DNA of 64,000 bases from an uncultured bacterium (GTDB lineage Bacteria; Bacteroidota; Rhodothermia; Rhodothermales; UBA10348). Both the position numbers and the translations under genes were made by a program. Below, piece by piece: positions 1 to 64,000 of this stretch (positions are counted from its first letter, which is position 1; every line of letters starts with the position of its first letter). The notes beneath the pieces were generated by a model that saw nothing but the letters and a program-made list of their open reading frames with translations, made no database searches and was not told the DNA's origin. Where the stretch lies: assembly GCA_943788505.1 (NCBI GenBank), contig CALSQR010000002.1, positions 569,213-633,212 on the forward strand. Direction: 5' to 3'.

Positions 1-386
1 TCCTTGATGAACGCCTCGTCATCATTGCTGAGGATAAAGGTGAGGCCATCGGATTTGCGGTGCTTTTACCCGATTTGAATTATGCGTTCAAGACGCTTAA
101 GAATGGCCGCCTTTTCCCTACGGGACTATTCAAGCTTCTATTTCTTACTACATCGGGTGTCATTCGGGAAGGCAGATTGCCTTTGATGGGTGTGAAACGA
201 AGCCATCAAGGTCGCGCGATTGACACTCTTCTCGTAGGAGAGGTCGTTCGCAATGGAATAGGAATGGGCATCGAAGGATGCGATATGAGCTGGATTTTAG
301 ATTCCAATCCAGCTATGAAAAACTCCCTCGAAAGTATGGGAGGCTTTAAGGACAAGGAGTACGCCATGTTTGAAAAAGGACTTTAA
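1..386 (+). CDS. C-terminal part of a GNAT-like acyltransferase (gene begins upstream of window)
   Basis: The ORF stays open in frame from position 3 (LDERLVIIAEDKGEAIGFAV...). A GNAT motif-A-like segment VKRSHQGRAIDTLL is present. The stop overlaps the HAD gene start. Confidence 0.4.
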   Translation, partial: LDERLVIIAEDKGEAIGFAVLLPDLNYAFKTLKNGRLFPTGLFKLLFLTTSGVIREGRLPLMGVKRSHQGRAIDTLLVGEVVRNGIGMGIEGCDMSWILDSNPAMKNSLESMGGFKDKEYAMFEKGL

Positions 387-1125
387 GGTGACAAACAAAA
401 ACTGGGACATCCAATTCGTCTATTTCGATTTGGACGATACCCTGCTTGACCATTCGTACGCAGAACATCTTGCACTGAAGGATTTGCACGAGGACGCCAC
501 CCTGCCACTCGTCGCAAGGTCTTTCGGCGACGTCCACCAAGCCTATCGCAAAATCAATCCTGTCGTATGGAAAAAGTACTCTGCCGGTGAGTTCACGAAG
601 GTTCAGGCTAAAGTTGGCCGATTTGAGCAGTTGCTTGGCGCCCTTGATCTTCCATCGCCGCGCTCAAACAGTAACGAGCATTCAGACTCAGCCATCGAAT
701 TAGCAGACCGATATCTGGCATGCTATGCTGATCACTGGCGCCCTATCGATGGGGCTTTTGAGAGCTTTGAGCTAATCGCTGCCTCATTACCCGTAGGCAT
801 TCTGACGAACGGGTTTTCAGAGATCCAACGGGCGAAGCTAAAACGCTTTCCAGAGTTAGCTGATCGTTCTAACGCCCTCGTGATTAGTGAGGAAATTGGC
901 CACCTGAAGCCAGACCTACGACTGTTTGAAAAGGCCGCCGCCGACGCCGGTGTGTCTCCTTCTTCCATCCTCTATGTCGGAGATTCCCTTCACTCCGACG
1001 TAGGCGGCGGCCTAGGCGCCGGTTGGAAGGTCGCCTGGTTTACCGATCAGAGTCATGACTCTGACAATGTGATGACCTTCAAAGAGTGGGACAAATTAGA
1101 TCGCGTCATTGGATTGACTCGCTGA
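370..1125 (+). CDS. HAD-superfamily hydrolase
   Basis: 251-aa ORF with the N-terminal motif FDLDDTLLD (HAD motif I) and later KPD and GDSxxSD motifs. Confidence 0.75.
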   Translation: MKKDFKVTNKNWDIQFVYFDLDDTLLDHSYAEHLALKDLHEDATLPLVARSFGDVHQAYRKINPVVWKKYSAGEFTKVQAKVGRFEQLLGALDLPSPRSNSNEHSDSAIELADRYLACYADHWRPIDGAFESFELIAASLPVGILTNGFSEIQRAKLKRFPELADRSNALVISEEIGHLKPDLRLFEKAAADAGVSPSSILYVGDSLHSDVGGGLGAGWKVAWFTDQSHDSDNVMTFKEWDKLDRVIGLTR

Positions 1126-2102
1126 CCGGGATCCTGCTTTTTAGCCACAAAAATGTTCGGGCAAAAAAAAAGCCGTCCACTTGGGACAGCTTCTTTTCTG
1201 CTCTTGACACGTGAACCTCCCCTGATTTGGTTGCTCCACCTAAGCGGATCGTCCGCATCAGTATGCGGGAGGTTCGAGTCTAGGTTGAAGTCAGTTTCCG
1301 GCGAACCGGATTCTGATAACGCCTGCTCGTGCAGTCAAAGACAATCGTTGCCGATAGTCGTCAATGCCGGTAGCTTGCGCTGTCCTTATCGTATGGGCAC
1401 ACGACAAAGACGAAAACCCACAGGACTTACAGTCGTCGGGATGCCGACCCTTTCGGAATCGGTCGCTCGATGACCGGCGGCGATCCTTGGCCAGTTTGCT
1501 TCCGAAGAAGCACTCGGGCCCTTTCCTGCCACGGTTCCGACGGCAGCGAGTGGAGCGGCTTTTTAGACCGAAGTCTGAAAGCATCCATCGTCCGTCCGTC
1601 AGGTGCTGTGATCTACAGCGTTACGCCGGGACGTTTCGTCTGTTGATCAACTTGCAATTCCTTACCGTATAGTACTACTTCAGCCTAAGCTTTTGTATTT
1701 CCATCCAGCATCCTGTCCCGAACCGGGGATCATCTGCCGTCCGACCTAGCTTCTTGCGAAGCTGATCTTCGAACATCCTCCCGTCCCGTTCAAGGCTCGA
1801 ACCGATTCCTGTACATCGCCCGAAGGCTCTGTTCAATCATCACCAGTCCGAAGGCATCCTGCTTCCCTCCCTTTCGGGTGGGTTGGCTTACCTCATGCAG
1901 CCTAGATACTCAGTCGCGTCAAGGAACGGTGCCGTTAGGCACTGGGAATATTATATGCCGACTACAGAACGGAGTCAACAATAGGAGGGGCTGTTTCCTT
2001 CCACAAGAAATTCACACCACTTAGTGCATAAGTGTGCATAACGCTGCTAATAACTCATCAGACTCTAGGTGGTGGCACGCAAAGCGAGACCCCTAGATGC
2101 GC

Positions 2103-2135
2103 AAAAAGCCCGGTCTGTTCAGACCGAGCTTTTTG
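2103..2135. terminator. Bidirectional rho-independent terminator (A5-hairpin-T5)
   Basis: aaaaagcccggtc...gaccgagcttttt; the stem arms are gcccggtc and gaccgagc, flanked by an A-run and a T-run. Confidence 0.55.
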
Positions 2136-2321
2136 GTGCCCATAGTCACTACGCGACTGAGCGCTTCCATTGGGAAACGCAATCTCAGGCGGCATGAGTA
2201 AAAGCAAGATACGCAGGACGATTTCGAATTACAACAATACAATAACGGTCATAAATGCAAAATCGCTGTTTACCAACAAGCAGCCTCACAATCCCTCGAC
2301 ATCCTGCTACCGCAATAACGG

Positions 2322-2966
2322 TTAAAATCCGATCTGGCGAAGGAAGGTACCTAGCGCAGTAGGCTCCAGAAGTAGGGTTATAATTAGTCCACCAATCGCT
2401 CCGCCGAGATGTGCTTCATGAGCCACTCGACCTATACCCCCAGTTTCCCGTTTACGCATTGCCATCACTGAAAAGACAATGAAACCTAACGCAAACAGCC
2501 AAGCGGGAATACCAACGGCAAAAAACAAATAGATCCGCTGAAAGGGGTGGAACAGGCAAAAAGAAAACAACAGACCTGAAATAGCTCCTGAAGCTCCTAC
2601 AGCTGAGTATCCTGGCGTATCGCGATGCATCCACAGGGTAAGCGCATGGGCTGAGAGTTCAGCTCCAAAGTACACAGCAAGAAAAAACAGAGATCCGATT
2701 CGTGCTTCGAGGACTGGACCAAAGAAAAATAGCGTAATCATGTTGAAGGCAAGGTGCCCCAAACTCCCGTGCACAAAACCTCCAGTGATCATACGGTACC
2801 ATTCCTTGTTCTCCGTAATACGCTTAGGCGTGAAGGAGAGCTTCTGAATCAGTGCCTGATCAAAGTAGAGAGCATAGCCACTCACTAGAACATTGATAAG
2901 CAGTAGGAAGAGCGTGAAAGGGGTATCGTAAAACAAGGGGGCGTACCTAAGGTGATGATGCTTCAC
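2322..2966 (-). CDS. Rhomboid-family intramembrane serine protease
   Basis: 214 aa with multiple TM segments. GxSG-like motif (GASGAISG) and the conserved His region AHLGGAIGG. Confidence 0.8.
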   Translation of the reverse strand: MKHHHLRYAPLFYDTPFTLFLLLINVLVSGYALYFDQALIQKLSFTPKRITENKEWYRMITGGFVHGSLGHLAFNMITLFFFGPVLEARIGSLFFLAVYFGAELSAHALTLWMHRDTPGYSAVGASGAISGLLFSFCLFHPFQRIYLFFAVGIPAWLFALGFIVFSVMAMRKRETGGIGRVAHEAHLGGAIGGLIITLLLEPTALGTFLRQIGF

Positions 2967-3032
2967 GATGTACGTCGAACAATCCTTTCTTGATTCGTCA
3001 ATCTCTTCTCCGGGCGCATCGTATTCGGGATC

Positions 3033-3761
3033 TCATGTAGATAACGTTTCACTGTAGCGCTTCCGATATTTCTCCTGGACTAGTGCTCTAAACCGAGCAT
3101 ACCTCATCCTGAGGGCCGCCTCTGTGCAACCCGTGAGTTCCTCGATTTCCCGATACGTCATGGGATGTAGACCGGTACGATACATGATAAGTCGTTGCGT
3201 CAGATCATCGGCTTGCCCTATACAGGCCAGTGAAAAACGAAGTTGCTCCATTTGCTCATCGTTCAACGACTCAAATACTCTACCGTTAGGCAGGCTAGTA
3301 TTCCATGAGGAATCGACCATAGACTCCTCATTCATTCCCAAATCGGTCCAGAGTGACTCCCGGCCTTCCCGTTGACGCTTTCGCTTGAGGAAACGGAAAA
3401 GATTATTGCGGCACATTCTGCGTACGTAATGCTCATGGTTTCTGATTTTTTTCCAGTGTCGCTGAAACTCTAAGAGTGTCTCGCCGGCAAGATCTTCAGC
3501 TTCTGTATGCGTCAAAATGGGTTCGCGGCGAGCGCGCGAAGTATAGTAGTCCGATGCATATGTGTACACGATCAAAAAAAGCTCATCTCTTTTTAGCGTG
3601 TTCGCTGATCCGTACGACGCCAAATCATGTATGTCGTTGGGCTCGTCGTTTCTCGGATGAGCAGGACGGTCAGGAGCCTTTTTAGAATGGGACAGAGAAC
3701 GAGATGACCAACTTTGAGGGAAACATTCCATGGTCGAATGGTGGGATTTGGGAGTCTTCAC
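3033..3761 (-). CDS. ECF-type RNA polymerase sigma-70 factor (with N-terminal extension or a later start)
   Basis: Region 2 reads AEDLAGETLLEF...RNNLFRFLKRKRQRE. Region 4 HTH reads MTYREIEELTGCTEAALRMRYARFRAL. Confidence 0.75.
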   Translation of the reverse strand: MKTPKSHHSTMECFPQSWSSRSLSHSKKAPDRPAHPRNDEPNDIHDLASYGSANTLKRDELFLIVYTYASDYYTSRARREPILTHTEAEDLAGETLLEFQRHWKKIRNHEHYVRRMCRNNLFRFLKRKRQREGRESLWTDLGMNEESMVDSSWNTSLPNGRVFESLNDEQMEQLRFSLACIGQADDLTQRLIMYRTGLHPMTYREIEELTGCTEAALRMRYARFRALVQEKYRKRYSETLST

Positions 3762-3926
3762 TAGTCCTTTTATTCATAGACACACGCGGACCCCTTGCAT
3801 AACCACACATTCTGTCAGACCATCCGATATCTGGGAAACCCGGCTACAACTCGAGTGGGGTTTTTCCCATTGTGTGTTTGACGGACGCAGGCTACTCTAA
3901 AGTAGATCTTCCATAGAGGTAACATC

Positions 3927-4388
3927 ATGAAACTCCTTTTCGCTACCGATCTCGCAGAACCAAGAAGCGTAACCGACCAGATTCAACGTCTAGCATTAAA
4001 ACTGGAGGCTGAGCTGTTCGTCCTGCATGTACACATCCCCACTCCGACTACGCCGCTTGGCGTAGATCCGCTGAGCGGTTTCGGAGAGGTTGCGTATGCG
4101 TTGTACGATCCGGCCGTGGAAGAATCCACCGTGGAGGCTGAACGACACGACTTCGACACGTTTGTAAAAGATCGATTCAGCATGACTGTCAGACCTGCCC
4201 TGCATGAGGGGGATCCGGCTAGAGTCATTCTAGATGATGCGGAGCGCTTAGACATGGACATGATCCTGCTTGCCAAACGTAGACATTCAGCCATTGAAAG
4301 AATGCTACTTGGGTCAGTTACCAATACGGTAGCTCGAGAGGCCAAACAACCTGTCATTCTGCTACCTATCCACGAAGAGAAGTCCTGA
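3927..4388 (+). CDS. Universal stress protein (UspA family)
   Basis: 153 aa with an Usp fold pattern. The C-terminus has the G-x2-G-x9-GS-like segment LLGSVTNTV. Confidence 0.8.
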   Translation: MKLLFATDLAEPRSVTDQIQRLALKLEAELFVLHVHIPTPTTPLGVDPLSGFGEVAYALYDPAVEESTVEAERHDFDTFVKDRFSMTVRPALHEGDPARVILDDAERLDMDMILLAKRRHSAIERMLLGSVTNTVAREAKQPVILLPIHEEKS

Positions 4389-4411
4389 CCCCGATACGGA
4401 GTAGGAATGGC

Positions 4412-6403
4412 TTACTGCCGCCCATCCTGACTGTAATCCTTCCAGGAAACCGTTGCGTCATCCAGGAAGTCAATGAATTCAGAGATGCTCATCAACGCAC
4501 TCTGCCTGGCAATCAATTGCCGATCAGATGGTCTGGCAATCGCATACGTCGGTAAGGCGGGCGTACCGGTTAAAGCCATCTGGAACGCGTGAAAGCCGTC
4601 TCCTTTTTCCAGGTCGTCTGTGTAGAGTCGTAAAGGCACGAACGATTCTGTTAATCGACGTTTTACCTCGGGCTCAGGGAACACGTTTGCTTCCATATCC
4701 CGGCAATTAGTGCACGTCCAGCCTGAAAAATCAACCATAACTGGAATGCCGCGACGATCCGCTTCGGCAAATGCGCCTTCGATATCATCGACGAACCAGC
4801 CTTCATCATGATTCTCGTCAGCCGCATCCACCCCAAGCATAGTTAAAAAGCGCGTATCAGCTGCCTGTCGTGGTGGAAGGTAGGCGTCAAGAGACCCCAA
4901 AGACTTGCCGATTAGTCCTGGCATCATCCAGATAGCAAGACCGAAAATGCCTACAGCTAGCACTCGGCGAGCGGGGCCTGGACGCTGTTGTGGACCATCT
5001 CCATCCAAGCGAAGCCATCCCCAGAGATAGGCTCCTGCCAGCAAGAAGAACAGCACTACTAGTGCAACACCCAGTGTCCTTGGGAGCACGCCCAAGCGCC
5101 AAACTAAATCTGCGTTCGATAGGAATTTTACGGCAGCTGCCAGTTCCACAAACCCGAGAACGACTTTCATCGAATTCATCCAGGTCCCAGACTTCGGCAA
5201 TCTGTCAAGTGCTTTGGGGAAAAGTGCTAGTAGTACAAAGGGTAGAGCAAACGTTGCACTATAGACCATCATACCAAGGAGCGGGTAGATCCATGTCCCC
5301 ATCGAGGCCGCTGCCAACAAACCGCCAACGAAGGGTGCTGTGCACGAGAATGAAACGAGGGTTAGAGTAAGCCCCATAAAGAGTACGCCTGCCCATCCTT
5401 GCTCTTCTCCACCTCGCGCATTGATCCATGTCAAAATTGATGATGGAACACGTATTTCGTAGAGCCCCAAAAGAGATAGCGCAAAACCGACCAGCACAAA
5501 CGCAATAAAAAGGTTGACCCACGGATTAGCAGCAATACTTTGTGCGCCTGCAGCCCCTACCAGAACCGCCATGGCGATTCCGATAGCGGTAAACGTCGCC
5601 ACAATGGATAACCCATATACAATGGCCAACTTCACTGCCCGTGACCTCGAGTGGCCTTGCTTGGTGAAATAAGACACCGTCAGGGGTATCATTGGGAATA
5701 CACACGGGGTTAACAGGGAGGCTAATCCTGCGCCAATAGCGAGCAAAAGAAATGGCAACAGACCACCCGAGCGGTACGTGTCGTAATCAGAAGGTGATGC
5801 AACCAAACTGACCTGTCGAGTACGGGCAATATCCTCTGGAGCCGCTGTACAAGCTATACATGTCGGGTCAATAGACAGCGACGTATGTACTTCCATGATC
5901 GTGGGACGCAGGCAGACTCCAATCTCGTCGTTACATAATTGGAAGCGCACATCTAATGGGATGTCAACCGTGGCGGTCAGCGAATCAGTCGAAGTGACTG
6001 CTGTATAGAATGTTGCCTCCCCATAGAACCAAAGTAGATCCATTTCGAAAATTGGATCTCTACCTTTTTTTGGTCCTGCCTGCCCGATCTGACCAGACCA
6101 TTCTATACCAGAGATTGAGTCTGGCATAGACATAGTAACTCCGACTGGACGAGTCAGAACATCTTCCAAGGATGGTAACGAAGAATCCAATGCGTACATC
6201 TTCCAGTCATCCGCTACGGTTGCTGTCAGTTTAATGACGCTGGTGCCGCCAGCTCCAATGTTGGACGGGACCGGTCTAGACGACCACGACACATATTCTT
6301 CGGGCCCCTTGATGTCTGGTCCAAATTGGGCATACGCTAAGCTCATTGGCAGTAGCACAACCAATAGAGATAGACTCTGGAATGATCGAAGAAGTCGAGC
6401 CAT
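4412..6403 (-). CDS. dsbD: Thiol:disulfide interchange protein DsbD (cytochrome c biogenesis transmembrane protein)
   Basis: 663 aa with an N-terminal signal peptide. The central multi-TM core contains CVFPMIPL. The C-terminal thioredoxin-like domain has a CxxC motif (CTNC). Confidence 0.8.
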   Translation of the reverse strand: MARLLRSFQSLSLLVVLLPMSLAYAQFGPDIKGPEEYVSWSSRPVPSNIGAGGTSVIKLTATVADDWKMYALDSSLPSLEDVLTRPVGVTMSMPDSISGIEWSGQIGQAGPKKGRDPIFEMDLLWFYGEATFYTAVTSTDSLTATVDIPLDVRFQLCNDEIGVCLRPTIMEVHTSLSIDPTCIACTAAPEDIARTRQVSLVASPSDYDTYRSGGLLPFLLLAIGAGLASLLTPCVFPMIPLTVSYFTKQGHSRSRAVKLAIVYGLSIVATFTAIGIAMAVLVGAAGAQSIAANPWVNLFIAFVLVGFALSLLGLYEIRVPSSILTWINARGGEEQGWAGVLFMGLTLTLVSFSCTAPFVGGLLAAASMGTWIYPLLGMMVYSATFALPFVLLALFPKALDRLPKSGTWMNSMKVVLGFVELAAAVKFLSNADLVWRLGVLPRTLGVALVVLFFLLAGAYLWGWLRLDGDGPQQRPGPARRVLAVGIFGLAIWMMPGLIGKSLGSLDAYLPPRQAADTRFLTMLGVDAADENHDEGWFVDDIEGAFAEADRRGIPVMVDFSGWTCTNCRDMEANVFPEPEVKRRLTESFVPLRLYTDDLEKGDGFHAFQMALTGTPALPTYAIARPSDRQLIARQSALMSISEFIDFLDDATVSWKDYSQDGRQ

Positions 6404-6434
6404 GGCGTGTTATTAGGCAAGGGGTTAAAACGAG

Positions 6435-6476
6435 AACAGGGTATCCGCGGACGTCACCGTCAACGAATACCCTGTT
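6435..6476 (-). terminator. Hairpin downstream of rplI (putative terminator)
   Basis: 10-bp inverted repeat aacagggtat ... ataccctgtt; a T-run follows on the minus strand. Confidence 0.35.
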
Positions 6477-6508
6477 TCAAGGTTGCCGGCAGTGCCGGTT
6501 GGTTGCGC

Positions 6509-6964
6509 TTAGGCGCTTGCCGTTTCAGGCTCGACGCGAATCTTAATCTCTGCAACCACTTCAGGATGGATCTTGACCGAGGCCGTGAACACACCTGTGT
6601 GCTTGATATCTTCAGAGAGCTCCACCTTACGGCGGTCAACGTCAATACCGTGGGAAGCAAGGCCTTCCGCGACCTGAGCTGCTGTTACGGAACCAAAGAT
6701 GCGATTCTCTTCGCCAACTTTTGCAAGGATGAGAACTTCGACACTGGCCATTTCCTTGGCGAGTGCTTCCGCGTCTTCCTTTTTCTTGGCAATCTTGCGT
6801 GATGACTGACGACGTTCTTCCTGCCAAGCTTTCACTACGTTGCTCGTAGCGATGCGGGCGAATCCACGGGGGATCAGGAAGTTGCGACCGTATCCGTCCT
6901 TGACGGTAACGATGCTGCCTGCTTCACCCAGGTTATCGACGTCTTCAAGAAGAAGTACTTTCAT
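6509..6964 (-). CDS. rplI: 50S ribosomal protein L9
   Basis: 151 aa, MKVLLLEDVDNLGEAGSIVTVKDGYGRNFLIP is the canonical L9 N-terminus. Confidence 0.9.
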   Translation of the reverse strand: MKVLLLEDVDNLGEAGSIVTVKDGYGRNFLIPRGFARIATSNVVKAWQEERRQSSRKIAKKKEDAEALAKEMASVEVLILAKVGEENRIFGSVTAAQVAEGLASHGIDVDRRKVELSEDIKHTGVFTASVKIHPEVVAEIKIRVEPETASA

Positions 6965-7004
6965 GATACTGTCGGGCTGTGACGGAGGGACCGTCCGTTA
7001 CGGA

Positions 7005-7211
7005 TTACTTGAGTGAGTCGGCGACAAACGGAATCAGGGAAAGATGACGAGCACGCTTGACTGCGCGTGTCAGCTGACGCTGGAATTTCGCTGAAACGTT
7101 AGTTATGCGGCGAGGCAGAATCTTGCCCTGCTCATTCAGATACCGCTTCAGCAGATCCGTGTCCTTGTAATCGACGTAAGCCGGCTCGACGAATTTTGAG
7201 TTCGATGACAT
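7005..7211 (-). CDS. rpsR: 30S ribosomal protein S18
   Basis: 68 aa; contains the S18 signature [41 protein letters not shown]. Confidence 0.9.
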
Positions 7212-7215
7212 ATTC

Positions 7216-7632
7216 TTATTCAGTCTCTTCGGTTGCTGGTTCAGGAGCAGATTCAGGAGCAGGAGCAGGAGCAGCGGCTTCTTTAGCTTCAGCTGCGCGT
7301 CGTGTTTTCGACTCCTCGTAGTGACGGATCATTTTCGCATCTAGACGCAAGGTCATGTAACGAAGAATGTTGTCGTCGATTTCCAGTGTGCGTTCCAGAC
7401 GCGGGATGAGCGTGCCGGCTGAACGGAAATACATGTTTACGTAGTATCCGTTGCGCTTTTTCTGGATTGGAAAAGACAGGCGGCGTGCGCCCCACTCGTC
7501 CACTTCGATGATGTCACCACCGGCATCCGAGATGTAAGTAGTAATCCGGGTAACCAGATCTTTTACCTGCTCGTCGGAAATAACCGAATTGACGATGTAC
7601 GTCAGTTCGTATGTGTTTTGTGTTGTAGCCAT
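7216..7632 (-). CDS. rpsF: 30S ribosomal protein S6 (with acidic/PA-rich C-terminal tail)
   Basis: 138 aa starting YELTYIVNS..., an S6 fold. It lies directly upstream of rpsR. Confidence 0.9.
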
Positions 7633-7830
7633 AGATCCCCTTGGATGTTGATGGGCTATGCCCCGCGACTCAGACCTGTCTCAGTCCATCGTGCGGAACA
7701 GGGATTGTACAGAATTACAAAATACGGCAGTGGTATACGATATCCACTAGCACGAGCCCAATTCGCCGAATCTCAACAGCAACCTACATTTCAGACTGGG
7801 ACGCAAAGCCCAATTGAGGCTGCCTTATTC

Positions 7831-8907
7831 CTACATATTGGCCAAACGATCAGCGTTTTCTGCCGTTCGTAGTGCTTTAAGGATATCGTCAATATCGCCG
7901 TTCATGACCTTCTCAAGCGCGTGATTCTTGTCATCGCCTTCCAATCTATGGTCAGTCACGCGCCCTTGGGGCCAATTATATGTCCTGATCTTTGCACTTC
8001 GGTCCCCTGTTGATACTTGCGACTTGCGTGCTTCACTTCGCTCAGATTCAATCTTCGCAAGTTCGAAGTCATACAGCCTAGATCGAAGAACACGCAGTGC
8101 TTTGTCCTTGTTTTTATGCTGACTCTTTTCGTCCTGACAGGTCACAACAAGTCCGCTTGGGATGTGCGTAATGCGGACAGCTGAGTCCGTAGTGTTGACG
8201 CTCTGCCCACCTGGGCCACTCGAGCGGTATACGTCGATCTTTAGATCATTTGGATGAATGTCGACATCTACTTCTTCCGCTTCAGGCAGGACGGCCACAG
8301 TGGCTGCCGATGTGTGGATTCTACCGCTCGACTCGGTCGCTGGAACGCGCTGAACGCGATGAACTCCAGACTCGTATTTCATCATACCAAACGCATCGGG
8401 TCCGCTGATACTGAAGACGATTTCCTTAAATCCTCCTTGCGTGCCAAGGCTAGTGCTGATCAACTCGGTCTTCCATCCCATTCGTTCCGCCACTCGCTCG
8501 TACAATCGGTATAGATCGCCAGCAAATAGAGCCGCTTCGTCTCCACCCGTACCAGCTCGTATTTCTATGATGGCATCCTTGGTGTCTTCGGGGTTCTTAG
8601 GGATGAGCATTAACCGAAGACCCGTCTCCATTCCAGGGAGGCTTGCCTGAAGCTCCTCCAATTCTGCTTTGGCCATCTCAACCAAATCATCTTCCTCACC
8701 GGAGGCAGCAAGTTCTTTCAGGTCATTGATCTCGTTGACCTGACCGAGATAGAGATCAATTTTCCTTACCACCTCCTTAAGAGATGAGTGCTCCCGGCCC
8801 AGATCCGCCATACGACGGGGATCCGTAGCTACTTCAGGATTCGACATTTCCTGATTTATATCCGCGAAACGACGTCGGAAGCTTTCGAGAATGTCAGGAT
8901 TGATCAT
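7831..8907 (-). CDS. prfA: Peptide chain release factor 1
   Basis: 358 aa with the GGQ motif (SGPGGQSVN), a PxT-type tripeptide (PAT) and the RF1 core sequence. Confidence 0.9.
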
Positions 8908-9164
8908 TGTCAGGGGAGTGATGAAGAAGGGCGATGTACGCGAGGTGGGGAAATTGGTTCAGGTCGAAACCTTGGATCAAGGTGAGACAGGAATTCGCAC
9001 TCTGAGACTCGAAATTCTGGAAATTTTATGGATTGATACGCAAAAAAGGGGAATCCCAACGTAATCCTCTTTGTGTCCGGTCCAAATTCTGAACTGGCAC
9101 GCTTTGTGCAATACGCAGATCGTCTGGACATCCGCTCACCGCCTACCTCGTATTTCGACGCGCC

Positions 9165-9560
9165 ATGCTCGCATCTCCCTACTACCGGATAACCACCAAC
9201 AACTCAGTTCGTGGAATCATCCTTTGGATGGTGACTTGTTTCACCGTTTTCTATGTCATTGACGGACTCGCAACGCGACCCAAAGGGGTTGAGGTTGAGA
9301 AATTCCGAAAAATGGGAATGAATGATGAGCAGGTATTGGCGATGGCATTGCAGAAGGCGAATGAATCAACGGAAGTAATGTGGTGGATCAACGACCGGGA
9401 AACCTACCTCGTATTTGATACGACCCGTGACTACCGAATCAGTGAGGCAACTCTCGTCGCCTTTGATTTAAAACTTGATCGGCGCAACGAATGGGGTATT
9501 GAGTCATCGACTCCCATCGCAGTATTCCGTCAAAAGGCAGCAGGAATCAGAGCCCCATAA
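9165..9560 (+). CDS. Hypothetical small protein
   Basis: 131-aa ORF with no recognisable motif; it may be a spurious call. Confidence 0.2.
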   Translation: MLASPYYRITTNNSVRGIILWMVTCFTVFYVIDGLATRPKGVEVEKFRKMGMNDEQVLAMALQKANESTEVMWWINDRETYLVFDTTRDYRISEATLVAFDLKLDRRNEWGIESSTPIAVFRQKAAGIRAP

Positions 9561-9624
9561 AGTTGGACGTGCATATCGGTCACATTCGATAGACCCAAGC
9601 ATGCAGCCTGCCTTCTCCCGCCAA

Positions 9625-11457
9625 CTACTCGACCGTTACGCTCTTGGCAAGATTGCGTGGCTGATCAACATCACATCCCCTCAAGACGGCAATGTGGTAC
9701 GAGAGTAGTTGCAATGGAATCACGGTCAGTAACGGACTCAGCAATTCAAGCGTCTTTGGGACATGGATGACATGTTCGCACAAATGATCAAGTTCTCCCG
9801 GCTCTGCATCTGTAACTACGATGACAACACCATCTCGGGCCACAACTTCTTCAATGTTTGAAACCACCTTCTCATAGGTACTATCCTTCATGGCCACGAA
9901 TACGACCGGCATAAACTGATCAATTAGGGCGATGGGGCCGTGCTTCATCTCAGCCGCGGGGTAGCCCTCTGCATGGATATAGGATATCTCTTTCAGTTTC
10001 AACGCTCCCTCGAGGGCCACAGGAAAGTTTGGACCTCGACCCAGATACAGAAAATTCGATGCGTATCGGAAAAGCTTTGCGATCGATTCGATGTTCTCTG
10101 CATTTTTCAGAACCGTCTTGATCTGGGCAGGAATAGCGCGCAGAGCCGTGACGTATTCACTCATTTGAGCATCATCAAGCGTGTTATTGCATCCCAGTCT
10201 AAGCGCAATCTGAGCAAGCACCGTTACTTGAGCGGTAAATGCCTTTGTTGACGCAACACCTATTTCAGGGCCTGCATGCAAGTAAACACCAGCATCTGTT
10301 TCGCGAGCGATCGTTGAACCGACCGTGTTGCAAATACCATACACCGGTACATTCTGACTCTGTGCCTCGCGAACTGCGGCTAGCGTATCTGCGGTTTCCC
10401 CACTTTGCGAGATAACAAGCACTGCATCGTCGGGACGAAGAATGGGATTGCGATATCGAAATTCGGACGCGTACTCCACTTCTACAGGGATCCTGACCAA
10501 TGATTCGATCAAGTATTCCCCAACAAGCGCCGCATGCCAGGATGTACCACAGGCACAAATGACAATGCGGGAGGCATTACGAAGGGACTCTACGGCATCC
10601 ATCAGACCACCAAGCTGGACCCAGGGCTCTGCGTCGTAGAGCCGTCCACGCATGGCATTTTCCAAGGAATCGGGCTGCTCCATGATTTCCTTGAGCATGA
10701 AATGCTCAAACCCGCCTTTTTCGATCTGCTCCAGATCCCACTCGAGTTCGTGAATCTTTTTGTTGAGCTTTACCTCGTCGACCGAAAACACCTTGAATCC
10801 GTTTCGGCGGATTACGACTAGTTCACCATCGTTCAAATAGACGACTTTGCGGGTGTATTCGATGATTGGAGCAGCATCTGAGCCCAAAAAGTATTCGTCT
10901 TCCCCTACACCTAGGATCAGCGGGGATCCCTTGCGCGCTGCAATCAACATGTCCGGATCATCCCTCGACACAAGCGCAATGCCATACGTACCATGCACCT
11001 GACTCAGTGCCTGACGAACCGCTTTCCCCAGGGAAAGACCCGTTCGCTTGTGGACGTCTTCAATCAGACGAACCAACACTTCCGTATCTGTCTGGGAAGA
11101 AAATGTGTAGCCACGCCCCGACAACATGTCTCTGAGCGATGTGTAATTCTCAATGATGCCGTTGTGAACGAGTGCAAACGAGCCATCTGTGCTCTCGTGT
11201 GGATGTGCATTTACGTCGTTGGGGGGTCCGTGAGTTGCCCAGCGAGTATGACCGATTCCGAGGCAGCCCCTCAATGGTGACTGATCAAGCGATTCAGATA
11301 GCTTCGCGATCTTGCCGCTTTTCTTTCGGACGGCTAGACCATCATTGACAATGGCTATACCCGCAGAGTCGTAACCACGGTATTCAAGCCGAGATAATCC
11401 CTTAATGAGAATCTCTTGAGCTTGACGCTCTCCGATATATCCTACGATACCACACAT
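9625..11457 (-). CDS. glmS: Glutamine--fructose-6-phosphate aminotransferase
   Basis: Starts MCGIVGYIG, the N-terminal Cys nucleophile. Two SIS domains and a C-terminal ...VDQPRNLAKSVTVE. The start was moved 10 codons inside the track ORF. Confidence 0.9.
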   Translation of the reverse strand: MCGIVGYIGERQAQEILIKGLSRLEYRGYDSAGIAIVNDGLAVRKKSGKIAKLSESLDQSPLRGCLGIGHTRWATHGPPNDVNAHPHESTDGSFALVHNGIIENYTSLRDMLSGRGYTFSSQTDTEVLVRLIEDVHKRTGLSLGKAVRQALSQVHGTYGIALVSRDDPDMLIAARKGSPLILGVGEDEYFLGSDAAPIIEYTRKVVYLNDGELVVIRRNGFKVFSVDEVKLNKKIHELEWDLEQIEKGGFEHFMLKEIMEQPDSLENAMRGRLYDAEPWVQLGGLMDAVESLRNASRIVICACGTSWHAALVGEYLIESLVRIPVEVEYASEFRYRNPILRPDDAVLVISQSGETADTLAAVREAQSQNVPVYGICNTVGSTIARETDAGVYLHAGPEIGVASTKAFTAQVTVLAQIALRLGCNNTLDDAQMSEYVTALRAIPAQIKTVLKNAENIESIAKLFRYASNFLYLGRGPNFPVALEGALKLKEISYIHAEGYPAAEMKHGPIALIDQFMPVVFVAMKDSTYEKVVSNIEEVVARDGVVIVVTDAEPGELDHLCEHVIHVPKTLELLSPLLTVIPLQLLSYHIAVLRGCDVDQPRNLAKSVTVE

Positions 11458-11552
11458 ACGAGGATGGGGAATGGACGGCCAACACAAAAGTCAGCCGTGA
11501 AGTAAGTTTTGCTGCATTATCTGCCTTTTTACCAGCAACAATCCTGCCGATT

Positions 11553-12581
11553 TCAGTCGGTTCTGCTAGGCATAGTTCGACCAACAGCCTTTGCGATATC
11601 TCTCACTTGTGACATGAGCTCATCGAACTGATCGAAAAAGAGAGATTGCGGACCATCGGAAAGGGCGACATCCGGATCAGGATGCACTTCGATCATGAGC
11701 CCGTCTGCTCCCGCAGCTACTCCAGCTCGTGCCATTGGCATGACCTTGTTTCGAAGCCCCGTGCCATGGCTGGGATCTACGATGATGGGGAGATGACTTC
11801 GGGACTTGATGACCGGCACTGCAGATAAATCGAGCGTATTCCGGGTATAGGGTTCAAACGTACGAATCCCTCGTTCGCATAAGACGACATTAGGATTGTT
11901 TTCTGCCAGAATGTATTCCGCGCTCATCAACCACTCTTTTATGGTTGCAGACAAACCACGCTTGAGAAGGACGGGCAGCCCTGTCTGGCCAGCAACTCGT
12001 AACAAGGGATAGTTTTGCATGTTGCGAGCTCCAATCTGAATCATATCGGCATACTGACCGATGACATCTGCCTGAGCTGGCTCCATCATCTCCGTGACCA
12101 CTTTCAGGCCATGAGCATCAGCCGCCTCTCGCATCATGATCAGGCCATTCTCCCCCAGACCCTGAAAAGCGTAGGGCGACGAACGAGGTTTGAAGGAGCC
12201 GCCACGTAAAATCGTTGCACCTGCCTTTGCGACTGCTGCAGCTGAAGAGTGGATCTGTTCTTCGGACTCTACTGAACAAGGCCCAGCCATTACGACGAGT
12301 TCGTTGCCACCAATAATGACGTCGCCAACTTTAGCCTCAGTGGGTTCACTTTTCCAGGCGCGGCTGGCAAACTTATACGGTTCAGAAACCCGATGAACAT
12401 CCGAGACGCCATCGAGCAATTCTATATGGCGTGGATCGAATTCGGGATGGACACCTACGGCACCCAATACGGTCCGTTCACTTCCACTGGATCGGTGAAC
12501 ATCAAATCCGTGATCATTTAGCGCCGCTATTACGGACTCGATCTGAGACTCATTGGCCCCGACCTGCATGACTACAACCAT
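11553..12581 (-). CDS. 3-deoxy-7-phosphoheptulonate (DAHP) synthase, class I-beta with N-terminal regulatory ferredoxin-like domain
   Basis: The core resembles the KDO8P/DAHP synthase family ([13 protein letters not shown]..., HPDPD). The N-terminal ~75 aa form an extra domain, as in Thermotoga-type DAHPS. Confidence 0.8.
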
Positions 12582-12586
12582 CAGGA

Positions 12587-13879
12587 CTACCCTCCGATCT
12601 GTACCAAATGGTACGATTTCTTGCCTTTGCGAAGCACAAACAACTCACCTTCGATAGCTTGATCGATCGTCATGCGAGCATTTTCATCTTCAATGCGCTC
12701 TCCATTGAGAAATAATCCTCCTTGTCGGATGAGCCGTCGGGCCTCACCATTTGATGAGGTGATCTCAGCCTGAGAGCATACGTCGAGCATTCCCATTCCC
12801 TCTCCTTCGAGGGCTTCCTTAGCTAACATGATCGATGGGACGTCCTCAAAAATGTCCCTCAAGTCCTTCACTCCTAGGTTTTCCATTGAGCCACCAAAAA
12901 GTACCTTCGAGGCCATCTCTGACTTCGCGAGCTCGCTCTCACCGTGCAGCGCTGTCGTGATATGGCGCGCCAGCGTTCGCTGCGCCTCACGAGCTCCTGG
13001 ACGCTCGTTCACTTCAGCCTCAAGGCCGTCAATCTCTTCGCGAGAGAGCCATGTAAAGGATTTTAGGTAGTGGATAACGTCGCGATCGTCCGTGTTCATC
13101 CAGAACTGATAGAACTTGTACGGAGACGTGAGTTCTGGATCGAGCCAAACGTTTCCAGCTTCGGACTTGCCGAACTTAGTACCGGATGCATTCGTGACGA
13201 GCGGGAAGACGAGACCGTGAGCCTTGTTACCATTCACCCGACGAATCAGATCTGTACCCGCAAGGATATTTCCCCATTGATCTGATCCACCCATCTGAAG
13301 CGAACAATCTCCACGCCGATTCAGCTCGAGGAAGTCATAGGCCTGTAGCATCATGTAGGTGAACTCCGTGTACGAAATACCATCTTCCGACTCGATCCGC
13401 CTTTTGACGGATTCTTTGGACAGCATGTAGTTCACGGTGAAATGCTTTCCCGTATCGCGCAGGAAATCGATCAGCTGCAATTGACCGAGCCAGTCATGAT
13501 TATTTTCGATGCGCGCAGGATTGCCTTCCCGTTCGAAGTCGAGAAAATGAGATAACTGGGCTTTGATGCCCGCAATATTCTCTTCGACTTTCTCCTTATT
13601 TAGCAGTTGACGCTCAGCCGTCTTTCCACTCGGGTCGCCAATAAGGCCGGTTCCTCCGCCAACTAGTGCAATCGGGGTGTGCCCAAAACGCTGTAGGCGC
13701 GCCAATCCCATGATGGGCAGTAAGGAGCCGACATGCAGGCTGGCTGCCGTAGGATCAAATCCGATGTAGGCCGTGACCGACTCTTTTGCGAGCAGGTCCT
13801 TCAGACCCGGCGTTGCATCGTAGAGCAAGCCCCGCCATTCGAATTCGTCGTAGATGTTGCCCTTGGCACTCATGGTCAC
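12587..13879 (-). CDS. tyrS: Tyrosine--tRNA ligase
   Basis: HIGH-type motif (LHVGSLLPI), KMSKS-type motif (KFGKS) and a C-terminal S4 domain. Confidence 0.9.
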   Translation of the reverse strand: MTMSAKGNIYDEFEWRGLLYDATPGLKDLLAKESVTAYIGFDPTAASLHVGSLLPIMGLARLQRFGHTPIALVGGGTGLIGDPSGKTAERQLLNKEKVEENIAGIKAQLSHFLDFEREGNPARIENNHDWLGQLQLIDFLRDTGKHFTVNYMLSKESVKRRIESEDGISYTEFTYMMLQAYDFLELNRRGDCSLQMGGSDQWGNILAGTDLIRRVNGNKAHGLVFPLVTNASGTKFGKSEAGNVWLDPELTSPYKFYQFWMNTDDRDVIHYLKSFTWLSREEIDGLEAEVNERPGAREAQRTLARHITTALHGESELAKSEMASKVLFGGSMENLGVKDLRDIFEDVPSIMLAKEALEGEGMGMLDVCSQAEITSSNGEARRLIRQGGLFLNGERIEDENARMTIDQAIEGELFVLRKGKKSYHLVQIGG

Positions 13880-13966
13880 GGAAGATTGTCGTTCGGAAAA
13901 TTAAGATGAACCGGCATTCCGGATCAAAAAATGGCCTTGTAGACCCTTGGAATCGAGGGCAGTTCC

Positions 13967-15031
13967 TTAGCGATATCGCTCAAGTCTGAAGTTTTCTCCA
14001 AGATAACGGCGGCGTACCTCCGGATCCGAGGCTAATGCTTCGGCCGTGCCTTGCTTGAGGATCATACCTTCGTAGAGCAAATAGGCACGATCTGTAATGG
14101 CAAGGGTTTCATGAACGTTATGATCTGTGATCAGCACGCCGATTCCTCGCTCTTTCAAGCGAGCCACTATAGACTGAATATCCTCCACTGCAATAGGGTC
14201 AACCCCTGCAAACGGCTCGTCCAGCAAAAAGAAGGATGGCTTTGTAGCCAACGCACGAGCAATTTCAGTCCGCCTACGCTCCCCACCGGAGAGCGTATAT
14301 CCTTTTGAATGTCGAACTTTTTCGAGGCCAAATTCGCGAATCAAGTCTTCAACCCGCTCCTTGCGGTCATTTCTCGAAATGTCTTGATACTCGAGGACGG
14401 CCGACAAATTCTCTTCCACACTCAGGTGGGAAAATATCGACGCTTCTTGAGCCAGGTATCCAATTCCACGCCGAGCCCTCTCATACATTGGAAGATCTGT
14501 GATGTCTTCGTCACCTAGACGGACTCTTCCTCCATCCGGACGAATCATTCCCACGATCATATAGAAGGTCGTCGTTTTTCCTGCTCCATTCGGACCAAGT
14601 AATCCAACGATTTCGCCTTGGCGGACAGTCAGTTCGATGGCTTTTACAACGGAACGCTTGCGATACCGCTTAATCAGCCCATCCGCTTTCAACTCCAGCG
14701 TACCTGGCGCAAACACTCTTTCCGGGGCCTCAAGCGACTCATGCATGGTCGTCGATTTACGAACAATCTCATCCATCACCGGATCGATAAGATGCTCTTC
14801 TCCCGGCCCAGCCGGAAGCACAGCACTATTGGGAATCATCCGATACGCCTGCCTCCAAGCGTTTACGGCTTTGTCTTCTTGTAATTCGGCTTCATACGCC
14901 TGGGCCAGCAGCACGTGTGCAATGACGTAGGTCGGCACCATTTCAACGAGGCCTTCCAACATGGGAATGGCCTTCCCAGGTTGCCCTGCCTTGAAATGCT
15001 CAAACGCCTGTTCTATTTCGCTCAGTGCCAT
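13967..15031 (-). CDS. lptB: LPS export ABC transporter ATP-binding protein LptB with ~100-aa N-terminal extension
   Basis: Walker A (GPNGAGKTT), signature motif (LSGGERRR), Walker B ([10 protein letters not shown]) and the LptB-like C-terminus. The N-terminal ~100 aa are TPR/helical-like, so the start could alternatively be the internal MHESL. Confidence 0.75.
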
Positions 15032-15080
15032 GGAGGCTGTGTTGTGCCAGTTGGACGATGAGAGATAATTGCTTTGAAAG

Positions 15081-16502
15081 TCATCTCGAAGAACTCACGG
15101 TCGTTCGCTCGAGATACGCATCCCAGAACTGGGCACCTGTGCGGCGCCGATTCGGGCGATCTTCAGGGGTGAAGATAAAGCCCGGCAGATTGGCGAGTTG
15201 ATCGAGGAGAGCCCCTGAATAATAGGTGCCCTCGACCCCCTCATAAAACGCGACTCGATCCAAGGCACCTGCCGTAAAGGTAAACGTCATGCCATCCCCT
15301 GATGCTTTAGCACCAACCGACCCTCCGTTTTCTTCAGATTCGAAAAAGAAAACAGCTTCCGCATTGTCCGAAATAGCCAAAGAGCGGAGAGAATCAGCGA
15401 CCATGACCGCTATTAGGGTCTGTCCCCTGAGTTGGTTTGTGCGTCCTGACATTGAATCTGGGGTAGCGACAAACACATTACCTACGCCAAAAATCGAGTC
15501 AGCTAGAGCGCCAGAGGTAATTCTAAGGTCGTCAGATCGCATCTGAGTATCTTGTACCCAAGCCATAGGTTGGCCAAAAATACGGGCTTCAGTACGATCA
15601 TTACTCGAATCCTGAGTGGTTAAGGAGTCCGCCCGAAGGTCATAGGAAGGGGCAGACACGACAACCGAATCAACCGCCGTCATACTCCCATCCGGTCGAA
15701 TCGTAAACCGGGATGCAACCATGAAAACCGAGTCTTGAGCGGCATCGTCTAGGCGGGCAAGTCGAGCCGAACCACTGACCACGACTAAATCCCTTCCAGC
15801 ATCCCTGAATAGCGAATCTGCTACCATAAAGACACGAATTGAGTCTTCCATGGATGCACGAAGCGCTGCAATATGCCCCCATGCCCACGATTCGCCTGAC
15901 TCTCTAAGATGCACGACTGAATCAGCATTCACCGTCATGTCCTCCTGTGTCAGGACCACTTGTTGAGAGAAGGTAGCCCTGTTTTCCTTCGACATATACA
16001 CTGCCTGTTGGGCAACGAGCGTCGCTGCACTGTCCTCATACGTCACACCGTCAACAAACGCTGTACGCTCCTCATTGGAGAAATAGGTGGCAGAAGGGGC
16101 ACGCAGAACTACCGACCCATCCGTCAGACTCACGTTACCCTCGGCCAAACCGATTTTCGTTTCCTTTTGGTACCGGACACGATCGGCGCGAATGGTATCA
16201 CCCTTTTCGATGATCTCGACATCACCCCAAAAACGGATAAAACCGGTACCCTCATCCATTCCATTCCGTGCTTTGAGTCGAAACTCATCCTGAATGAACA
16301 CGGGCCTGAGCCAATCTGAAATAGTTCTGTCCCCAACCGTTCTGACTGAAAGCGAATCGAAGCTCACTTGCACTTCTCTGGTTTCCTCTTGAGCTATCGA
16401 GGGCTGAGCTGTACCCAAGAAAAGGACCAACAGAGCACTTAAGGATCCGGTCTGCAATAATATGTGAGCTCGTCTATTCATCTTCGACAAGTACAGTACC
16501 AC
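15081..16502 (-). CDS. OstA/LptA-like periplasmic protein (enlarged)
   Basis: Signal peptide and a beta-rich 473-aa protein immediately upstream of lptB. The assignment rests on position and composition. Confidence 0.4.
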
Positions 16503-17043
16503 TCACTCTAGCTAGAGAGAAGTCAGCTAGATTCTCGTCTGCATCGAGACCATATCCTGAAAGCTGTTCAGTGGGTGTCGTAATGGTGGCAAAACCTGGA
16601 GTAGAAACACGGGCTGTGAGTTCTGACCAGGATAGGTGCTCGCTTTGAACACTGCGATCCGATCCGGAAAGAACCTGAACATCGCCTCGTGCCTCGAAAC
16701 GACGCGCTCGTTCTTGGTAGGTAATCTGCTGACTCGTAACGACAGCTGAGGTATCCCCATCAGCATCAAAAATTATGACGGTAACTCGGCCAATCTGCTC
16801 ATCAGCTCCAGAAAGTATCATCCACGTACTATCAGGCGTTTCCCACCGAGCCATATACTCCGCATTCATGGTCAGGCGTTGCTTTCCATCTTCCATGATT
16901 TGCATAGACGTATTCCAGCTCTCAGATGCCGGAGCGTTCTCCTCTTTGAGCGTCTGTACAGTCACGCCAGAATCGTGCATCCTGCAGGCCAGCGCCAGCG
17001 GAAGCAAAATTAGTAGAGTGGGTAGAGTACGTGCGAGGGTCAT
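16474..17043 (-). CDS. LptC-like protein
   Basis: 189 aa with an N-terminal anchor, upstream of and overlapping the lptA-like gene. The assignment is positional. Confidence 0.35.
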   Translation of the reverse strand: MTLARTLPTLLILLPLALACRMHDSGVTVQTLKEENAPASESWNTSMQIMEDGKQRLTMNAEYMARWETPDSTWMILSGADEQIGRVTVIIFDADGDTSAVVTSQQITYQERARRFEARGDVQVLSGSDRSVQSEHLSWSELTARVSTPGFATITTPTEQLSGYGLDADENLADFSLARVSGTVLVEDE

Positions 17044-17106
17044 ATGAAAGCAGTCAAGAGTTCGTCAGATGATACGCAGCCAGATAATACACTTTCTCGT
17101 TGGACA

Positions 17107-17976
17107 CTATAGTTGCAGCATTTCTCCTGGCAGCGCAATACCCCAGTTCGACGTGGCAGCCGATGATGTTTCGGCTAGCAAAGTGGCAAACCGATCACAC
17201 GTCTCTTCTAGGGACATAACAGGACCATCGCTAATCGGTGCATATATAGCTGCGGCCACATTGTTGCTTTCGGTTGTTGTTTTCGTCGCCTGAGAGTCTT
17301 TAACAGCATTCACTATCGGGCGGTCCATATCGTTTCCGCTCGAAGCACACCCGACAATCAGATCACACAATGAAATATCCTGACCTGTCGAATTAAATAC
17401 ATAGGATTCATCGTCCTTCCCAAGACGGAAAATGAATTCCGTCGTTGCCGCCAAGTCGACATCCCAAATAGAAATAGGTAACAAGGAGGCTAGGCTTAAC
17501 CCGTTGCAGCAATCCACTAATGCATTGATTCGAGGAAACGCTGATTCAGATGCTGCGCGCAGCAAGTATTCCGAAGCCGGCTTTGCTCTACCCGTAGGTT
17601 TGTACAAACCATTCCGAAATACATCCCGAATGAGTTTTCGGTACTCATCTTGTGCGGGAGACAATCCTGCAGCCCTCTCCTTGAGGGTTTCTTCGATCAA
17701 CTGCTCCAAACCAGGAAGCACTGCGCTCGCCGTAACCCCTTGAGCAACTACTATTCCAAGGCGAAGAGCCTCTGGTCCATCGTGGTGAAATTGAAGTGCC
17801 ATCGAGTCGGTATATTGAGTGAGGGGACAGATGTAGCATTGAACGGCGTCGATGAAACGTGTTTCCCTTCGAGAGATGCTCTGTTTGCCCCCTTGAACAT
17901 GCTTTAGTTTACACCGGGTTAGCCGATAATCAACCCTGATACTTAGTGTAAAACAAGCACACCACTGGTTATGCAA
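17107..17976 (-). CDS. B3/4 (tRNA-binding-like) domain protein
   Basis: The segment NALVDCCNGLSLASLLPISIWDVD resembles the B3/4 domain core (N-LVD--N-VSL--G-P-H-FD-D). Confidence 0.5.
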   Translation of the reverse strand: MHNQWCACFTLSIRVDYRLTRCKLKHVQGGKQSISRRETRFIDAVQCYICPLTQYTDSMALQFHHDGPEALRLGIVVAQGVTASAVLPGLEQLIEETLKERAAGLSPAQDEYRKLIRDVFRNGLYKPTGRAKPASEYLLRAASESAFPRINALVDCCNGLSLASLLPISIWDVDLAATTEFIFRLGKDDESYVFNSTGQDISLCDLIVGCASSGNDMDRPIVNAVKDSQATKTTTESNNVAAAIYAPISDGPVMSLEETCDRFATLLAETSSAATSNWGIALPGEMLQL

Positions 17977-18324
17977 GCGACAACAATGAACTTTCTAATC
18001 GAACCGATCACGCACGATACTATCGTGATCAGGGTCGGAAAGGCCCTAGATTTCCGCAATGCTGCGGATTTCAAAGCAGCAGCCCAGGAGCAAGTCCGCA
18101 ATGGAATCAGGAGCTTTGTTCTGGATTTCACTGATACTGGCATCTTGGATTCGACGGGTCTTGGATCCATCTTTTCCCTCTATCGCCAGGTCTCTCCTAT
18201 GAGTGGCCAGGTAGTATTCGCATCTGTTTCCCGACCGGTACAGGTCGTCGTGCAGTTGACTCGCACCTATAAGGTATTCCGTCAATTCCCGTCTGTGGAA
18301 GCTGCTCGCGAAGCGCTACGATAG
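17971..18324 (+). CDS. STAS-domain anti-sigma-factor antagonist (SpoIIAA/RsbV-like)
   Basis: 117 aa with a DFTDTGILDSTGLG region, the putative phosphorylatable Ser in the DSTGLG context. Confidence 0.75.
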   Translation: MQATTMNFLIEPITHDTIVIRVGKALDFRNAADFKAAAQEQVRNGIRSFVLDFTDTGILDSTGLGSIFSLYRQVSPMSGQVVFASVSRPVQVVVQLTRTYKVFRQFPSVEAAREALR

Positions 18325-18364
18325 ATCCCTCTGATTTAACCACTCAGTTTTCTACCCGGAAAAC

Positions 18365-18781
18365 ATGGAAGTCACCAGACAAAACTTCAATCATCTGGAT
18401 GCTGTGATTGACGAGCTGCATGCACTCTTCGAGTCGTGGGAGCAGGAGGACGCACTGCTTTCTCATCTCGATCCGAATACGATTCAGCTTTTCCGTCTTG
18501 CCGTTCATGAATGGGTGGCTAACCTAGTTCAGCACGCGGATTTTACTGATCGCGAACCGGAACTCGTCTTGGATGTGATTCCGAATGGCCAGCGCGTCCG
18601 CTGCGTAATTGAAGACAATTCTGAAGGATTCGCTTTTCCAGAACAACTGGATGTCCAGCGAAGTGCCTTGACCCCCTTCCCCGAACGTGGAATGGGACTC
18701 CTCATGCTCAACGCCGCAACTGAGTATTTCGAATACTCTGAGACCGATGATGGTCGTCGGCGCCCTGAGTTCACCGTTTGA
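18365..18781 (+). CDS. Anti-sigma regulatory factor / serine kinase (RsbW/SpoIIAB-like HATPase)
   Basis: N-box-like EWVANLVQH and G-box-like ERGMGLLML, in a 138-aa protein. Confidence 0.7.
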   Translation: MEVTRQNFNHLDAVIDELHALFESWEQEDALLSHLDPNTIQLFRLAVHEWVANLVQHADFTDREPELVLDVIPNGQRVRCVIEDNSEGFAFPEQLDVQRSALTPFPERGMGLLMLNAATEYFEYSETDDGRRRPEFTV

Positions 18782-18795
18782 GCTGATGCAGACCA

Positions 18796-19985
18796 ATGGC
18801 TCAACATTCCATTCTCATAGTAGAGGATGAGCACACCCTGCGTCGGCTCTTAGAGTACCGACTGGGCAAGCAGTATGACGTCCGTACCGCATCGAATGGC
18901 GAAGAGGCCATCGAGCGTGTCAACGAAGAACTGCCAAACCTCATCATTTCCGACATCATGATGCCTAAAATGGATGGCTTTGCCTTGCAGGCAGCCCTCC
19001 AGGAAAGGCAAGACACCCGGGCTATCCCGTTCATCTTCTTGACTGCCAAAGCGGATGAGACCAGCCTCCTTAAAGGCCGTCGTACAGGTGTAGACGATTA
19101 CATCACAAAACCCTTTGACATTGACCAGTTGTTATCAAGGGTAGACCGACTGCTCGATCGCACGGCGATGTTCCAAAATCAGTTGGATGCGAAGATTGGA
19201 CATGACTTCTCGCAGAAACTGATGCCCAAAAACTCCCTGACGTACCTGGCTATCGGGCATGGTTCCACACATCACCTCGTGAACACGGTGGTGGGGATAT
19301 CTTTGACTGGACTCAACCACGTCCGGGCACCTATTTCATCACAATTGGTGATGTCATGGGCAAAGGCCTTCAGGCCAAATTTTACGCCTTTAGCTTCCTT
19401 GGCTACATCCGTTCGACGCTACACACGATGTTGCAGACAACAGACTCGCCAGCTGAACTGATGAAGCGGGTGAATCAAGTCCTTATGGATGATCCACCAC
19501 TTGAGGACACATTCGCATCCCTCCTGCTCCTGCGATGGGAGCCTGAGCGCAATCTAATCACCTATGCAAATGCGGGACATTGCCGCCCAGTCCTGATTGG
19601 ACCGCGCGGACCAGAAATTGTCACGTATTCAGACATGATTCTGGGTCTTGATGAGGATGCTGAATTCAAGGACACGTCTATCATTATGCAACCGGGCTCT
19701 GCCTTAGTCTCTTACACAGACGGACTGCTCGAACAGAACATGAACTCGGGCGAACAGCTCGGCGAAGATAGCGTCATGAAAGCCGTATCCGGAGCATTCG
19801 GAAATGGTCACCCTGTCGACCGGTTGATCAGCAATGTGCTTGATGACAGCGCGGTCCGAGAGTTCGGCGATGACATCCTGCTCTTCTGGCTCGAACGCGA
19901 AACGTCCAGAGAAAGGGAAAGGCCTACGCCTCGCTGGTTTTCTCCCTTCGGAGAAGGACGCGAGTCAGGAGCGAGTACAGTATGA
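18796..19985 (+). pseudogene. Response-regulator receiver + PP2C (SpoIIE/RsbU-like) phosphatase, interrupted by a 1-nt frameshift in an A5 run
   Basis: The receiver domain (ILIVEDEHTL...DIMMPKMDG...) is in frame 1 up to QKLMPKN. The PP2C part (LPDVPGYRAWFHTSPREHGGGDIFDW...GDVMGKG...) continues in frame 0 from 19206. The switch point is cccaaaaactccc at 19225-19237, and one extra A restores a 397-aa protein. Confidence 0.7.
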
Positions 19986-19987
19986 AT

Positions 19988-20021
19988 AATGCGCGCCGGT
20001 TTACCGGCGCGCATTTTCTTT
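19988..20021 (+). terminator. Rho-independent terminator
   Basis: Perfect 12-bp stem aatgcgcgccgg / ccggcgcgcatt with a ttta loop and a T-rich tail, right after the stop codon. Confidence 0.65.
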
Positions 20022-20177
20022 ATGTGGGTCTCCATCGTTTATCACCTTGCGCAGATCACCTACCCCCCTCGACATTTCAGGCCCCAATTATATCAGGACA
20101 CAGCAAACCATTGAATTTGCTACCTGAATTGCTGTTAATTGCACCCTGAATAGAAGCATGAGTCGAGCTCATATCTG

Positions 20178-20660
20178 ATGCGACGTAAAACGCCAACCAT
20201 TCCCTTAGTCGCCTTTCTAGTTGCAGGCCTCCTGGTCTCCGGCTGTCGCGATTATGCGTTCGACCCCGATGGATCAGCATCACCAACGCGGAATGGTCTT
20301 GTTATCGCCCCAGTGGGTATTCCTTTTGAAGTGGCATATGGCCAAAGCGTTGCTCTGGAAGGAACCGAGTTAGCAATCGAATTTTCGTATGTAGCCGAGG
20401 ATAACAGGTGCGCTAGCAATGTAGACTGCGTTCAAGCGGGCCGAGCAGGCGTCGTCCTGACCCTCACTGACAGTCAGAATGTTCGCTATCAACTTGTGGC
20501 ACATATCCCTGGGCTGGTTGCGACCCCATACCAAGTCAATGACTTAATTCAATTCGACGGGCTCCGATTTCAACTGTTGGAGGTAAGTCCATATCCTCTC
20601 AATGGTGTCGAGCGCGAAGTCAAGGATTATTCGGTGCTGCTGTTGGTCGATTCCCTCTGA
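20178..20660 (+). CDS. Hypothetical lipoprotein
   Basis: Signal peptide with a lipobox (LLVSGC); 160 aa. Confidence 0.4.
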   Translation: MRRKTPTIPLVAFLVAGLLVSGCRDYAFDPDGSASPTRNGLVIAPVGIPFEVAYGQSVALEGTELAIEFSYVAEDNRCASNVDCVQAGRAGVVLTLTDSQNVRYQLVAHIPGLVATPYQVNDLIQFDGLRFQLLEVSPYPLNGVEREVKDYSVLLLVDSL

Positions 20661-20834
20661 GACATGAACGTTCAAAGGCGTTTAGACCAGTAGATGCAGG
20701 ATTTATAGATCTAGACGCTTCACGCTGGATAACCAGATGATTCACGGCTTCTTCCCCCTCCCTGATGCCTGCTAGGGCAATTTACTGCGTATTTTTGATG
20801 TTCTGAATCGAATCACCAATCTCACGATACGTCC

Positions 20835-21266
20835 ATGGCCATCGAACGTACCCTTGCCATACTCAAGCCGGACTGCGTCCGCAAAAACCTGATCGGCAAA
20901 GTAGTCGCCCACATCCAGGAAGCTGGCTTCACCGTCCGCGCAATGAAGTTGGTTCAGCTCTCCCGAGCAGAAGCAGAAGGCTTCTATGCTGTTCACAAGG
21001 ACCGCCCGTTCTTCGGTGAGTTAGTTGATTTCATGACATCCGGCCCATGCGTCCCGATCGTCCTCGAAAAAGAGAATGCAGTTGCAGACTACCGCACGCT
21101 TATTGGCGCTACGGATCCTGCAGAAGCAGAAGAGGGTACGATCCGGAAACTGTACGCTGACAACAAGGGCCAGAACATTGTCCACGGATCGGATTCCGTA
21201 GAGAATGGCCGGCTGGAGTCGAACTATTATTTCCCGGAATTCGAAATCATCAACAACGCAGGCTGA
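20835..21266 (+). CDS. ndk: Nucleoside diphosphate kinase
   Basis: [10 protein letters not shown], the active-site His region NIVHGSDS and the YYFPEFE C-terminus. Confidence 0.9.
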
Positions 21267-22542
21267 CCTCGTCACCCTAGTTGCAGCCGTCATCTTGGTA
21301 ACAGGATGGACCGCTTGTGATATTCCCAGTGGCGGAGCGGATCGATCGATCCGCTCCGCCACTGTCGTTCATACCGGTGCTGATGTCCTCGTAGCATCCG
21401 GATTCGAAGCACTTGACGGTATGCAGGTGGGGTTGATTGTAAACCACACCTCACGATCGGGAGAAAATCATCTCATCGACCTGATGGATGCAGCACCCAA
21501 CGTGGAGGTAGGCGCCCTTTTCGGACCGGAGCATGGAATCCGCGGGGATGAAGATGCTGGGGCAGTCATTGATGATGGCGTGGACGATGCAACCGGAGCG
21601 CCTGTCTACAGTCTGTATGGGTCGGTGCGACGCCCAACACCTGACATGATGCAGGGCCTAGATGCCCTCATTTTCGATATTCAGGATGTCGGTTCGCGTT
21701 TCTATACATTCATCTCCACCATGGGTCTCTCGATGCAGTCTGCTGCAGAGGCAGGTGTCCCATTTGTCGTCTTGGATCGGCCCAACCCTCTGGGAGGGGT
21801 CAGGATGGAAGGATTTGTCCGTGACTCTTCCCTCGTTTCCTTCGTCTCACAGTACCCGATCCCAGTCCGTCACGGCCTCACCGTCGGCGAACTCGCACAG
21901 ATGATCCGAGGAGAAGGTTGGATTCCAGGCATAGAAGAGCTCGACCTTCGCGTAATACAGATGTCAGACTGGAACCGGGACATGATGTGGCCTGAGACCG
22001 GATTAGAATGGATTCCCACTAGTCCCAATCTTCCTACCTTCGAATCAGCTCTTATTTATGCTGGAACGTGTTTTATTGAGGCTACGACCGCAAGTGAAGG
22101 ACGTGGCACGCCATTACCTTTCCTCACGATCGGTGCGCCTTGGTTAGATACAGAGGCTTTAGTAAACGACCTAGACCAATGGGAGCCGGAAGGAGTCAGT
22201 TTCAAAGCAGGCTCCATAACTCCAATCAGTATTCCCGGCGCCTCCACGAATCCAAAATGGAAGGATGCAGCTATCCAAACGTTGCAAATTAAGGTGATTC
22301 AGCCGGACTCGGTCCATGCAGTGTCCTTGGGGCTTGATCTAGTGGCGCGTATGTATGCACTCGCTCCCGATTCTGCGAAGGCAGACTTCTTCAATGAGCG
22401 ATGGATGGCTTTGCTTTCTGGTTCTACCCAGACGGTTGACCTGCTGAAAGGCGGAATGGATCAGTCTGCCTTTGAATGGACGTGGCGGGATGATATCGAA
22501 CGCTTTGCTGCGTTACGAACGTCCTACCTGCTCTACGACTAA
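21205..22542 (+). CDS. DUF1343-family protein (NamZ-like exo-beta-N-acetylmuramidase)
   Basis: Contains VNHTS...[10 protein letters not shown] and a lipoprotein-like N-terminus (LVTGWTAC). The track start overlaps ndk by 62 nt, so the true start is probably a non-ATG codon downstream. Confidence 0.6.
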
Positions 22543-22835
22543 GCGCTTTCAGCTTGCTGGCTTGAAGTAGCCTTAGGGCGCCACAAAATGGCCCAGATGA
22601 TTTCGAGATACCCTCCCAGAATTAGAACGGGAGCGATATACAACGAAATAAATCCATCAACTTGGTTATCCATCCGCATGATCACGTAGCCGCCGATGAT
22701 CATGACAAGCCCGATGATCAGCAGAACGTAGTTTTTCTTCTGAAAAACCATAGCGCTTCGCTTTCGGCCCTGGCGGGAACGCCGCGAAGGGCGGTTGCGG
22801 TTCGATTGTGATTTCCGGTCGGCCATAGCCGTCAT
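22539..22835 (-). CDS. Small membrane protein (2 TM), hypothetical
   Basis: 98 aa with a basic N-terminus followed by two hydrophobic helices. Confidence 0.3.
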   Translation of the reverse strand: MTAMADRKSQSNRNRPSRRSRQGRKRSAMVFQKKNYVLLIIGLVMIIGGYVIMRMDNQVDGFISLYIAPVLILGGYLEIIWAILWRPKATSSQQAESA

Positions 22836-22998
22836 TCAGACTGGTTGCGGAGGAGATTCAATGGGTAATGTCGGGCTTCGCCTGCACGCACTCCCTCGTT
22901 GCCCCTCCAAAACACTCGCCCCAAGTGCAGGTTCCTCTACCAATTTTCTGTTTTTTGCCCCGATCGGGTTCGTAGATTGCGAACCCATCCAATACACC

Positions 22999-23469
22999 AT
23001 GCCTGCATTTCTACGCATTTTCCTGACGGGCCTCGGCATCTTCCTGATCCAATGGCTCATTCTTGGACGTCTCACACTATGGGGCGCCTTCCCTGATGCC
23101 GTATTGCTTTTCGTGGCGTGGCTAGGCGTTCGGAAAGGACGCCAGTGGGGCGCAGTAGGCGGGTTCGTCTTCGGATTCCTGATGGATGCAGTCTATGACA
23201 CGTGGGGACTACATATGCTGGTTAAGACGCTAATTAGCTTCACCCTAGGGCTGTTTCCCAGTTCAGAACGGGAAGGCCTGCTGATCCTTCCAAGACAGGC
23301 TTTGCTGGGTGGCTTAGTGGTTGCGTTGGTCCATAACGGCATTTTTGTGACGATGCTAGCTCTTCAAGCTGGAGCCCGAAACGCCTTCTTGGTTACTGGA
23401 CTGTGGATTGGCTCGGCCATCTACACCGCCTTCCTAGGCACGTTTACATCGCTTTTTTCCTATCGTTGA
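22999..23469 (+). CDS. MreD-like rod-shape membrane protein
   Basis: Start set at MPAFLRIF. Multi-TM protein with a ...GFLMDAVYDTWGLHML... pattern typical of MreD. No mreBC is adjacent. Confidence 0.45.
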   Translation: MPAFLRIFLTGLGIFLIQWLILGRLTLWGAFPDAVLLFVAWLGVRKGRQWGAVGGFVFGFLMDAVYDTWGLHMLVKTLISFTLGLFPSSEREGLLILPRQALLGGLVVALVHNGIFVTMLALQAGARNAFLVTGLWIGSAIYTAFLGTFTSLFSYR

Positions 23470-23645
23470 TGGTTACCGGTTTATGGAAAGGCGTTCAACT
23501 GCCTCGAATGGCCCTCATCTCGTGAATTGATCGTGGATCGACTGACCCTACCCAAGTAGACAGTTGCCTTCCGCCCGTGAAAGAGTGTATTTTTGCGGCT
23601 TGCTTCCCAAGTTTGGCCCTTCGTCGGCCATCCTATGAGGTATCT

Positions 23646-23718
23646 GGGGCTATAGCTCAGCTGGTAGAGCGCTTGAATGGCATTCAAGAGGTCAGCGGTT
23701 CGACTCCGCTTAGCTCCA
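23646..23718 (+). tRNA. tRNA-Ala (anticodon GGC)
   Basis: Cloverleaf GGGGCTA-TA-GCTCAGCTGGTAGAGC-G-CTTGA-ATGGCAT-TCAAG-AGGTC-AGCGGTTCGACTCCGCT-TAGCTCC-A, with a G3:U70 pair. CCA is not encoded. Confidence 0.9.
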
Positions 23719-23723
23719 CATTT

Positions 23724-23763
23724 TGATCCCGCATCAGAATTGATCCCGCATCAAAATTGATTC
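23724..23763. repeat. Tandem 17-bp direct repeat (2.3 copies) immediately 3' of tRNA-Ala
   Basis: tgatcccgcatcagaat / tgatcccgcatcaaaat / tgattc. Confidence 0.5.
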
Positions 23764-24065
23764 TGCCTTGGTAACCCTAACCTGCTGACTAACAGCGAGT
23801 TGGGGTTTTTTACTATCAGAAGATCGTGGTGAGTAACAACTCATCGTGTACGCTCCGTATGGGGTCCTCAACAAATACTACCGCTTGCGCCCAGACGCCA
23901 TGCTATGAGTATCTTAGTCCACTTCAAGTGCGTTGCGCAGGTGTCGTTAGCCGTCTTGCCGCACCACAAACATCTGCGTTGCGAGGGCAAACGTCAATTC
24001 TAAGCGCCCTTACCCCGTGCATTTGTTGATGGGAGATGGTATTGTACGATCGAACCTAGCACATC

Positions 24066-24602
24066 GTGGCAAATCCATCACATATCGCACAACTGGACCA
24101 GGGCATTTTGTCCTGGAACCAATGGAGAGAAGCACATCCTGATGTGGTCCCGGATTTGACCGGAGCTGACCTCACGGGGCGGATGCTGCAAGGGATTAAT
24201 TTATCCGGTGCTAACCTCAAGGGAACGCTCTTTACAGTCGCTGAGCTAGAAAAAGCGAATCTCGACCGCGCTGACCTGAGTGGAGGTAACCTTACCGGTG
24301 CGGATCTAAGCCAATTGACGGCCCGATCTGCCATTTTTATTGGTGTTGACCTGAGCTATGCCACTCTAACTTTTGCGGACTTCTCCAATTCCGACTTCAC
24401 CGGATGCCGATTCTCCGAGGCTATTCTGTTTAACACGGTGCTCAAGAATGCTAAAATGATCGGAACGCATTTCCGAGAAACCATTCTAACCGGCTGTGAC
24501 TGCTCTGGGGCTATTTTTACTGACGCCCATCTGATCGATGTGAGCATCGAAGGGGCGATCATGCCAATTGACATGCCCAAGATTTACCGCTCGGAAGACT
24601 GA
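24066..24602 (+). CDS. Pentapeptide-repeat protein
   Basis: Repeating A(D/N)L(S/T)G pentapeptides (ADLTGADLTG..., ANLKGT, ADLSGGNLTGADLSQ). Confidence 0.75.
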   Translation: MANPSHIAQLDQGILSWNQWREAHPDVVPDLTGADLTGRMLQGINLSGANLKGTLFTVAELEKANLDRADLSGGNLTGADLSQLTARSAIFIGVDLSYATLTFADFSNSDFTGCRFSEAILFNTVLKNAKMIGTHFRETILTGCDCSGAIFTDAHLIDVSIEGAIMPIDMPKIYRSED

Positions 24603-24655
24603 GCTCGTCACCTGTCTGAGACGAATGGATAGCGATAGGAAAGGCCTGTTACCGG

Positions 24656-26878
24656 TTAACGAATGAACGTATAGGTGTATTTCAGCAGGACGGTCCGATT
24701 GCGGGAAACGGGCAATGCCGGTGACTCCCGGAAACGATCAGAATTAAGGTTTTCCGTATACACGATCCAAAGATCATTGCCTTCTGCCATATTGTAACGG
24801 AACCGCACATTTGACGCAATAATATTGGATGATGTGTTGTACTGAACGAACGAATTGAGTGCCAACTTAGTGTTCAGCCCTATCTGGCTGCGTACTCCGA
24901 CCAAATGGATGTTTGCCGTTTGATCCCTATCCGGAAATTCAAGCCGTGTAAACTGGTAGCTCCCTGCTAGTTCAAGAAATCTATTTACGTTCCATGTCGG
25001 GTCGAACGAAATACCATAGCGCCAACCATCAAAAAATGAACCGGCATCAACAGATGTACTTCCTCTGAATAGGCTCCCATCAGCCATTGAATACCTAGCC
25101 TCCCATTCGACATATTCATGACGCCCCGCAGGAACGGATGTGTTTCCCGGAAATGAGAGTGGTTCGAGCAAATCCTCGATCAGAAAATTAGCACTGGATC
25201 TCGCGGACGCACCTGTTTTGAAATCAAAATCCCAGCTTGCTCCTGCGCGCAACGATTCGAGCGAACCGTCCTCATTTCTGAGGTAGATACTGCCGTAGGT
25301 GGACCCGTCATGAGTCTTCAACGCTGCTTCGTCCGAAAGCAACCAGCCATACTGAACGTCCCATGAGTACTGAGTAAAGTCTGTTCGCTGAACGAAACCA
25401 ATTCCCGGATTAAAGTCACGCCCAGAACGCGTTACCCCGGAGCGATAGGACCAACCAATATCTGTGCGGCGCTGTAACTGAGCCGAAGCAAAAGAGGCAT
25501 CGACGAAATCGAACCCATTCGCATCAATTAGATCATCATCAAAGGTCTGCGAAAACTTCAGATCCAGATATTCGAATCCACCCAATTTGAATGTACCGTC
25601 GGTACCATAGGCAAAATTCCACGACCCGTCATCGCCCAGCCGACTTGTGGCAAGAACACCTGCGAAAGACTTATCATTCACTACCCGGCGACGCAATCGG
25701 ACCACACCAAAGTTCTCTGAAGGCTCTCCGCCGGAAGCTTCGGTCTGCATATCAATCACGCCTAGGTCCCACATACCAACGCGTCCCACCACACGACCAC
25801 CGCCAAGAATTCGCACGGTTCCGCCGTCGTTGATGCCGATTTGTCTACTGTGAAAAAGGCGGTCCCTACGTCCTGTAGAAAATTCAAACAAGCCCGATCG
25901 TTCTTGAAAAAATTGCCTTTTCTCGGGGAAAAACAGGGAAAATCGTGATAAATTAACCTGCTGATCATCAGCCTCTACTTGGGCAAAATCTGTATTGATC
26001 GTCCCGTCGAAGGTCAGATTACTGTTGAAAGCATACTTAAAGTCCAATCCGGCCTGCCTAGTCAGATCGTTGGAGAACTCATAGTCTGTTTCAGCTTCAT
26101 TCAGTGAGTTCACACCCGTGCTACCGCCGGTTACGTACGGTGTCACGTAAAAGGGCTTCTGACTTTCAATGCCCTCAAGCATAACTTTTGCTGCTTGAGA
26201 GGGCTTCGCAAAACCCAAGCTCCAGTTCGGCGGAATGAGTGGATAGATCTGCCGCTCGCTTTTGCGTGAGATGTAACGATAGGCAATCATGCCCATCACC
26301 ACTTGCCCGTTCTCCTCTTGGAAAGAAAGACTAGAAAAAGGGATCCGCATTTCAGCAAACCACCCCTCCTCATTTCGTACCGTTTTGACATCCCAAAATG
26401 TATTCCATGAACTGTTGATGGCTCCTCCACCGAAGGATCCACCTCCATAGCCATTAGCATCGTCTGAAATGGCATAGTCAAACCGTACACCCGTTGGCGA
26501 AGTGTAAAACCAAAGCGCATTCTCGTTGTCATTAAACGAATCTAACACAATGGCAAAGGTGTCATCGCCCGAATATCTGTCCCGGTAGAGCGTGTTAGCG
26601 CGTATTTGATCTGGTTCGGAGTCGTACATCCTGCCGCCTACGTATATGAAATCATTGTCGTAGGCCACTCGTATCTCGGTACGCTCTGTCATCTGCCCAC
26701 CCGAAACGGGCTCGTACATCTGAAGAGGCAAAGGCTCTATAGCCTGCCAAGCCGCTTCGTCGGGCATTCCATCTAAATCGATAGGCCCAGCGAGACGAGA
26801 AAGTAAGGTTGGGACTTGGGCCTGAGCCGCTCCAGTCACTAGTAGGAACAGCAGCAAGAAGCCAAAAATACGGGACAT
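24656..26878 (-). CDS. Large secreted/outer-membrane protein, DUF5916/CBM9-like
   Basis: Signal peptide (start moved to MSRIFGFLLLFLLVTGAAQAQ) followed by ~730 aa of beta-rich sequence with an aromatic C-terminus. The family assignment is tentative. Confidence 0.4.
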   Translation of the reverse strand: MSRIFGFLLLFLLVTGAAQAQVPTLLSRLAGPIDLDGMPDEAAWQAIEPLPLQMYEPVSGGQMTERTEIRVAYDNDFIYVGGRMYDSEPDQIRANTLYRDRYSGDDTFAIVLDSFNDNENALWFYTSPTGVRFDYAISDDANGYGGGSFGGGAINSSWNTFWDVKTVRNEEGWFAEMRIPFSSLSFQEENGQVVMGMIAYRYISRKSERQIYPLIPPNWSLGFAKPSQAAKVMLEGIESQKPFYVTPYVTGGSTGVNSLNEAETDYEFSNDLTRQAGLDFKYAFNSNLTFDGTINTDFAQVEADDQQVNLSRFSLFFPEKRQFFQERSGLFEFSTGRRDRLFHSRQIGINDGGTVRILGGGRVVGRVGMWDLGVIDMQTEASGGEPSENFGVVRLRRRVVNDKSFAGVLATSRLGDDGSWNFAYGTDGTFKLGGFEYLDLKFSQTFDDDLIDANGFDFVDASFASAQLQRRTDIGWSYRSGVTRSGRDFNPGIGFVQRTDFTQYSWDVQYGWLLSDEAALKTHDGSTYGSIYLRNEDGSLESLRAGASWDFDFKTGASARSSANFLIEDLLEPLSFPGNTSVPAGRHEYVEWEARYSMADGSLFRGSTSVDAGSFFDGWRYGISFDPTWNVNRFLELAGSYQFTRLEFPDRDQTANIHLVGVRSQIGLNTKLALNSFVQYNTSSNIIASNVRFRYNMAEGNDLWIVYTENLNSDRFRESPALPVSRNRTVLLKYTYTFIR

Positions 26879-26889
26879 GGTGAAGGGTA

Positions 26890-28110
26890 TCAGTAAACAG
26901 CGATGGAAGGATCGATTTCGCGGGCCCAAGCAATGATGCCGCCAGCGAGATTATTTACATCGGTATAGCCCTGTTGTAGCATCCAAGAAACAACGGATGC
27001 CGAACGGGCCCCAGAACGACACATGACAACAATTCTAGCGTCGCGGTCCGGAGCAACTTCTGAAAGACGTGAGGCTATTTCTCCCATTGGCACCAGAGTG
27101 CCTCCTAGATCAGCAATAGTCAATTCTTCCGGCTGACGGACGTCCAGAAGTAGAAACTTCTCTTCCATTTGCTGCATGGAATGAAGCTGCTTCACGGATA
27201 CTTCCGGAATGCGGGGAGAAAAGAACATATTTTTGGTTTTGGGTGGGTTGATGCCGCCGAACGCTGTACCCTCCCCAACGGATCCCGAAGCGGGCTCAGA
27301 GCCTGCCTTTGAGCCCATAGAGGAACAGAACAGATCGTAGTCAATCAATGATGTCTGTGTTGGACGGTCTCCGCAGACAGCACATTCCGGATCGCGCGGA
27401 ACGCGAAGGGTGCGCATGTCCATGGTCAGCGCATCCACCATTAGGAGCTTGCCAGCGAGGGTCTCTCCCATTGAGGTAATTGATTTAATCACCTCGTTCG
27501 CTTGCAACGTACCTACGATACCAGGAAGAACGCCCAGAACCCCACCCTCTGCGCACGATGGAACGCTACCAGGCGGAGGTGGCTCAGGAAAAAGACACCG
27601 GTAACACGGCCCTCCCTCGGTTCCAAAGACCGATACTTGTCCATCAAATCGGAAGATGGAAGCATATACATTCGGTCGGCCAACGAAGACGCACGCATCG
27701 TTGACGAGATACCTCGTAGCAAAATTATCCGTGCCATCAGCCACGATATCATACCGCTCTATGATCTCCATGGCATTATCCGAGGTGAGTCTGAAGGGGT
27801 ATACCTCCAAGTCGATGAGCGGGTTGATGTCGCTCAACCGATCTCGTGCCGCTTCAACTTTTAATCGCCCCTCGTCCGATGATCCGAAAAGGATCTGGCG
27901 ATGCAGGTTACTTCGGTCTACAACGTCATCATCCACAATCCCAATACGACCAACTCCAGCAGCAGCTAGATAGAGAAGCACAGGAGAACCTAACCCCCCA
28001 GCGCCCACCACAAGAACGGAAGCATTCTTCAGGCGCAACTGTCCTTCTTCTCCCAGTTGAGGAAGCATCACGTGGCGGCTGTATCGGGTACGTTCTTCTG
28101 GAGTAAGCAT
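26890..28110 (-). CDS. Molybdopterin/thiamine-synthase adenylyltransferase MoeZ/MoeB-ThiF with C-terminal rhodanese domain
   Basis: RYSRHVMLPQLGEEGQ, a GAGGLGSP Rossmann motif, two CxxC pairs (CYRC, CAVC) and a C-terminal rhodanese with MCRSG. The start was moved to MLTPEE. Confidence 0.8.
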   Translation of the reverse strand: MLTPEERTRYSRHVMLPQLGEEGQLRLKNASVLVVGAGGLGSPVLLYLAAAGVGRIGIVDDDVVDRSNLHRQILFGSSDEGRLKVEAARDRLSDINPLIDLEVYPFRLTSDNAMEIIERYDIVADGTDNFATRYLVNDACVFVGRPNVYASIFRFDGQVSVFGTEGGPCYRCLFPEPPPPGSVPSCAEGGVLGVLPGIVGTLQANEVIKSITSMGETLAGKLLMVDALTMDMRTLRVPRDPECAVCGDRPTQTSLIDYDLFCSSMGSKAGSEPASGSVGEGTAFGGINPPKTKNMFFSPRIPEVSVKQLHSMQQMEEKFLLLDVRQPEELTIADLGGTLVPMGEIASRLSEVAPDRDARIVVMCRSGARSASVVSWMLQQGYTDVNNLAGGIIAWAREIDPSIAVY

Positions 28111-28239
28111 CGGTCGATAAGCTGACGATCTATGTTTGGTCTTGACTGCGTATTTGGCGATACTTCCATGACTTGCATCCTGCTCTATCAGAGCGGATTG
28201 CTTCAACGATTGCCTTTCAATTTGGTCCCGACCAGCCCC

Positions 28240-29406
28240 ATGACGGATTCCATTTATATCATCGGCGCACTGAGTGCCGTCATTTTCTTGACTGAACTAC
28301 TCGTCCGGAAGACGTGGATGAAACACCTGGGCACTGCGATCCTGGTAATTGTTTTCACTGCGGTCCTAGCGAACCTTGGACTACTCCCAACGGGGTCAAC
28401 GGCGGATAACCCCGTTCCTGCATACGACTTCATTTTTAGCACAATTGCTCCGCTGGCAATTTTTTGGTTGCTCTTGCCTGTCAATTTGCGGGACATCTTG
28501 AAAGCCGGAAAAAAGCTGATTTTATTCTTCCTTTTCGGTTCGATGGCCACGGCAGTAGGTGTCTTCGTCGGGATGTGGGTTATCGACGGAGCAGAGACTA
28601 TTGGCCCCCTCTATAATGCATTGGGCGGCATGTTTGTCGGCACCTACACAGGTGGAAGCGTGAATTTCAACTCCATTGGCCTCCATTACAACATGATGCA
28701 GGAGGGCGTGCTCTACGGTGGGGCCATCGTTGTAGACAATATCATCACAACGTTCTGGATGATTACAACGCTCTCCATTCCCAAGCTTCTCTCCCATGTA
28801 TGGCCGAAGCGAACGGGCCAGGAAGTCTCCGACTACATGGGGGAAGTGACTATGGGCATCGAAGAAGATTCTGAAACGATCCACCCTATCGACCTGGGTA
28901 TCCTTCTTGCACTTGGTTTGGGTTCTGTCTGGCTATCAGAGCAAATCGGCATGTTTATGCCATCAATTCCAACGGCGCTTATCCTGACAGTGATCGCTCT
29001 AATCCTAGCACAGGTGCCTCAAATTTCTAAGCTGCCAGGCCTCAAAGTACTCGGTATGTTTGCCGTGTATCTCTTCCTGTGTGTGATTGGTGCATATTGT
29101 GATTTAGCCGCCTTAGGACAGTTGGGATCACTCGGAGTCTCACTCCTCATATTCACGGCCGTAACGGTCACCATCCACGGTATTCTCGTCTACGGTTTGG
29201 CTTATGTCATGAAAGTGAACCCTGTAATTGCCTCCATTGCCTCTCAGGCCAATGTGGGTGGTGGTACCTCTGCACTTGCCCTCGCTCGCAGTTTCGGCAG
29301 AGAAGATCTTGTCTTGCCGTCCATCCTGATTGGATCGTTGGGATATGCCGTGGGCACCTTCCTAGGGTTCTGGGTCGCAGAAAGCTGGCTTCCGCTGTTA
29401 GGTTAA
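28240..29406 (+). CDS. Integral membrane protein (about 10 TM; DUF819-like)
   Basis: Highly hydrophobic throughout. The start is ambiguous: 28132 is the track start and 28240 the preferred one. Confidence 0.4.
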   Translation: MTDSIYIIGALSAVIFLTELLVRKTWMKHLGTAILVIVFTAVLANLGLLPTGSTADNPVPAYDFIFSTIAPLAIFWLLLPVNLRDILKAGKKLILFFLFGSMATAVGVFVGMWVIDGAETIGPLYNALGGMFVGTYTGGSVNFNSIGLHYNMMQEGVLYGGAIVVDNIITTFWMITTLSIPKLLSHVWPKRTGQEVSDYMGEVTMGIEEDSETIHPIDLGILLALGLGSVWLSEQIGMFMPSIPTALILTVIALILAQVPQISKLPGLKVLGMFAVYLFLCVIGAYCDLAALGQLGSLGVSLLIFTAVTVTIHGILVYGLAYVMKVNPVIASIASQANVGGGTSALALARSFGREDLVLPSILIGSLGYAVGTFLGFWVAESWLPLLG

Positions 29407-29414
29407 ACCCCGAC

Positions 29415-30287
29415 TCAAAGACCAAAGAAGTCTACTATTTCTTCGGCCGCGAATTTGGGCCATTGATGGCCGCCTTGCCTGATTTCATCAAGTCGTAGCT
29501 TTGACCCCTCTCTACAAGATGAAACGGTGCGCACCGTTCGCGAGACACTGTGGGTCGTCTTTGTCTCTTGCGCAATACCTACCTCGGTACAGTCCGATAC
29601 GCTGCGCCAGAAAAAGAACGTGTCGAGCACGCTAAGTGTGGCGTAGAGGCCGCTTGGAACACCTGTCCACGGAAGCACATCATCATTTTCCCCGTGCATC
29701 ATCATGATGTCCTGCCTTCCAGTGGGGTCACAAATCGTTGCCACGGGGATGGACATCATGCCAGCTACCATAGCGGATCCAGCAAACACATCACTCCGCT
29801 CGCAAGCGAGTCGATGGGTAAATAGGGCGCCTTGCGAATAGCCGATTGCATAAATCTTGCTGGTGTCAACATTGAAATCTTGGTCTACCCGCTCAATCAG
29901 CTCGTCGACAAATCCGACATCATCCACACCGTCGATATCAGGGCGCGTGCAATTGCAGCCTTCGGCCCAATTTGGCCCACTCGCAGAAGGATAAGCCACT
30001 AAGAAATTTCGATTGTCAGCTTCCCTGTCAAGTCTCGCAAATTCCTGAAAGCCGGGACCAGAATCACCCGCGCCGTGAAACGCTATCACGAGCGGCATGC
30101 TCGCATCGGCTGAGGCAGACGAAGGAGTATAAAGTTCGAAAAACCGATTGCCGCCATCGACCAAGACACTGTGCCGAACCGTCTGAGCTGAGTCACCATT
30201 GGCGTCACATCCAGACATGGCGATGCACAATGTCAGCACCATCAAGCGCAGTGAAAAAAAATCAAATGACGATAGGGGCGACGGCAT
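29415..30287 (-). CDS. Secreted alpha/beta-hydrolase esterase (PHB-depolymerase/feruloyl-esterase-like), lipoprotein
   Basis: Signal peptide with a lipobox (MSGC). AFHGAGDSG oxyanion region and GYSQGA nucleophile elbow. Confidence 0.6.
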   Translation of the reverse strand: MPSPLSSFDFFSLRLMVLTLCIAMSGCDANGDSAQTVRHSVLVDGGNRFFELYTPSSASADASMPLVIAFHGAGDSGPGFQEFARLDREADNRNFLVAYPSASGPNWAEGCNCTRPDIDGVDDVGFVDELIERVDQDFNVDTSKIYAIGYSQGALFTHRLACERSDVFAGSAMVAGMMSIPVATICDPTGRQDIMMMHGENDDVLPWTGVPSGLYATLSVLDTFFFWRSVSDCTEVGIAQETKTTHSVSRTVRTVSSCREGSKLRLDEIRQGGHQWPKFAAEEIVDFFGL

Positions 30288-30399
30288 ACGTTGTTGGGCG
30301 AGTAGTTTACAGCGAGATCATTCTAGGAAAAGTCAGTACAGGAAAAGATTACGCTCTGTCGGGAATGTTACGCATGAACTGGCCAACCAAAACAGGTAT

Positions 30400-30586
30400 T
30401 TCCATTTCCACAAAACACGAGCACCATAACCCGCCTTTCTTATTATATAAGGCATATATTTTTTCACTATAATTTATTTAGGCTTAATGGGGGTTATCTA
30501 TTATTGTTTTACCAACCGCCAATTTTGGTCCTGCAACCTAACGATTCGAGGATCGTACCGGTAATAGATTTCACGGAGGACGTCTC
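30400..30586 (+). promoter_or_regulatory. AT-rich putative promoter region upstream of the NfeD-flotillin operon
   Basis: Locally very AT-rich (ttattatataaggcatatattttttcactataatttattt) within otherwise ~55% GC DNA. Confidence 0.25.
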
Positions 30587-31207
30587 ATGGATTCAGTTTA
30601 TCTCATCAGCCTGATTGTTGGAGGCTTTTTCGTCCTTTTGTCCATCTTCGGAAGTGGAGAAAACGGGTCCGATTCGGATCACGACTTCGATGCCGATCAC
30701 GATATGGACTTGGGCGGTGATGTTGACGTAGATCATGATGTCGATTTTTCCAGCGATGCCGACCACGATTTTGGAGACGTTGCCAGCGGAGGCCCCGATT
30801 TTGTTGACCTATTCAGCATTCGCGCTCTATTCCTTTTTGCTGCTTTTTTTGGATTGACAGGCGTAGTCCTTGGCGCCACCGGTACGGCAGAACCCTTCGT
30901 AGCGCTTCTTTCGACATCAACGGGCCTTCTCGTCGGGCTTGGAGGCAATTGGATCATCAAGCGTTTTGCCTACGCCCAAGTTTCCAGTCTCGTAACCCCC
31001 GAATTTCTCAAGGGAAGAACGGCCCGCGTGGTCCTTCCTATAGAAGCTGAGCGCAACGGCAAGATCATTTTGGAAACGGGAGGCAGAAAGCTGCAGCTTA
31101 CCGCTCGTCTTTTTGAACCCGAACAAATGGAAGCCCTCAAAACGGGGGAAGAAGTGGTCGTACTGCGCATGGATGGGCGAATAGCCGAGGTGATTCGTCC
31201 AGATTAA
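30587..31207 (+). CDS. NfeD/YqiJ-like membrane protein with Asp/His-rich N-terminal repeat region and C-terminal OB-fold
   Basis: N-terminal TM helix, then DSDHDFDADHDMDLGGDVDVDHDVDFSSDADHDFGD, a second TM region and a C-terminal beta-rich ~60 aa. It is paired with the downstream flotillin gene. Confidence 0.6.
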   Translation: MDSVYLISLIVGGFFVLLSIFGSGENGSDSDHDFDADHDMDLGGDVDVDHDVDFSSDADHDFGDVASGGPDFVDLFSIRALFLFAAFFGLTGVVLGATGTAEPFVALLSTSTGLLVGLGGNWIIKRFAYAQVSSLVTPEFLKGRTARVVLPIEAERNGKIILETGGRKLQLTARLFEPEQMEALKTGEEVVVLRMDGRIAEVIRPD

Positions 31208-31352
31208 GGCCGCGGCCGTAGCGCAAGACCAACCAACGCTTTCATTTCTACCACAAACCGCAGTTCATATTATTTATAATTAACATCGTTAAACACCTTG
31301 CTCCGGACCTCTTGATGTATTTGTCTGGACACCAACCACTACGGAGTCGCCT

Positions 31353-32648
31353 ATGGAACTCATGATCATTCCCGCCATCCTGATTTTGGGAACGCTAGCC
31401 ATTCTCGGAATCATCAGAGCCAATTTAAAGATCTGTCAACCGAATGAAGTACTGATTTTTTCCGGTAGAAAACGCCGACTAGGGGATGGATCAGCCGTCG
31501 GTTATCGTGTCATCCAGGGCGGACGCGGATTTCGCATACCCATCATTGAAAAGGTCGACAGGATCCAATTGAATACGATTCCAATCGATCTTACGGTCTC
31601 TAATGCCTATTCAAAAGGAGGCATTCCACTCGTCGTACGCGCTATTGCCAACGTAAAGATATCCTCCAATGAGACGGAGCTGAACAACGCCGTTGAGCGA
31701 TTGCTTGGTAAGTCCCTAGACGAGGTTCAAACAATTGCCAAAGAAACGCTCGAGGGAAACCTGCGCGGTGTGGTTGCTTCATTGACACCGGAAGAGGTCA
31801 ACGAAGACCGTCTAAAGTTTGCTCGAGAGTTGTTGGACGAAGCGGACAACGACCTTGGGGTGTTAGGTCTGCAGTTGGATACCCTGAAGATTCAGAGTGT
31901 CGAAGACGACCGAGGCTACCTTGATGCTATCGGGCGTCAGAGCACAGCCCATATCATCGCGTCGGCTGAAGTCGTAGAGGCCCAGAAGCGTGAGCAGGCA
32001 AAACTGGCTGAAGCTAAGGCTGACCTAGAGGTCACACGAGCACAGAATGAAGTCCGAATGCTGCGAGCCACATTGGCGGCTAATGCTGAAGCTGAAGAAG
32101 CTAAAATTGGCGTCGCAGCCCAGGTTGCTGAAGCAATAGCCCAGCAGGAATTGGCAGAGCAGGAAATTCTACTTTCTGAAAAGCGCCAGCGGGCTGACGT
32201 CATTGTGGTGGCCGAAGCAGAAAGGCTCGCGAAGGAAGAAGTGGCTAAGGGTAATGCCGCTAGAATCTTCGAAGACGGTCAAGCAGAAGTCAACGTCTTA
32301 GCCAAGAAGTTGGACCTATGGAAGGAAGCAGGTTCTGATGCCGAGCGCCTTTTCCTAATTCAGATGCTACCAGACATCCTCAAAGAAGTAATTAAGACGG
32401 TCGATAACCTTACGATCGACAAACTTACCGTGGTGGATAGCGGGCAAGGCGGCTCAGGAGCGGGCGTGCCAGCCGTCTTCAGTCAGATAGCTGGAGCTAC
32501 CCCAGCCCTTCTGGAAAGTCTCAAGGCATCTACGGGAGTAGATATTGCTGGCTTACTTAGCAGGGCGTCTACAAGCCAAGACGAAGACAACACTAGCGGT
32601 GTGAGAACGATCAAGGGTCAGTCATCCTCAGACGAGGCGTCAGCCTAA
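31353..32648 (+). CDS. Flotillin-like SPFH/band-7 protein (YqiK-like)
   Basis: N-terminal TM helix, an SPFH domain (ICQPNEVLIFSGRK...RIPIIEKVDRIQLNTIPIDL) and a long Ala/Glu-rich coiled coil. Confidence 0.8.
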   Translation: MELMIIPAILILGTLAILGIIRANLKICQPNEVLIFSGRKRRLGDGSAVGYRVIQGGRGFRIPIIEKVDRIQLNTIPIDLTVSNAYSKGGIPLVVRAIANVKISSNETELNNAVERLLGKSLDEVQTIAKETLEGNLRGVVASLTPEEVNEDRLKFARELLDEADNDLGVLGLQLDTLKIQSVEDDRGYLDAIGRQSTAHIIASAEVVEAQKREQAKLAEAKADLEVTRAQNEVRMLRATLAANAEAEEAKIGVAAQVAEAIAQQELAEQEILLSEKRQRADVIVVAEAERLAKEEVAKGNAARIFEDGQAEVNVLAKKLDLWKEAGSDAERLFLIQMLPDILKEVIKTVDNLTIDKLTVVDSGQGGSGAGVPAVFSQIAGATPALLESLKASTGVDIAGLLSRASTSQDEDNTSGVRTIKGQSSSDEASA

Positions 32649-32695
32649 CAGACTAACGAAGACTGATTCATTAAAGAATGGTAGGCTTCAGTGTT

Positions 32696-32733
32696 GTGGC
32701 GGTTTGCTTCTAGCAAACCGCCACAAGATTTTT
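32696..32733. terminator. Rho-independent terminator (12-bp perfect stem)
   Basis: gtggcggtttgc ttcta gcaaaccgccac followed by aagattttt. Confidence 0.7.
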
Positions 32734-32766
32734 AGAGCAAACCTGGCCGAAACGTCACTTGTAGAA

Positions 32767-33393
32767 TCAAGCGGCTGTGATCTGAGGGGCGGCGCCACCA
32801 CGAAGGGCCTCTTCAAAAGCATGTACCCAGTCCGAAGCGACGTGAAGCCGCATACTGTCCAAGTAGACGCCAGCAACAGCCGTTCCTTTAACCAAGCTTC
32901 CTATTCCCATCATACAGCCTAGGACCATCTCCTGCGTGGAGCGCCGACCCAGAGATAGGCTGCCAACATTCGAAAACCAGGTTGGATGAATAGCCATAAG
33001 AAGATGAGCAATGTCAATGGCTGCTTCTCTCCCGCGGCCCGTACGGATTCGATGTAGAGCATCATAACCACCATAGACAAGGACAAGAGCATCCTGATTC
33101 CTTCCCGACCCACAGTATGCGGGACCAAGGCAAACAGCGATACGACGCGCGCCGCACGTAAGAATGATGTCAACGGGCATTTCGCCATCCGGTGTAGCGA
33201 CCCACTCGTCTGCATGCACCTCTATTTCCTGACGCAGAACACCCCGTAGACAGCTCGCCGTTTCTGTAGCCAATCCGGATGCGTGATCCATTGGACGCAT
33301 CGGGGCAGCATGAGGAACGCGGGATAGAGGAGCGCGGTCGGCGGCACGATTGCGGATCCATTCGATAGTTGGGTAGGCAGTAACTCGGGACAT
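32767..33393 (-). CDS. Hypothetical protein
   Basis: 208-aa ORF, the only long frame in this region, with no recognised motif. Confidence 0.3.
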   Translation of the reverse strand: MSRVTAYPTIEWIRNRAADRAPLSRVPHAAPMRPMDHASGLATETASCLRGVLRQEIEVHADEWVATPDGEMPVDIILTCGARRIAVCLGPAYCGSGRNQDALVLVYGGYDALHRIRTGRGREAAIDIAHLLMAIHPTWFSNVGSLSLGRRSTQEMVLGCMMGIGSLVKGTAVAGVYLDSMRLHVASDWVHAFEEALRGGAAPQITAA

Positions 33394-33534
33394 AATCTTT
33401 ACCGTATTCGGGGTGTCGTTTTGGTCTCGAACCCATAATACAGTGAGGGGTGTGACACCTTTTTGTCATACCCCTCAAAATACTTTTTCAAATCGCTTCA
33501 AATGCCGCACTAACTTGATCGAGATGCCAGTACG

Positions 33535-35874
33535 TCAATACAGAGGGCGGCCAAAACGAAGGTATGTGCCGCCTCCCGTGCCATGAGCTACGTCAATTCG
33601 GAAAGGCAGGCCGAACGGATAGGACAGACCAATACCCGCTTCGTGATGTAATCCGCCGAAGGTACCCAGATCTGGGTCAGAGGAAAACGCATGTCCACCA
33701 AAGACATGAATGCCCCAGCCTTTGTCAGCAAACACCCACAGCCCAAGCTTTTCAAAAAGGGACGTTGTAAAGTCGTGGGTCCAGAATACCCCGAGTAGTT
33801 CGTCCGCCAGAAAGCGCCCGTTCGATAAGGTCCTGAATCCGGCAAAATTTGAAAATGGCCCAGCAGATCCTGACAAAGAGAACTGTCGCTGTACTGGAAG
33901 GGAGCCGTGGCTCGTGCCAGCGATCGTGGTGATGCGAAGCCAGTTGGGCCGGCTTCGGTTTCGATAAAAGGTGGTCAACCGGGCCGTTCCTCGCGCTTCC
34001 CATCGACGAAAATCAAAATCGGAATTCAGCCATGCTCCAGGAGAGCGCTCAAACAACACATCAAGGGATATCTTTTTTCGATCACCTAGCCGGGTCTGAA
34101 CTTCCAACGACCGAAGATCTCCATCGTCGATAGCTGGGTTCTCCCGCTGCACATTTCTGAATAGCCAGCCGTTAAAGTCGCTAAGCTTTTCGAGAGAACG
34201 ATGACGCTCGAGATTGATCGATGTGGACAATAGCATGGGCAAACGAGGGTGTACAAGGTCTAGGCTCACCCGTTGCTTCCTCAGATCATAGTAGTCGTAA
34301 ATGTCATCCCACCCGAAGTACGTAGCCATTCCAGGTACAAATCGACCCAGCCCCTCCTCACGCGCAACAACCGAGGTTGCGTCAGATGAAAAAAGTCCCA
34401 GGTATCCGTTGATCGGGCCAACTGCCCATGGAATACTTACTTCTGCTTTGTAGGACGGGCGGGCACGTTCCACAGAATACCCTCCGGAGACGCGCCATTT
34501 CCCACCATCTCCTATGCCCCCGCCGTATCCCAAGCCGGGTTGCCATCCATCGACCCGATTATACCAGAACCAATCCCCTCCTGTAATTCTATTAACCAGC
34601 CTGAGTCGACCCTTGGGACTCAAGTCTTCCTCCGCTTCTTCTGTTACGTCCACAGCCGTATAGTTGGCGAGCAAGCCTTCGGGACGAAATGCCCGCTCCA
34701 AACGCATCGTCGGGTCCATCGTAGCGATCTGTTCCGCTTCTCGTGGAGTGGCTGGGATGTAGGATGGATTACGAAGGAAGAGATCCCCGTTGAATCGGGC
34801 AAGCGGATCCACCACGACCGGCGAACCCTTAATGGCTAGAGAATCTGGAACTGGCGGATTGACCGCATGCAATGACATCCCGGAGACCTGTTCGTATCGA
34901 GCCGTTGGGTATGTGGCACCTGCTCTACCAAACTCCACGGTTCCCTGTACAAACAGACTCCGTGGGAGCCAGAGTGAATCTCCTACCTCGAAAAAGCGCT
35001 GCTCCATATACACCTCATGGAGCTTCACCGGTGGCGTAATGTCGGTGCTTGGCCATGGGCGGGCATTTACCTGAACAACGGCAAATGTAGAATCGAGTAC
35101 CGCCATATAGCCTGAAAACGTCGGGCGCGTGGTGCTCTTGGGTGAGAAATAGATATCGATTACTCGCTGGTCATCAAATTCCCTGCTAGGACCCATGGTG
35201 AAATCATAGAATTCCAGTGCATTTGGGTGAAGAGGCCCCGCGTAGCTTGCCCCGAGCACCTCGATCGTGTCATCGAGCAGGTCAGGTACGGGATGTGGAC
35301 CAGCAAAACGGAACAGTCCACTTCGTGCTGGTTCCGATCGCTCTGCTCGGATCACCTCACGTGACCCTCCTTCGGGCGTCCACCAAGATCCCCGAACACT
35401 TTCGTTCATTTGAACCAAGTCAAAGTCGGAGTACAGTAGGAATCGGGTATACGTATCCGCGTAGGTTGCCCTCAAATGACGCCGCATCCGTTGCTTGGCT
35501 GCGATGGCATTTCGCACGATCCCTTCCGCAGGATTCTCTCCGGAAACAACCACCTCCCCAAGATTTACAGCGACCGCTTCTAGAGCAATTTCTAGCGCTG
35601 CCACATTGTCCCGTGTGACTGAGACTATCTGGCTACGATATCCGATAAATCGAACTTCTAGACGGGCGGGCAATGCTGGAATAGTCATCAGAAACTGCCC
35701 ACTTGTGTTGGCCACCGTTCCCCGAATCGTGCCTTCTAGCTGAATCGTGGCATGGGGCAAGGGTCGTCCATCTCTAGCATCCAGGATGGTGCCACGCACC
35801 ACAACCTGCCCATTAACGGCCAATGGCGTCAAAAGGAGAGCGAATAGGAAAATAAGGTGGATCCGATTCATCAT
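33535..35874 (-). CDS. Outer-membrane protein with CarboxypepD_reg-like N-terminal domain (DUF5686-like)
   Basis: Signal peptide, then VVRGTILDARDGRPLPHATIQLEGTIRGTVANTSGQF, a CarbopepD_reg pattern. A long beta-rich C-terminus follows. Confidence 0.4.
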   Translation of the reverse strand: MMNRIHLIFLFALLLTPLAVNGQVVVRGTILDARDGRPLPHATIQLEGTIRGTVANTSGQFLMTIPALPARLEVRFIGYRSQIVSVTRDNVAALEIALEAVAVNLGEVVVSGENPAEGIVRNAIAAKQRMRRHLRATYADTYTRFLLYSDFDLVQMNESVRGSWWTPEGGSREVIRAERSEPARSGLFRFAGPHPVPDLLDDTIEVLGASYAGPLHPNALEFYDFTMGPSREFDDQRVIDIYFSPKSTTRPTFSGYMAVLDSTFAVVQVNARPWPSTDITPPVKLHEVYMEQRFFEVGDSLWLPRSLFVQGTVEFGRAGATYPTARYEQVSGMSLHAVNPPVPDSLAIKGSPVVVDPLARFNGDLFLRNPSYIPATPREAEQIATMDPTMRLERAFRPEGLLANYTAVDVTEEAEEDLSPKGRLRLVNRITGGDWFWYNRVDGWQPGLGYGGGIGDGGKWRVSGGYSVERARPSYKAEVSIPWAVGPINGYLGLFSSDATSVVAREEGLGRFVPGMATYFGWDDIYDYYDLRKQRVSLDLVHPRLPMLLSTSINLERHRSLEKLSDFNGWLFRNVQRENPAIDDGDLRSLEVQTRLGDRKKISLDVLFERSPGAWLNSDFDFRRWEARGTARLTTFYRNRSRPNWLRITTIAGTSHGSLPVQRQFSLSGSAGPFSNFAGFRTLSNGRFLADELLGVFWTHDFTTSLFEKLGLWVFADKGWGIHVFGGHAFSSDPDLGTFGGLHHEAGIGLSYPFGLPFRIDVAHGTGGGTYLRFGRPLY

Positions 35875-35893
35875 ATGGCTTTATCATACAATC

Positions 35894-36166
35894 ATGTATC
35901 AACTCATAGGAAAACAAGTCAGAGTTCACCTTTACAGCCGTGAAGGGATTGCTGTCGGAACTATTACCGGCAGGGTTGCCGATGTATCTGAGGGCGTAGA
36001 GGTCTCTGCTGGCATGAAAAAGGATCTCGTATTCGTAGTCGACATCGACTCGGGAGATCCCGAAACGCCGTACAAAAATAGTGCAGGGATGGAAGGAGAA
36101 TCATGGTTCGCCATCCAGGACGTCGAGGTTATCGACGATACAAATCCACGCCTATTCTCCAATTAA
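35894..36166 (+). CDS. Hypothetical small protein
   Basis: 90 aa counted from MYQLIGK; no motif was recognised. Confidence 0.2.
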   Translation: MYQLIGKQVRVHLYSREGIAVGTITGRVADVSEGVEVSAGMKKDLVFVVDIDSGDPETPYKNSAGMEGESWFAIQDVEVIDDTNPRLFSN

Positions 36167-36234
36167 TGCTCCTCTACGCAGGGCAAGTCTACGGATAGTT
36201 GCTTTTAATGTAACGGTGTAAGTTACTTTATCGT

Positions 36235-36810
36235 ATGTCTGACACACGCTATTCAACAGCCCTGCATATCCTCGTCTTGCTTTCAGCAGAGCGCGACGAG
36301 CACCATACCTCAACGTCTATTGCCGAGCAGTTGGGCACCAATCCTGTGGTCGTGAGACGTTTGATGGCAGACCTCTCGCGAAGCGGGCTCGTAGAGACGC
36401 GCCGTGGTGCTGGTGGCGGTGTATCACTCAAAATGGATCCCTCTGAGATCTCGCTGGGCGAATTAGCTGATGTGATTGAAGCTGACCTCACGTTTGATGC
36501 GCACAAACTGCCAGATGAGATAGCTGATCCGGCTGATGTCCCGATGAATGGTGCAGATCTGGCTTTGGGCCCGCAGGATGACGGAAAAGATCATCTCCCA
36601 GATGCTATTCTACGGACGATTGAAGCGCAGCGACGCGAATTACACACCGCTGCTATCATTCAAATGGACAGGATGACGTTGAAAGACCTTACACAGGCCG
36701 CGACATTACGTGCTGACCTCGCGACGCTCGTTGCCAGAGGACTTTCTGATGCTGATATTCGCTCCGGCTACCATATCGAGAGCGGACGACTAGTGCCGAA
36801 CGAGCCATGA
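36235..36810 (+). CDS. Rrf2-family transcriptional regulator (extended C-terminus)
   Basis: YSTALHILVLLS...TSTSIAEQLGTNPVVVRRLMADLSRSGLVETRRGAGGG is the Rrf2 wHTH signature. Confidence 0.7.
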   Translation: MSDTRYSTALHILVLLSAERDEHHTSTSIAEQLGTNPVVVRRLMADLSRSGLVETRRGAGGGVSLKMDPSEISLGELADVIEADLTFDAHKLPDEIADPADVPMNGADLALGPQDDGKDHLPDAILRTIEAQRRELHTAAIIQMDRMTLKDLTQAATLRADLATLVARGLSDADIRSGYHIESGRLVPNEP

Positions 36811-36964
36811 GGTTGGGAGACTAGCATCGGATTGTTTGGTGTTGATTTGCTCGGTATTGAATAGATGCAAATGACCAAGGATAGCCGCATTGCGTGAGTA
36901 ACAGTTGGCGGAGTCTGGTTACCCAAAGCCACACGCTACTTGATTACCGTTCACGATTGGTTTT

Positions 36965-39454
36965 TTGAACGGTTTTCCCCATCAGCCCACATCGATTTCC
37001 TGGTTATCTGATCTGTCTCCTCTCTCATCCATAGTTCAAACGCTACCCGAGCACTTGAGCGAAAGGGCGCGGCCACTGTCGAATCGCGAGTCTAATCCGA
37101 AAGGGACATTCGTTTTGTATTGGATGCATCATGCGGTGCGTGCCGATGAAAATCCAGCACTAGATACTGCGGTTGCACTGGGCACGATTATGGATTGCCC
37201 TCTTTTGGTGTATCAAGGGCTTTCTGGCAATCACCCATTCAATTCCGATCGGCATCACACCTTCATTTTAGAAGGCGCTCGTGACGTGCACTTTCAACTG
37301 AAGGAACGAGGCATCAGGCATGCCTTCCACCTCGGTCAAAACCCGTCTATTCCTGGGCCACTGCGCAATCTGATTGACACGGCAAGTGTAGTAGTGACAG
37401 AGGACTATCCAGCACCTCCATTCAAGCGATGGACCCAACGTTTGCATGATGAGTCATCGACCCCCTTTCTGCTCGTAGACGCACACTGCATATTGCCGAT
37501 GCAGCAGGTCGGCAAAGGATATGGCCGAGCCTACCACTTCAGGAATAGGATTGGCGATGAGGTACTTGATCGAGCATCTCGTGCGTGGCCACTCATAGAC
37601 GCTACCCCTGCATCGCCGTCAATTAGTGAAGTAGGGTTTGAGCCTATTGATTGGGAATCGGCCAGGATTTGTGACCTAGTTGCTGCGTGCCAGATTGATC
37701 ATTCCATTGGTCCTGTACCCCACACAGTTGGCGGATCCTTGGCAGGGTACAGCCGATGGGGCGTTTTCCTTGAGCACGGGCTTACTCGATACGCCCGGCA
37801 TCGTAATGATCCGACTGCCGAGCATGGCGTGAGCCGTATGAGTGCCTATCTGCATCACGGACACGTATCGCCTTTTCGACTTGCGCGAGAAGCAGCCATT
37901 AAGGGGTCAGAAGGCGCAACAAAATTTCTGGACGAGTTGCTGATCTGGCGCGAGCTTGCTTTCAATCTTTGCTTTTACAACGACGGCCTTTCAACCCTTG
38001 AGATCTTACCCGATTGGGCCCGAAAGACCTTCGCTGCGCACGAAACGGATGAACGAGAGTCGACCTATTCGTGGGAAGAACTTGCTCGGGCTAAAACTGC
38101 TGATCCATTGTGGAATGCAGCCCAAACCTCGCTGGTTATCCATGGCGAGCTGCACAATAATGTCCGGATGACATGGGGAAAGGCTGTACTGGGATGGACT
38201 CGGAACGCAGAAGAAGCCTTAGAAATGCTCTTAGACCTAAATCACCGATATGCGCTTGATGGATCAGATCCGAACTCATGGGCAGGAATTCTGTGGTGCC
38301 TCGGCCTTCTCGATCGACCATTTTTCCCAGAGCGGCCCATTCTAGGCTCCGTTCGACCGCGATCATCGAAACGACATGCCGAGCGGATGGATATGTCCGC
38401 TTATGAGCGCAAAGTCTCTCGGCCGGCCCGGCCTGATAGCCCGACCGTAGCTGTCATTGGCGCCGGGCCGGCCGGTCTCATGGCCGCCCGGACCCTGCGA
38501 GACCATGGCCTTGAAACGACGGTATTCGACAAAGGACGGGGTCCGGGCGGCCGCACCTCCACCCGCAGAGATGCTGACCGTTCATTCGATCATGGTGCAC
38601 CCTTTTTCACCCTTACTGATCCCCGTCTCTCCCGGCTGAAAGAATCCTGGAAAGATCAAGGCTTGATCGCTCCTTGGCCAGCGCCAAGCCAAGAACCCCA
38701 AACTTGGACGGCAATCCCCACGATGAGCGCGCTGGCTAAGCATCTCGCCAGTGATTGCAGGCTACTCACCAATACACGCGTAACATCTCTGAACAGGAAA
38801 GATGATGAGTGGTGGATCTCGGCTGAGCAGTTATCCGACGAGCAGACGTACGGACCTTTCGATGCCGTCATTGTAGCGATTCCACCCGAACAAGCAGCTG
38901 ACCTCGTCTCTGCATCGGCCCACCTCCATGACACAGCAACATCCGTGCATTCAGAAGCGGTTTGGTGCGCTGCCATTACGCTTGGTGAGGGCCTTTCGGT
39001 ATCAGAAAACGTAATGAACTCTGCGTCTGGCCCCCTGTCATTGGCCATTAAGAACTCAGCAAAACCCGGCCGCGACGCAGGTGAAACGTGGGTTCTTCAT
39101 GCGAGGGCCGATTGGACTGCGGCGAATATGGAAGCTGAGCGCGAGGACGTCATCGCAAACCTCTGTCGAGAATTTTTCGACATGGTGGGTTGTGCTCCAC
39201 AAGAAATTACCCATTCCATGGCTCATCGGTGGAAGTATGCCCAGGCATCTAACCCCTTGAAAATCGAAAGTGATTGGGATGAGGAGCTCCGCCTGGGGCT
39301 TTGCGGCGAATGGCTACATGGCGGCAGTATCGAAGGCGCCTTGCTTTCTGGCATGGCGGCTGCCGGACGAATAGTGGGTATGCCGCCCATTCGGATGATA
39401 TCTGTCGGCACCGGTTTACAACAGAATCTCTTCTCGCTGGAGGGATCTAAATGA
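36965..39454 (+). CDS. Fusion protein: class II CPD photolyase (N, ~1-500) + renalase-like NAD(P)/FAD-dependent oxidoreductase (C, ~505-829)
   Basis: N-terminal class II photolyase motifs VLYWMHHAVRADENPAL, SRMSAYLHHGHVSPFRLAR, LIWRELAFNLCFYND, DPLWNAAQ, NNVRMTWGK and DPNSWAGILWCLGLLDRPF. There is no stop or start codon before the C-terminal part, which has a Rossmann motif VAVIGAGPAGLMAARTL plus FDKGRGPGGRTSTRR and FDHGAPFFT (renalase-like). Confidence 0.75.
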   Translation: MNGFPHQPTSISWLSDLSPLSSIVQTLPEHLSERARPLSNRESNPKGTFVLYWMHHAVRADENPALDTAVALGTIMDCPLLVYQGLSGNHPFNSDRHHTFILEGARDVHFQLKERGIRHAFHLGQNPSIPGPLRNLIDTASVVVTEDYPAPPFKRWTQRLHDESSTPFLLVDAHCILPMQQVGKGYGRAYHFRNRIGDEVLDRASRAWPLIDATPASPSISEVGFEPIDWESARICDLVAACQIDHSIGPVPHTVGGSLAGYSRWGVFLEHGLTRYARHRNDPTAEHGVSRMSAYLHHGHVSPFRLAREAAIKGSEGATKFLDELLIWRELAFNLCFYNDGLSTLEILPDWARKTFAAHETDERESTYSWEELARAKTADPLWNAAQTSLVIHGELHNNVRMTWGKAVLGWTRNAEEALEMLLDLNHRYALDGSDPNSWAGILWCLGLLDRPFFPERPILGSVRPRSSKRHAERMDMSAYERKVSRPARPDSPTVAVIGAGPAGLMAARTLRDHGLETTVFDKGRGPGGRTSTRRDADRSFDHGAPFFTLTDPRLSRLKESWKDQGLIAPWPAPSQEPQTWTAIPTMSALAKHLASDCRLLTNTRVTSLNRKDDEWWISAEQLSDEQTYGPFDAVIVAIPPEQAADLVSASAHLHDTATSVHSEAVWCAAITLGEGLSVSENVMNSASGPLSLAIKNSAKPGRDAGETWVLHARADWTAANMEAEREDVIANLCREFFDMVGCAPQEITHSMAHRWKYAQASNPLKIESDWDEELRLGLCGEWLHGGSIEGALLSGMAAAGRIVGMPPIRMISVGTGLQQNLFSLEGSK

Positions 39455-40110
39455 GCGCAAACGAACCCAGCAGCTTGATCATTGGAATTGACCTCTCAGG
39501 CCCATCAAATCCCGCTGACACTGTTGTAAGCCTATTCAGCGAATACACTGATCGGCTCGAATATATCGGGCATTATGAGCATTGCTCTGACGCTGACATC
39601 GTCCGACTCCTAGAAAAAGCCTCGTCCCACCTTCATGTGACCATCGGATTAGATGCACCGTTGTCCTATCAGGACGGAGGCGGAGATCGGATGAGCGATC
39701 GGTCGCTCAGAAAAGTACTCATGGGTGCTGGGATGCCCTCTGGAACGGTCATGACGCCAACCATGACGCGCATGGCGTATCTGACGTTGCGGGGAATCAC
39801 GATAGCGCGTCTTCTACGATCATTACATGCTGATGCTAACATCGTTGAAGTCCATCCGCATGGCAGTATGGCCTTAGCAGGTGCGCCCATCGAATTGGTC
39901 CGTACTATGAAAGCGGAGGCAGCAAGCCGTCAGGGACTTGCTCATTGGCTTGGCTCACAAGGCCTTGCTAGACTACCTGAAGGGCCACATTCAGATCACG
40001 TGATTGCCTCAATTGGCTGTGCTTTTGCAGCCTGGCTCTGGCAAACCGGCCGAAGTACTTGGAAAGCTGCAGCTATCCCGCCTCATCACCCGTTTGACTT
40101 CGCCTGCTGA
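39451..40110 (+). CDS. DUF429-like protein (predicted RNase-H-fold)
   Basis: IGIDLSGPSN N-terminus. The start overlaps the upstream stop in an ATGA arrangement. Confidence 0.45.
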   Translation: MSANEPSSLIIGIDLSGPSNPADTVVSLFSEYTDRLEYIGHYEHCSDADIVRLLEKASSHLHVTIGLDAPLSYQDGGGDRMSDRSLRKVLMGAGMPSGTVMTPTMTRMAYLTLRGITIARLLRSLHADANIVEVHPHGSMALAGAPIELVRTMKAEAASRQGLAHWLGSQGLARLPEGPHSDHVIASIGCAFAAWLWQTGRSTWKAAAIPPHHPFDFAC

Positions 40111-40137
40111 ACGACTTCTCTATCCCGTTTAAAACGT

Positions 40138-41376
40138 ATGACCCCACACGTTCTCATTATTGGTGCCGGCCTTTCCGGACTAAACTGCGCTCTTGAGCTG
40201 CAGAAAAAGGATATACCGTTCACTATTCTGGACTCCTCTGATGCGGTCGGTGGCCGTATCAGGACGGATAACATCGATGGCTTCCGCCTTGATCGGGGAT
40301 TTCAGATTTTTCTTACCGCCTACCCCGAAGCCCGCGCAGTACTGGATTATGATGAGCTGAATCTGCATTCATTTAGACCCGGGGCTATGGTTCGGCTAAA
40401 CGGGAAATTCCGCCTTTTATCGGACCCCCTGCGTCGTCCCCAAGATGTCTTTTCAACCCTGTTTTCCGGAGTGGGCACACTGCGAGATAAATTGAAGGTC
40501 GCAATGATGAGGAGGACTCAAGATGGTAGCATGTCTACCGGTCCAGAAACCTCCATCATGGAAAAGCTGCAGACGACTTGGGGCTTTTCGGCTGGTATGA
40601 TCGATAGTTTTTTCAAGCCCTTCCTTGGGGGCATCACGCTCGATGAAAACCTGGGTACGTCTAGCCGTTTCTTCGATTTTGTGATGGGAATGTTTACTAA
40701 AGGGAAGGCTTCCTTTCCAGCAGGGGGCATGCAAGCCATTCCAGAGCAAATGGCAGCCAAACTGCCAGCCGAATCCATCATTCTAAAGGCTCGCGTGACA
40801 GCCATCAACGGATCCCACGAGGTCATTTTAGAAGATGGCCGGCGATTCGAAGGAAGCCACGTCGTACTTGCCACAGGCATGACCGATGCTCTGGCACTGG
40901 ACCCTGGAGCTACTGAGCGCACATGGAACGGTACCACGTGTCACTACTTCGCAGCCGACGCAGCGCCGTTCAATGAACCGGTCCTCCTATTAAATGGTGA
41001 GCCCGGCCGAAGTAGCGGATCAATCAATTCCATCGTCGTCCCGTCGAATGTGGCGCCTGGGTATGCGCCAAAGGGACAGCATCTCATCTGCCTTAGTAGT
41101 ATTGGCGTTGACGAGTCAGATGCTTCGAAACATCGTGAGCGGGTCCTAACGGAGGCTGCCTCCTGGTTTGGAGACGAGGTAAGTACCTGGCGGCATCTCC
41201 AGACCTACCGAATTACCCATGCTCTTCCGCGCATGGATACGCTTCCCGATTCTCCTCCTATCAGAGTGCTTGACTCGGGAATAATCCAATGTGGCGACCA
41301 TCTTTCCACCTCTTCCATTAATGGTGCATTGGCCTCTGGACGCCATGCAGCGGACCATCTACAACAGACTCTTTGA
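40138..41376 (+). CDS. NAD(P)/FAD-dependent oxidoreductase (amine-oxidase/desaturase-like)
   Basis: Rossmann motif VLIIGAGLSGLNCALEL followed by LDSSDAVGGRIRT. Confidence 0.7.
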   Translation: MTPHVLIIGAGLSGLNCALELQKKDIPFTILDSSDAVGGRIRTDNIDGFRLDRGFQIFLTAYPEARAVLDYDELNLHSFRPGAMVRLNGKFRLLSDPLRRPQDVFSTLFSGVGTLRDKLKVAMMRRTQDGSMSTGPETSIMEKLQTTWGFSAGMIDSFFKPFLGGITLDENLGTSSRFFDFVMGMFTKGKASFPAGGMQAIPEQMAAKLPAESIILKARVTAINGSHEVILEDGRRFEGSHVVLATGMTDALALDPGATERTWNGTTCHYFAADAAPFNEPVLLLNGEPGRSSGSINSIVVPSNVAPGYAPKGQHLICLSSIGVDESDASKHRERVLTEAASWFGDEVSTWRHLQTYRITHALPRMDTLPDSPPIRVLDSGIIQCGDHLSTSSINGALASGRHAADHLQQTL

Positions 41377-42125
41377 CTATGACATCTCCTGACTCTCCAG
41401 TCGTCATCATTCTTGGTGCTACCGGCGGCATTGGCTCCGAAGTCGTGAATCGCCTATCAGCCCGTGGTTGCAACCTTGTCCTGGCGGCACGCAACGAGAC
41501 TAATCTCAGCTTGTTGGCAACTCGCACCGGCGCAATGGCCATACCAACGGATGCAACAGATCCCGATCAAGTCCAAGCACTTGTTCAACAAACGGTACAG
41601 CATTTTGGGCGGATAGACGCAGTCGTTAATTGTGTCGGATCTATCCTGCTTAAGCCAGCCCACTTGACATCAATCGATGAATACAGGGAGACGATGGCTC
41701 TCAACCTGGACTCTGCCTTCTTCGTCGTCAAGCATGTCAGCCGAGCTATGATGAAAACCGGTGGGTCCATTGTCTTGTGCTCATCTGCCGTCGCTCGCAC
41801 GGGCCTGTTTAACCACGAAGCCATTGCAGCCGCCAAGTCTGGGATCGAAGGACTGGTCAGAGCCGCAGCTGCCACTTATGCTCAACGAGGCATCCGCGTA
41901 AACTGCGTTGCTCCTGGCTTAGTAGAAACACCACTAAGTGCGCGCTTGACCGCTAATGAGGCTTCCCGGGCCACTTCCGAAGCTATGCATGCACTCGGGA
42001 AACTAGGTACTCCAGGGGATGTGGCTGAAGCGATCGATTGGTTAGTCGATGGCACCCGAAGTAGCTGGGTTACGGGGCAGGTAATTGGAGTCGACGGCGG
42101 GTTAGGATCTGTTCGCCCTCGCTAA
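41373..42125 (+). CDS. Short-chain dehydrogenase/reductase (SDR)
   Basis: TGGIG cofactor motif, NCVG, a catalytic YxxxK-type region (AAAKSG) and an ATGA overlap with the upstream gene. Confidence 0.8.
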   Translation: MTMTSPDSPVVIILGATGGIGSEVVNRLSARGCNLVLAARNETNLSLLATRTGAMAIPTDATDPDQVQALVQQTVQHFGRIDAVVNCVGSILLKPAHLTSIDEYRETMALNLDSAFFVVKHVSRAMMKTGGSIVLCSSAVARTGLFNHEAIAAAKSGIEGLVRAAAATYAQRGIRVNCVAPGLVETPLSARLTANEASRATSEAMHALGKLGTPGDVAEAIDWLVDGTRSSWVTGQVIGVDGGLGSVRPR

Positions 42126-43082
42126 CGTGGGCGTACCCGTGTCGCGAATTCTGTCTGTTGCGGCTACTAATTCGCGCGTGATGCCCGGCTCATGGGAAGA
42201 ATGACCGGCGTCGGGCACAATGACGAGAGAAGACTCTGGCCACCGCTCATGCAGGTCGAGGGCGCTCGCTACGGGGCAGACGATGTCGTACCGGCCGTGT
42301 ACGATAAACGTTGGAATATGCCGAATCGCGTCGACTCGTTGCAGGAGAAGATCATCTGGATCTAGTCGCACATTCCTGAAATAGTGGGACTCCAAGCGGG
42401 CTGCACACCATGCTTTATCCAAATCGTGGAAAAAGGCCTCGAATTCCGGATTGGACATCAAGGTACAAGAAGCCCCTTCGTACACACTCCAGACCCGGGC
42501 CGCTTCGCGAGCCACATCCTTATCCTCATCGTGGAAGAGATTCCAATAGGCTTCCAGTAAATCTCCCCGTTGATCTTCGGGAATGTGCTCTGCAAACACT
42601 TTCCAACGCTCAGGCTGGATAAGTCGCATACCGTAGAGCCACCACTGAATTTCTTCGTCGCGCAGCAGCCAGATGCCTCGAATCGTGAGTGTTCGTACGG
42701 AAGCGGGTCTTTCCTGCGCATAGTAAAGTGAGAGCGTACTCCCCCATGATCCACCGAACACGTGCCAGGTATCAATCCCCATGTATTCACGGAGGGTTTC
42801 AATATCCTGCACTAGATGGTCGATCGTGTTTTCGCGCACTTCGCCCGGAGGTGTTGATCGTGGAGCACCTCGCTGATCAAATAGAATCACCCGGAAGTGG
42901 GATGGATCAAAAAAGCGCCGATCGGTTTCCGTCGCTCCAGCACCTGGGCCTCCATGGATAAATACGATGGGCTCCCCTTTCGGATTGCCACACTCCTCCC
43001 AATACAGCGTGTGCAGATCATCAACTGGCAACATGCCGCTGCGAATGGGCGTGATCTCTGGGTAGAAGTGTTCGTTGGCCAT
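42102..43082 (-). CDS. pip: Proline iminopeptidase (alpha/beta hydrolase)
   Basis: HGGPGAG, the GGSWGSTL nucleophile elbow and the typical pip length of 326 aa. Confidence 0.8.
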   Translation of the reverse strand: MANEHFYPEITPIRSGMLPVDDLHTLYWEECGNPKGEPIVFIHGGPGAGATETDRRFFDPSHFRVILFDQRGAPRSTPPGEVRENTIDHLVQDIETLREYMGIDTWHVFGGSWGSTLSLYYAQERPASVRTLTIRGIWLLRDEEIQWWLYGMRLIQPERWKVFAEHIPEDQRGDLLEAYWNLFHDEDKDVAREAARVWSVYEGASCTLMSNPEFEAFFHDLDKAWCAARLESHYFRNVRLDPDDLLLQRVDAIRHIPTFIVHGRYDIVCPVASALDLHERWPESSLVIVPDAGHSSHEPGITRELVAATDRIRDTGTPTLARANRS

Positions 43083-43151
43083 GGAATTGGACTGCAGTTT
43101 TGATTCAGAGTAAGTTACTATCCGCTGGTCTGCCTATCTGCATCAAACAGG

Positions 43152-43781
43152 TTGATTTACATGACATCCGAATTCATGCTCTACCTGCGCCTGGGATTTG
43201 AACATATTTCCGACCTGAATGGATATGATCACATCCTTTTCGTGATCGCACTGGCTGCCGTCTACCCGTTGAAGGAGTGGCGGCATCTTCTAATTCTCGT
43301 GACCGCATTCACGATTGGCCACTCCATCACACTTGCCATGGCCACGCTTGGCTGGCTCGCAGTGGATTCCGATCTGATTGAAATGCTGATCCCTGTCACC
43401 ATTTTCATCACGGCCGTCATCAACATAGCAGAACGGTTTGCCAGTGACGCAGAAAAGGCGTTGCAACGAGATTGGCGTATGAAATATGCGCTGGCGCTGG
43501 GATTCGGCCTGATCCACGGCTTGGGCTTTTCCAACTACCTTCGCGCGTTACTCGGGACAGGCGAAAACCTTGTCTTACCATTGTTTTCATTCAATGTTGG
43601 ATTAGAAATTGGCCAACTTGTCATACTTGTCATTACATTTGTAATATCGGCCGGAGTGATCTGGATTTTAGACTGGGTTCTGAACCGGTTCAATCGGCCC
43701 GTTGCGAATACCCAGCGTAACTGGGCAGCGGGGCTTTCTGTTGTGATTGCCATCCTTGCCCTGACCATGATATGGTCCTAG
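43152..43781 (+). CDS. HupE/UreJ-family membrane protein
   Basis: 209 aa, about 6 TM, with a His-containing N-terminal motif (GFEHI..DHILF). Confidence 0.55.
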   Translation: MIYMTSEFMLYLRLGFEHISDLNGYDHILFVIALAAVYPLKEWRHLLILVTAFTIGHSITLAMATLGWLAVDSDLIEMLIPVTIFITAVINIAERFASDAEKALQRDWRMKYALALGFGLIHGLGFSNYLRALLGTGENLVLPLFSFNVGLEIGQLVILVITFVISAGVIWILDWVLNRFNRPVANTQRNWAAGLSVVIAILALTMIWS

Positions 43782-43847
43782 CCAGGTCCTTCTTAGGATC
43801 CGTAAGACCTACTGAGAGGCTGCACTGCAACCGTTAACCATACGCAC

Positions 43848-45986
43848 GTGCCAGCTATGAAAGCTTATCTGTTTACGACTTTCACCCTCCTATTGGTCGT
43901 CCTTTTCGCCCTCCCAACTGCCTCCGCTCAGAATTGGCGGAATATCGAAGGGGACATAGCGTCAGGCAACCATTCGATATTCAGGCCGCTTGCTGATTGG
44001 CCAGATGCAAACGATTACCGCTCCGCTTCCGGTGCTCCAGGAGCTCGCTACTGGCAACAACGCGCCGACTATGTGATCGAGGCTGAGATCGACACTGTAA
44101 ACCATGTAATGACAGGTAGCGAACGGATTACGTATCACAATAACTCTCCGGACGAACTTGGATTCCTGTGGGTTCAGCTCGACCAGAACGTGCGCTCACT
44201 CGAGCATAGTCGTTCCTATCAGATGCAGGGTGCCTTGCCGGAAAACATCAGTCCAGGATTCAGACGCTTCGTCGGCGTTGGACAATTTGATGGCGGGTAC
44301 GAGATAACCCGAGTCCAGTTGGTAGATGATGCTGGTCGCCTCGTCGACACATCCTTCCGAATCCGCGACACCATTATGCGTGTCAATCTTGCCGAACCAC
44401 TAGCTGCTGGATCAAGCATGTCCTTTGATATCGATTGGTCCTATCGCATTCCGGACAGCGGACGTGGAGGAAAGGAAATGGTGCGCGATGGTTGGCTCTA
44501 TGAAATGGCTCAGTGGTTTCCCCGCATGTCTGTTTATGACGATGTGAATGGCTGGCAAACGGAGCAATTCATCGGGCGAGGAGAATTCTACCTCAACTTC
44601 GGCGATTATGACGTTAAGTTAACCGTTCCTTGGAATCACATCGTTGATGCAACGGGCGAATTACAGAACCCGGAAGATGTACTTACCGAAGACCAAATGC
44701 AGCGTCTGGAAGCTGCGTACCAGAGCGAAGAACCTGTATATATCGTTGGGCCAGATGAGGTTATGACACCAGAGTCTCGTCCAGTTCAGCGCGGTATGTT
44801 GACTTGGCATTACGTAGCCAAAGATGTACGCGACTTCGCATGGGCCTCATCCAAAACCGATATATGGGATGCTGCCGGATACGACTACAAAGATGGCGGC
44901 CCCATTGTGAAAGCCCACTCCTTGTATCCAAAAGACGCGTCTCCACTGTGGGACAAGGTCTCTACACGTGCAACGATCGTGACACTCGAGTCTTATGGCG
45001 ACATGTCGCTTCGCTATCCGTATCCCAAGGCCGTTAACGTGAACGGACCCGTAGGAGGTATGGAATACCCGATGATTGCTTTCTGTGGTGCCCGTCCGGG
45101 ACCCGATGGAACGTATTCGGACGGAGTAGAGCGCGCCCTGATTGGCGTTACGATTCACGAAGTTGGTCATAACTGGGTGCCAATGATCATCGCGTCGGAT
45201 GAACGCAAGTGGACCTGGATGGATGAAGGGCTAAACACCTTCTTGCAGTACTACGCAGAGCAGATATATGCCATGAAGTTTAATGGCACGGATGTTTGGA
45301 CGCAGACCACGGATGGTACCTACCCATCACGCCGTGGCCCCGCACCACTGATTGTACCGTACATGAAGGACCCCAACCAGGTGCCCATCATGACCGAGTC
45401 CGATCTGATCCAGAATAACTTTGGCAACAACGGCTATGCCAAGCCAGCAGCTGGCCTGTACATGCTTCGCGAGCATATTCTGGGCGCGGATGTTTTTGAT
45501 GACGCCTTCCGCGAGTACTCACGCCGGTGGGCCTTCCGCCATCCACAGCCTGCCGACTTCTTCCGCTCCATGGAGGAAGCAGCCGGAGAGAACTTGAATT
45601 GGTTCTGGAGAAGCTGGTTCTACACGACGTATGCAAACGACCAGGCATTAGCCGCCGTCACGGAACAGTCCGCTGATTCTCTACTCGGCTCGACCGAAAA
45701 CGGGGAGTGGTACTACCGTGTCAAAGTGGACAACGAAGGCCAGCAAATCATGCCGATTCATTTGCGTGTGACGTACGAAGATGGATCGGATGATATGATC
45801 CAGCTTCCGGCTGATGTTTGGCGTAGCAATGAACTCACCTTTACTAAAGGATTCTTCTCCGACAAGAAAGTCATGAAAGTGGAGCTCGATCCGCTCGGTG
45901 CCTTCGCTGATATCGATCCGAGCGACAACGAATGGAACGCACCCGAGGTCGAGACGGAACAGGAAGAAACCGGAGGTGGTTTCTGA
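43848..45986 (+). CDS. Secreted M1-family zinc metallopeptidase
   Basis: Signal peptide, a GAMEN-like GGMEYPM and HEVGHNW-x17-E (HExxH+E) zinc-binding arrangement. Confidence 0.7.
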   Translation: MPAMKAYLFTTFTLLLVVLFALPTASAQNWRNIEGDIASGNHSIFRPLADWPDANDYRSASGAPGARYWQQRADYVIEAEIDTVNHVMTGSERITYHNNSPDELGFLWVQLDQNVRSLEHSRSYQMQGALPENISPGFRRFVGVGQFDGGYEITRVQLVDDAGRLVDTSFRIRDTIMRVNLAEPLAAGSSMSFDIDWSYRIPDSGRGGKEMVRDGWLYEMAQWFPRMSVYDDVNGWQTEQFIGRGEFYLNFGDYDVKLTVPWNHIVDATGELQNPEDVLTEDQMQRLEAAYQSEEPVYIVGPDEVMTPESRPVQRGMLTWHYVAKDVRDFAWASSKTDIWDAAGYDYKDGGPIVKAHSLYPKDASPLWDKVSTRATIVTLESYGDMSLRYPYPKAVNVNGPVGGMEYPMIAFCGARPGPDGTYSDGVERALIGVTIHEVGHNWVPMIIASDERKWTWMDEGLNTFLQYYAEQIYAMKFNGTDVWTQTTDGTYPSRRGPAPLIVPYMKDPNQVPIMTESDLIQNNFGNNGYAKPAAGLYMLREHILGADVFDDAFREYSRRWAFRHPQPADFFRSMEEAAGENLNWFWRSWFYTTYANDQALAAVTEQSADSLLGSTENGEWYYRVKVDNEGQQIMPIHLRVTYEDGSDDMIQLPADVWRSNELTFTKGFFSDKKVMKVELDPLGAFADIDPSDNEWNAPEVETEQEETGGGF

Positions 45987-46006
45987 TCTGACATCCTATT
46001 GCGGAT

Positions 46007-46048
46007 AATAGGTGCGGCGGCCTGCGGCCGCCGCACCTATTCCGTTTA
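46007..46048 (+). terminator. Rho-independent terminator (16-bp perfect stem)
   Basis: aataggtgcggcggcc tgc ggccgccgcacctatt followed by ccgttt. Confidence 0.55.
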
Positions 46049-46052
46049 TACC

Positions 46053-46595
46053 ATGCTTCAACTGCTGACATCCATATTCCTCGCCCTTCTCCTCATCGTT
46101 AACGGCGACACCTCACCTGCTGCATTAAGCGATGATGAGGCCCCTCGTCACGATTTCCACGTTACGTATAGTCGGATGGCCGTCGAAAACGACATGGCCG
46201 TAGTCCGAATTCGCTTATTCAAGGACGACCTTTCTGAAGCGCTCAGCAAACGGCTGGATCGAGACGTTATCGTAGATATTTCCCCTGAAAGCGACTCGTT
46301 ATTTCAGGTGTACTTCAATGAAAGCGTTTCACTGGTCGTTGGCGAGGAAACCTTGGCGGGCAACCTGGTCGGCAGCGGGGAAGAGTACGTTGGAAAAGAG
46401 CCAATGTGGTGGTATCTACTCGAATTCAAGGCCGATGGCCCCATTGAAGGATTCACTATCTCCCAGAAAATCCTCTCTGAGATGTTTCCCGAGCAAAAAA
46501 ACATTGTCCAGGTTCAACATTTCCCCAGCGAGAAGACGTACTCCTTGTATTGTGTTGAGGACTCATGGGAATACGAAGTCTCTTTTACGGACTGA
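46053..46595 (+). CDS. Hypothetical secreted protein
   Basis: Start moved to MLQLLTSIFLALLLIVNG, a signal peptide, because the track start overlaps the terminator. Confidence 0.3.
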   Translation: MLQLLTSIFLALLLIVNGDTSPAALSDDEAPRHDFHVTYSRMAVENDMAVVRIRLFKDDLSEALSKRLDRDVIVDISPESDSLFQVYFNESVSLVVGEETLAGNLVGSGEEYVGKEPMWWYLLEFKADGPIEGFTISQKILSEMFPEQKNIVQVQHFPSEKTYSLYCVEDSWEYEVSFTD

Positions 46596-46709
46596 CCGTA
46601 ACTGCGATGCGAACCACGTCACTTAAGGTTTCACAAGCAACTTGATTGCTCAACCGCTGTTGACACCATACGGAACATCGGTTTCTTCCGGATCCATTCC
46701 CCCCTGACC

Positions 46710-47810
46710 GTGCCTGTTTACCTTCATGCTGCCCGGACCATCGTCCCGGAAACCTCCTATACCCAGGATGAGGCAGGCGAAGTCATGCTACGCTCGCTGG
46801 ATCCTGAAAGCCGTGCTGGACGGCTTGTCCGGCGCATCTACCGGCATTCTGGCATCGAGAAACGGCACAGCGTCATTCGCGACTTGAAAGAGCCGGCCGA
46901 TGGCAACTTGTTCTTTTCGAAGGAGGGCAAGTTCTTATCCCCCTCTACCGGCACTCGGAATGACGTCTACGCCCGGGAGTCACGTCCGCTCTTTGTAGCA
47001 GCTGCGAAGGCTGCCATCGACGCGAGCCCCGAGCATGAGGCCTATGACGTTACGCATGTCATTACGGTGTCCTGCACCGGATTCAATGCGCCCGGACCCG
47101 ACTATTTTATTGTTCGAGACCTGGGTTTGAAGCCGGAAGTCCGCCGCTTTCACATCGGCTTTATGGGTTGCTATGCCGCGTTCCCAGCGCTCCGCATGGC
47201 CCAGGCCTTCTGTGAAGCAGACCCGAATGCGGTTGTGTTGATCGTCTGTTTGGAGCTCTGCTCCTTGCATTTGGAACCGTCCGAAGAAATCGACGACATC
47301 CTGGCCTTTTCTGTGTTCGCAGATGGTGCTGCCGGTGTCATTGTAAGCGCCCGAGAACCCGGTTCGAAGGGCGCGCTGCGCATTGACGCTCTAGAATCAA
47401 CTATCGCACCGGACAGCGAAAGTGACATGGCCTGGACGATTGGAGATAAAGGATTCAAAATGGTCCTCTCCACGTATGTGCCGAAGGTCCTGGAATCCAA
47501 CGTGAAAGACGTCGTGGATAGCGTCCTCACGCCATCGGGACATACGATGGAAGACATCGACCAATGGGCGATCCACCCCGGCGGTCGCGCCATTCTTGAC
47601 CATGTGGCTAGTGGTCTTGACCTAGCTGCCGATGCACTCGATACCTCACGCGCCGTTCTACGCGATTATGGCAATATGAGCAGCGCAACCGTCCTGTTCG
47701 TACTCTCTGCCATGCTGGATGACGAAGCCGTCAAGGAAGATGACCATATTTTGGCGATGGCGTTCGGACCCGGCCTCACCGTTGAAACAGGTCTTTTTAC
47801 ACGCGTCTGA
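46710..47810 (+). CDS. Type III polyketide synthase (chalcone/stilbene synthase family)
   Basis: Active-site Cys context (VSCTGFNAPGPD), the GFMGCYAAFPALRMA segment and His/Asn regions (IHPGGRAILD, FGPGLT). Confidence 0.85.
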   Translation: MPVYLHAARTIVPETSYTQDEAGEVMLRSLDPESRAGRLVRRIYRHSGIEKRHSVIRDLKEPADGNLFFSKEGKFLSPSTGTRNDVYARESRPLFVAAAKAAIDASPEHEAYDVTHVITVSCTGFNAPGPDYFIVRDLGLKPEVRRFHIGFMGCYAAFPALRMAQAFCEADPNAVVLIVCLELCSLHLEPSEEIDDILAFSVFADGAAGVIVSAREPGSKGALRIDALESTIAPDSESDMAWTIGDKGFKMVLSTYVPKVLESNVKDVVDSVLTPSGHTMEDIDQWAIHPGGRAILDHVASGLDLAADALDTSRAVLRDYGNMSSATVLFVLSAMLDDEAVKEDDHILAMAFGPGLTVETGLFTRV

Positions 47811-48506
47811 ATGCCCACTCTGTTCTTGTCATCCCGCCGCGAGGATCTCGTCGAGCTCATGGACGATCCGGAGTGCGACAGGGAGTTGCTGGAAAACACC
47901 TACCGGTGGTTCGAAAAACTGAACCCTCTTCTGGCCAGGTGGCGAAGCGTCTACTGCCATAGAATTCGCCCCTTGCTCGACCCAACCACGTCGACCCGCA
48001 TTCTTGATGTTGGTTGCGGTGGTGGCGACTTGGCCAGGCAGTTGGCTCGATGGGCAGCACAAGATGGCCTGAAGGCTGACATCACAGGCATCGACCCCGA
48101 CCCCAGAGCGATACACTTCGCCCAGTCTCGACCGAATCCAGACGATGTCCACTTCTTGGAACTCCATTCAGCGGATCTGGCGCGCCGAAATGCGACGTTC
48201 GATATTATCCTGTCCAACCACGTCCTGCATCATATCAAAGATGAGCATTTGGTCGGGCTGATGAAGGATTGCGAAGCCTTGAACGCCCGGCTCGTGATCC
48301 ACAATGACATCAATCGAGATGACCTTGCATGGCTGCTGTTCTGGCCAGTTGGCCTCGTTTGTAGGAAGTCCTTCATCTTGTCCGATGGTTTGCGCTCCAT
48401 CCGCCGTTCCCGGACCGCCCACGAACTCGACCGGATCGCACAAACCGGCTGGTCAGTCGAGCGTCTTTTCCCGTTCCGCTGTCTCCTCATCTTTGAATCG
48501 GAATGA
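47811..48506 (+). CDS. SAM-dependent methyltransferase
   Basis: Motif I ILDVGCGGGDLARQL. The gene directly abuts the PKS stop codon. Confidence 0.7.
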   Translation: MPTLFLSSRREDLVELMDDPECDRELLENTYRWFEKLNPLLARWRSVYCHRIRPLLDPTTSTRILDVGCGGGDLARQLARWAAQDGLKADITGIDPDPRAIHFAQSRPNPDDVHFLELHSADLARRNATFDIILSNHVLHHIKDEHLVGLMKDCEALNARLVIHNDINRDDLAWLLFWPVGLVCRKSFILSDGLRSIRRSRTAHELDRIAQTGWSVERLFPFRCLLIFESE

Positions 48507-49648
48507 CCAGTAACGTGATCATTGTGGGTGGTGGGCCAATCGGGCTATATCTGGGGTGTCTTCTCCGCAATAAGGGACTCGAATGTCTGATTCTCGAAAA
48601 GCGGGTCGAGCGCAGCACCCACTCTCGCTCCATCGGCATCCACCCACCCGCGCTTCGCCAGTTGGCACAAGTCGGCATTGCAGATGATCTCGTCAAAAGA
48701 GGCATCAGGGTTAAGGAGGGTGATGGCTATCTCGGCTCCAAGCCCCTGGGAAGCTTGCCCTTCTCATTGTTGCCGCCTCCTTACTCATTTGTGCTGACCC
48801 TTCCACAACACGAAACGGAATCGCTCCTGGAAGCCCGCTACATTGAGCTTGGCGGTCGATTGGAGAAAGGAGTCAGTGTGACAGGACTGGAACAGGACGC
48901 GGGCTCGGTCGATGTCATCGCAACGAGATCTTCAGGCGAAGAGAGGCTAACCTGCGATTGGCTCATCGGCTGTGATGGCCGAAACAGCACGGTCCGGGGC
49001 CTCCTTTCCATTCCGATGCTCGGATCGTCCTACAACGACCATTACATGATGGGAGACTTTGAGGAGGCTCGAGAGCAGTCCGCTCGCGCAGCAATCCATC
49101 TGGGTTCGAAAGGGGTCGTAGAGTCGTTCCCCTTGGGCCATGGGCTCCGACGATGGGTCGCACGGGTCGAGCAGCCCCACAAGAGCGCTACCCATGCAGA
49201 TCTCGTGGGCTTGCTCACTAGGCACGTTCAAGAACGGACTGGTGTGACTCTGGCTCATGACGCCTGTATCATGACAAGTGCCTTCACAGCCGAACGATTC
49301 GAAGCCAAGGAATTCGCTTCCGGCCGCGTTATCCTAGCAGGCGATGCCGCGCACATCATCAGCCCCATTGGCGGACAGGGCATGAATCTCGGATGGCTGG
49401 ATGCCCAACTACTTGCTGAACTGCTTCACTCGAAGGACGGAGTTGCACTCAAACCCGAAGCAATTCAAGCAGCCTACGAGCCCGTTCGACGCCGATCTTT
49501 CCGCCGGGCTGCCCGCCGAGCAGAACTGAATATGTGGATGGGGCGGTCAGGATGGCTCTACCCCGCGCGTGCGCTCATGGCGCGACTGATACTGAGCCGA
49601 CCATTGCGCGGCTATTTCGTTCGGCTATTCACTATGCAGGACCTTTGA
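48503..49648 (+). CDS. FAD-dependent monooxygenase (UbiH/aromatic-ring hydroxylase family)
   Basis: Rossmann motif VIIVGGGPIGLYLGCLL, a DG motif (CDGRNSTVR) and the GD motif (AGDAAHIISPIGGQGMNLG). The start overlaps the methyltransferase stop in an ATGA arrangement. Confidence 0.8.
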   Translation: MTSNVIIVGGGPIGLYLGCLLRNKGLECLILEKRVERSTHSRSIGIHPPALRQLAQVGIADDLVKRGIRVKEGDGYLGSKPLGSLPFSLLPPPYSFVLTLPQHETESLLEARYIELGGRLEKGVSVTGLEQDAGSVDVIATRSSGEERLTCDWLIGCDGRNSTVRGLLSIPMLGSSYNDHYMMGDFEEAREQSARAAIHLGSKGVVESFPLGHGLRRWVARVEQPHKSATHADLVGLLTRHVQERTGVTLAHDACIMTSAFTAERFEAKEFASGRVILAGDAAHIISPIGGQGMNLGWLDAQLLAELLHSKDGVALKPEAIQAAYEPVRRRSFRRAARRAELNMWMGRSGWLYPARALMARLILSRPLRGYFVRLFTMQDL

Positions 49649-49780
49649 AAACCGTTATTCGACTAGGAAAAAGGGCCCCTTAGGTCAATTGTGATTTTTC
49701 TGCATTCGGGCGAACGCTATTGCACTCGATGTCGCCCGGAAGCACCTTTGCGCTTGTGACCAAACCATAAAATCACCACG

Positions 49781-50308
49781 TTGAACACACCCTCGGACCG
49801 ACAAAGCAGCCTCATTCGAGCTACCCGACCGGACGACCTCCAAGAGCTCCTTTCAATTGAATCAAGCTCATTCAGTGGCGACAGAATTTCGTCCCGCTCC
49901 TTTGTGCGATTTCTGCGGCAGCCCTCCTCAAGGATTCTAGTCGCTGAAATGTCAGACCACAGCATCACTGGATATGCCCTGGTCCTGCTTCGTCGTAATT
50001 CCCGTAAAGCACGGCTTTATTCAATTGCTGTTGACCCCGTTCATCGTGGCTCTGGAGTTGGTACGCAGCTTTTAGGAGCCATTGAGTCCACCGTACGCGA
50101 AATGCACTGCCTCGAACTATCGTTAGAAGTTCGGACGGACAATACTGCTGCCATCGACATATATCAGCGGCACGGGTTTGTGGTCAGCTCTACGAAGCCG
50201 AATTACTACGAGGATGGAGCCGGAGCACTCGTTCTGCAAAAGTCGTTTTCTACGTTCGTTCCAGGACACCATCATGATAGGTCCCTCCCGGCGTGCGGTT
50301 GTCGTTGA
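49781..50308 (+). CDS. GNAT-family N-acetyltransferase (RimI-like)
   Basis: Motif A: IAVDPVHRGSGVGTQLL. Confidence 0.65.
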   Translation: MNTPSDRQSSLIRATRPDDLQELLSIESSSFSGDRISSRSFVRFLRQPSSRILVAEMSDHSITGYALVLLRRNSRKARLYSIAVDPVHRGSGVGTQLLGAIESTVREMHCLELSLEVRTDNTAAIDIYQRHGFVVSSTKPNYYEDGAGALVLQKSFSTFVPGHHHDRSLPACGCR

Positions 50309-50550
50309 CAACAACCTTGGGGACTCCGGAATCAGTTCCTGTAGGGATCAAACCCGGGTGAAAGGTCTGTGCCATTCCAGGCCGGGAGGTCAGGCCATTA
50401 GTCAACAGAAAGACACTGAAGCAAAGCGATAGGAGGAAGCGGCTCATGGTGATTAGAAGGTATTGGTCCAAGCGGGGTGGGATTACTCTCGCCGGGTAAA
50501 TTGGATGATTCCTACATCAACTACAACCCACAGACCCCAACGACGGAGTT

Positions 50551-50576
50551 GGTTGCATGAACCGGTTGCATGAACC
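50551..50576. repeat. Tandem 13-bp direct repeat (x2)
   Basis: ggttgcatgaacc ggttgcatgaacc. Confidence 0.4.
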
Positions 50577-50593
50577 ACCCGTCCTTCGTTCTA

Positions 50594-50629
50594 CAAAAAA
50601 ACGCTCTTCCCGATATCGAAAAGAGCGTT
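50594..50629 (-). terminator. Rho-independent terminator on minus strand, immediately 3' of the tRNA fragment
   Basis: Stem aacgctctt / aagagcgtt with an A7 run on the plus strand, which is a U7 tail on minus-strand RNA. Confidence 0.55.
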
Positions 50630-50651
50630 CGTGACCGCTAGATGGTCAATG

Positions 50652-50696
50652 TGGAGCCAATGAGCGGACTCGAACCGCTGACCTGCTCATTACGAA
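50652..50696 (-). other. tRNA 3'-half fragment (anticodon loop to CCA; anticodon-loop sequence UUCGUAA suggests tRNA-Thr(CGU)), attR-like
   Basis: Minus-strand sequence ttcgtaa-TGAGC-AGGTC-AGCGG-TTCGAGT-CCGCT-CATTGGC-T-CCA. The T-arm, 3' acceptor strand and CCA are perfect, but there is no D-arm or 5' acceptor strand upstream. Confidence 0.6.
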
Positions 50697-51376
50697 AAAG
50701 TGGCGACGGTGGCGACAATGGCCCCGAATAGCCATATACGCCTATTCCGATATGTATACCAGGGTAGATCAGGGTAGCTTTGGACGATAAGTCGGGAACC
50801 CCTTCGGGAACCACTTCAAGCACCCATAAGAACTTCGGGGCGGGAACGACGAATCGAATCCAACGATCCTGAAAATACTCTGATCAGAAAACAGCGACTG
50901 CCTGTAGACCTGCTTTCCTAGCCACGAATTTCCACTATTGCGCGGCTGAAAAGAAGGAAAGCTTACAAGTTCTCACAAATTTCCGAGGTCACTCAAGAAG
51001 GTTTCGATCAATCGTTTGCTGGACTTATTCAAGTAAGCCCAGAACCCTACAATAATGATCGCGGTGTAAGCTTCCCTACAGTGGGCGAACTCGAATGGTG
51101 GAAAAACCCCTTACCTTCGAACCATGCTGAATTTCCGACTCAGTGAGACGAAGATCGTTTCCGTCCGCGTCCGCAATGCGCGCGGAGAAAAGGTCAACCC
51201 CCGCTGGAGCACCCTCCATCAAGAGAACCATCACCGTTCTCAATTTCATTGACGCATGTGTGACAATGTACACGGCAATCGTCCGTGAGATTGCCGGAAA
51301 GGACGCCAAAAATGATCTGGGTAACAGTTTTCCGATATTCAGCGGCAGGGCGATCAGCGTGTGGCGACTTGAGAGG

Positions 51377-51718
51377 CTACACGGCATCGTCACCTCTTTC
51401 ACCAGAAGATACGCGGACTGCATCCAGTACCGGCGTGACGTAGATCTTACCGTCCCCACGGAGACCCGTATGGGCCTCTCGTTGGATGATTTCAATGATC
51501 TCATCCACCATGCTGTCCTCGACCACGGTTTCGATCTTGACAACGGCGACGTAATCCACCAAGTCTTCGGTAAAGCTGTGGGGCACGTCTTGAGCCCGAC
51601 TACGGCCGAATCCTTTCATGTCGCAGATACTCACTCCCGTGAGCCCTTCAATGTGGTGAAAGGCACGCGTCACGGCGGAGAGCTTGTGTGGCTTGATGTA
51701 GGCTTGGATCTGTTTCAT
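51377..51718 (-). CDS. P-II family (GlnB-like) signal-transduction protein, czc-associated
   Basis: 113 aa closely matching GlnB-like motifs (IKPHKL, KGFGRSRAQ, GDGKIYVTPVLDAVRV..GE.GDDA). The stop overlaps the czcA start. Confidence 0.8.
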   Translation of the reverse strand: MKQIQAYIKPHKLSAVTRAFHHIEGLTGVSICDMKGFGRSRAQDVPHSFTEDLVDYVAVVKIETVVEDSMVDEIIEIIQREAHTGLRGDGKIYVTPVLDAVRVSSGERGDDAV

Positions 51719-54700
51719 GGTTTTCTAGTGACTTGAGTAATGGATTCGGATGGTGGGGGACCGTCGCTGAACCATCGGTAAAGTGCCGGCACGACCAGCA
51801 GCGTCAGCACGGTGGAGGTGACAAGGCCGCCGACCACGACGGTTGCCAAGGGGCGCTGGACTTCGCTTCCCGTCGTCGTGGAAAAGAGGAGCGGAATGAG
51901 TCCGAGCGCGGTAGTAACAGCCGTCATAAGGACCGGGCGCAGGCGCAGGAGGGCACCGTCCACACTTGCCCGGTCCATAGGCGTGCCGTCCCGAATGAGC
52001 TGGTTGAGGTAGGTGACCAGCACCATTCCATTTTCCAGCGCGATCCCGAATAAGGCAATGAACCCGACCGACGCGGGGACTGAAAGGTTCTGGCCCGTTA
52101 TCCAGAGCGCTACAATGCCGCCCACAAGCGCCAGCGGAATGTTGAGCATGATGAGCGCTGCGTTCTTCAGCGAGTTGAAACTCGCGTACAGCATGAGCAA
52201 CACGATCAGAAGCGTGATGGGCACGACCACCATGAGCCGCTTGTTGGCTTCCTGTTGCAACCGGAATTGCCCACCCCATGTGGTAAGATAACCGGTCGGG
52301 AGCTCCACCTCCGAACGGATGACCTTTTGGGCCTCCGCTACGAATGAGCCAATGTCCCTGCCCTCCACATTCAGCTGGACGGTAATGAAGCGCTGGTTGT
52401 CCTGCCTCGTGATTTGTCGCGGTCCGACGACCTCGACAATCGTGGCCAGCGCGCCCAGTGGGACGGTACCTCCTCCGGGGAGCGGAATGAGGAGATTGGA
52501 AATGGCCTCCGGCGTTGAGCGCGCCTCCTCTTCGAAGCGGACATAGATGGGGAATCGGCGGATGCCTTCAAAAATCTGACCAGCCTCGGCCCCTCCAATG
52601 GCCGTGGCCACGGTACGCTGCACATCCGCCACGTTGATACCGTACCGGGCGATGGCTTGGCGATCGATGTCAATTTGGAGCTGGGGCGTGCCCGTGATTT
52701 GATCGGCTTGAACGTCGGCGGCGCCTTCCACGGTGTTCAAGGCAGCTGCAATTTCATCCGCCTTTGATTTGAGCAGGTCGAGATCGTCGCCAAACAGTTT
52801 GATAGCAAGCTCGGCCTTTACACCCTCGAGGAGTTCATCCACCGTCATCTGGATCGGCTGGCTGAAGTTTGTCAATACGCCCGGCACCTCACCCAACTCG
52901 TCGCGAATGGCGGAGAGCAGTTCGGCTTGGTTGTCAAACCGCCACTCGTCTTCCGGCGATAGCACCAGGTATATTTCGGCGGAGTTGATGGGGTCGGCGT
53001 GTGCGCCCACTTCGCCGCGACCGATGCGACTGACGACATCCGTGATTTCAGGAATGGCCATCAAGCGGCGTTCCACACGCAGCGTGGTCGCTTTGCTCTC
53101 CGTGATCGAAATGGACGGCGCCATGGTCAATCGCATGACGATGGTCCCCTCCTGAAGGGTTGGCGTGAATTCACTCCCGAGCTGCGGGAAGACGACGGCG
53201 CCGACTACAAGGAGCCCGGCAGCGAGGCCGACAGCCCAAGACCGGTGCCGGACAAAGGTGGCCACGATGGGGCGGTACCAGCCCGTAATCCGGTCCAGCA
53301 GTCGGTTGGCCAAGGGTTCCTTTCCGGGCTTTCCGTTGCTGGACTGCGTCTGTGGGGAGCGCATGAAGAAATGCGAGAGTACCGGGGCCAGCACAATCGC
53401 ATACACGAGCGATCCCAGCATGGCCAGCGCGACCGTGTAGGCCAACGGCCGAAAGGTCTTACCCTCGACGCCCTGCAGTGTGAAGAGAGGCAGGAATACA
53501 ACGATGATAATGAGCACGGCGAATGCCACGGGTCGTGCTACTTCGGCACAGGCCCGCGCCACGACGTGTACGCGGGGCTCTTCCGGACCGGCCTCTTTGA
53601 GCATCCTGTCCACGTTTTCAACCATGACAATGGCCCCGTCCACCATCATTCCGATGGCGATGGCCAAGCCTCCAAGGCTCATGAGGTTCGCCGATATGTT
53701 GAACTGCCCCATGAAGATGGCCGCAAACAGGACCGAGAACGGAATGGCAAGGGCGACCACGACGCTCGGACGCCACGAACCCATGAAAGCCACCAGAACC
53801 AGAAGAACCAGGAGAATTCCCTGCCAGAGCGCGGTTGTGACCGTCGCGACGGCAGCCTCCACGAGCGTTTTCTGCTCGTAGTAGGGGACGATGTTGACGC
53901 CCTCGGGAAGCGCCTCGTTGATGGCAGCGAGTCTGGTCTCGACACGGCCAATGACGGTCGAGGAATTGGTGCCATACAGCTTGACGACCATACCCGAGAC
54001 GACTTCTTCAACGCCGCCGCGTGTCTGCAGGCCGCGCCGGATGGCGCCGCCAACCTGGACGGTGGCCACATCTTTCACGAAAACCGGCGTGCCGTCGGCC
54101 GTTCTGACCACAACGTTTTCGAGGTCGGTTATGCCAGTGGCGAGTCCGACGGATCGGACCACGAACTGCTCCGCATTCTGCTCGATGTACTGCGCGCCAA
54201 CATTGAGATTGTTTTCCTCGAGCGCATGTGTCACCTCTGCCAGCGTGACGCGGTACTGGAGTAGGGCCTCCGGCCGGACCACGACCTGGAATTGCCGCTC
54301 GTATCCCCCGATTCCAAGGACCTCTGTCACCCCAGGAACGGTCTGGAGACTCGTTTTCACGATCCAGTCCTGCATCGTGCGCAGTTCCTCGAGCGAATAT
54401 TGGCCTGTCGTATCGTCCAGATAGTAGAACAGGACCAGGCCCATTCCAGTCGAAATCGGTCCCATTTCGGGCTCGCCGAACCCGGGAGGGATGGTCTCAC
54501 GCGCCTCGTTGAGCCGCTCTCCGACGAGTTGGCGGGCGAAGTAAATGTCCGTTCCGTCTTCGAAATAGACGTTGACGACGGACAGGCCGAAGTTCGAAAC
54601 AGAGCGGACCTGCTCCACATTGGGAAGCCCGTTCATGGCGGTCTCGACGGGATACGTCACGTAACGCTCAACTTCCGCGGGGGCGAGGCCTTCCGTGACG

Positions 54701-54888
54701 GTAAAGACCTGGACGAGAGAGGGAGAAACGTCAGGAAAGGCGTCGATCGGGAGGCCCCGATACGTCCACCAACCGGCGACAATAACGATGGCACCGAGGA
54801 CGAGCACGAGGAGCTTGCTCTGCAGCGTAAATTGGATAATTTTGTTCATATCAGTGGGCATGGCCTCCTTCCAATTCGCTCTTACCAA
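51715..54888 (-). CDS. czcA: Heavy-metal efflux RND transporter, CzcA/CusA family
   Basis: 1057 aa, 12 TM and two large periplasmic loops, with typical HME-RND segments (AIGMMVDGAIVMVEN, LALENGMVLV). Confidence 0.9.
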   Translation of the reverse strand: MVRANWKEAMPTDMNKIIQFTLQSKLLVLVLGAIVIVAGWWTYRGLPIDAFPDVSPSLVQVFTVTEGLAPAEVERYVTYPVETAMNGLPNVEQVRSVSNFGLSVVNVYFEDGTDIYFARQLVGERLNEARETIPPGFGEPEMGPISTGMGLVLFYYLDDTTGQYSLEELRTMQDWIVKTSLQTVPGVTEVLGIGGYERQFQVVVRPEALLQYRVTLAEVTHALEENNLNVGAQYIEQNAEQFVVRSVGLATGITDLENVVVRTADGTPVFVKDVATVQVGGAIRRGLQTRGGVEEVVSGMVVKLYGTNSSTVIGRVETRLAAINEALPEGVNIVPYYEQKTLVEAAVATVTTALWQGILLVLLVLVAFMGSWRPSVVVALAIPFSVLFAAIFMGQFNISANLMSLGGLAIAIGMMVDGAIVMVENVDRMLKEAGPEEPRVHVVARACAEVARPVAFAVLIIIVVFLPLFTLQGVEGKTFRPLAYTVALAMLGSLVYAIVLAPVLSHFFMRSPQTQSSNGKPGKEPLANRLLDRITGWYRPIVATFVRHRSWAVGLAAGLLVVGAVVFPQLGSEFTPTLQEGTIVMRLTMAPSISITESKATTLRVERRLMAIPEITDVVSRIGRGEVGAHADPINSAEIYLVLSPEDEWRFDNQAELLSAIRDELGEVPGVLTNFSQPIQMTVDELLEGVKAELAIKLFGDDLDLLKSKADEIAAALNTVEGAADVQADQITGTPQLQIDIDRQAIARYGINVADVQRTVATAIGGAEAGQIFEGIRRFPIYVRFEEEARSTPEAISNLLIPLPGGGTVPLGALATIVEVVGPRQITRQDNQRFITVQLNVEGRDIGSFVAEAQKVIRSEVELPTGYLTTWGGQFRLQQEANKRLMVVVPITLLIVLLMLYASFNSLKNAALIMLNIPLALVGGIVALWITGQNLSVPASVGFIALFGIALENGMVLVTYLNQLIRDGTPMDRASVDGALLRLRPVLMTAVTTALGLIPLLFSTTTGSEVQRPLATVVVGGLVTSTVLTLLVVPALYRWFSDGPPPSESITQVTRKP

Positions 54889-56107
54889 GCTCCGCCTTCA
54901 GCGCAAACACCCCGGAGGCGACGTAGCGCTCGCCTGGCTCCAGGCCACTTGAAATGGCCACCTGACCACCCGCGCGGTCGCCTGCTTGGACAGCACGCGG
55001 CTTGAACCCTTCCTCTGTCTGCACGAATACGACGGTCCTGCCCTCGACATCGACCAGCGCCGTGGCAGGGATCAACACGGCTACCTCAACGGCATTGATG
55101 GTCAGTAGACCGGTCACGAACTGACCGGGTCGCAGTCTGCCGGCTGGATTCGGGACAACGGTGCGGGCAATGGCTGTTCGGGTCTCCTCCCCGACTATGG
55201 GGCGGACATAGGAGATGGTTCCGCGAGTGCGGGGCTGCCCCGCACCGGCGTCAATGACAACTTCCTGACCCTCCCGGACGGTACCCAGATCCCGCTGATA
55301 AACCGAGAGGTCAGCCCAGACGGTGGACAGATCGGCCACTTCGAACGCCTCGGTGGCAGCTTCGACGGCCTCCCCGACTACGATGTGTTTCTCGATTACG
55401 CTTCCCGAAATGGGAGCGGTAAGGGGGTAGGCCACCAAGCTGCGTTCTTCTTCGCGAGGCAACGCTTCGATGTAGTCATCAGAAAAACCCAGTGCAATGA
55501 GTTTTTGACGCGCGGACCGCGTCCGGATACGCGCTTCGGCGTTCGCTTGTCGGGCTTCCAGGAAGTCGGCCTCGGAGGTGATTTCCTGATTATACAGTCG
55601 TTCTTCCCGCTCGAATGACGCGCGGGCCAGTTCCTGACGTTCGATTGCCGCGAGATAGTCCGCCTTGAGGTCTGCCAGCTCCCGGCTCTCAATGACCGCC
55701 ATGGTTTGACCGGCCTGGACATAGCTGCCCACGTTCGCACTTACGCTCCTGACAACGCCGGAAACGCGAGGGGTAACATGGGCATACCGGTCTTCGTTGG
55801 CACGTATTTCACCAGGAAGATTCTTCTCGACCGACATGGTGCCCGGTCCGGCTGTTTGGACATCAATCCCGAACTCCTCGATCTCCTCGGCGGTCAGCGT
55901 GACGAGATCTACTGCCTCGCCCGTTCCTTCGCCCGCCTGTTCGACTATCGGGACAGCAATCCTGTTTTCTGCGGTCCCGTACGGGCCGGGCGCAAGCCAC
56001 CAGACGACAAGGACGATTGCCAACAGTCCGATTCCCGTGGCGACCAGCTTCGCCCGACGGCTCATGGACTTCAGTTGGGTTATGGTGTTCTTGGTATTCA
56101 TGGTCAA
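54851..56107 (-). CDS. czcB: RND efflux membrane-fusion (periplasmic adaptor) protein, CzcB-like
   Basis: N-terminal TM helix, coiled-coil and beta-barrel MFP architecture. The gene overlaps the czcA start. Confidence 0.8.
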   Translation of the reverse strand: MTMNTKNTITQLKSMSRRAKLVATGIGLLAIVLVVWWLAPGPYGTAENRIAVPIVEQAGEGTGEAVDLVTLTAEEIEEFGIDVQTAGPGTMSVEKNLPGEIRANEDRYAHVTPRVSGVVRSVSANVGSYVQAGQTMAVIESRELADLKADYLAAIERQELARASFEREERLYNQEITSEADFLEARQANAEARIRTRSARQKLIALGFSDDYIEALPREEERSLVAYPLTAPISGSVIEKHIVVGEAVEAATEAFEVADLSTVWADLSVYQRDLGTVREGQEVVIDAGAGQPRTRGTISYVRPIVGEETRTAIARTVVPNPAGRLRPGQFVTGLLTINAVEVAVLIPATALVDVEGRTVVFVQTEEGFKPRAVQAGDRAGGQVAISSGLEPGERYVASGVFALKAELGKSELEGGHAH

Positions 56108-57474
56108 TTCTGGTTCGGGAGGATGCTACGAAGGGCATCTTCCACGGCGTGGATAGGGGTGGCAATAAGCCGCTCGACAGCTGCGCGCGCCTGGTGATAG
56201 TCTGCCAAGGCGTCGATGTAGGCGTTCTGCGTCTCGATGAGGGCACTCTGTGCGTCAAGTACGTTGAGCAGGTCGAACTCTCCTTCGTGGTAGCCCGTGA
56301 GGATGCCTTCAGAAGCTGCTCTGGCATTAGGAAGCGCATCGTCCCGCAGCATGCGCGCGGCATCGACCGACACAGCCAGCGTGCCGTAAAGGGTGGTGAG
56401 CTCCCACTCGGCACGCAGCAACGCCGATTCAGCGTCAGCTTCTACGGCCGAAATGCGTGCCTCGGCGGCCCGGATGGCACCTCTGTTCGTGTCGAGAAAG
56501 GGGATCGGAATCGAAATGCCCGATGTGACGGCGGCCTCTCCCACTTCATTGAAATAGGCTGCGCCGAAACGGAACGTGGGGTCCGGAATTCGGCTGGCGC
56601 GTTCCAAGCGGGCGTGTGCACGTGCCTCGTCAAGGATGGCGGCGTATTGCGCCAATTCCGGATTGAGTTGCAGGAGCGGGGTGAGTCTCTCGAGTTCTGG
56701 CACCGGGGCGAGCGTGGAGAGGTCCCCCTCCACGTCGATGGCAGCCGCTTCACCCCCGAAAGTGGAAGCGAGGCGGGCTCGGGCACTGAGCACGGCCCGG
56801 CGCGCGCGCTCAAGGACGGTCACGGCCGTCACGGCCGCAACGCGAGCCCGGCGAGCCTCTAGTGGAGAGACGGCTCCTTCGGCCGCTCGACGTTCAACCG
56901 CATCGGCCAGCCGTCTGGCAATCTCTCCCTGCTCTTCTGCGAGAGCAAGCCGCGCTTCTGCCGCCAACACGGACGTGAAAGCCTGACGGACCTCCGTGAC
57001 GACATTTAGCCGCGTCGATTCGACGTCCCACGCGGCACGGTCCGAGCTGCGCGCGGCCACATCGGCGCGGGCGCGACGGTCGCCGCCCAGCTCCAATGTT
57101 TGTGAGAATCCTCCGCCGACTTCCAGTGACTGGACGCCTGACCGCGATCCACTACCGCCAAACTCATGGACCCCGGCTTCCAGCTCCGGGTTGGGCGGCC
57201 GGCCCGCCTGGTAGGCGTCGTGTTCCCGGGCTTGCAGTTCGAAGGAAGCGGACCGGAGGGTCGGATTGTGTTGGATGGCGAGGGCGACTGCCTCGGCCAG
57301 GGTGAGCGGGCCTTCCAGCGTGACCGGGTCGTCGATACTCTCCACCGGGTGCGCGGAAATGAGGGGACGGGGCTCCGGATAGGAGGCGTTGTACGAGGAT
57401 GCGCAGCCAGCAGACATGCCAGCCAGCACAACCAGGACCGACGCAAGCGTCGGCCCGACAGGGTTGCGGATCAT
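56104..57474 (-). CDS. czcC: Outer-membrane efflux protein, TolC/CzcC family (lipoprotein)
   Basis: Lipobox (LAGMSAGC) and two long helical repeats typical of OEP. The gene overlaps the czcB start. Confidence 0.75.
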   Translation of the reverse strand: MIRNPVGPTLASVLVVLAGMSAGCASSYNASYPEPRPLISAHPVESIDDPVTLEGPLTLAEAVALAIQHNPTLRSASFELQAREHDAYQAGRPPNPELEAGVHEFGGSGSRSGVQSLEVGGGFSQTLELGGDRRARADVAARSSDRAAWDVESTRLNVVTEVRQAFTSVLAAEARLALAEEQGEIARRLADAVERRAAEGAVSPLEARRARVAAVTAVTVLERARRAVLSARARLASTFGGEAAAIDVEGDLSTLAPVPELERLTPLLQLNPELAQYAAILDEARAHARLERASRIPDPTFRFGAAYFNEVGEAAVTSGISIPIPFLDTNRGAIRAAEARISAVEADAESALLRAEWELTTLYGTLAVSVDAARMLRDDALPNARAASEGILTGYHEGEFDLLNVLDAQSALIETQNAYIDALADYHQARAAVERLIATPIHAVEDALRSILPNQN

Positions 57475-57561
57475 AGGACTTGTATTCTTGATCGTGTATG
57501 ATTCCGCCAGGAACGCTCACGAACGTGAGCGCCAGACGGATGAACGGGGATCAAGAAAGGC

Positions 57562-57921
57562 TCAGATCAGCAAGACGACGCTGCGATGGAGCGGGGTTTG
57601 TCCGTACGTCGCAGGAGGCGCGGTACGGGCTGGGGGAAGGGAATGAACCGGGGCCGGGAGGTACTCCGCGACCGCGATGATTGCAAACGATGCAGGACCA
57701 CTTTCCGTCTTGAACGAGCTGCACTTGGCATCATTGCCCGTCGGAATGGGTACATCCACGCAGTCTTCTGCATGTTCGATTTCCGCTTCCACATGCCCGT
57801 CCATCCCGAAACAAAGCACGACGTTGCTGACGTGCGGCCCGAGGGGGGCGAGCGTCATAAGCGCCATCAGCAGCCAGGCTACTGGGGCCAAACGCGCCTT
57901 GATGGTCTGGATATGGGGCAT
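57562..57921 (-). CDS. Small secreted His/Cys-containing protein (possible periplasmic metal-binding), first gene of czc operon
   Basis: Start placed at MPHIQ..., giving a signal peptide. Contains HVSNVVLCFGMDGHVEAEIEHAEDC. Confidence 0.3.
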   Translation of the reverse strand: MPHIQTIKARLAPVAWLLMALMTLAPLGPHVSNVVLCFGMDGHVEAEIEHAEDCVDVPIPTGNDAKCSSFKTESGPASFAIIAVAEYLPAPVHSLPPARTAPPATYGQTPLHRSVVLLI

Positions 57922-58196
57922 GAAAAGGACGGGTGGTCTGGGTAGTCGGTCACACCGACGATCCCCTTGGTAGCGTTTCCATGGAGCAAAGTTCCTGTGT
58001 TCGCGTTTCCGTGACATCCGGCAGCGGCGCCTGCCAGCAGTCAGCAGTCAGCTGAGAGTGTTTTTCACCGTATTGCATTGTACTGGATTCATATGGATGC
58101 ATATTCCGCTGTTCCTGTCCACCCATTCTGATCCAACAGTTCTAGTAATTCCGACTGTTTGTTACCAGGACGCAGCATGTTGATGATGTTGGAGCT

Positions 58197-58337
58197 TCAG
58201 GATTTCTCCTGGATCGATTCAGGTTTCACGCCATTGCGTTTTCGAAGCGAATCGTGATTGAGCGTAATTCGGTTTGCGTTGTGTACGAGTCGATCCAAGA
58301 TGGCGTCTGCCATTGTGGCATCACCTATTGCAGTGTG
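58197..58337 (-). pseudogene. IstB-like (IS21 helper ATPase) C-terminal fragment
   Basis: The minus-frame translation ...[34 protein letters not shown]...* matches the IstB C-terminus (ILDRLLHH...I.G.SYRLK). No upstream ATPase core is present. Confidence 0.45.
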
Positions 58338-58453
58338 TCATCCTGCAACTGTCTTTCGTTGAGAATTGTGACGACGCCCATATTGAACACGAGACCCAGA
58401 GCGTATCCTCCGGCCTTTCCTACGCATTGAGCTCCTCCCGTTAATTTACCCAG

Positions 58454-58663
58454 TCAGAAGTAGAGAATCGGGCGTCTTTCGGTGATATTCGTGGGCATAT
58501 GCTGATATGGCTTGGACTCTTTCAGGGGCTGTAGCTCGTCCAGCCGCTTGATGAACAGCAGATAGGTCAACTGTTCGATGACCGACAGCGGGTTCGAGAT
58601 GCCGCCAGACCACATCGTGTCCCATATGCGGTCGACCTTGGATTTGAGTTCGCCTGTGATCAT
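58454..58663 (-). pseudogene. N-terminal fragment of a type I R-M HsdM-like / N6-adenine DNA methyltransferase
   Basis: 69 aa reading ELKSKVDRIWDTMWSGGISNPLSVIEQLTYLLFIKRLDE, which fits the HsdM N-terminal domain. The ORF stops before any catalytic domain. Confidence 0.5.
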
Positions 58664-58927
58664 GCGTTTCTGTCGTTTGGAAGGGCCTGATACTTATGAA
58701 TGACGATAAGACCTGATTTCTCAACGCTCATTGTTGATCAAGGTAACACCGCCTGCGTCACTGATTTCGTCTCGAGAAATCTTGGGAAGGGCGTGTCCCC
58801 TGCGACCCCGGACGGGTAGCTACCCATAATGATCATAGAAGGTGGAAGTATACAAACCAGCTGCGTCCGCTCGCTACTCAGCGACCGCCTTCCGCGGACA
58901 GTAGCCCCAGACACGTAGGGAATTAAA

Positions 58928-59401
58928 GTGTCTGAATCTTACCGGCCCGTACCGGGCCATTCACATTACATCGTGTCCAATTCCGGCATCGTACAGAGCT
59001 TACCAAGGGAAATCAGAACGATCCACGGGGTTACCCGAAAACTCCACGGCAAAGTGCTGTCTCCAAGTCAAACTCAAGACGGATACAGAAAGGTCGCCAT
59101 TTGCGGTATGGGGAAGTCACGAACTCTCTATGTTCACTTTCTTGTAGCTATGGCCTGGCTTGGTCCTCCACCAGGCCCAGTTGGCTGTCGCCGGGGTGAA
59201 TACCAAGTCCATCACATCAACGGCGCTCGAACGGATAACAGAGTCGTCAATCTCCAGTGGATCCTGGTCGAGGATCACCATCGATTGCCTCGACGGAAGC
59301 GAATGAAAGGGTCGGAGACTTTAAAACCTCAGGCTCAAGATCGCAAACCGATTCAAGGACACGAACGTGCTTCCAGGTCACGCCCGCAATCACATCTTTA
59401 A
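58928..59401 (+). CDS. HNH homing-type endonuclease (NUMOD4 + HNH_3), probably C-terminally disrupted
   Basis: YIVSNSGIVQSL...GYRKV (NUMOD4-like) and HHINGARTDNRVVNLQWI (HNH). The sequence after about 59270 is low-complexity and basic, which is atypical. Confidence 0.65.
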   Translation: MSESYRPVPGHSHYIVSNSGIVQSLPREIRTIHGVTRKLHGKVLSPSQTQDGYRKVAICGMGKSRTLYVHFLVAMAWLGPPPGPVGCRRGEYQVHHINGARTDNRVVNLQWILVEDHHRLPRRKRMKGSETLKPQAQDRKPIQGHERASRSRPQSHL

Positions 59402-59549
59402 CCGTCCGAATATGGATGTCGAATTCAATTGCGAGGTCTTGATTGGAAGTCCCTTGCGATGCCTTTCTGCGGAGATCTTGGACTCGAGGCTCGTTAAGTT
59501 TGGATCTGCCATTTTGAGATCCTGTCGGGATGTATCGGGATTTCTGCAC
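59364..59549 (-). pseudogene. HNH-endonuclease C-terminal HTH-tail fragment in inverted orientation
   Basis: Minus-strand translation GSQNGRSKLNEPRVQDLRRKASQGTSNQDLAIEFDIHIRTVKDVIAGVTWKHV matches the usual tail after an HNH motif. It is bounded upstream by a stop codon and starts at GTG. Confidence 0.45.
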
Positions 59550-59763
59550 TTAGGTCGTCCAATAGATGTGAAGGTGTGACTCCTATTATGCGATGCGAAT
59601 AGCTTGGCGATATCGTTTCGCCAGTTTTGACACTATTCGCCCCGATGCCACATCGCATATCCTTTGCGGCAAGAATCACCAGAGTATCAGTTTACACTGA
59701 CCCTACATAGTTCGTTACGCCCCCCCCCCCGGGGGTCAAAATCAACGAACTCCAATCATGTAC

Positions 59764-59796
59764 GAAGCCCCGACACCAAACAGGTGTCGGGGCTTC
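59764..59796. other. Perfect 14-bp stem-loop (terminator-like)
   Basis: gaagccccgacacc aaaca ggtgtcggggcttc followed by tgcatttctg. Confidence 0.4.
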
Positions 59797-59874
59797 TGCA
59801 TTTCTGCCCGGATTTACCGGGCAAGGCGGTGCTTGAACACTGCCATTTCAACCATCAAACGCATTTGAGGTGCG

Positions 59875-60440
59875 ATATGATGACTTCAACAAAGGTACGT
59901 CACGACCTATCAAACAGTGACGCCAAAGAGACTCAAGACGAATACACTCGCCGTCTTGTCACCGAGGCCAAGCTTTGGAGCAGCTATGCCCAGCGCAACA
60001 GCAACTTGGGTGCAAGCAGACTCAGCAACATGGCATTGGAAGCAACAGCCTTCTGTTTGAGACACAACGCCGCGTCGATTGCCATACCAACCAAGCTGGT
60101 TGGTACTAAATCTCTCCAGGAAGCGCTTGAGTCGCTTGTAATGGCTCAGGCGGCTCCATGGCGCCAATTAGAACTAACGGCGTCCAGAGGGCGCATAGAA
60201 GCCTATTACGAAGGCGTTCTCCTCGGCTGGCTATGGTCTGGCCACGTCTGGGTGTGGCCTCTTTTGACGGTAGGGATTGAAGCCAGGTTGATTGCAGTGA
60301 CGGGTACAGATGCCGACTGGAAGTGGCTCGGGTGCAATGTGGTCTTAACCAATGTGGCAAAGGCCATTGACGCCGTCACCGTACGAATGTCGACACAGGA
60401 GACAACCGACATAACTCACTTGAGCCGTGTGAAAGGATAG
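59875..60440 (+). CDS. Hypothetical protein (island cargo, upstream of RadC-like gene)
   Basis: 188 aa from MMTSTKV. The longer track ORF (59664) would run through a C11G5 homopolymer and the hairpin, so it was rejected. Confidence 0.3.
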
Positions 60441-60535
60441 GCGAACTGGTAGGCCAATCAATTTCAAAACAACCAGCCAATATGAAGGGCCGGGGTGCAA
60501 TGCATCTCGGCCCTTCTCCATTTAGGAGAATTACC

Positions 60536-61003
60536 ATGAACGATCAAATGAACATCTTTTCAGAAAGTGTCCCTCAGTACTCCGTTCGCCTCGTTCGCGA
60601 ACGGCCAGTTGATGGGCCACTCATCATCAATCCTATCAGTGCTACGGATGCTGCAACCGAGATCCTACAGGACTATGACAGGGAAGTGTTTCTAGCACTC
60701 TTTCTTTCAACCAGCGGGAAGCTCTGTGGCTTCAACATCTGTCACATAGGTTCGCTTTCTGAAAGCCTGGTTCGAATTGCGGACGTCTTCAAAGCAGCCA
60801 TCCTATCCAATGCTGCTGCTGTGATATTCGCTCATAACCACCCATCCGGTAATCCGGAGCCTAGCAAGGAAGACATTGCCGTGACGAAAAGGCTGGTCGT
60901 AGCAGGGGACATCATTGGGATACCCGTGCGTGACCATGTGATTATTACATCTCGGGGTGAGTCTACCAGTCTTGCCATGAGAGGGTACCTAGTCCTGGAT
61001 TGA
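60536..61003 (+). CDS. RadC-like JAB/MPN-domain protein (UPF0758)
   Basis: JAMM motif region HNHPSGNPEPSKEDIAVTKRL and good spacing to an AGGAGA ribosome-binding site before the ATG at 60536. Confidence 0.75.
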   Translation: MNDQMNIFSESVPQYSVRLVRERPVDGPLIINPISATDAATEILQDYDREVFLALFLSTSGKLCGFNICHIGSLSESLVRIADVFKAAILSNAAAVIFAHNHPSGNPEPSKEDIAVTKRLVVAGDIIGIPVRDHVIITSRGESTSLAMRGYLVLD

Positions 61004-62045
61004 GCTGCCGGTTGATCGGCCGGGATATCGTGTCCCGGCCTATCGACGCTCTTTTCGTTGTACTGTCTGCCTCCCCAACATTGTCACGTGTGTAGATGTC
61101 ACAGCAAGGCGGCCTGAAGAAACAACGCGGCGTGGTGACCAAAACGTGCGAATAGTCACTTTTACAATCGCCGACCCAGCATGTGAGAGAGCACAAGCTG
61201 GAAGAAATAGTCAGCCTATTTCACCATCGATGGTGCTCAAATCGCTGTAGTGGTTCATGGTAAGTGAATCACATGTTTTCATCCGCACGTCCTAGTGCGA
61301 TGTTGATCACTGGCCGCTCTAAGAATCATAGAAGCCCTTAGTTAAGCATCCCTTTGTTCTTGGTCCGGGATTTGTTTGGCCTGTCCCGGAATCCGGTGGT
61401 GAGAATGATCTTGATAAGCGTCTATCCAGGTTGTCTGTCCAGAATGGCTTGTTGACCCAGTCAATCAATACCTGCTGTCCCACCGTCTTTTGTGTGCTTA
61501 CAAGGCTAGCCTAGCCAGTCAAGGCAGTTGGTGGAGACTGATAATCTGGTATGGCCCCCTTCTAGAGCCGCCTTCGACAATATTAACGGTGTGGGGACGG
61601 GGAGCAAAGCAGACACGGCGGTAGTCAAGCAAACTCGGCCCGGTGCTCTCAGTCAGCCGAATTTATCCCCACGAGAATCTTTTGCCCTATCTGGCCCAAT
61701 GACCGTCGCACGGTAAAAGTTTAGCCGGGACTTCGCCGAATGCCCGATAGGAAGGTTGTCTACTTGCATTATGTGCTTCTCAATATTAAAAGGTGTAGAT
61801 ACATTTTCAGGCCTCAGTAAACTCAGAATGCCGGCCCCAGGAGAAGCGGTACCACGGGTCAACTTTGCGGTAAGAGTCAAAAGCGTCAATGTCTATTAAT
61901 CTAGTCACTGCTCCGCCGCAAGAGGGCTTCGCGACCCCCGATTAGTCACCCTTCTAGGAGTGCGGATCATCAGCGAAACCATGGGGTGTAGAGAGAACAA
62001 TATCATTCCGATTAGGGTAAGTAATCGGAAGAAAACACGGTACAG

Positions 62046-63029
62046 ATGAGCACACAAACTGACCCCACCGTACGCGTTCCAGCATCGCTTGTAAGCGCCA
62101 GTAACTCTGCCCAAGAGTACGCCCAGGCAGCACGTTCAAAGAACACCAAGAGGGCCTACCGGGCCTCCTGGAGAGACTTCGAAGACTGGTGCGAGCAAGT
62201 GGGTATAGTCGCTCTTCCTGCAACGCCTGAGACGGTCGCTATGTACCTATCCGCTCGCGCGTTACAGCTAAAAGTGGGTACGCTGGGCCACCGTCTTGCA
62301 GCGATCGCCGTTGCTCACAAAGTGGCCGGCTATCCCAATCCCACATCAAAGCGGGAAGAACCGCTTGCTAGCATATGGGCGGGCATTAAGCGTAAAAGGG
62401 GACAGCGCAAGACTCAGAAGATGCCGCTACTTGAAGCGCACTTGCGCAAGATCATCAAATTGAAAGACGCGGAAACCCATTCGGCAATTGGCGAGCTCCG
62501 TTGGATCCGTGATCGCGCTCTATTGCTAGTTGGTTTTGCTGGTGCACTTCGGCGTTCCGAACTCGTGGATATCGACATAAAGGATCTGACATTCGACGAG
62601 CGTGGCCTTCGGCTCTATATCCCACGGTCCAAAACGGATGTCGGTGGAGAAGGTGTTGAAATCGGTATTCCGGCAACCGGTACTGCGACGTGCCCAGTGA
62701 GAGCGGTCAAGGAGTGGATGGAAGCCGCTGGGCTTGACGAAGGCAAAGTGTTCAGAGCCGTTCGTCACGGCGGGATCATCACTGAGAGCCTTTCTACACG
62801 GGTCGTGGCGAACCTGGTAAAGCGTTATGCCGGTGACATCGGATTGGACCCAGGAGGCTTTTCAGGGCACAGCCTGCGTTCCGGACTCATCACTCAGGCC
62901 GCTACGAATGGGGCCAGAGAAGTAGACATCATGAGGCATTCGAGGCACAAGTCTGTTCCTGTCCTACGACAGTACGTCCGCAAGGCGACCGTGTGGGAGG
63001 ACAATGCTGCTGCGAAGGCGCTGGGCTGA
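62046..63029 (+). CDS. Tyrosine site-specific recombinase / integrase
   Basis: N-terminal SAM-like domain, followed by the catalytic R...HSLRSG...RHSRH...LRQYV tetrad (R-H-R-Y). Confidence 0.85.
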   Translation: MSTQTDPTVRVPASLVSASNSAQEYAQAARSKNTKRAYRASWRDFEDWCEQVGIVALPATPETVAMYLSARALQLKVGTLGHRLAAIAVAHKVAGYPNPTSKREEPLASIWAGIKRKRGQRKTQKMPLLEAHLRKIIKLKDAETHSAIGELRWIRDRALLLVGFAGALRRSELVDIDIKDLTFDERGLRLYIPRSKTDVGGEGVEIGIPATGTATCPVRAVKEWMEAAGLDEGKVFRAVRHGGIITESLSTRVVANLVKRYAGDIGLDPGGFSGHSLRSGLITQAATNGAREVDIMRHSRHKSVPVLRQYVRKATVWEDNAAAKALG

Positions 63030-63099
63030 CTCCTTAGGTTGCCCAGGCACATTCATATCAATACCATGCAGGGTAAGAAAGTAATCACGTGGTGCTGAA

Positions 63100-63951
63100 A
63101 TGGACCTAGAACAGCTGAATACGCTTTTGGATCATTCTAGAACGTTTTACGATCAAGTAAGAGATACCTCAAGCTCGATTCAACACAGCCCCGTAACAGG
63201 TTCAGTCGCAGCTGTAGAGCTTGAATCGCTGGCTGCTCAAGGCAACCATGTGGCTCTCACCACCGCCTACTCACAGGCATATCTGTATAAAGAAGCAGCA
63301 TTGTGTGGGTTTGATGGCCTCCTTCGAACTCTGACCCCCCCGGCTCTTCCAATCTCTCCATGGTATTGTGCAAGGCCGATATTGGAGGCCTCTGCCCATT
63401 GTTGCTGGCTGGCGGATACCGACATCACGAAAGAGGAGCGCTTGGCTCGATCCTATTCTATCCGGTTCGAATCAGTTTTCCAGATAGGTTTATCAGAAGG
63501 GTTGTGGGGAAGATCACAGAGCGATCTAGTTGATGACAGGCCTTTTCAAGGCATCATCGATTCGGCGAATTCTCTTGGGTTGACAATCAAACGGAATAAC
63601 GGTGGACACTTGCAATGGATAGGTGTCCAGAAACCAAAGTTTTCGGAATTGGTCAAGATGCGCTTGCCAAACGCGAGTCAGTATGGAAAAATGTCACTCA
63701 TCGTGCATGCACATCCTCTAGCCTTGATAAGACGGCTCGCGAGTACCGTTTCTACAGTGCAACATGGCCGTCAAGACCTAATCGAGGGATTACTAGAGAT
63801 CCCTGATGAAGACATCGTACACATCTTAAGGTTCTCGGCAGATGCTTTACTCATTGCCGTTAAGCAAATCTTGATCCTGAACGGCTTTCATGTAGCGCCG
63901 GTCACCGATCATTTGGATTCCTTGATAAACAAAATCGCTCTGCCAGGCTGA
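63100..63951 (+). CDS. Hypothetical protein adjacent to integrase
   Basis: 283-aa ORF with no recognised domain. Confidence 0.35.
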   Translation: MDLEQLNTLLDHSRTFYDQVRDTSSSIQHSPVTGSVAAVELESLAAQGNHVALTTAYSQAYLYKEAALCGFDGLLRTLTPPALPISPWYCARPILEASAHCCWLADTDITKEERLARSYSIRFESVFQIGLSEGLWGRSQSDLVDDRPFQGIIDSANSLGLTIKRNNGGHLQWIGVQKPKFSELVKMRLPNASQYGKMSLIVHAHPLALIRRLASTVSTVQHGRQDLIEGLLEIPDEDIVHILRFSADALLIAVKQILILNGFHVAPVTDHLDSLINKIALPG

Positions 63952-64000
63952 AATGCACTGCATTCGTTGTATTACACCCCTCAAAATGAATGGACAATGC

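Follow-up and report, generated by a model that had tools for sequence, protein, structure and literature searches.

We analysed a 64,000-nucleotide stretch of DNA (the window) from an uncultured bacterium, whose Usp homologues place the host in the Rhodothermales. On the minus strand, positions 50652-50696 read TTCGTAATGAGCAGGTCAGCGGTTCGAGTCCGCTCATTGGCTCCA, a sequence of 45 nt that corresponds to the 3' part of a tRNA from the anticodon loop to the CCA end. It contains an anticodon loop of 7 nt, UUCGUAA, with the anticodon CGU, the 3' strand of the anticodon stem (TGAGC), the variable loop AGGTC, a perfectly paired T-arm (AGCGG/TTCGAGT/CCGCT), the 3' acceptor strand CATTGGC, a discriminator T and an encoded CCA. 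The 45-mer has a single site in the window even when 3 mismatches are allowed, with 0 sites expected by chance. No tRNA was called at this site by ARAGORN or Rfam, and the sole tRNA that these programs report in the window is a tRNA-Ala(GGC) at 23646-23719. Only one open reading frame covers the fragment (50638-50823, minus strand, 61 aa), and it has no Pfam match.

Comparison of the 44 nt upstream of the fragment with the 5' half of the tRNA revealed no significant similarity. A decayed 5' half, suggested by the resemblance of GCCATTGTCGC to GCCAATGTAGC, was rejected because 374 of 2000 shuffled sequences scored equally well or better. On the other side, 3' of the fragment, a 14-bp hairpin (50630-50599) is followed by seven T (50601-50595), and the fold has a z-score of -3.7; island-free relatives carry a similar hairpin with T6 at an equal distance 3' of their intact tRNA-Thr. 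The sequence is as an earlier note on this DNA had read it, namely an orphan tRNA 3' half from T-arm to CCA, with no 5' half upstream and with a hairpin and U7 terminator behind it. The features of the region are given below with window coordinates; those past the window end are placed on L001, one of the metagenome contigs by which the window was extended.

50595-50630, minus strand: intrinsic terminator, a 14-bp hairpin followed by T7, assigned to the tRNA gene in its original state (from sequence and fold).
50652-50696, minus strand: displaced 3' fragment of tRNA-Thr(CGU), positions 32-76 including CCA, interpreted as attR, one of the two copies of the 45-bp direct repeat at the island ends.
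50697-64000, no strand: portion of the island inside the window (from extension contigs, repeats and GC content).
50790-50812, minus strand: tandem doublet GGTTCCCGAAG / GGTTCCCGAct, repeated every 12 bp and lying within the island at 95 nt from the core, a putative P-arm site for the integrase (Int).
51377-51718, minus strand: P-II family protein gene, 113 aa, 3' of czcA (family search).
51715-54888, minus strand: heavy-metal efflux RND pump of the CusA/CzcA family (ACR_tran, 1.7e-292; TIGR00914, 1127 bits, above the cut-off).
54851-56107, minus strand: membrane-fusion protein, CzcB/CusB-like (family search).
56104-57474, minus strand: outer-membrane efflux protein, CzcC-like (family search).
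58454-58663, minus strand: 69-aa HsdM_N fragment (Pfam PF12161).
58928-59401, plus strand: HNH/NUMOD4 endonuclease, a cargo gene missing from the related element L016.
59664-60440, plus strand: PD-(D/E)XK-like backbone gene (weak, sub-threshold Pfam match; 77% identical in L016).
60482-61003, plus strand: RadC-like JAB-domain protein, a backbone gene (84% identical in L016).
62046-63029, plus strand: second tyrosine recombinase, 327 aa, a backbone gene (83% identical in L016).
63100-63951, plus strand: 283-aa protein with no family match in Pfam, NCBIfam or PHROGs.
Past the window end, upstream of the integrase gene: 98-aa Xis-like gene that overlaps the start of int-412 by 4 nt.
Past the window end, L001 11348-12586, strand opposite to the tRNA: 412-aa tyrosine integrase (Int-412).

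The extension used metagenome contigs from ENA that encode the 283-aa open reading frame at 63100-63951. Six loci (L001-L006) match the window end at 99.2-100% identity and run past base 64000, and an intact minus-strand tRNA-Thr(CGU) was found in all of them. In L001 this gene lies at 12522-12597, which is equivalent to window positions 65621-65696, 1.6 kb past the window end, and has an Rfam tRNA score of 70.7 bits. Its 3' part (L001 12522-12566) is identical to the fragment at 45 of 45 nt and on the same strand, so the resemblance of the fragment to a tRNA is not due to chance. The identity runs exactly from T32 to CCA; it breaks off sharply at the first anticodon-loop base, upstream of which the sequences are unrelated, and the flanks of the two copies differ on either side. 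On the minus strand, which bears the two copies, the lower coordinate of the fragment places it downstream of the intact tRNA. Because contigs 99.2-100% identical to the window join the two, tRNA and fragment belong to the same replicon; contig_16492 (L004 and L007) covers both ends of the island. The island between the repeats measures 14,969 bp, one repeat counted, and ends at window-equivalent 65665. Its GC content reaches 60-66% over 52-57.5 kb, where the czc cargo lies, against 52-56% in the flanks.

The same tRNA site without an island was found in the metagenome-assembled genome (MAG) GCA_017859335.1 (L012/L013), also of the Rhodothermales and a distant, not conspecific, relative with a Usp 66% identical. 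The order of features there is Usp, tRNA-Thr(CGT), a hairpin with T6, two unknown genes and a cluster of FAD monooxygenase, methyltransferase, type III PKS and DUF6702 genes, which corresponds to the cluster at 46-49.6 kb of the window. Neither an integrase nor a tRNA fragment is present at this tRNA-Thr site, and the two unknown genes are unrelated to the GNAT gene that stands in their place in the window genome. As judged by its gene order, the arrangement amounts to an empty site. The earlier note had proposed an attR-like island boundary, an intact minus-strand tRNA with the same 3' 45 nt beyond base 64000 and a comparison with genomes that lack the island; the 45-nt repeats do bracket an integrase-bearing island, the tRNA lies at the expected side, and in this distant relative it stands directly between the same two neighbourhoods. 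We consider it very probable that the fragment and the terminator behind it are the native 3' end of the tRNA-Thr(CGU) gene, forming attR of an integrative island of 14,969 bp in the chromosome of an uncultured member of the Rhodothermales.

Additional observations were made on the surroundings of this site. The cluster at 46710-49648 of the window (plus strand) encodes a type III PKS, a SAM methyltransferase, an FAD monooxygenase and, first in order, a DUF6702 protein, and it adjoins tRNA-Thr in relatives (L012). When the flanking FAD monooxygenase was compared with 185,579 GTDB species representatives, its relatives showed just 33-40% identity, and exact-protein look-ups of the GNAT gene adjoining the fragment, made with three choices of start, gave no match. 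In another Rhodothermales MAG (GCA_028284865.1; L010 11689-16617), Rad52, Sipho_Gp157 and HTH phage-like genes follow tRNA-Thr(CGT), and from these gene orders the tRNA seems to be a hot spot for insertions within this lineage.

Analysis of the gene content indicates that the cargo of the island is a czcCBA-type RND efflux operon with a P-II gene (51377-57474, minus strand). It shares with CzcCBA/CusCBA heavy-metal RND efflux islands the czcC-czcB-czcA operon accompanied by a small P-II protein, and it is predicted to export heavy metals. The open reading frame at 58454-58663, which holds nothing but an HsdM_N domain, is probably a leftover of a type I restriction-modification methylase gene. 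Twelve island open reading frames (czcA, czcB, czcC and the P-II gene not included) were compared with PHROGs, and no structural, packaging or lysis genes were detected among them; the matches were restricted to the HNH gene, the RadC-like gene ('DNA repair'), the integrases and a weak excisionase. No relaxase, coupling protein or type IV secretion gene was found in the island open reading frames scanned with Pfam or NCBIfam, a scan not exhaustive for small open reading frames. By the gene content of the scanned open reading frames, the island is neither a prophage nor an ICE.

The integrase gene at the junction ends at L001 12586, 65 nt inside the tRNA and antisense to it; of the tRNA it spans the 45-bp core in full and a further 20 nt in the 5' part that derives from the host. 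The protein scores 81.9 bits on PF00589 and matches the phrog_1 integrases at 1.3e-54, with XerC/D and integron NCBIfam scores all far below the cut-off. R213, K237, R301, H324 and Y333 are invariant throughout its family; no Pfam arm-binding domain was detected at its N-terminus, and a scan of IMG/VR gave no relative. The 98-aa protein encoded just before it has weak, sub-threshold matches to excisionases (phrog_66) and HTH_17, from which we infer a possible Xis role.

Homologues of Int-412 at 86% (L016) and 82% identity (L017-L019) overlap tRNA-Thr(CGT) by the same 65 nt and are likewise preceded by the 98-aa gene. These four loci share the chromosomal neighbourhood of the present island (Peptidase_M32, S30AE, DAHP synthase) and differ in cargo. 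A further homologue, 50% identical, lies 77 nt from a tRNA-Lys(TTT). Position 32 of the tRNA is T in both copies here and in L017/L019; the island-free relatives and L016 have C there. The tRNA-Thr of L017/L019 also has a compensatory G-C pair in the T-stem. The regenerated tRNA may be partly element-derived sequence.

A tandem doublet was found near the core at both ends of the island. The motif GGTTCCCGA has just two copies in the 64-kb window, both in the minus-strand doublet at 50790-50812, and at the integrase end the exact GGTTCCCGAAG occurs twice in the same orientation at L001 12420-12442, 80 nt from the core. The doublet at the integrase side is present at the same offset in L016-L019, and a single copy of it lies between the 50%-identical integrase gene and tRNA-Lys in L020/L021. 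In the reconstructed attP, doublets flank the core on both sides. Lambda-type heterobivalent integrases have arm-type sites and an Xis directionality factor; the present element resembles them in its short direct-repeat doublets, which share one orientation and flank the core at distances of 80-95 bp, and in the small HTH-like gene directly upstream of int. The GGTTCCCGAAG doublets are likely to be arm-type binding sites for Int. Int-412 differs from the lambda type in having no detected Pfam arm-binding domain, and the putative binding is proposed from the arrangement of the doublets.

An Rfam match to RAGATH-32 (RF02922) at window positions 50774-50818 (plus strand) covers the doublet and 20 nt beside it. 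With 20.9 bits against a gathering threshold of 41.8 and with the central 40 model positions absent, it is probably a chance match, and RAGATH-32 gave no match at the other arm of the island. In an unrelated 1-kb contig (JGI Ga0114949_10450870; L023 93-300) we observed an identical orphan 45-mer with no 5' half and with its own hairpin and T5. A different doublet, GTGCAAGAAAT, is repeated twice about 90 nt upstream of that orphan, in an architecture like that of the attR in the window, and the orphan probably marks another element family at the same tRNA-Thr site.

The overlap of int-412 with the attachment site shapes the end of the predicted protein. Codon 392 of the 412 in int marks the start of the core, and translation stops within the 5' tRNA segment that derives from the host. 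The stretch between about residue 350 and residue 412 is encoded antisense to the doublet (GTPSGTPS), the element-borne terminator (KKRRSRQRKRR) and the tRNA. This tail of about 60 residues is absent from homologues at 50-58% identity (354-378 aa), and the homologues at 82-86% identity are also of 412 aa. When the island ends were joined in silico, the predicted excised form had 417 aa, with its final 10 residues different, and only the last 5-10 residues would change: the integrated protein ends in ...RMSCSTS (412 aa) and the predicted excised one in ...RKSGDGGDNGPE.

The Myxococcus phage Mx8 has a tRNA-Asp gene as its target. In Mx8, attP is within the 3' coding end of the integrase gene, which acquires a new 3' end on integration (Tojo et al. 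1996; Magrini et al. 1999; PMC6070905), and int genes that extend across attP are documented for Mx8 and SSV (PMC6070905, PMC4383910). The present element resembles Mx8 intP/attP in that the int reading frame crosses the attP core inside its 3' end, so that integration is predicted from the sequence to alter this end (412 aa integrated, 417 aa excised). It differs from Mx8 in that only the last 5-10 residues would change, in that the tail is absent from the 50-58%-identical homologues, and in that the element is not a phage, as judged by the PHROGs comparison of twelve island open reading frames outside czcA, czcB, czcC and the P-II gene. By analogy, the Int tail might act as a sensor of the integration state, with the two endings altering activity or directionality, an effect reported for Mx8, and the 327-aa recombinase having a distinct role in resolution or excision control; we regard this as unlikely. 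Int-412 and its relatives, compared in these respects, are best described as a small family of integrases predicted to target tRNA-Thr(CGU), with a candidate motif for arm sites and an overlap of int with attP like that of Mx8.

The presence of two recombinase genes within one 15-kb island raises the question whether it was built in more than one step. Two elements might have inserted in succession at one tRNA, forming a composite or tandem array from which the middle fragment was lost, so that the fragment at 50.65 kb would derive from the older element. Tandem arrays at tDNAs are known (PMC4383910), and the high-GC cargo is compositionally unlike the backbone. Against this, the inside of the island holds no second fragment (45-mer with up to 3 mismatches) and no 12-mer of the tRNA, and in L016 the counterpart of the 327-aa gene (8612-9571) lies beside the xis-like and int-412 genes and the PD-(D/E)XK-like and RadC genes, which argues for one backbone with two recombinases. 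We therefore consider a succession of insertions very unlikely.

It is highly improbable that the 327-aa recombinase at 62046-63029 inserted the island. The earlier note had pointed to this gene as the integrase of the island, and it does encode a tyrosine recombinase (Phage_integrase with a weak SAM-like N-domain), kept at 83% identity in L016; the integrase at the junction is instead the 412-aa gene outside the window that overlaps the tRNA. The 327-aa gene is 2.6 kb from the junction, whereas in each of four independent contexts int-412 extends into the tRNA and attL. In L017/L019 it survives only as remnants (L017 1-231 and 1945-2061), while the module of xis-like gene, int-412 and tRNA is whole, and its family scores are much below those of Int-412. 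A decayed duplicate of the tRNA gene, a pseudogene formed without site-specific recombination, would accord with the lack of a tRNA call by ARAGORN or Rfam at the site, but its probability is negligible given the 45/45 identity that breaks off at the anticodon loop, the correct orientation and configuration of the fragment relative to the intact gene, the integrase overlapping the intact copy, and the two flanks of one tRNA in the relative being set apart here by exactly the island, which excludes simple tRNA decay.

Under the preferred reading, integration by Int-412 at tRNA-Thr(CGU), a circular element would have carried an attP in which 45 bp reproduce the tRNA between position 32, in the anticodon loop, and the CCA end, and its 412-aa integrase would have recombined this attP with the chromosomal tRNA-Thr gene. 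The anticodon-loop region would be the most likely place of strand exchange. The element-borne copy and an element-borne terminator would then complete the tRNA at attL, beside the xis-like and int genes at window-equivalent 65621-65696, and the native 3' copy would have been moved about 15 kb downstream to 50652-50696. The int gene would read antisense through doublet, terminator and core, with an ending encoded by the host in the integrated state and by the element in the excised state.

The island corresponds to the tDNA islands of Islander (Hudson, Lau & Williams 2015, PMC4383910), in which a regenerated tRNA and a displaced 3' fragment surround a tyrosine-integrase island. All the features by which Islander recognizes such islands (PMC4383910) are present: a full-length tRNA and its cognate fragment on the same replicon; a fragment that is the terminal 3' piece, downstream and in the same orientation; a non-Xer, non-integron tyrosine integrase, Int-412, within or overlapping the interval; a length of 14,969 bp, inside the range of 2-200 kb; and a fragment clear of conserved protein domains, its 61-aa open reading frame included. 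The block of identity, which extends from the first base of the loop (T32) through CCA, assigns the site to the anticodon-loop ('A') class. The size of Islander islands peaks at 13.6 kb, to which this 15-kb island is close (PMC4383910). It differs from them in its uncultured Rhodothermales host, with no close genome among the 185,579 GTDB species representatives, and in its backbone with two tyrosine recombinases. The mechanism is a textbook one that would not surprise a specialist, and the points of note are the overlap of int with attP, similar to that in Mx8, and a backbone with two recombinases. Exact limits are now fixed for a 15-kb island that has added a heavy-metal efflux operon to the genome of an uncultured, marine-type member of the Rhodothermales, which is of use in annotation and when islands are sought in metagenome-assembled genomes.

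The island could be mobile today. The predicted attP junction consists, on the window minus strand, of ...GTCGCCACTTT, the 45-bp core and TATCAAAGCGTCG..., and the predicted empty attB junction of ...GAGCAGCTCA, the core and CATTGACCATCTAGCGG... The island is present in every conspecific contig seen in ENA and JGI, and no excised attP or conspecific empty attB was found in the ENA contigs or among the 4 JGI core matches, a sample from which rare variants could escape. In the JGI metagenomes the 45-mer has 4 loci, of which two are conspecific attL sites, one is an unrelated intact tRNA and one an unrelated orphan fragment; a look-up with Usp gave one further conspecific attL. Variation between strains is concentrated in the cargo: contig_16492 (L004/L007) shows 0 substitutions relative to the window in the chromosomal flanks, and its 74 substitutions are all within 54-58.9 kb (czcB, czcC and around the HsdM_N remnant). 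These differences could result from recombination with another czc allele or from a mixed-strain assembly.
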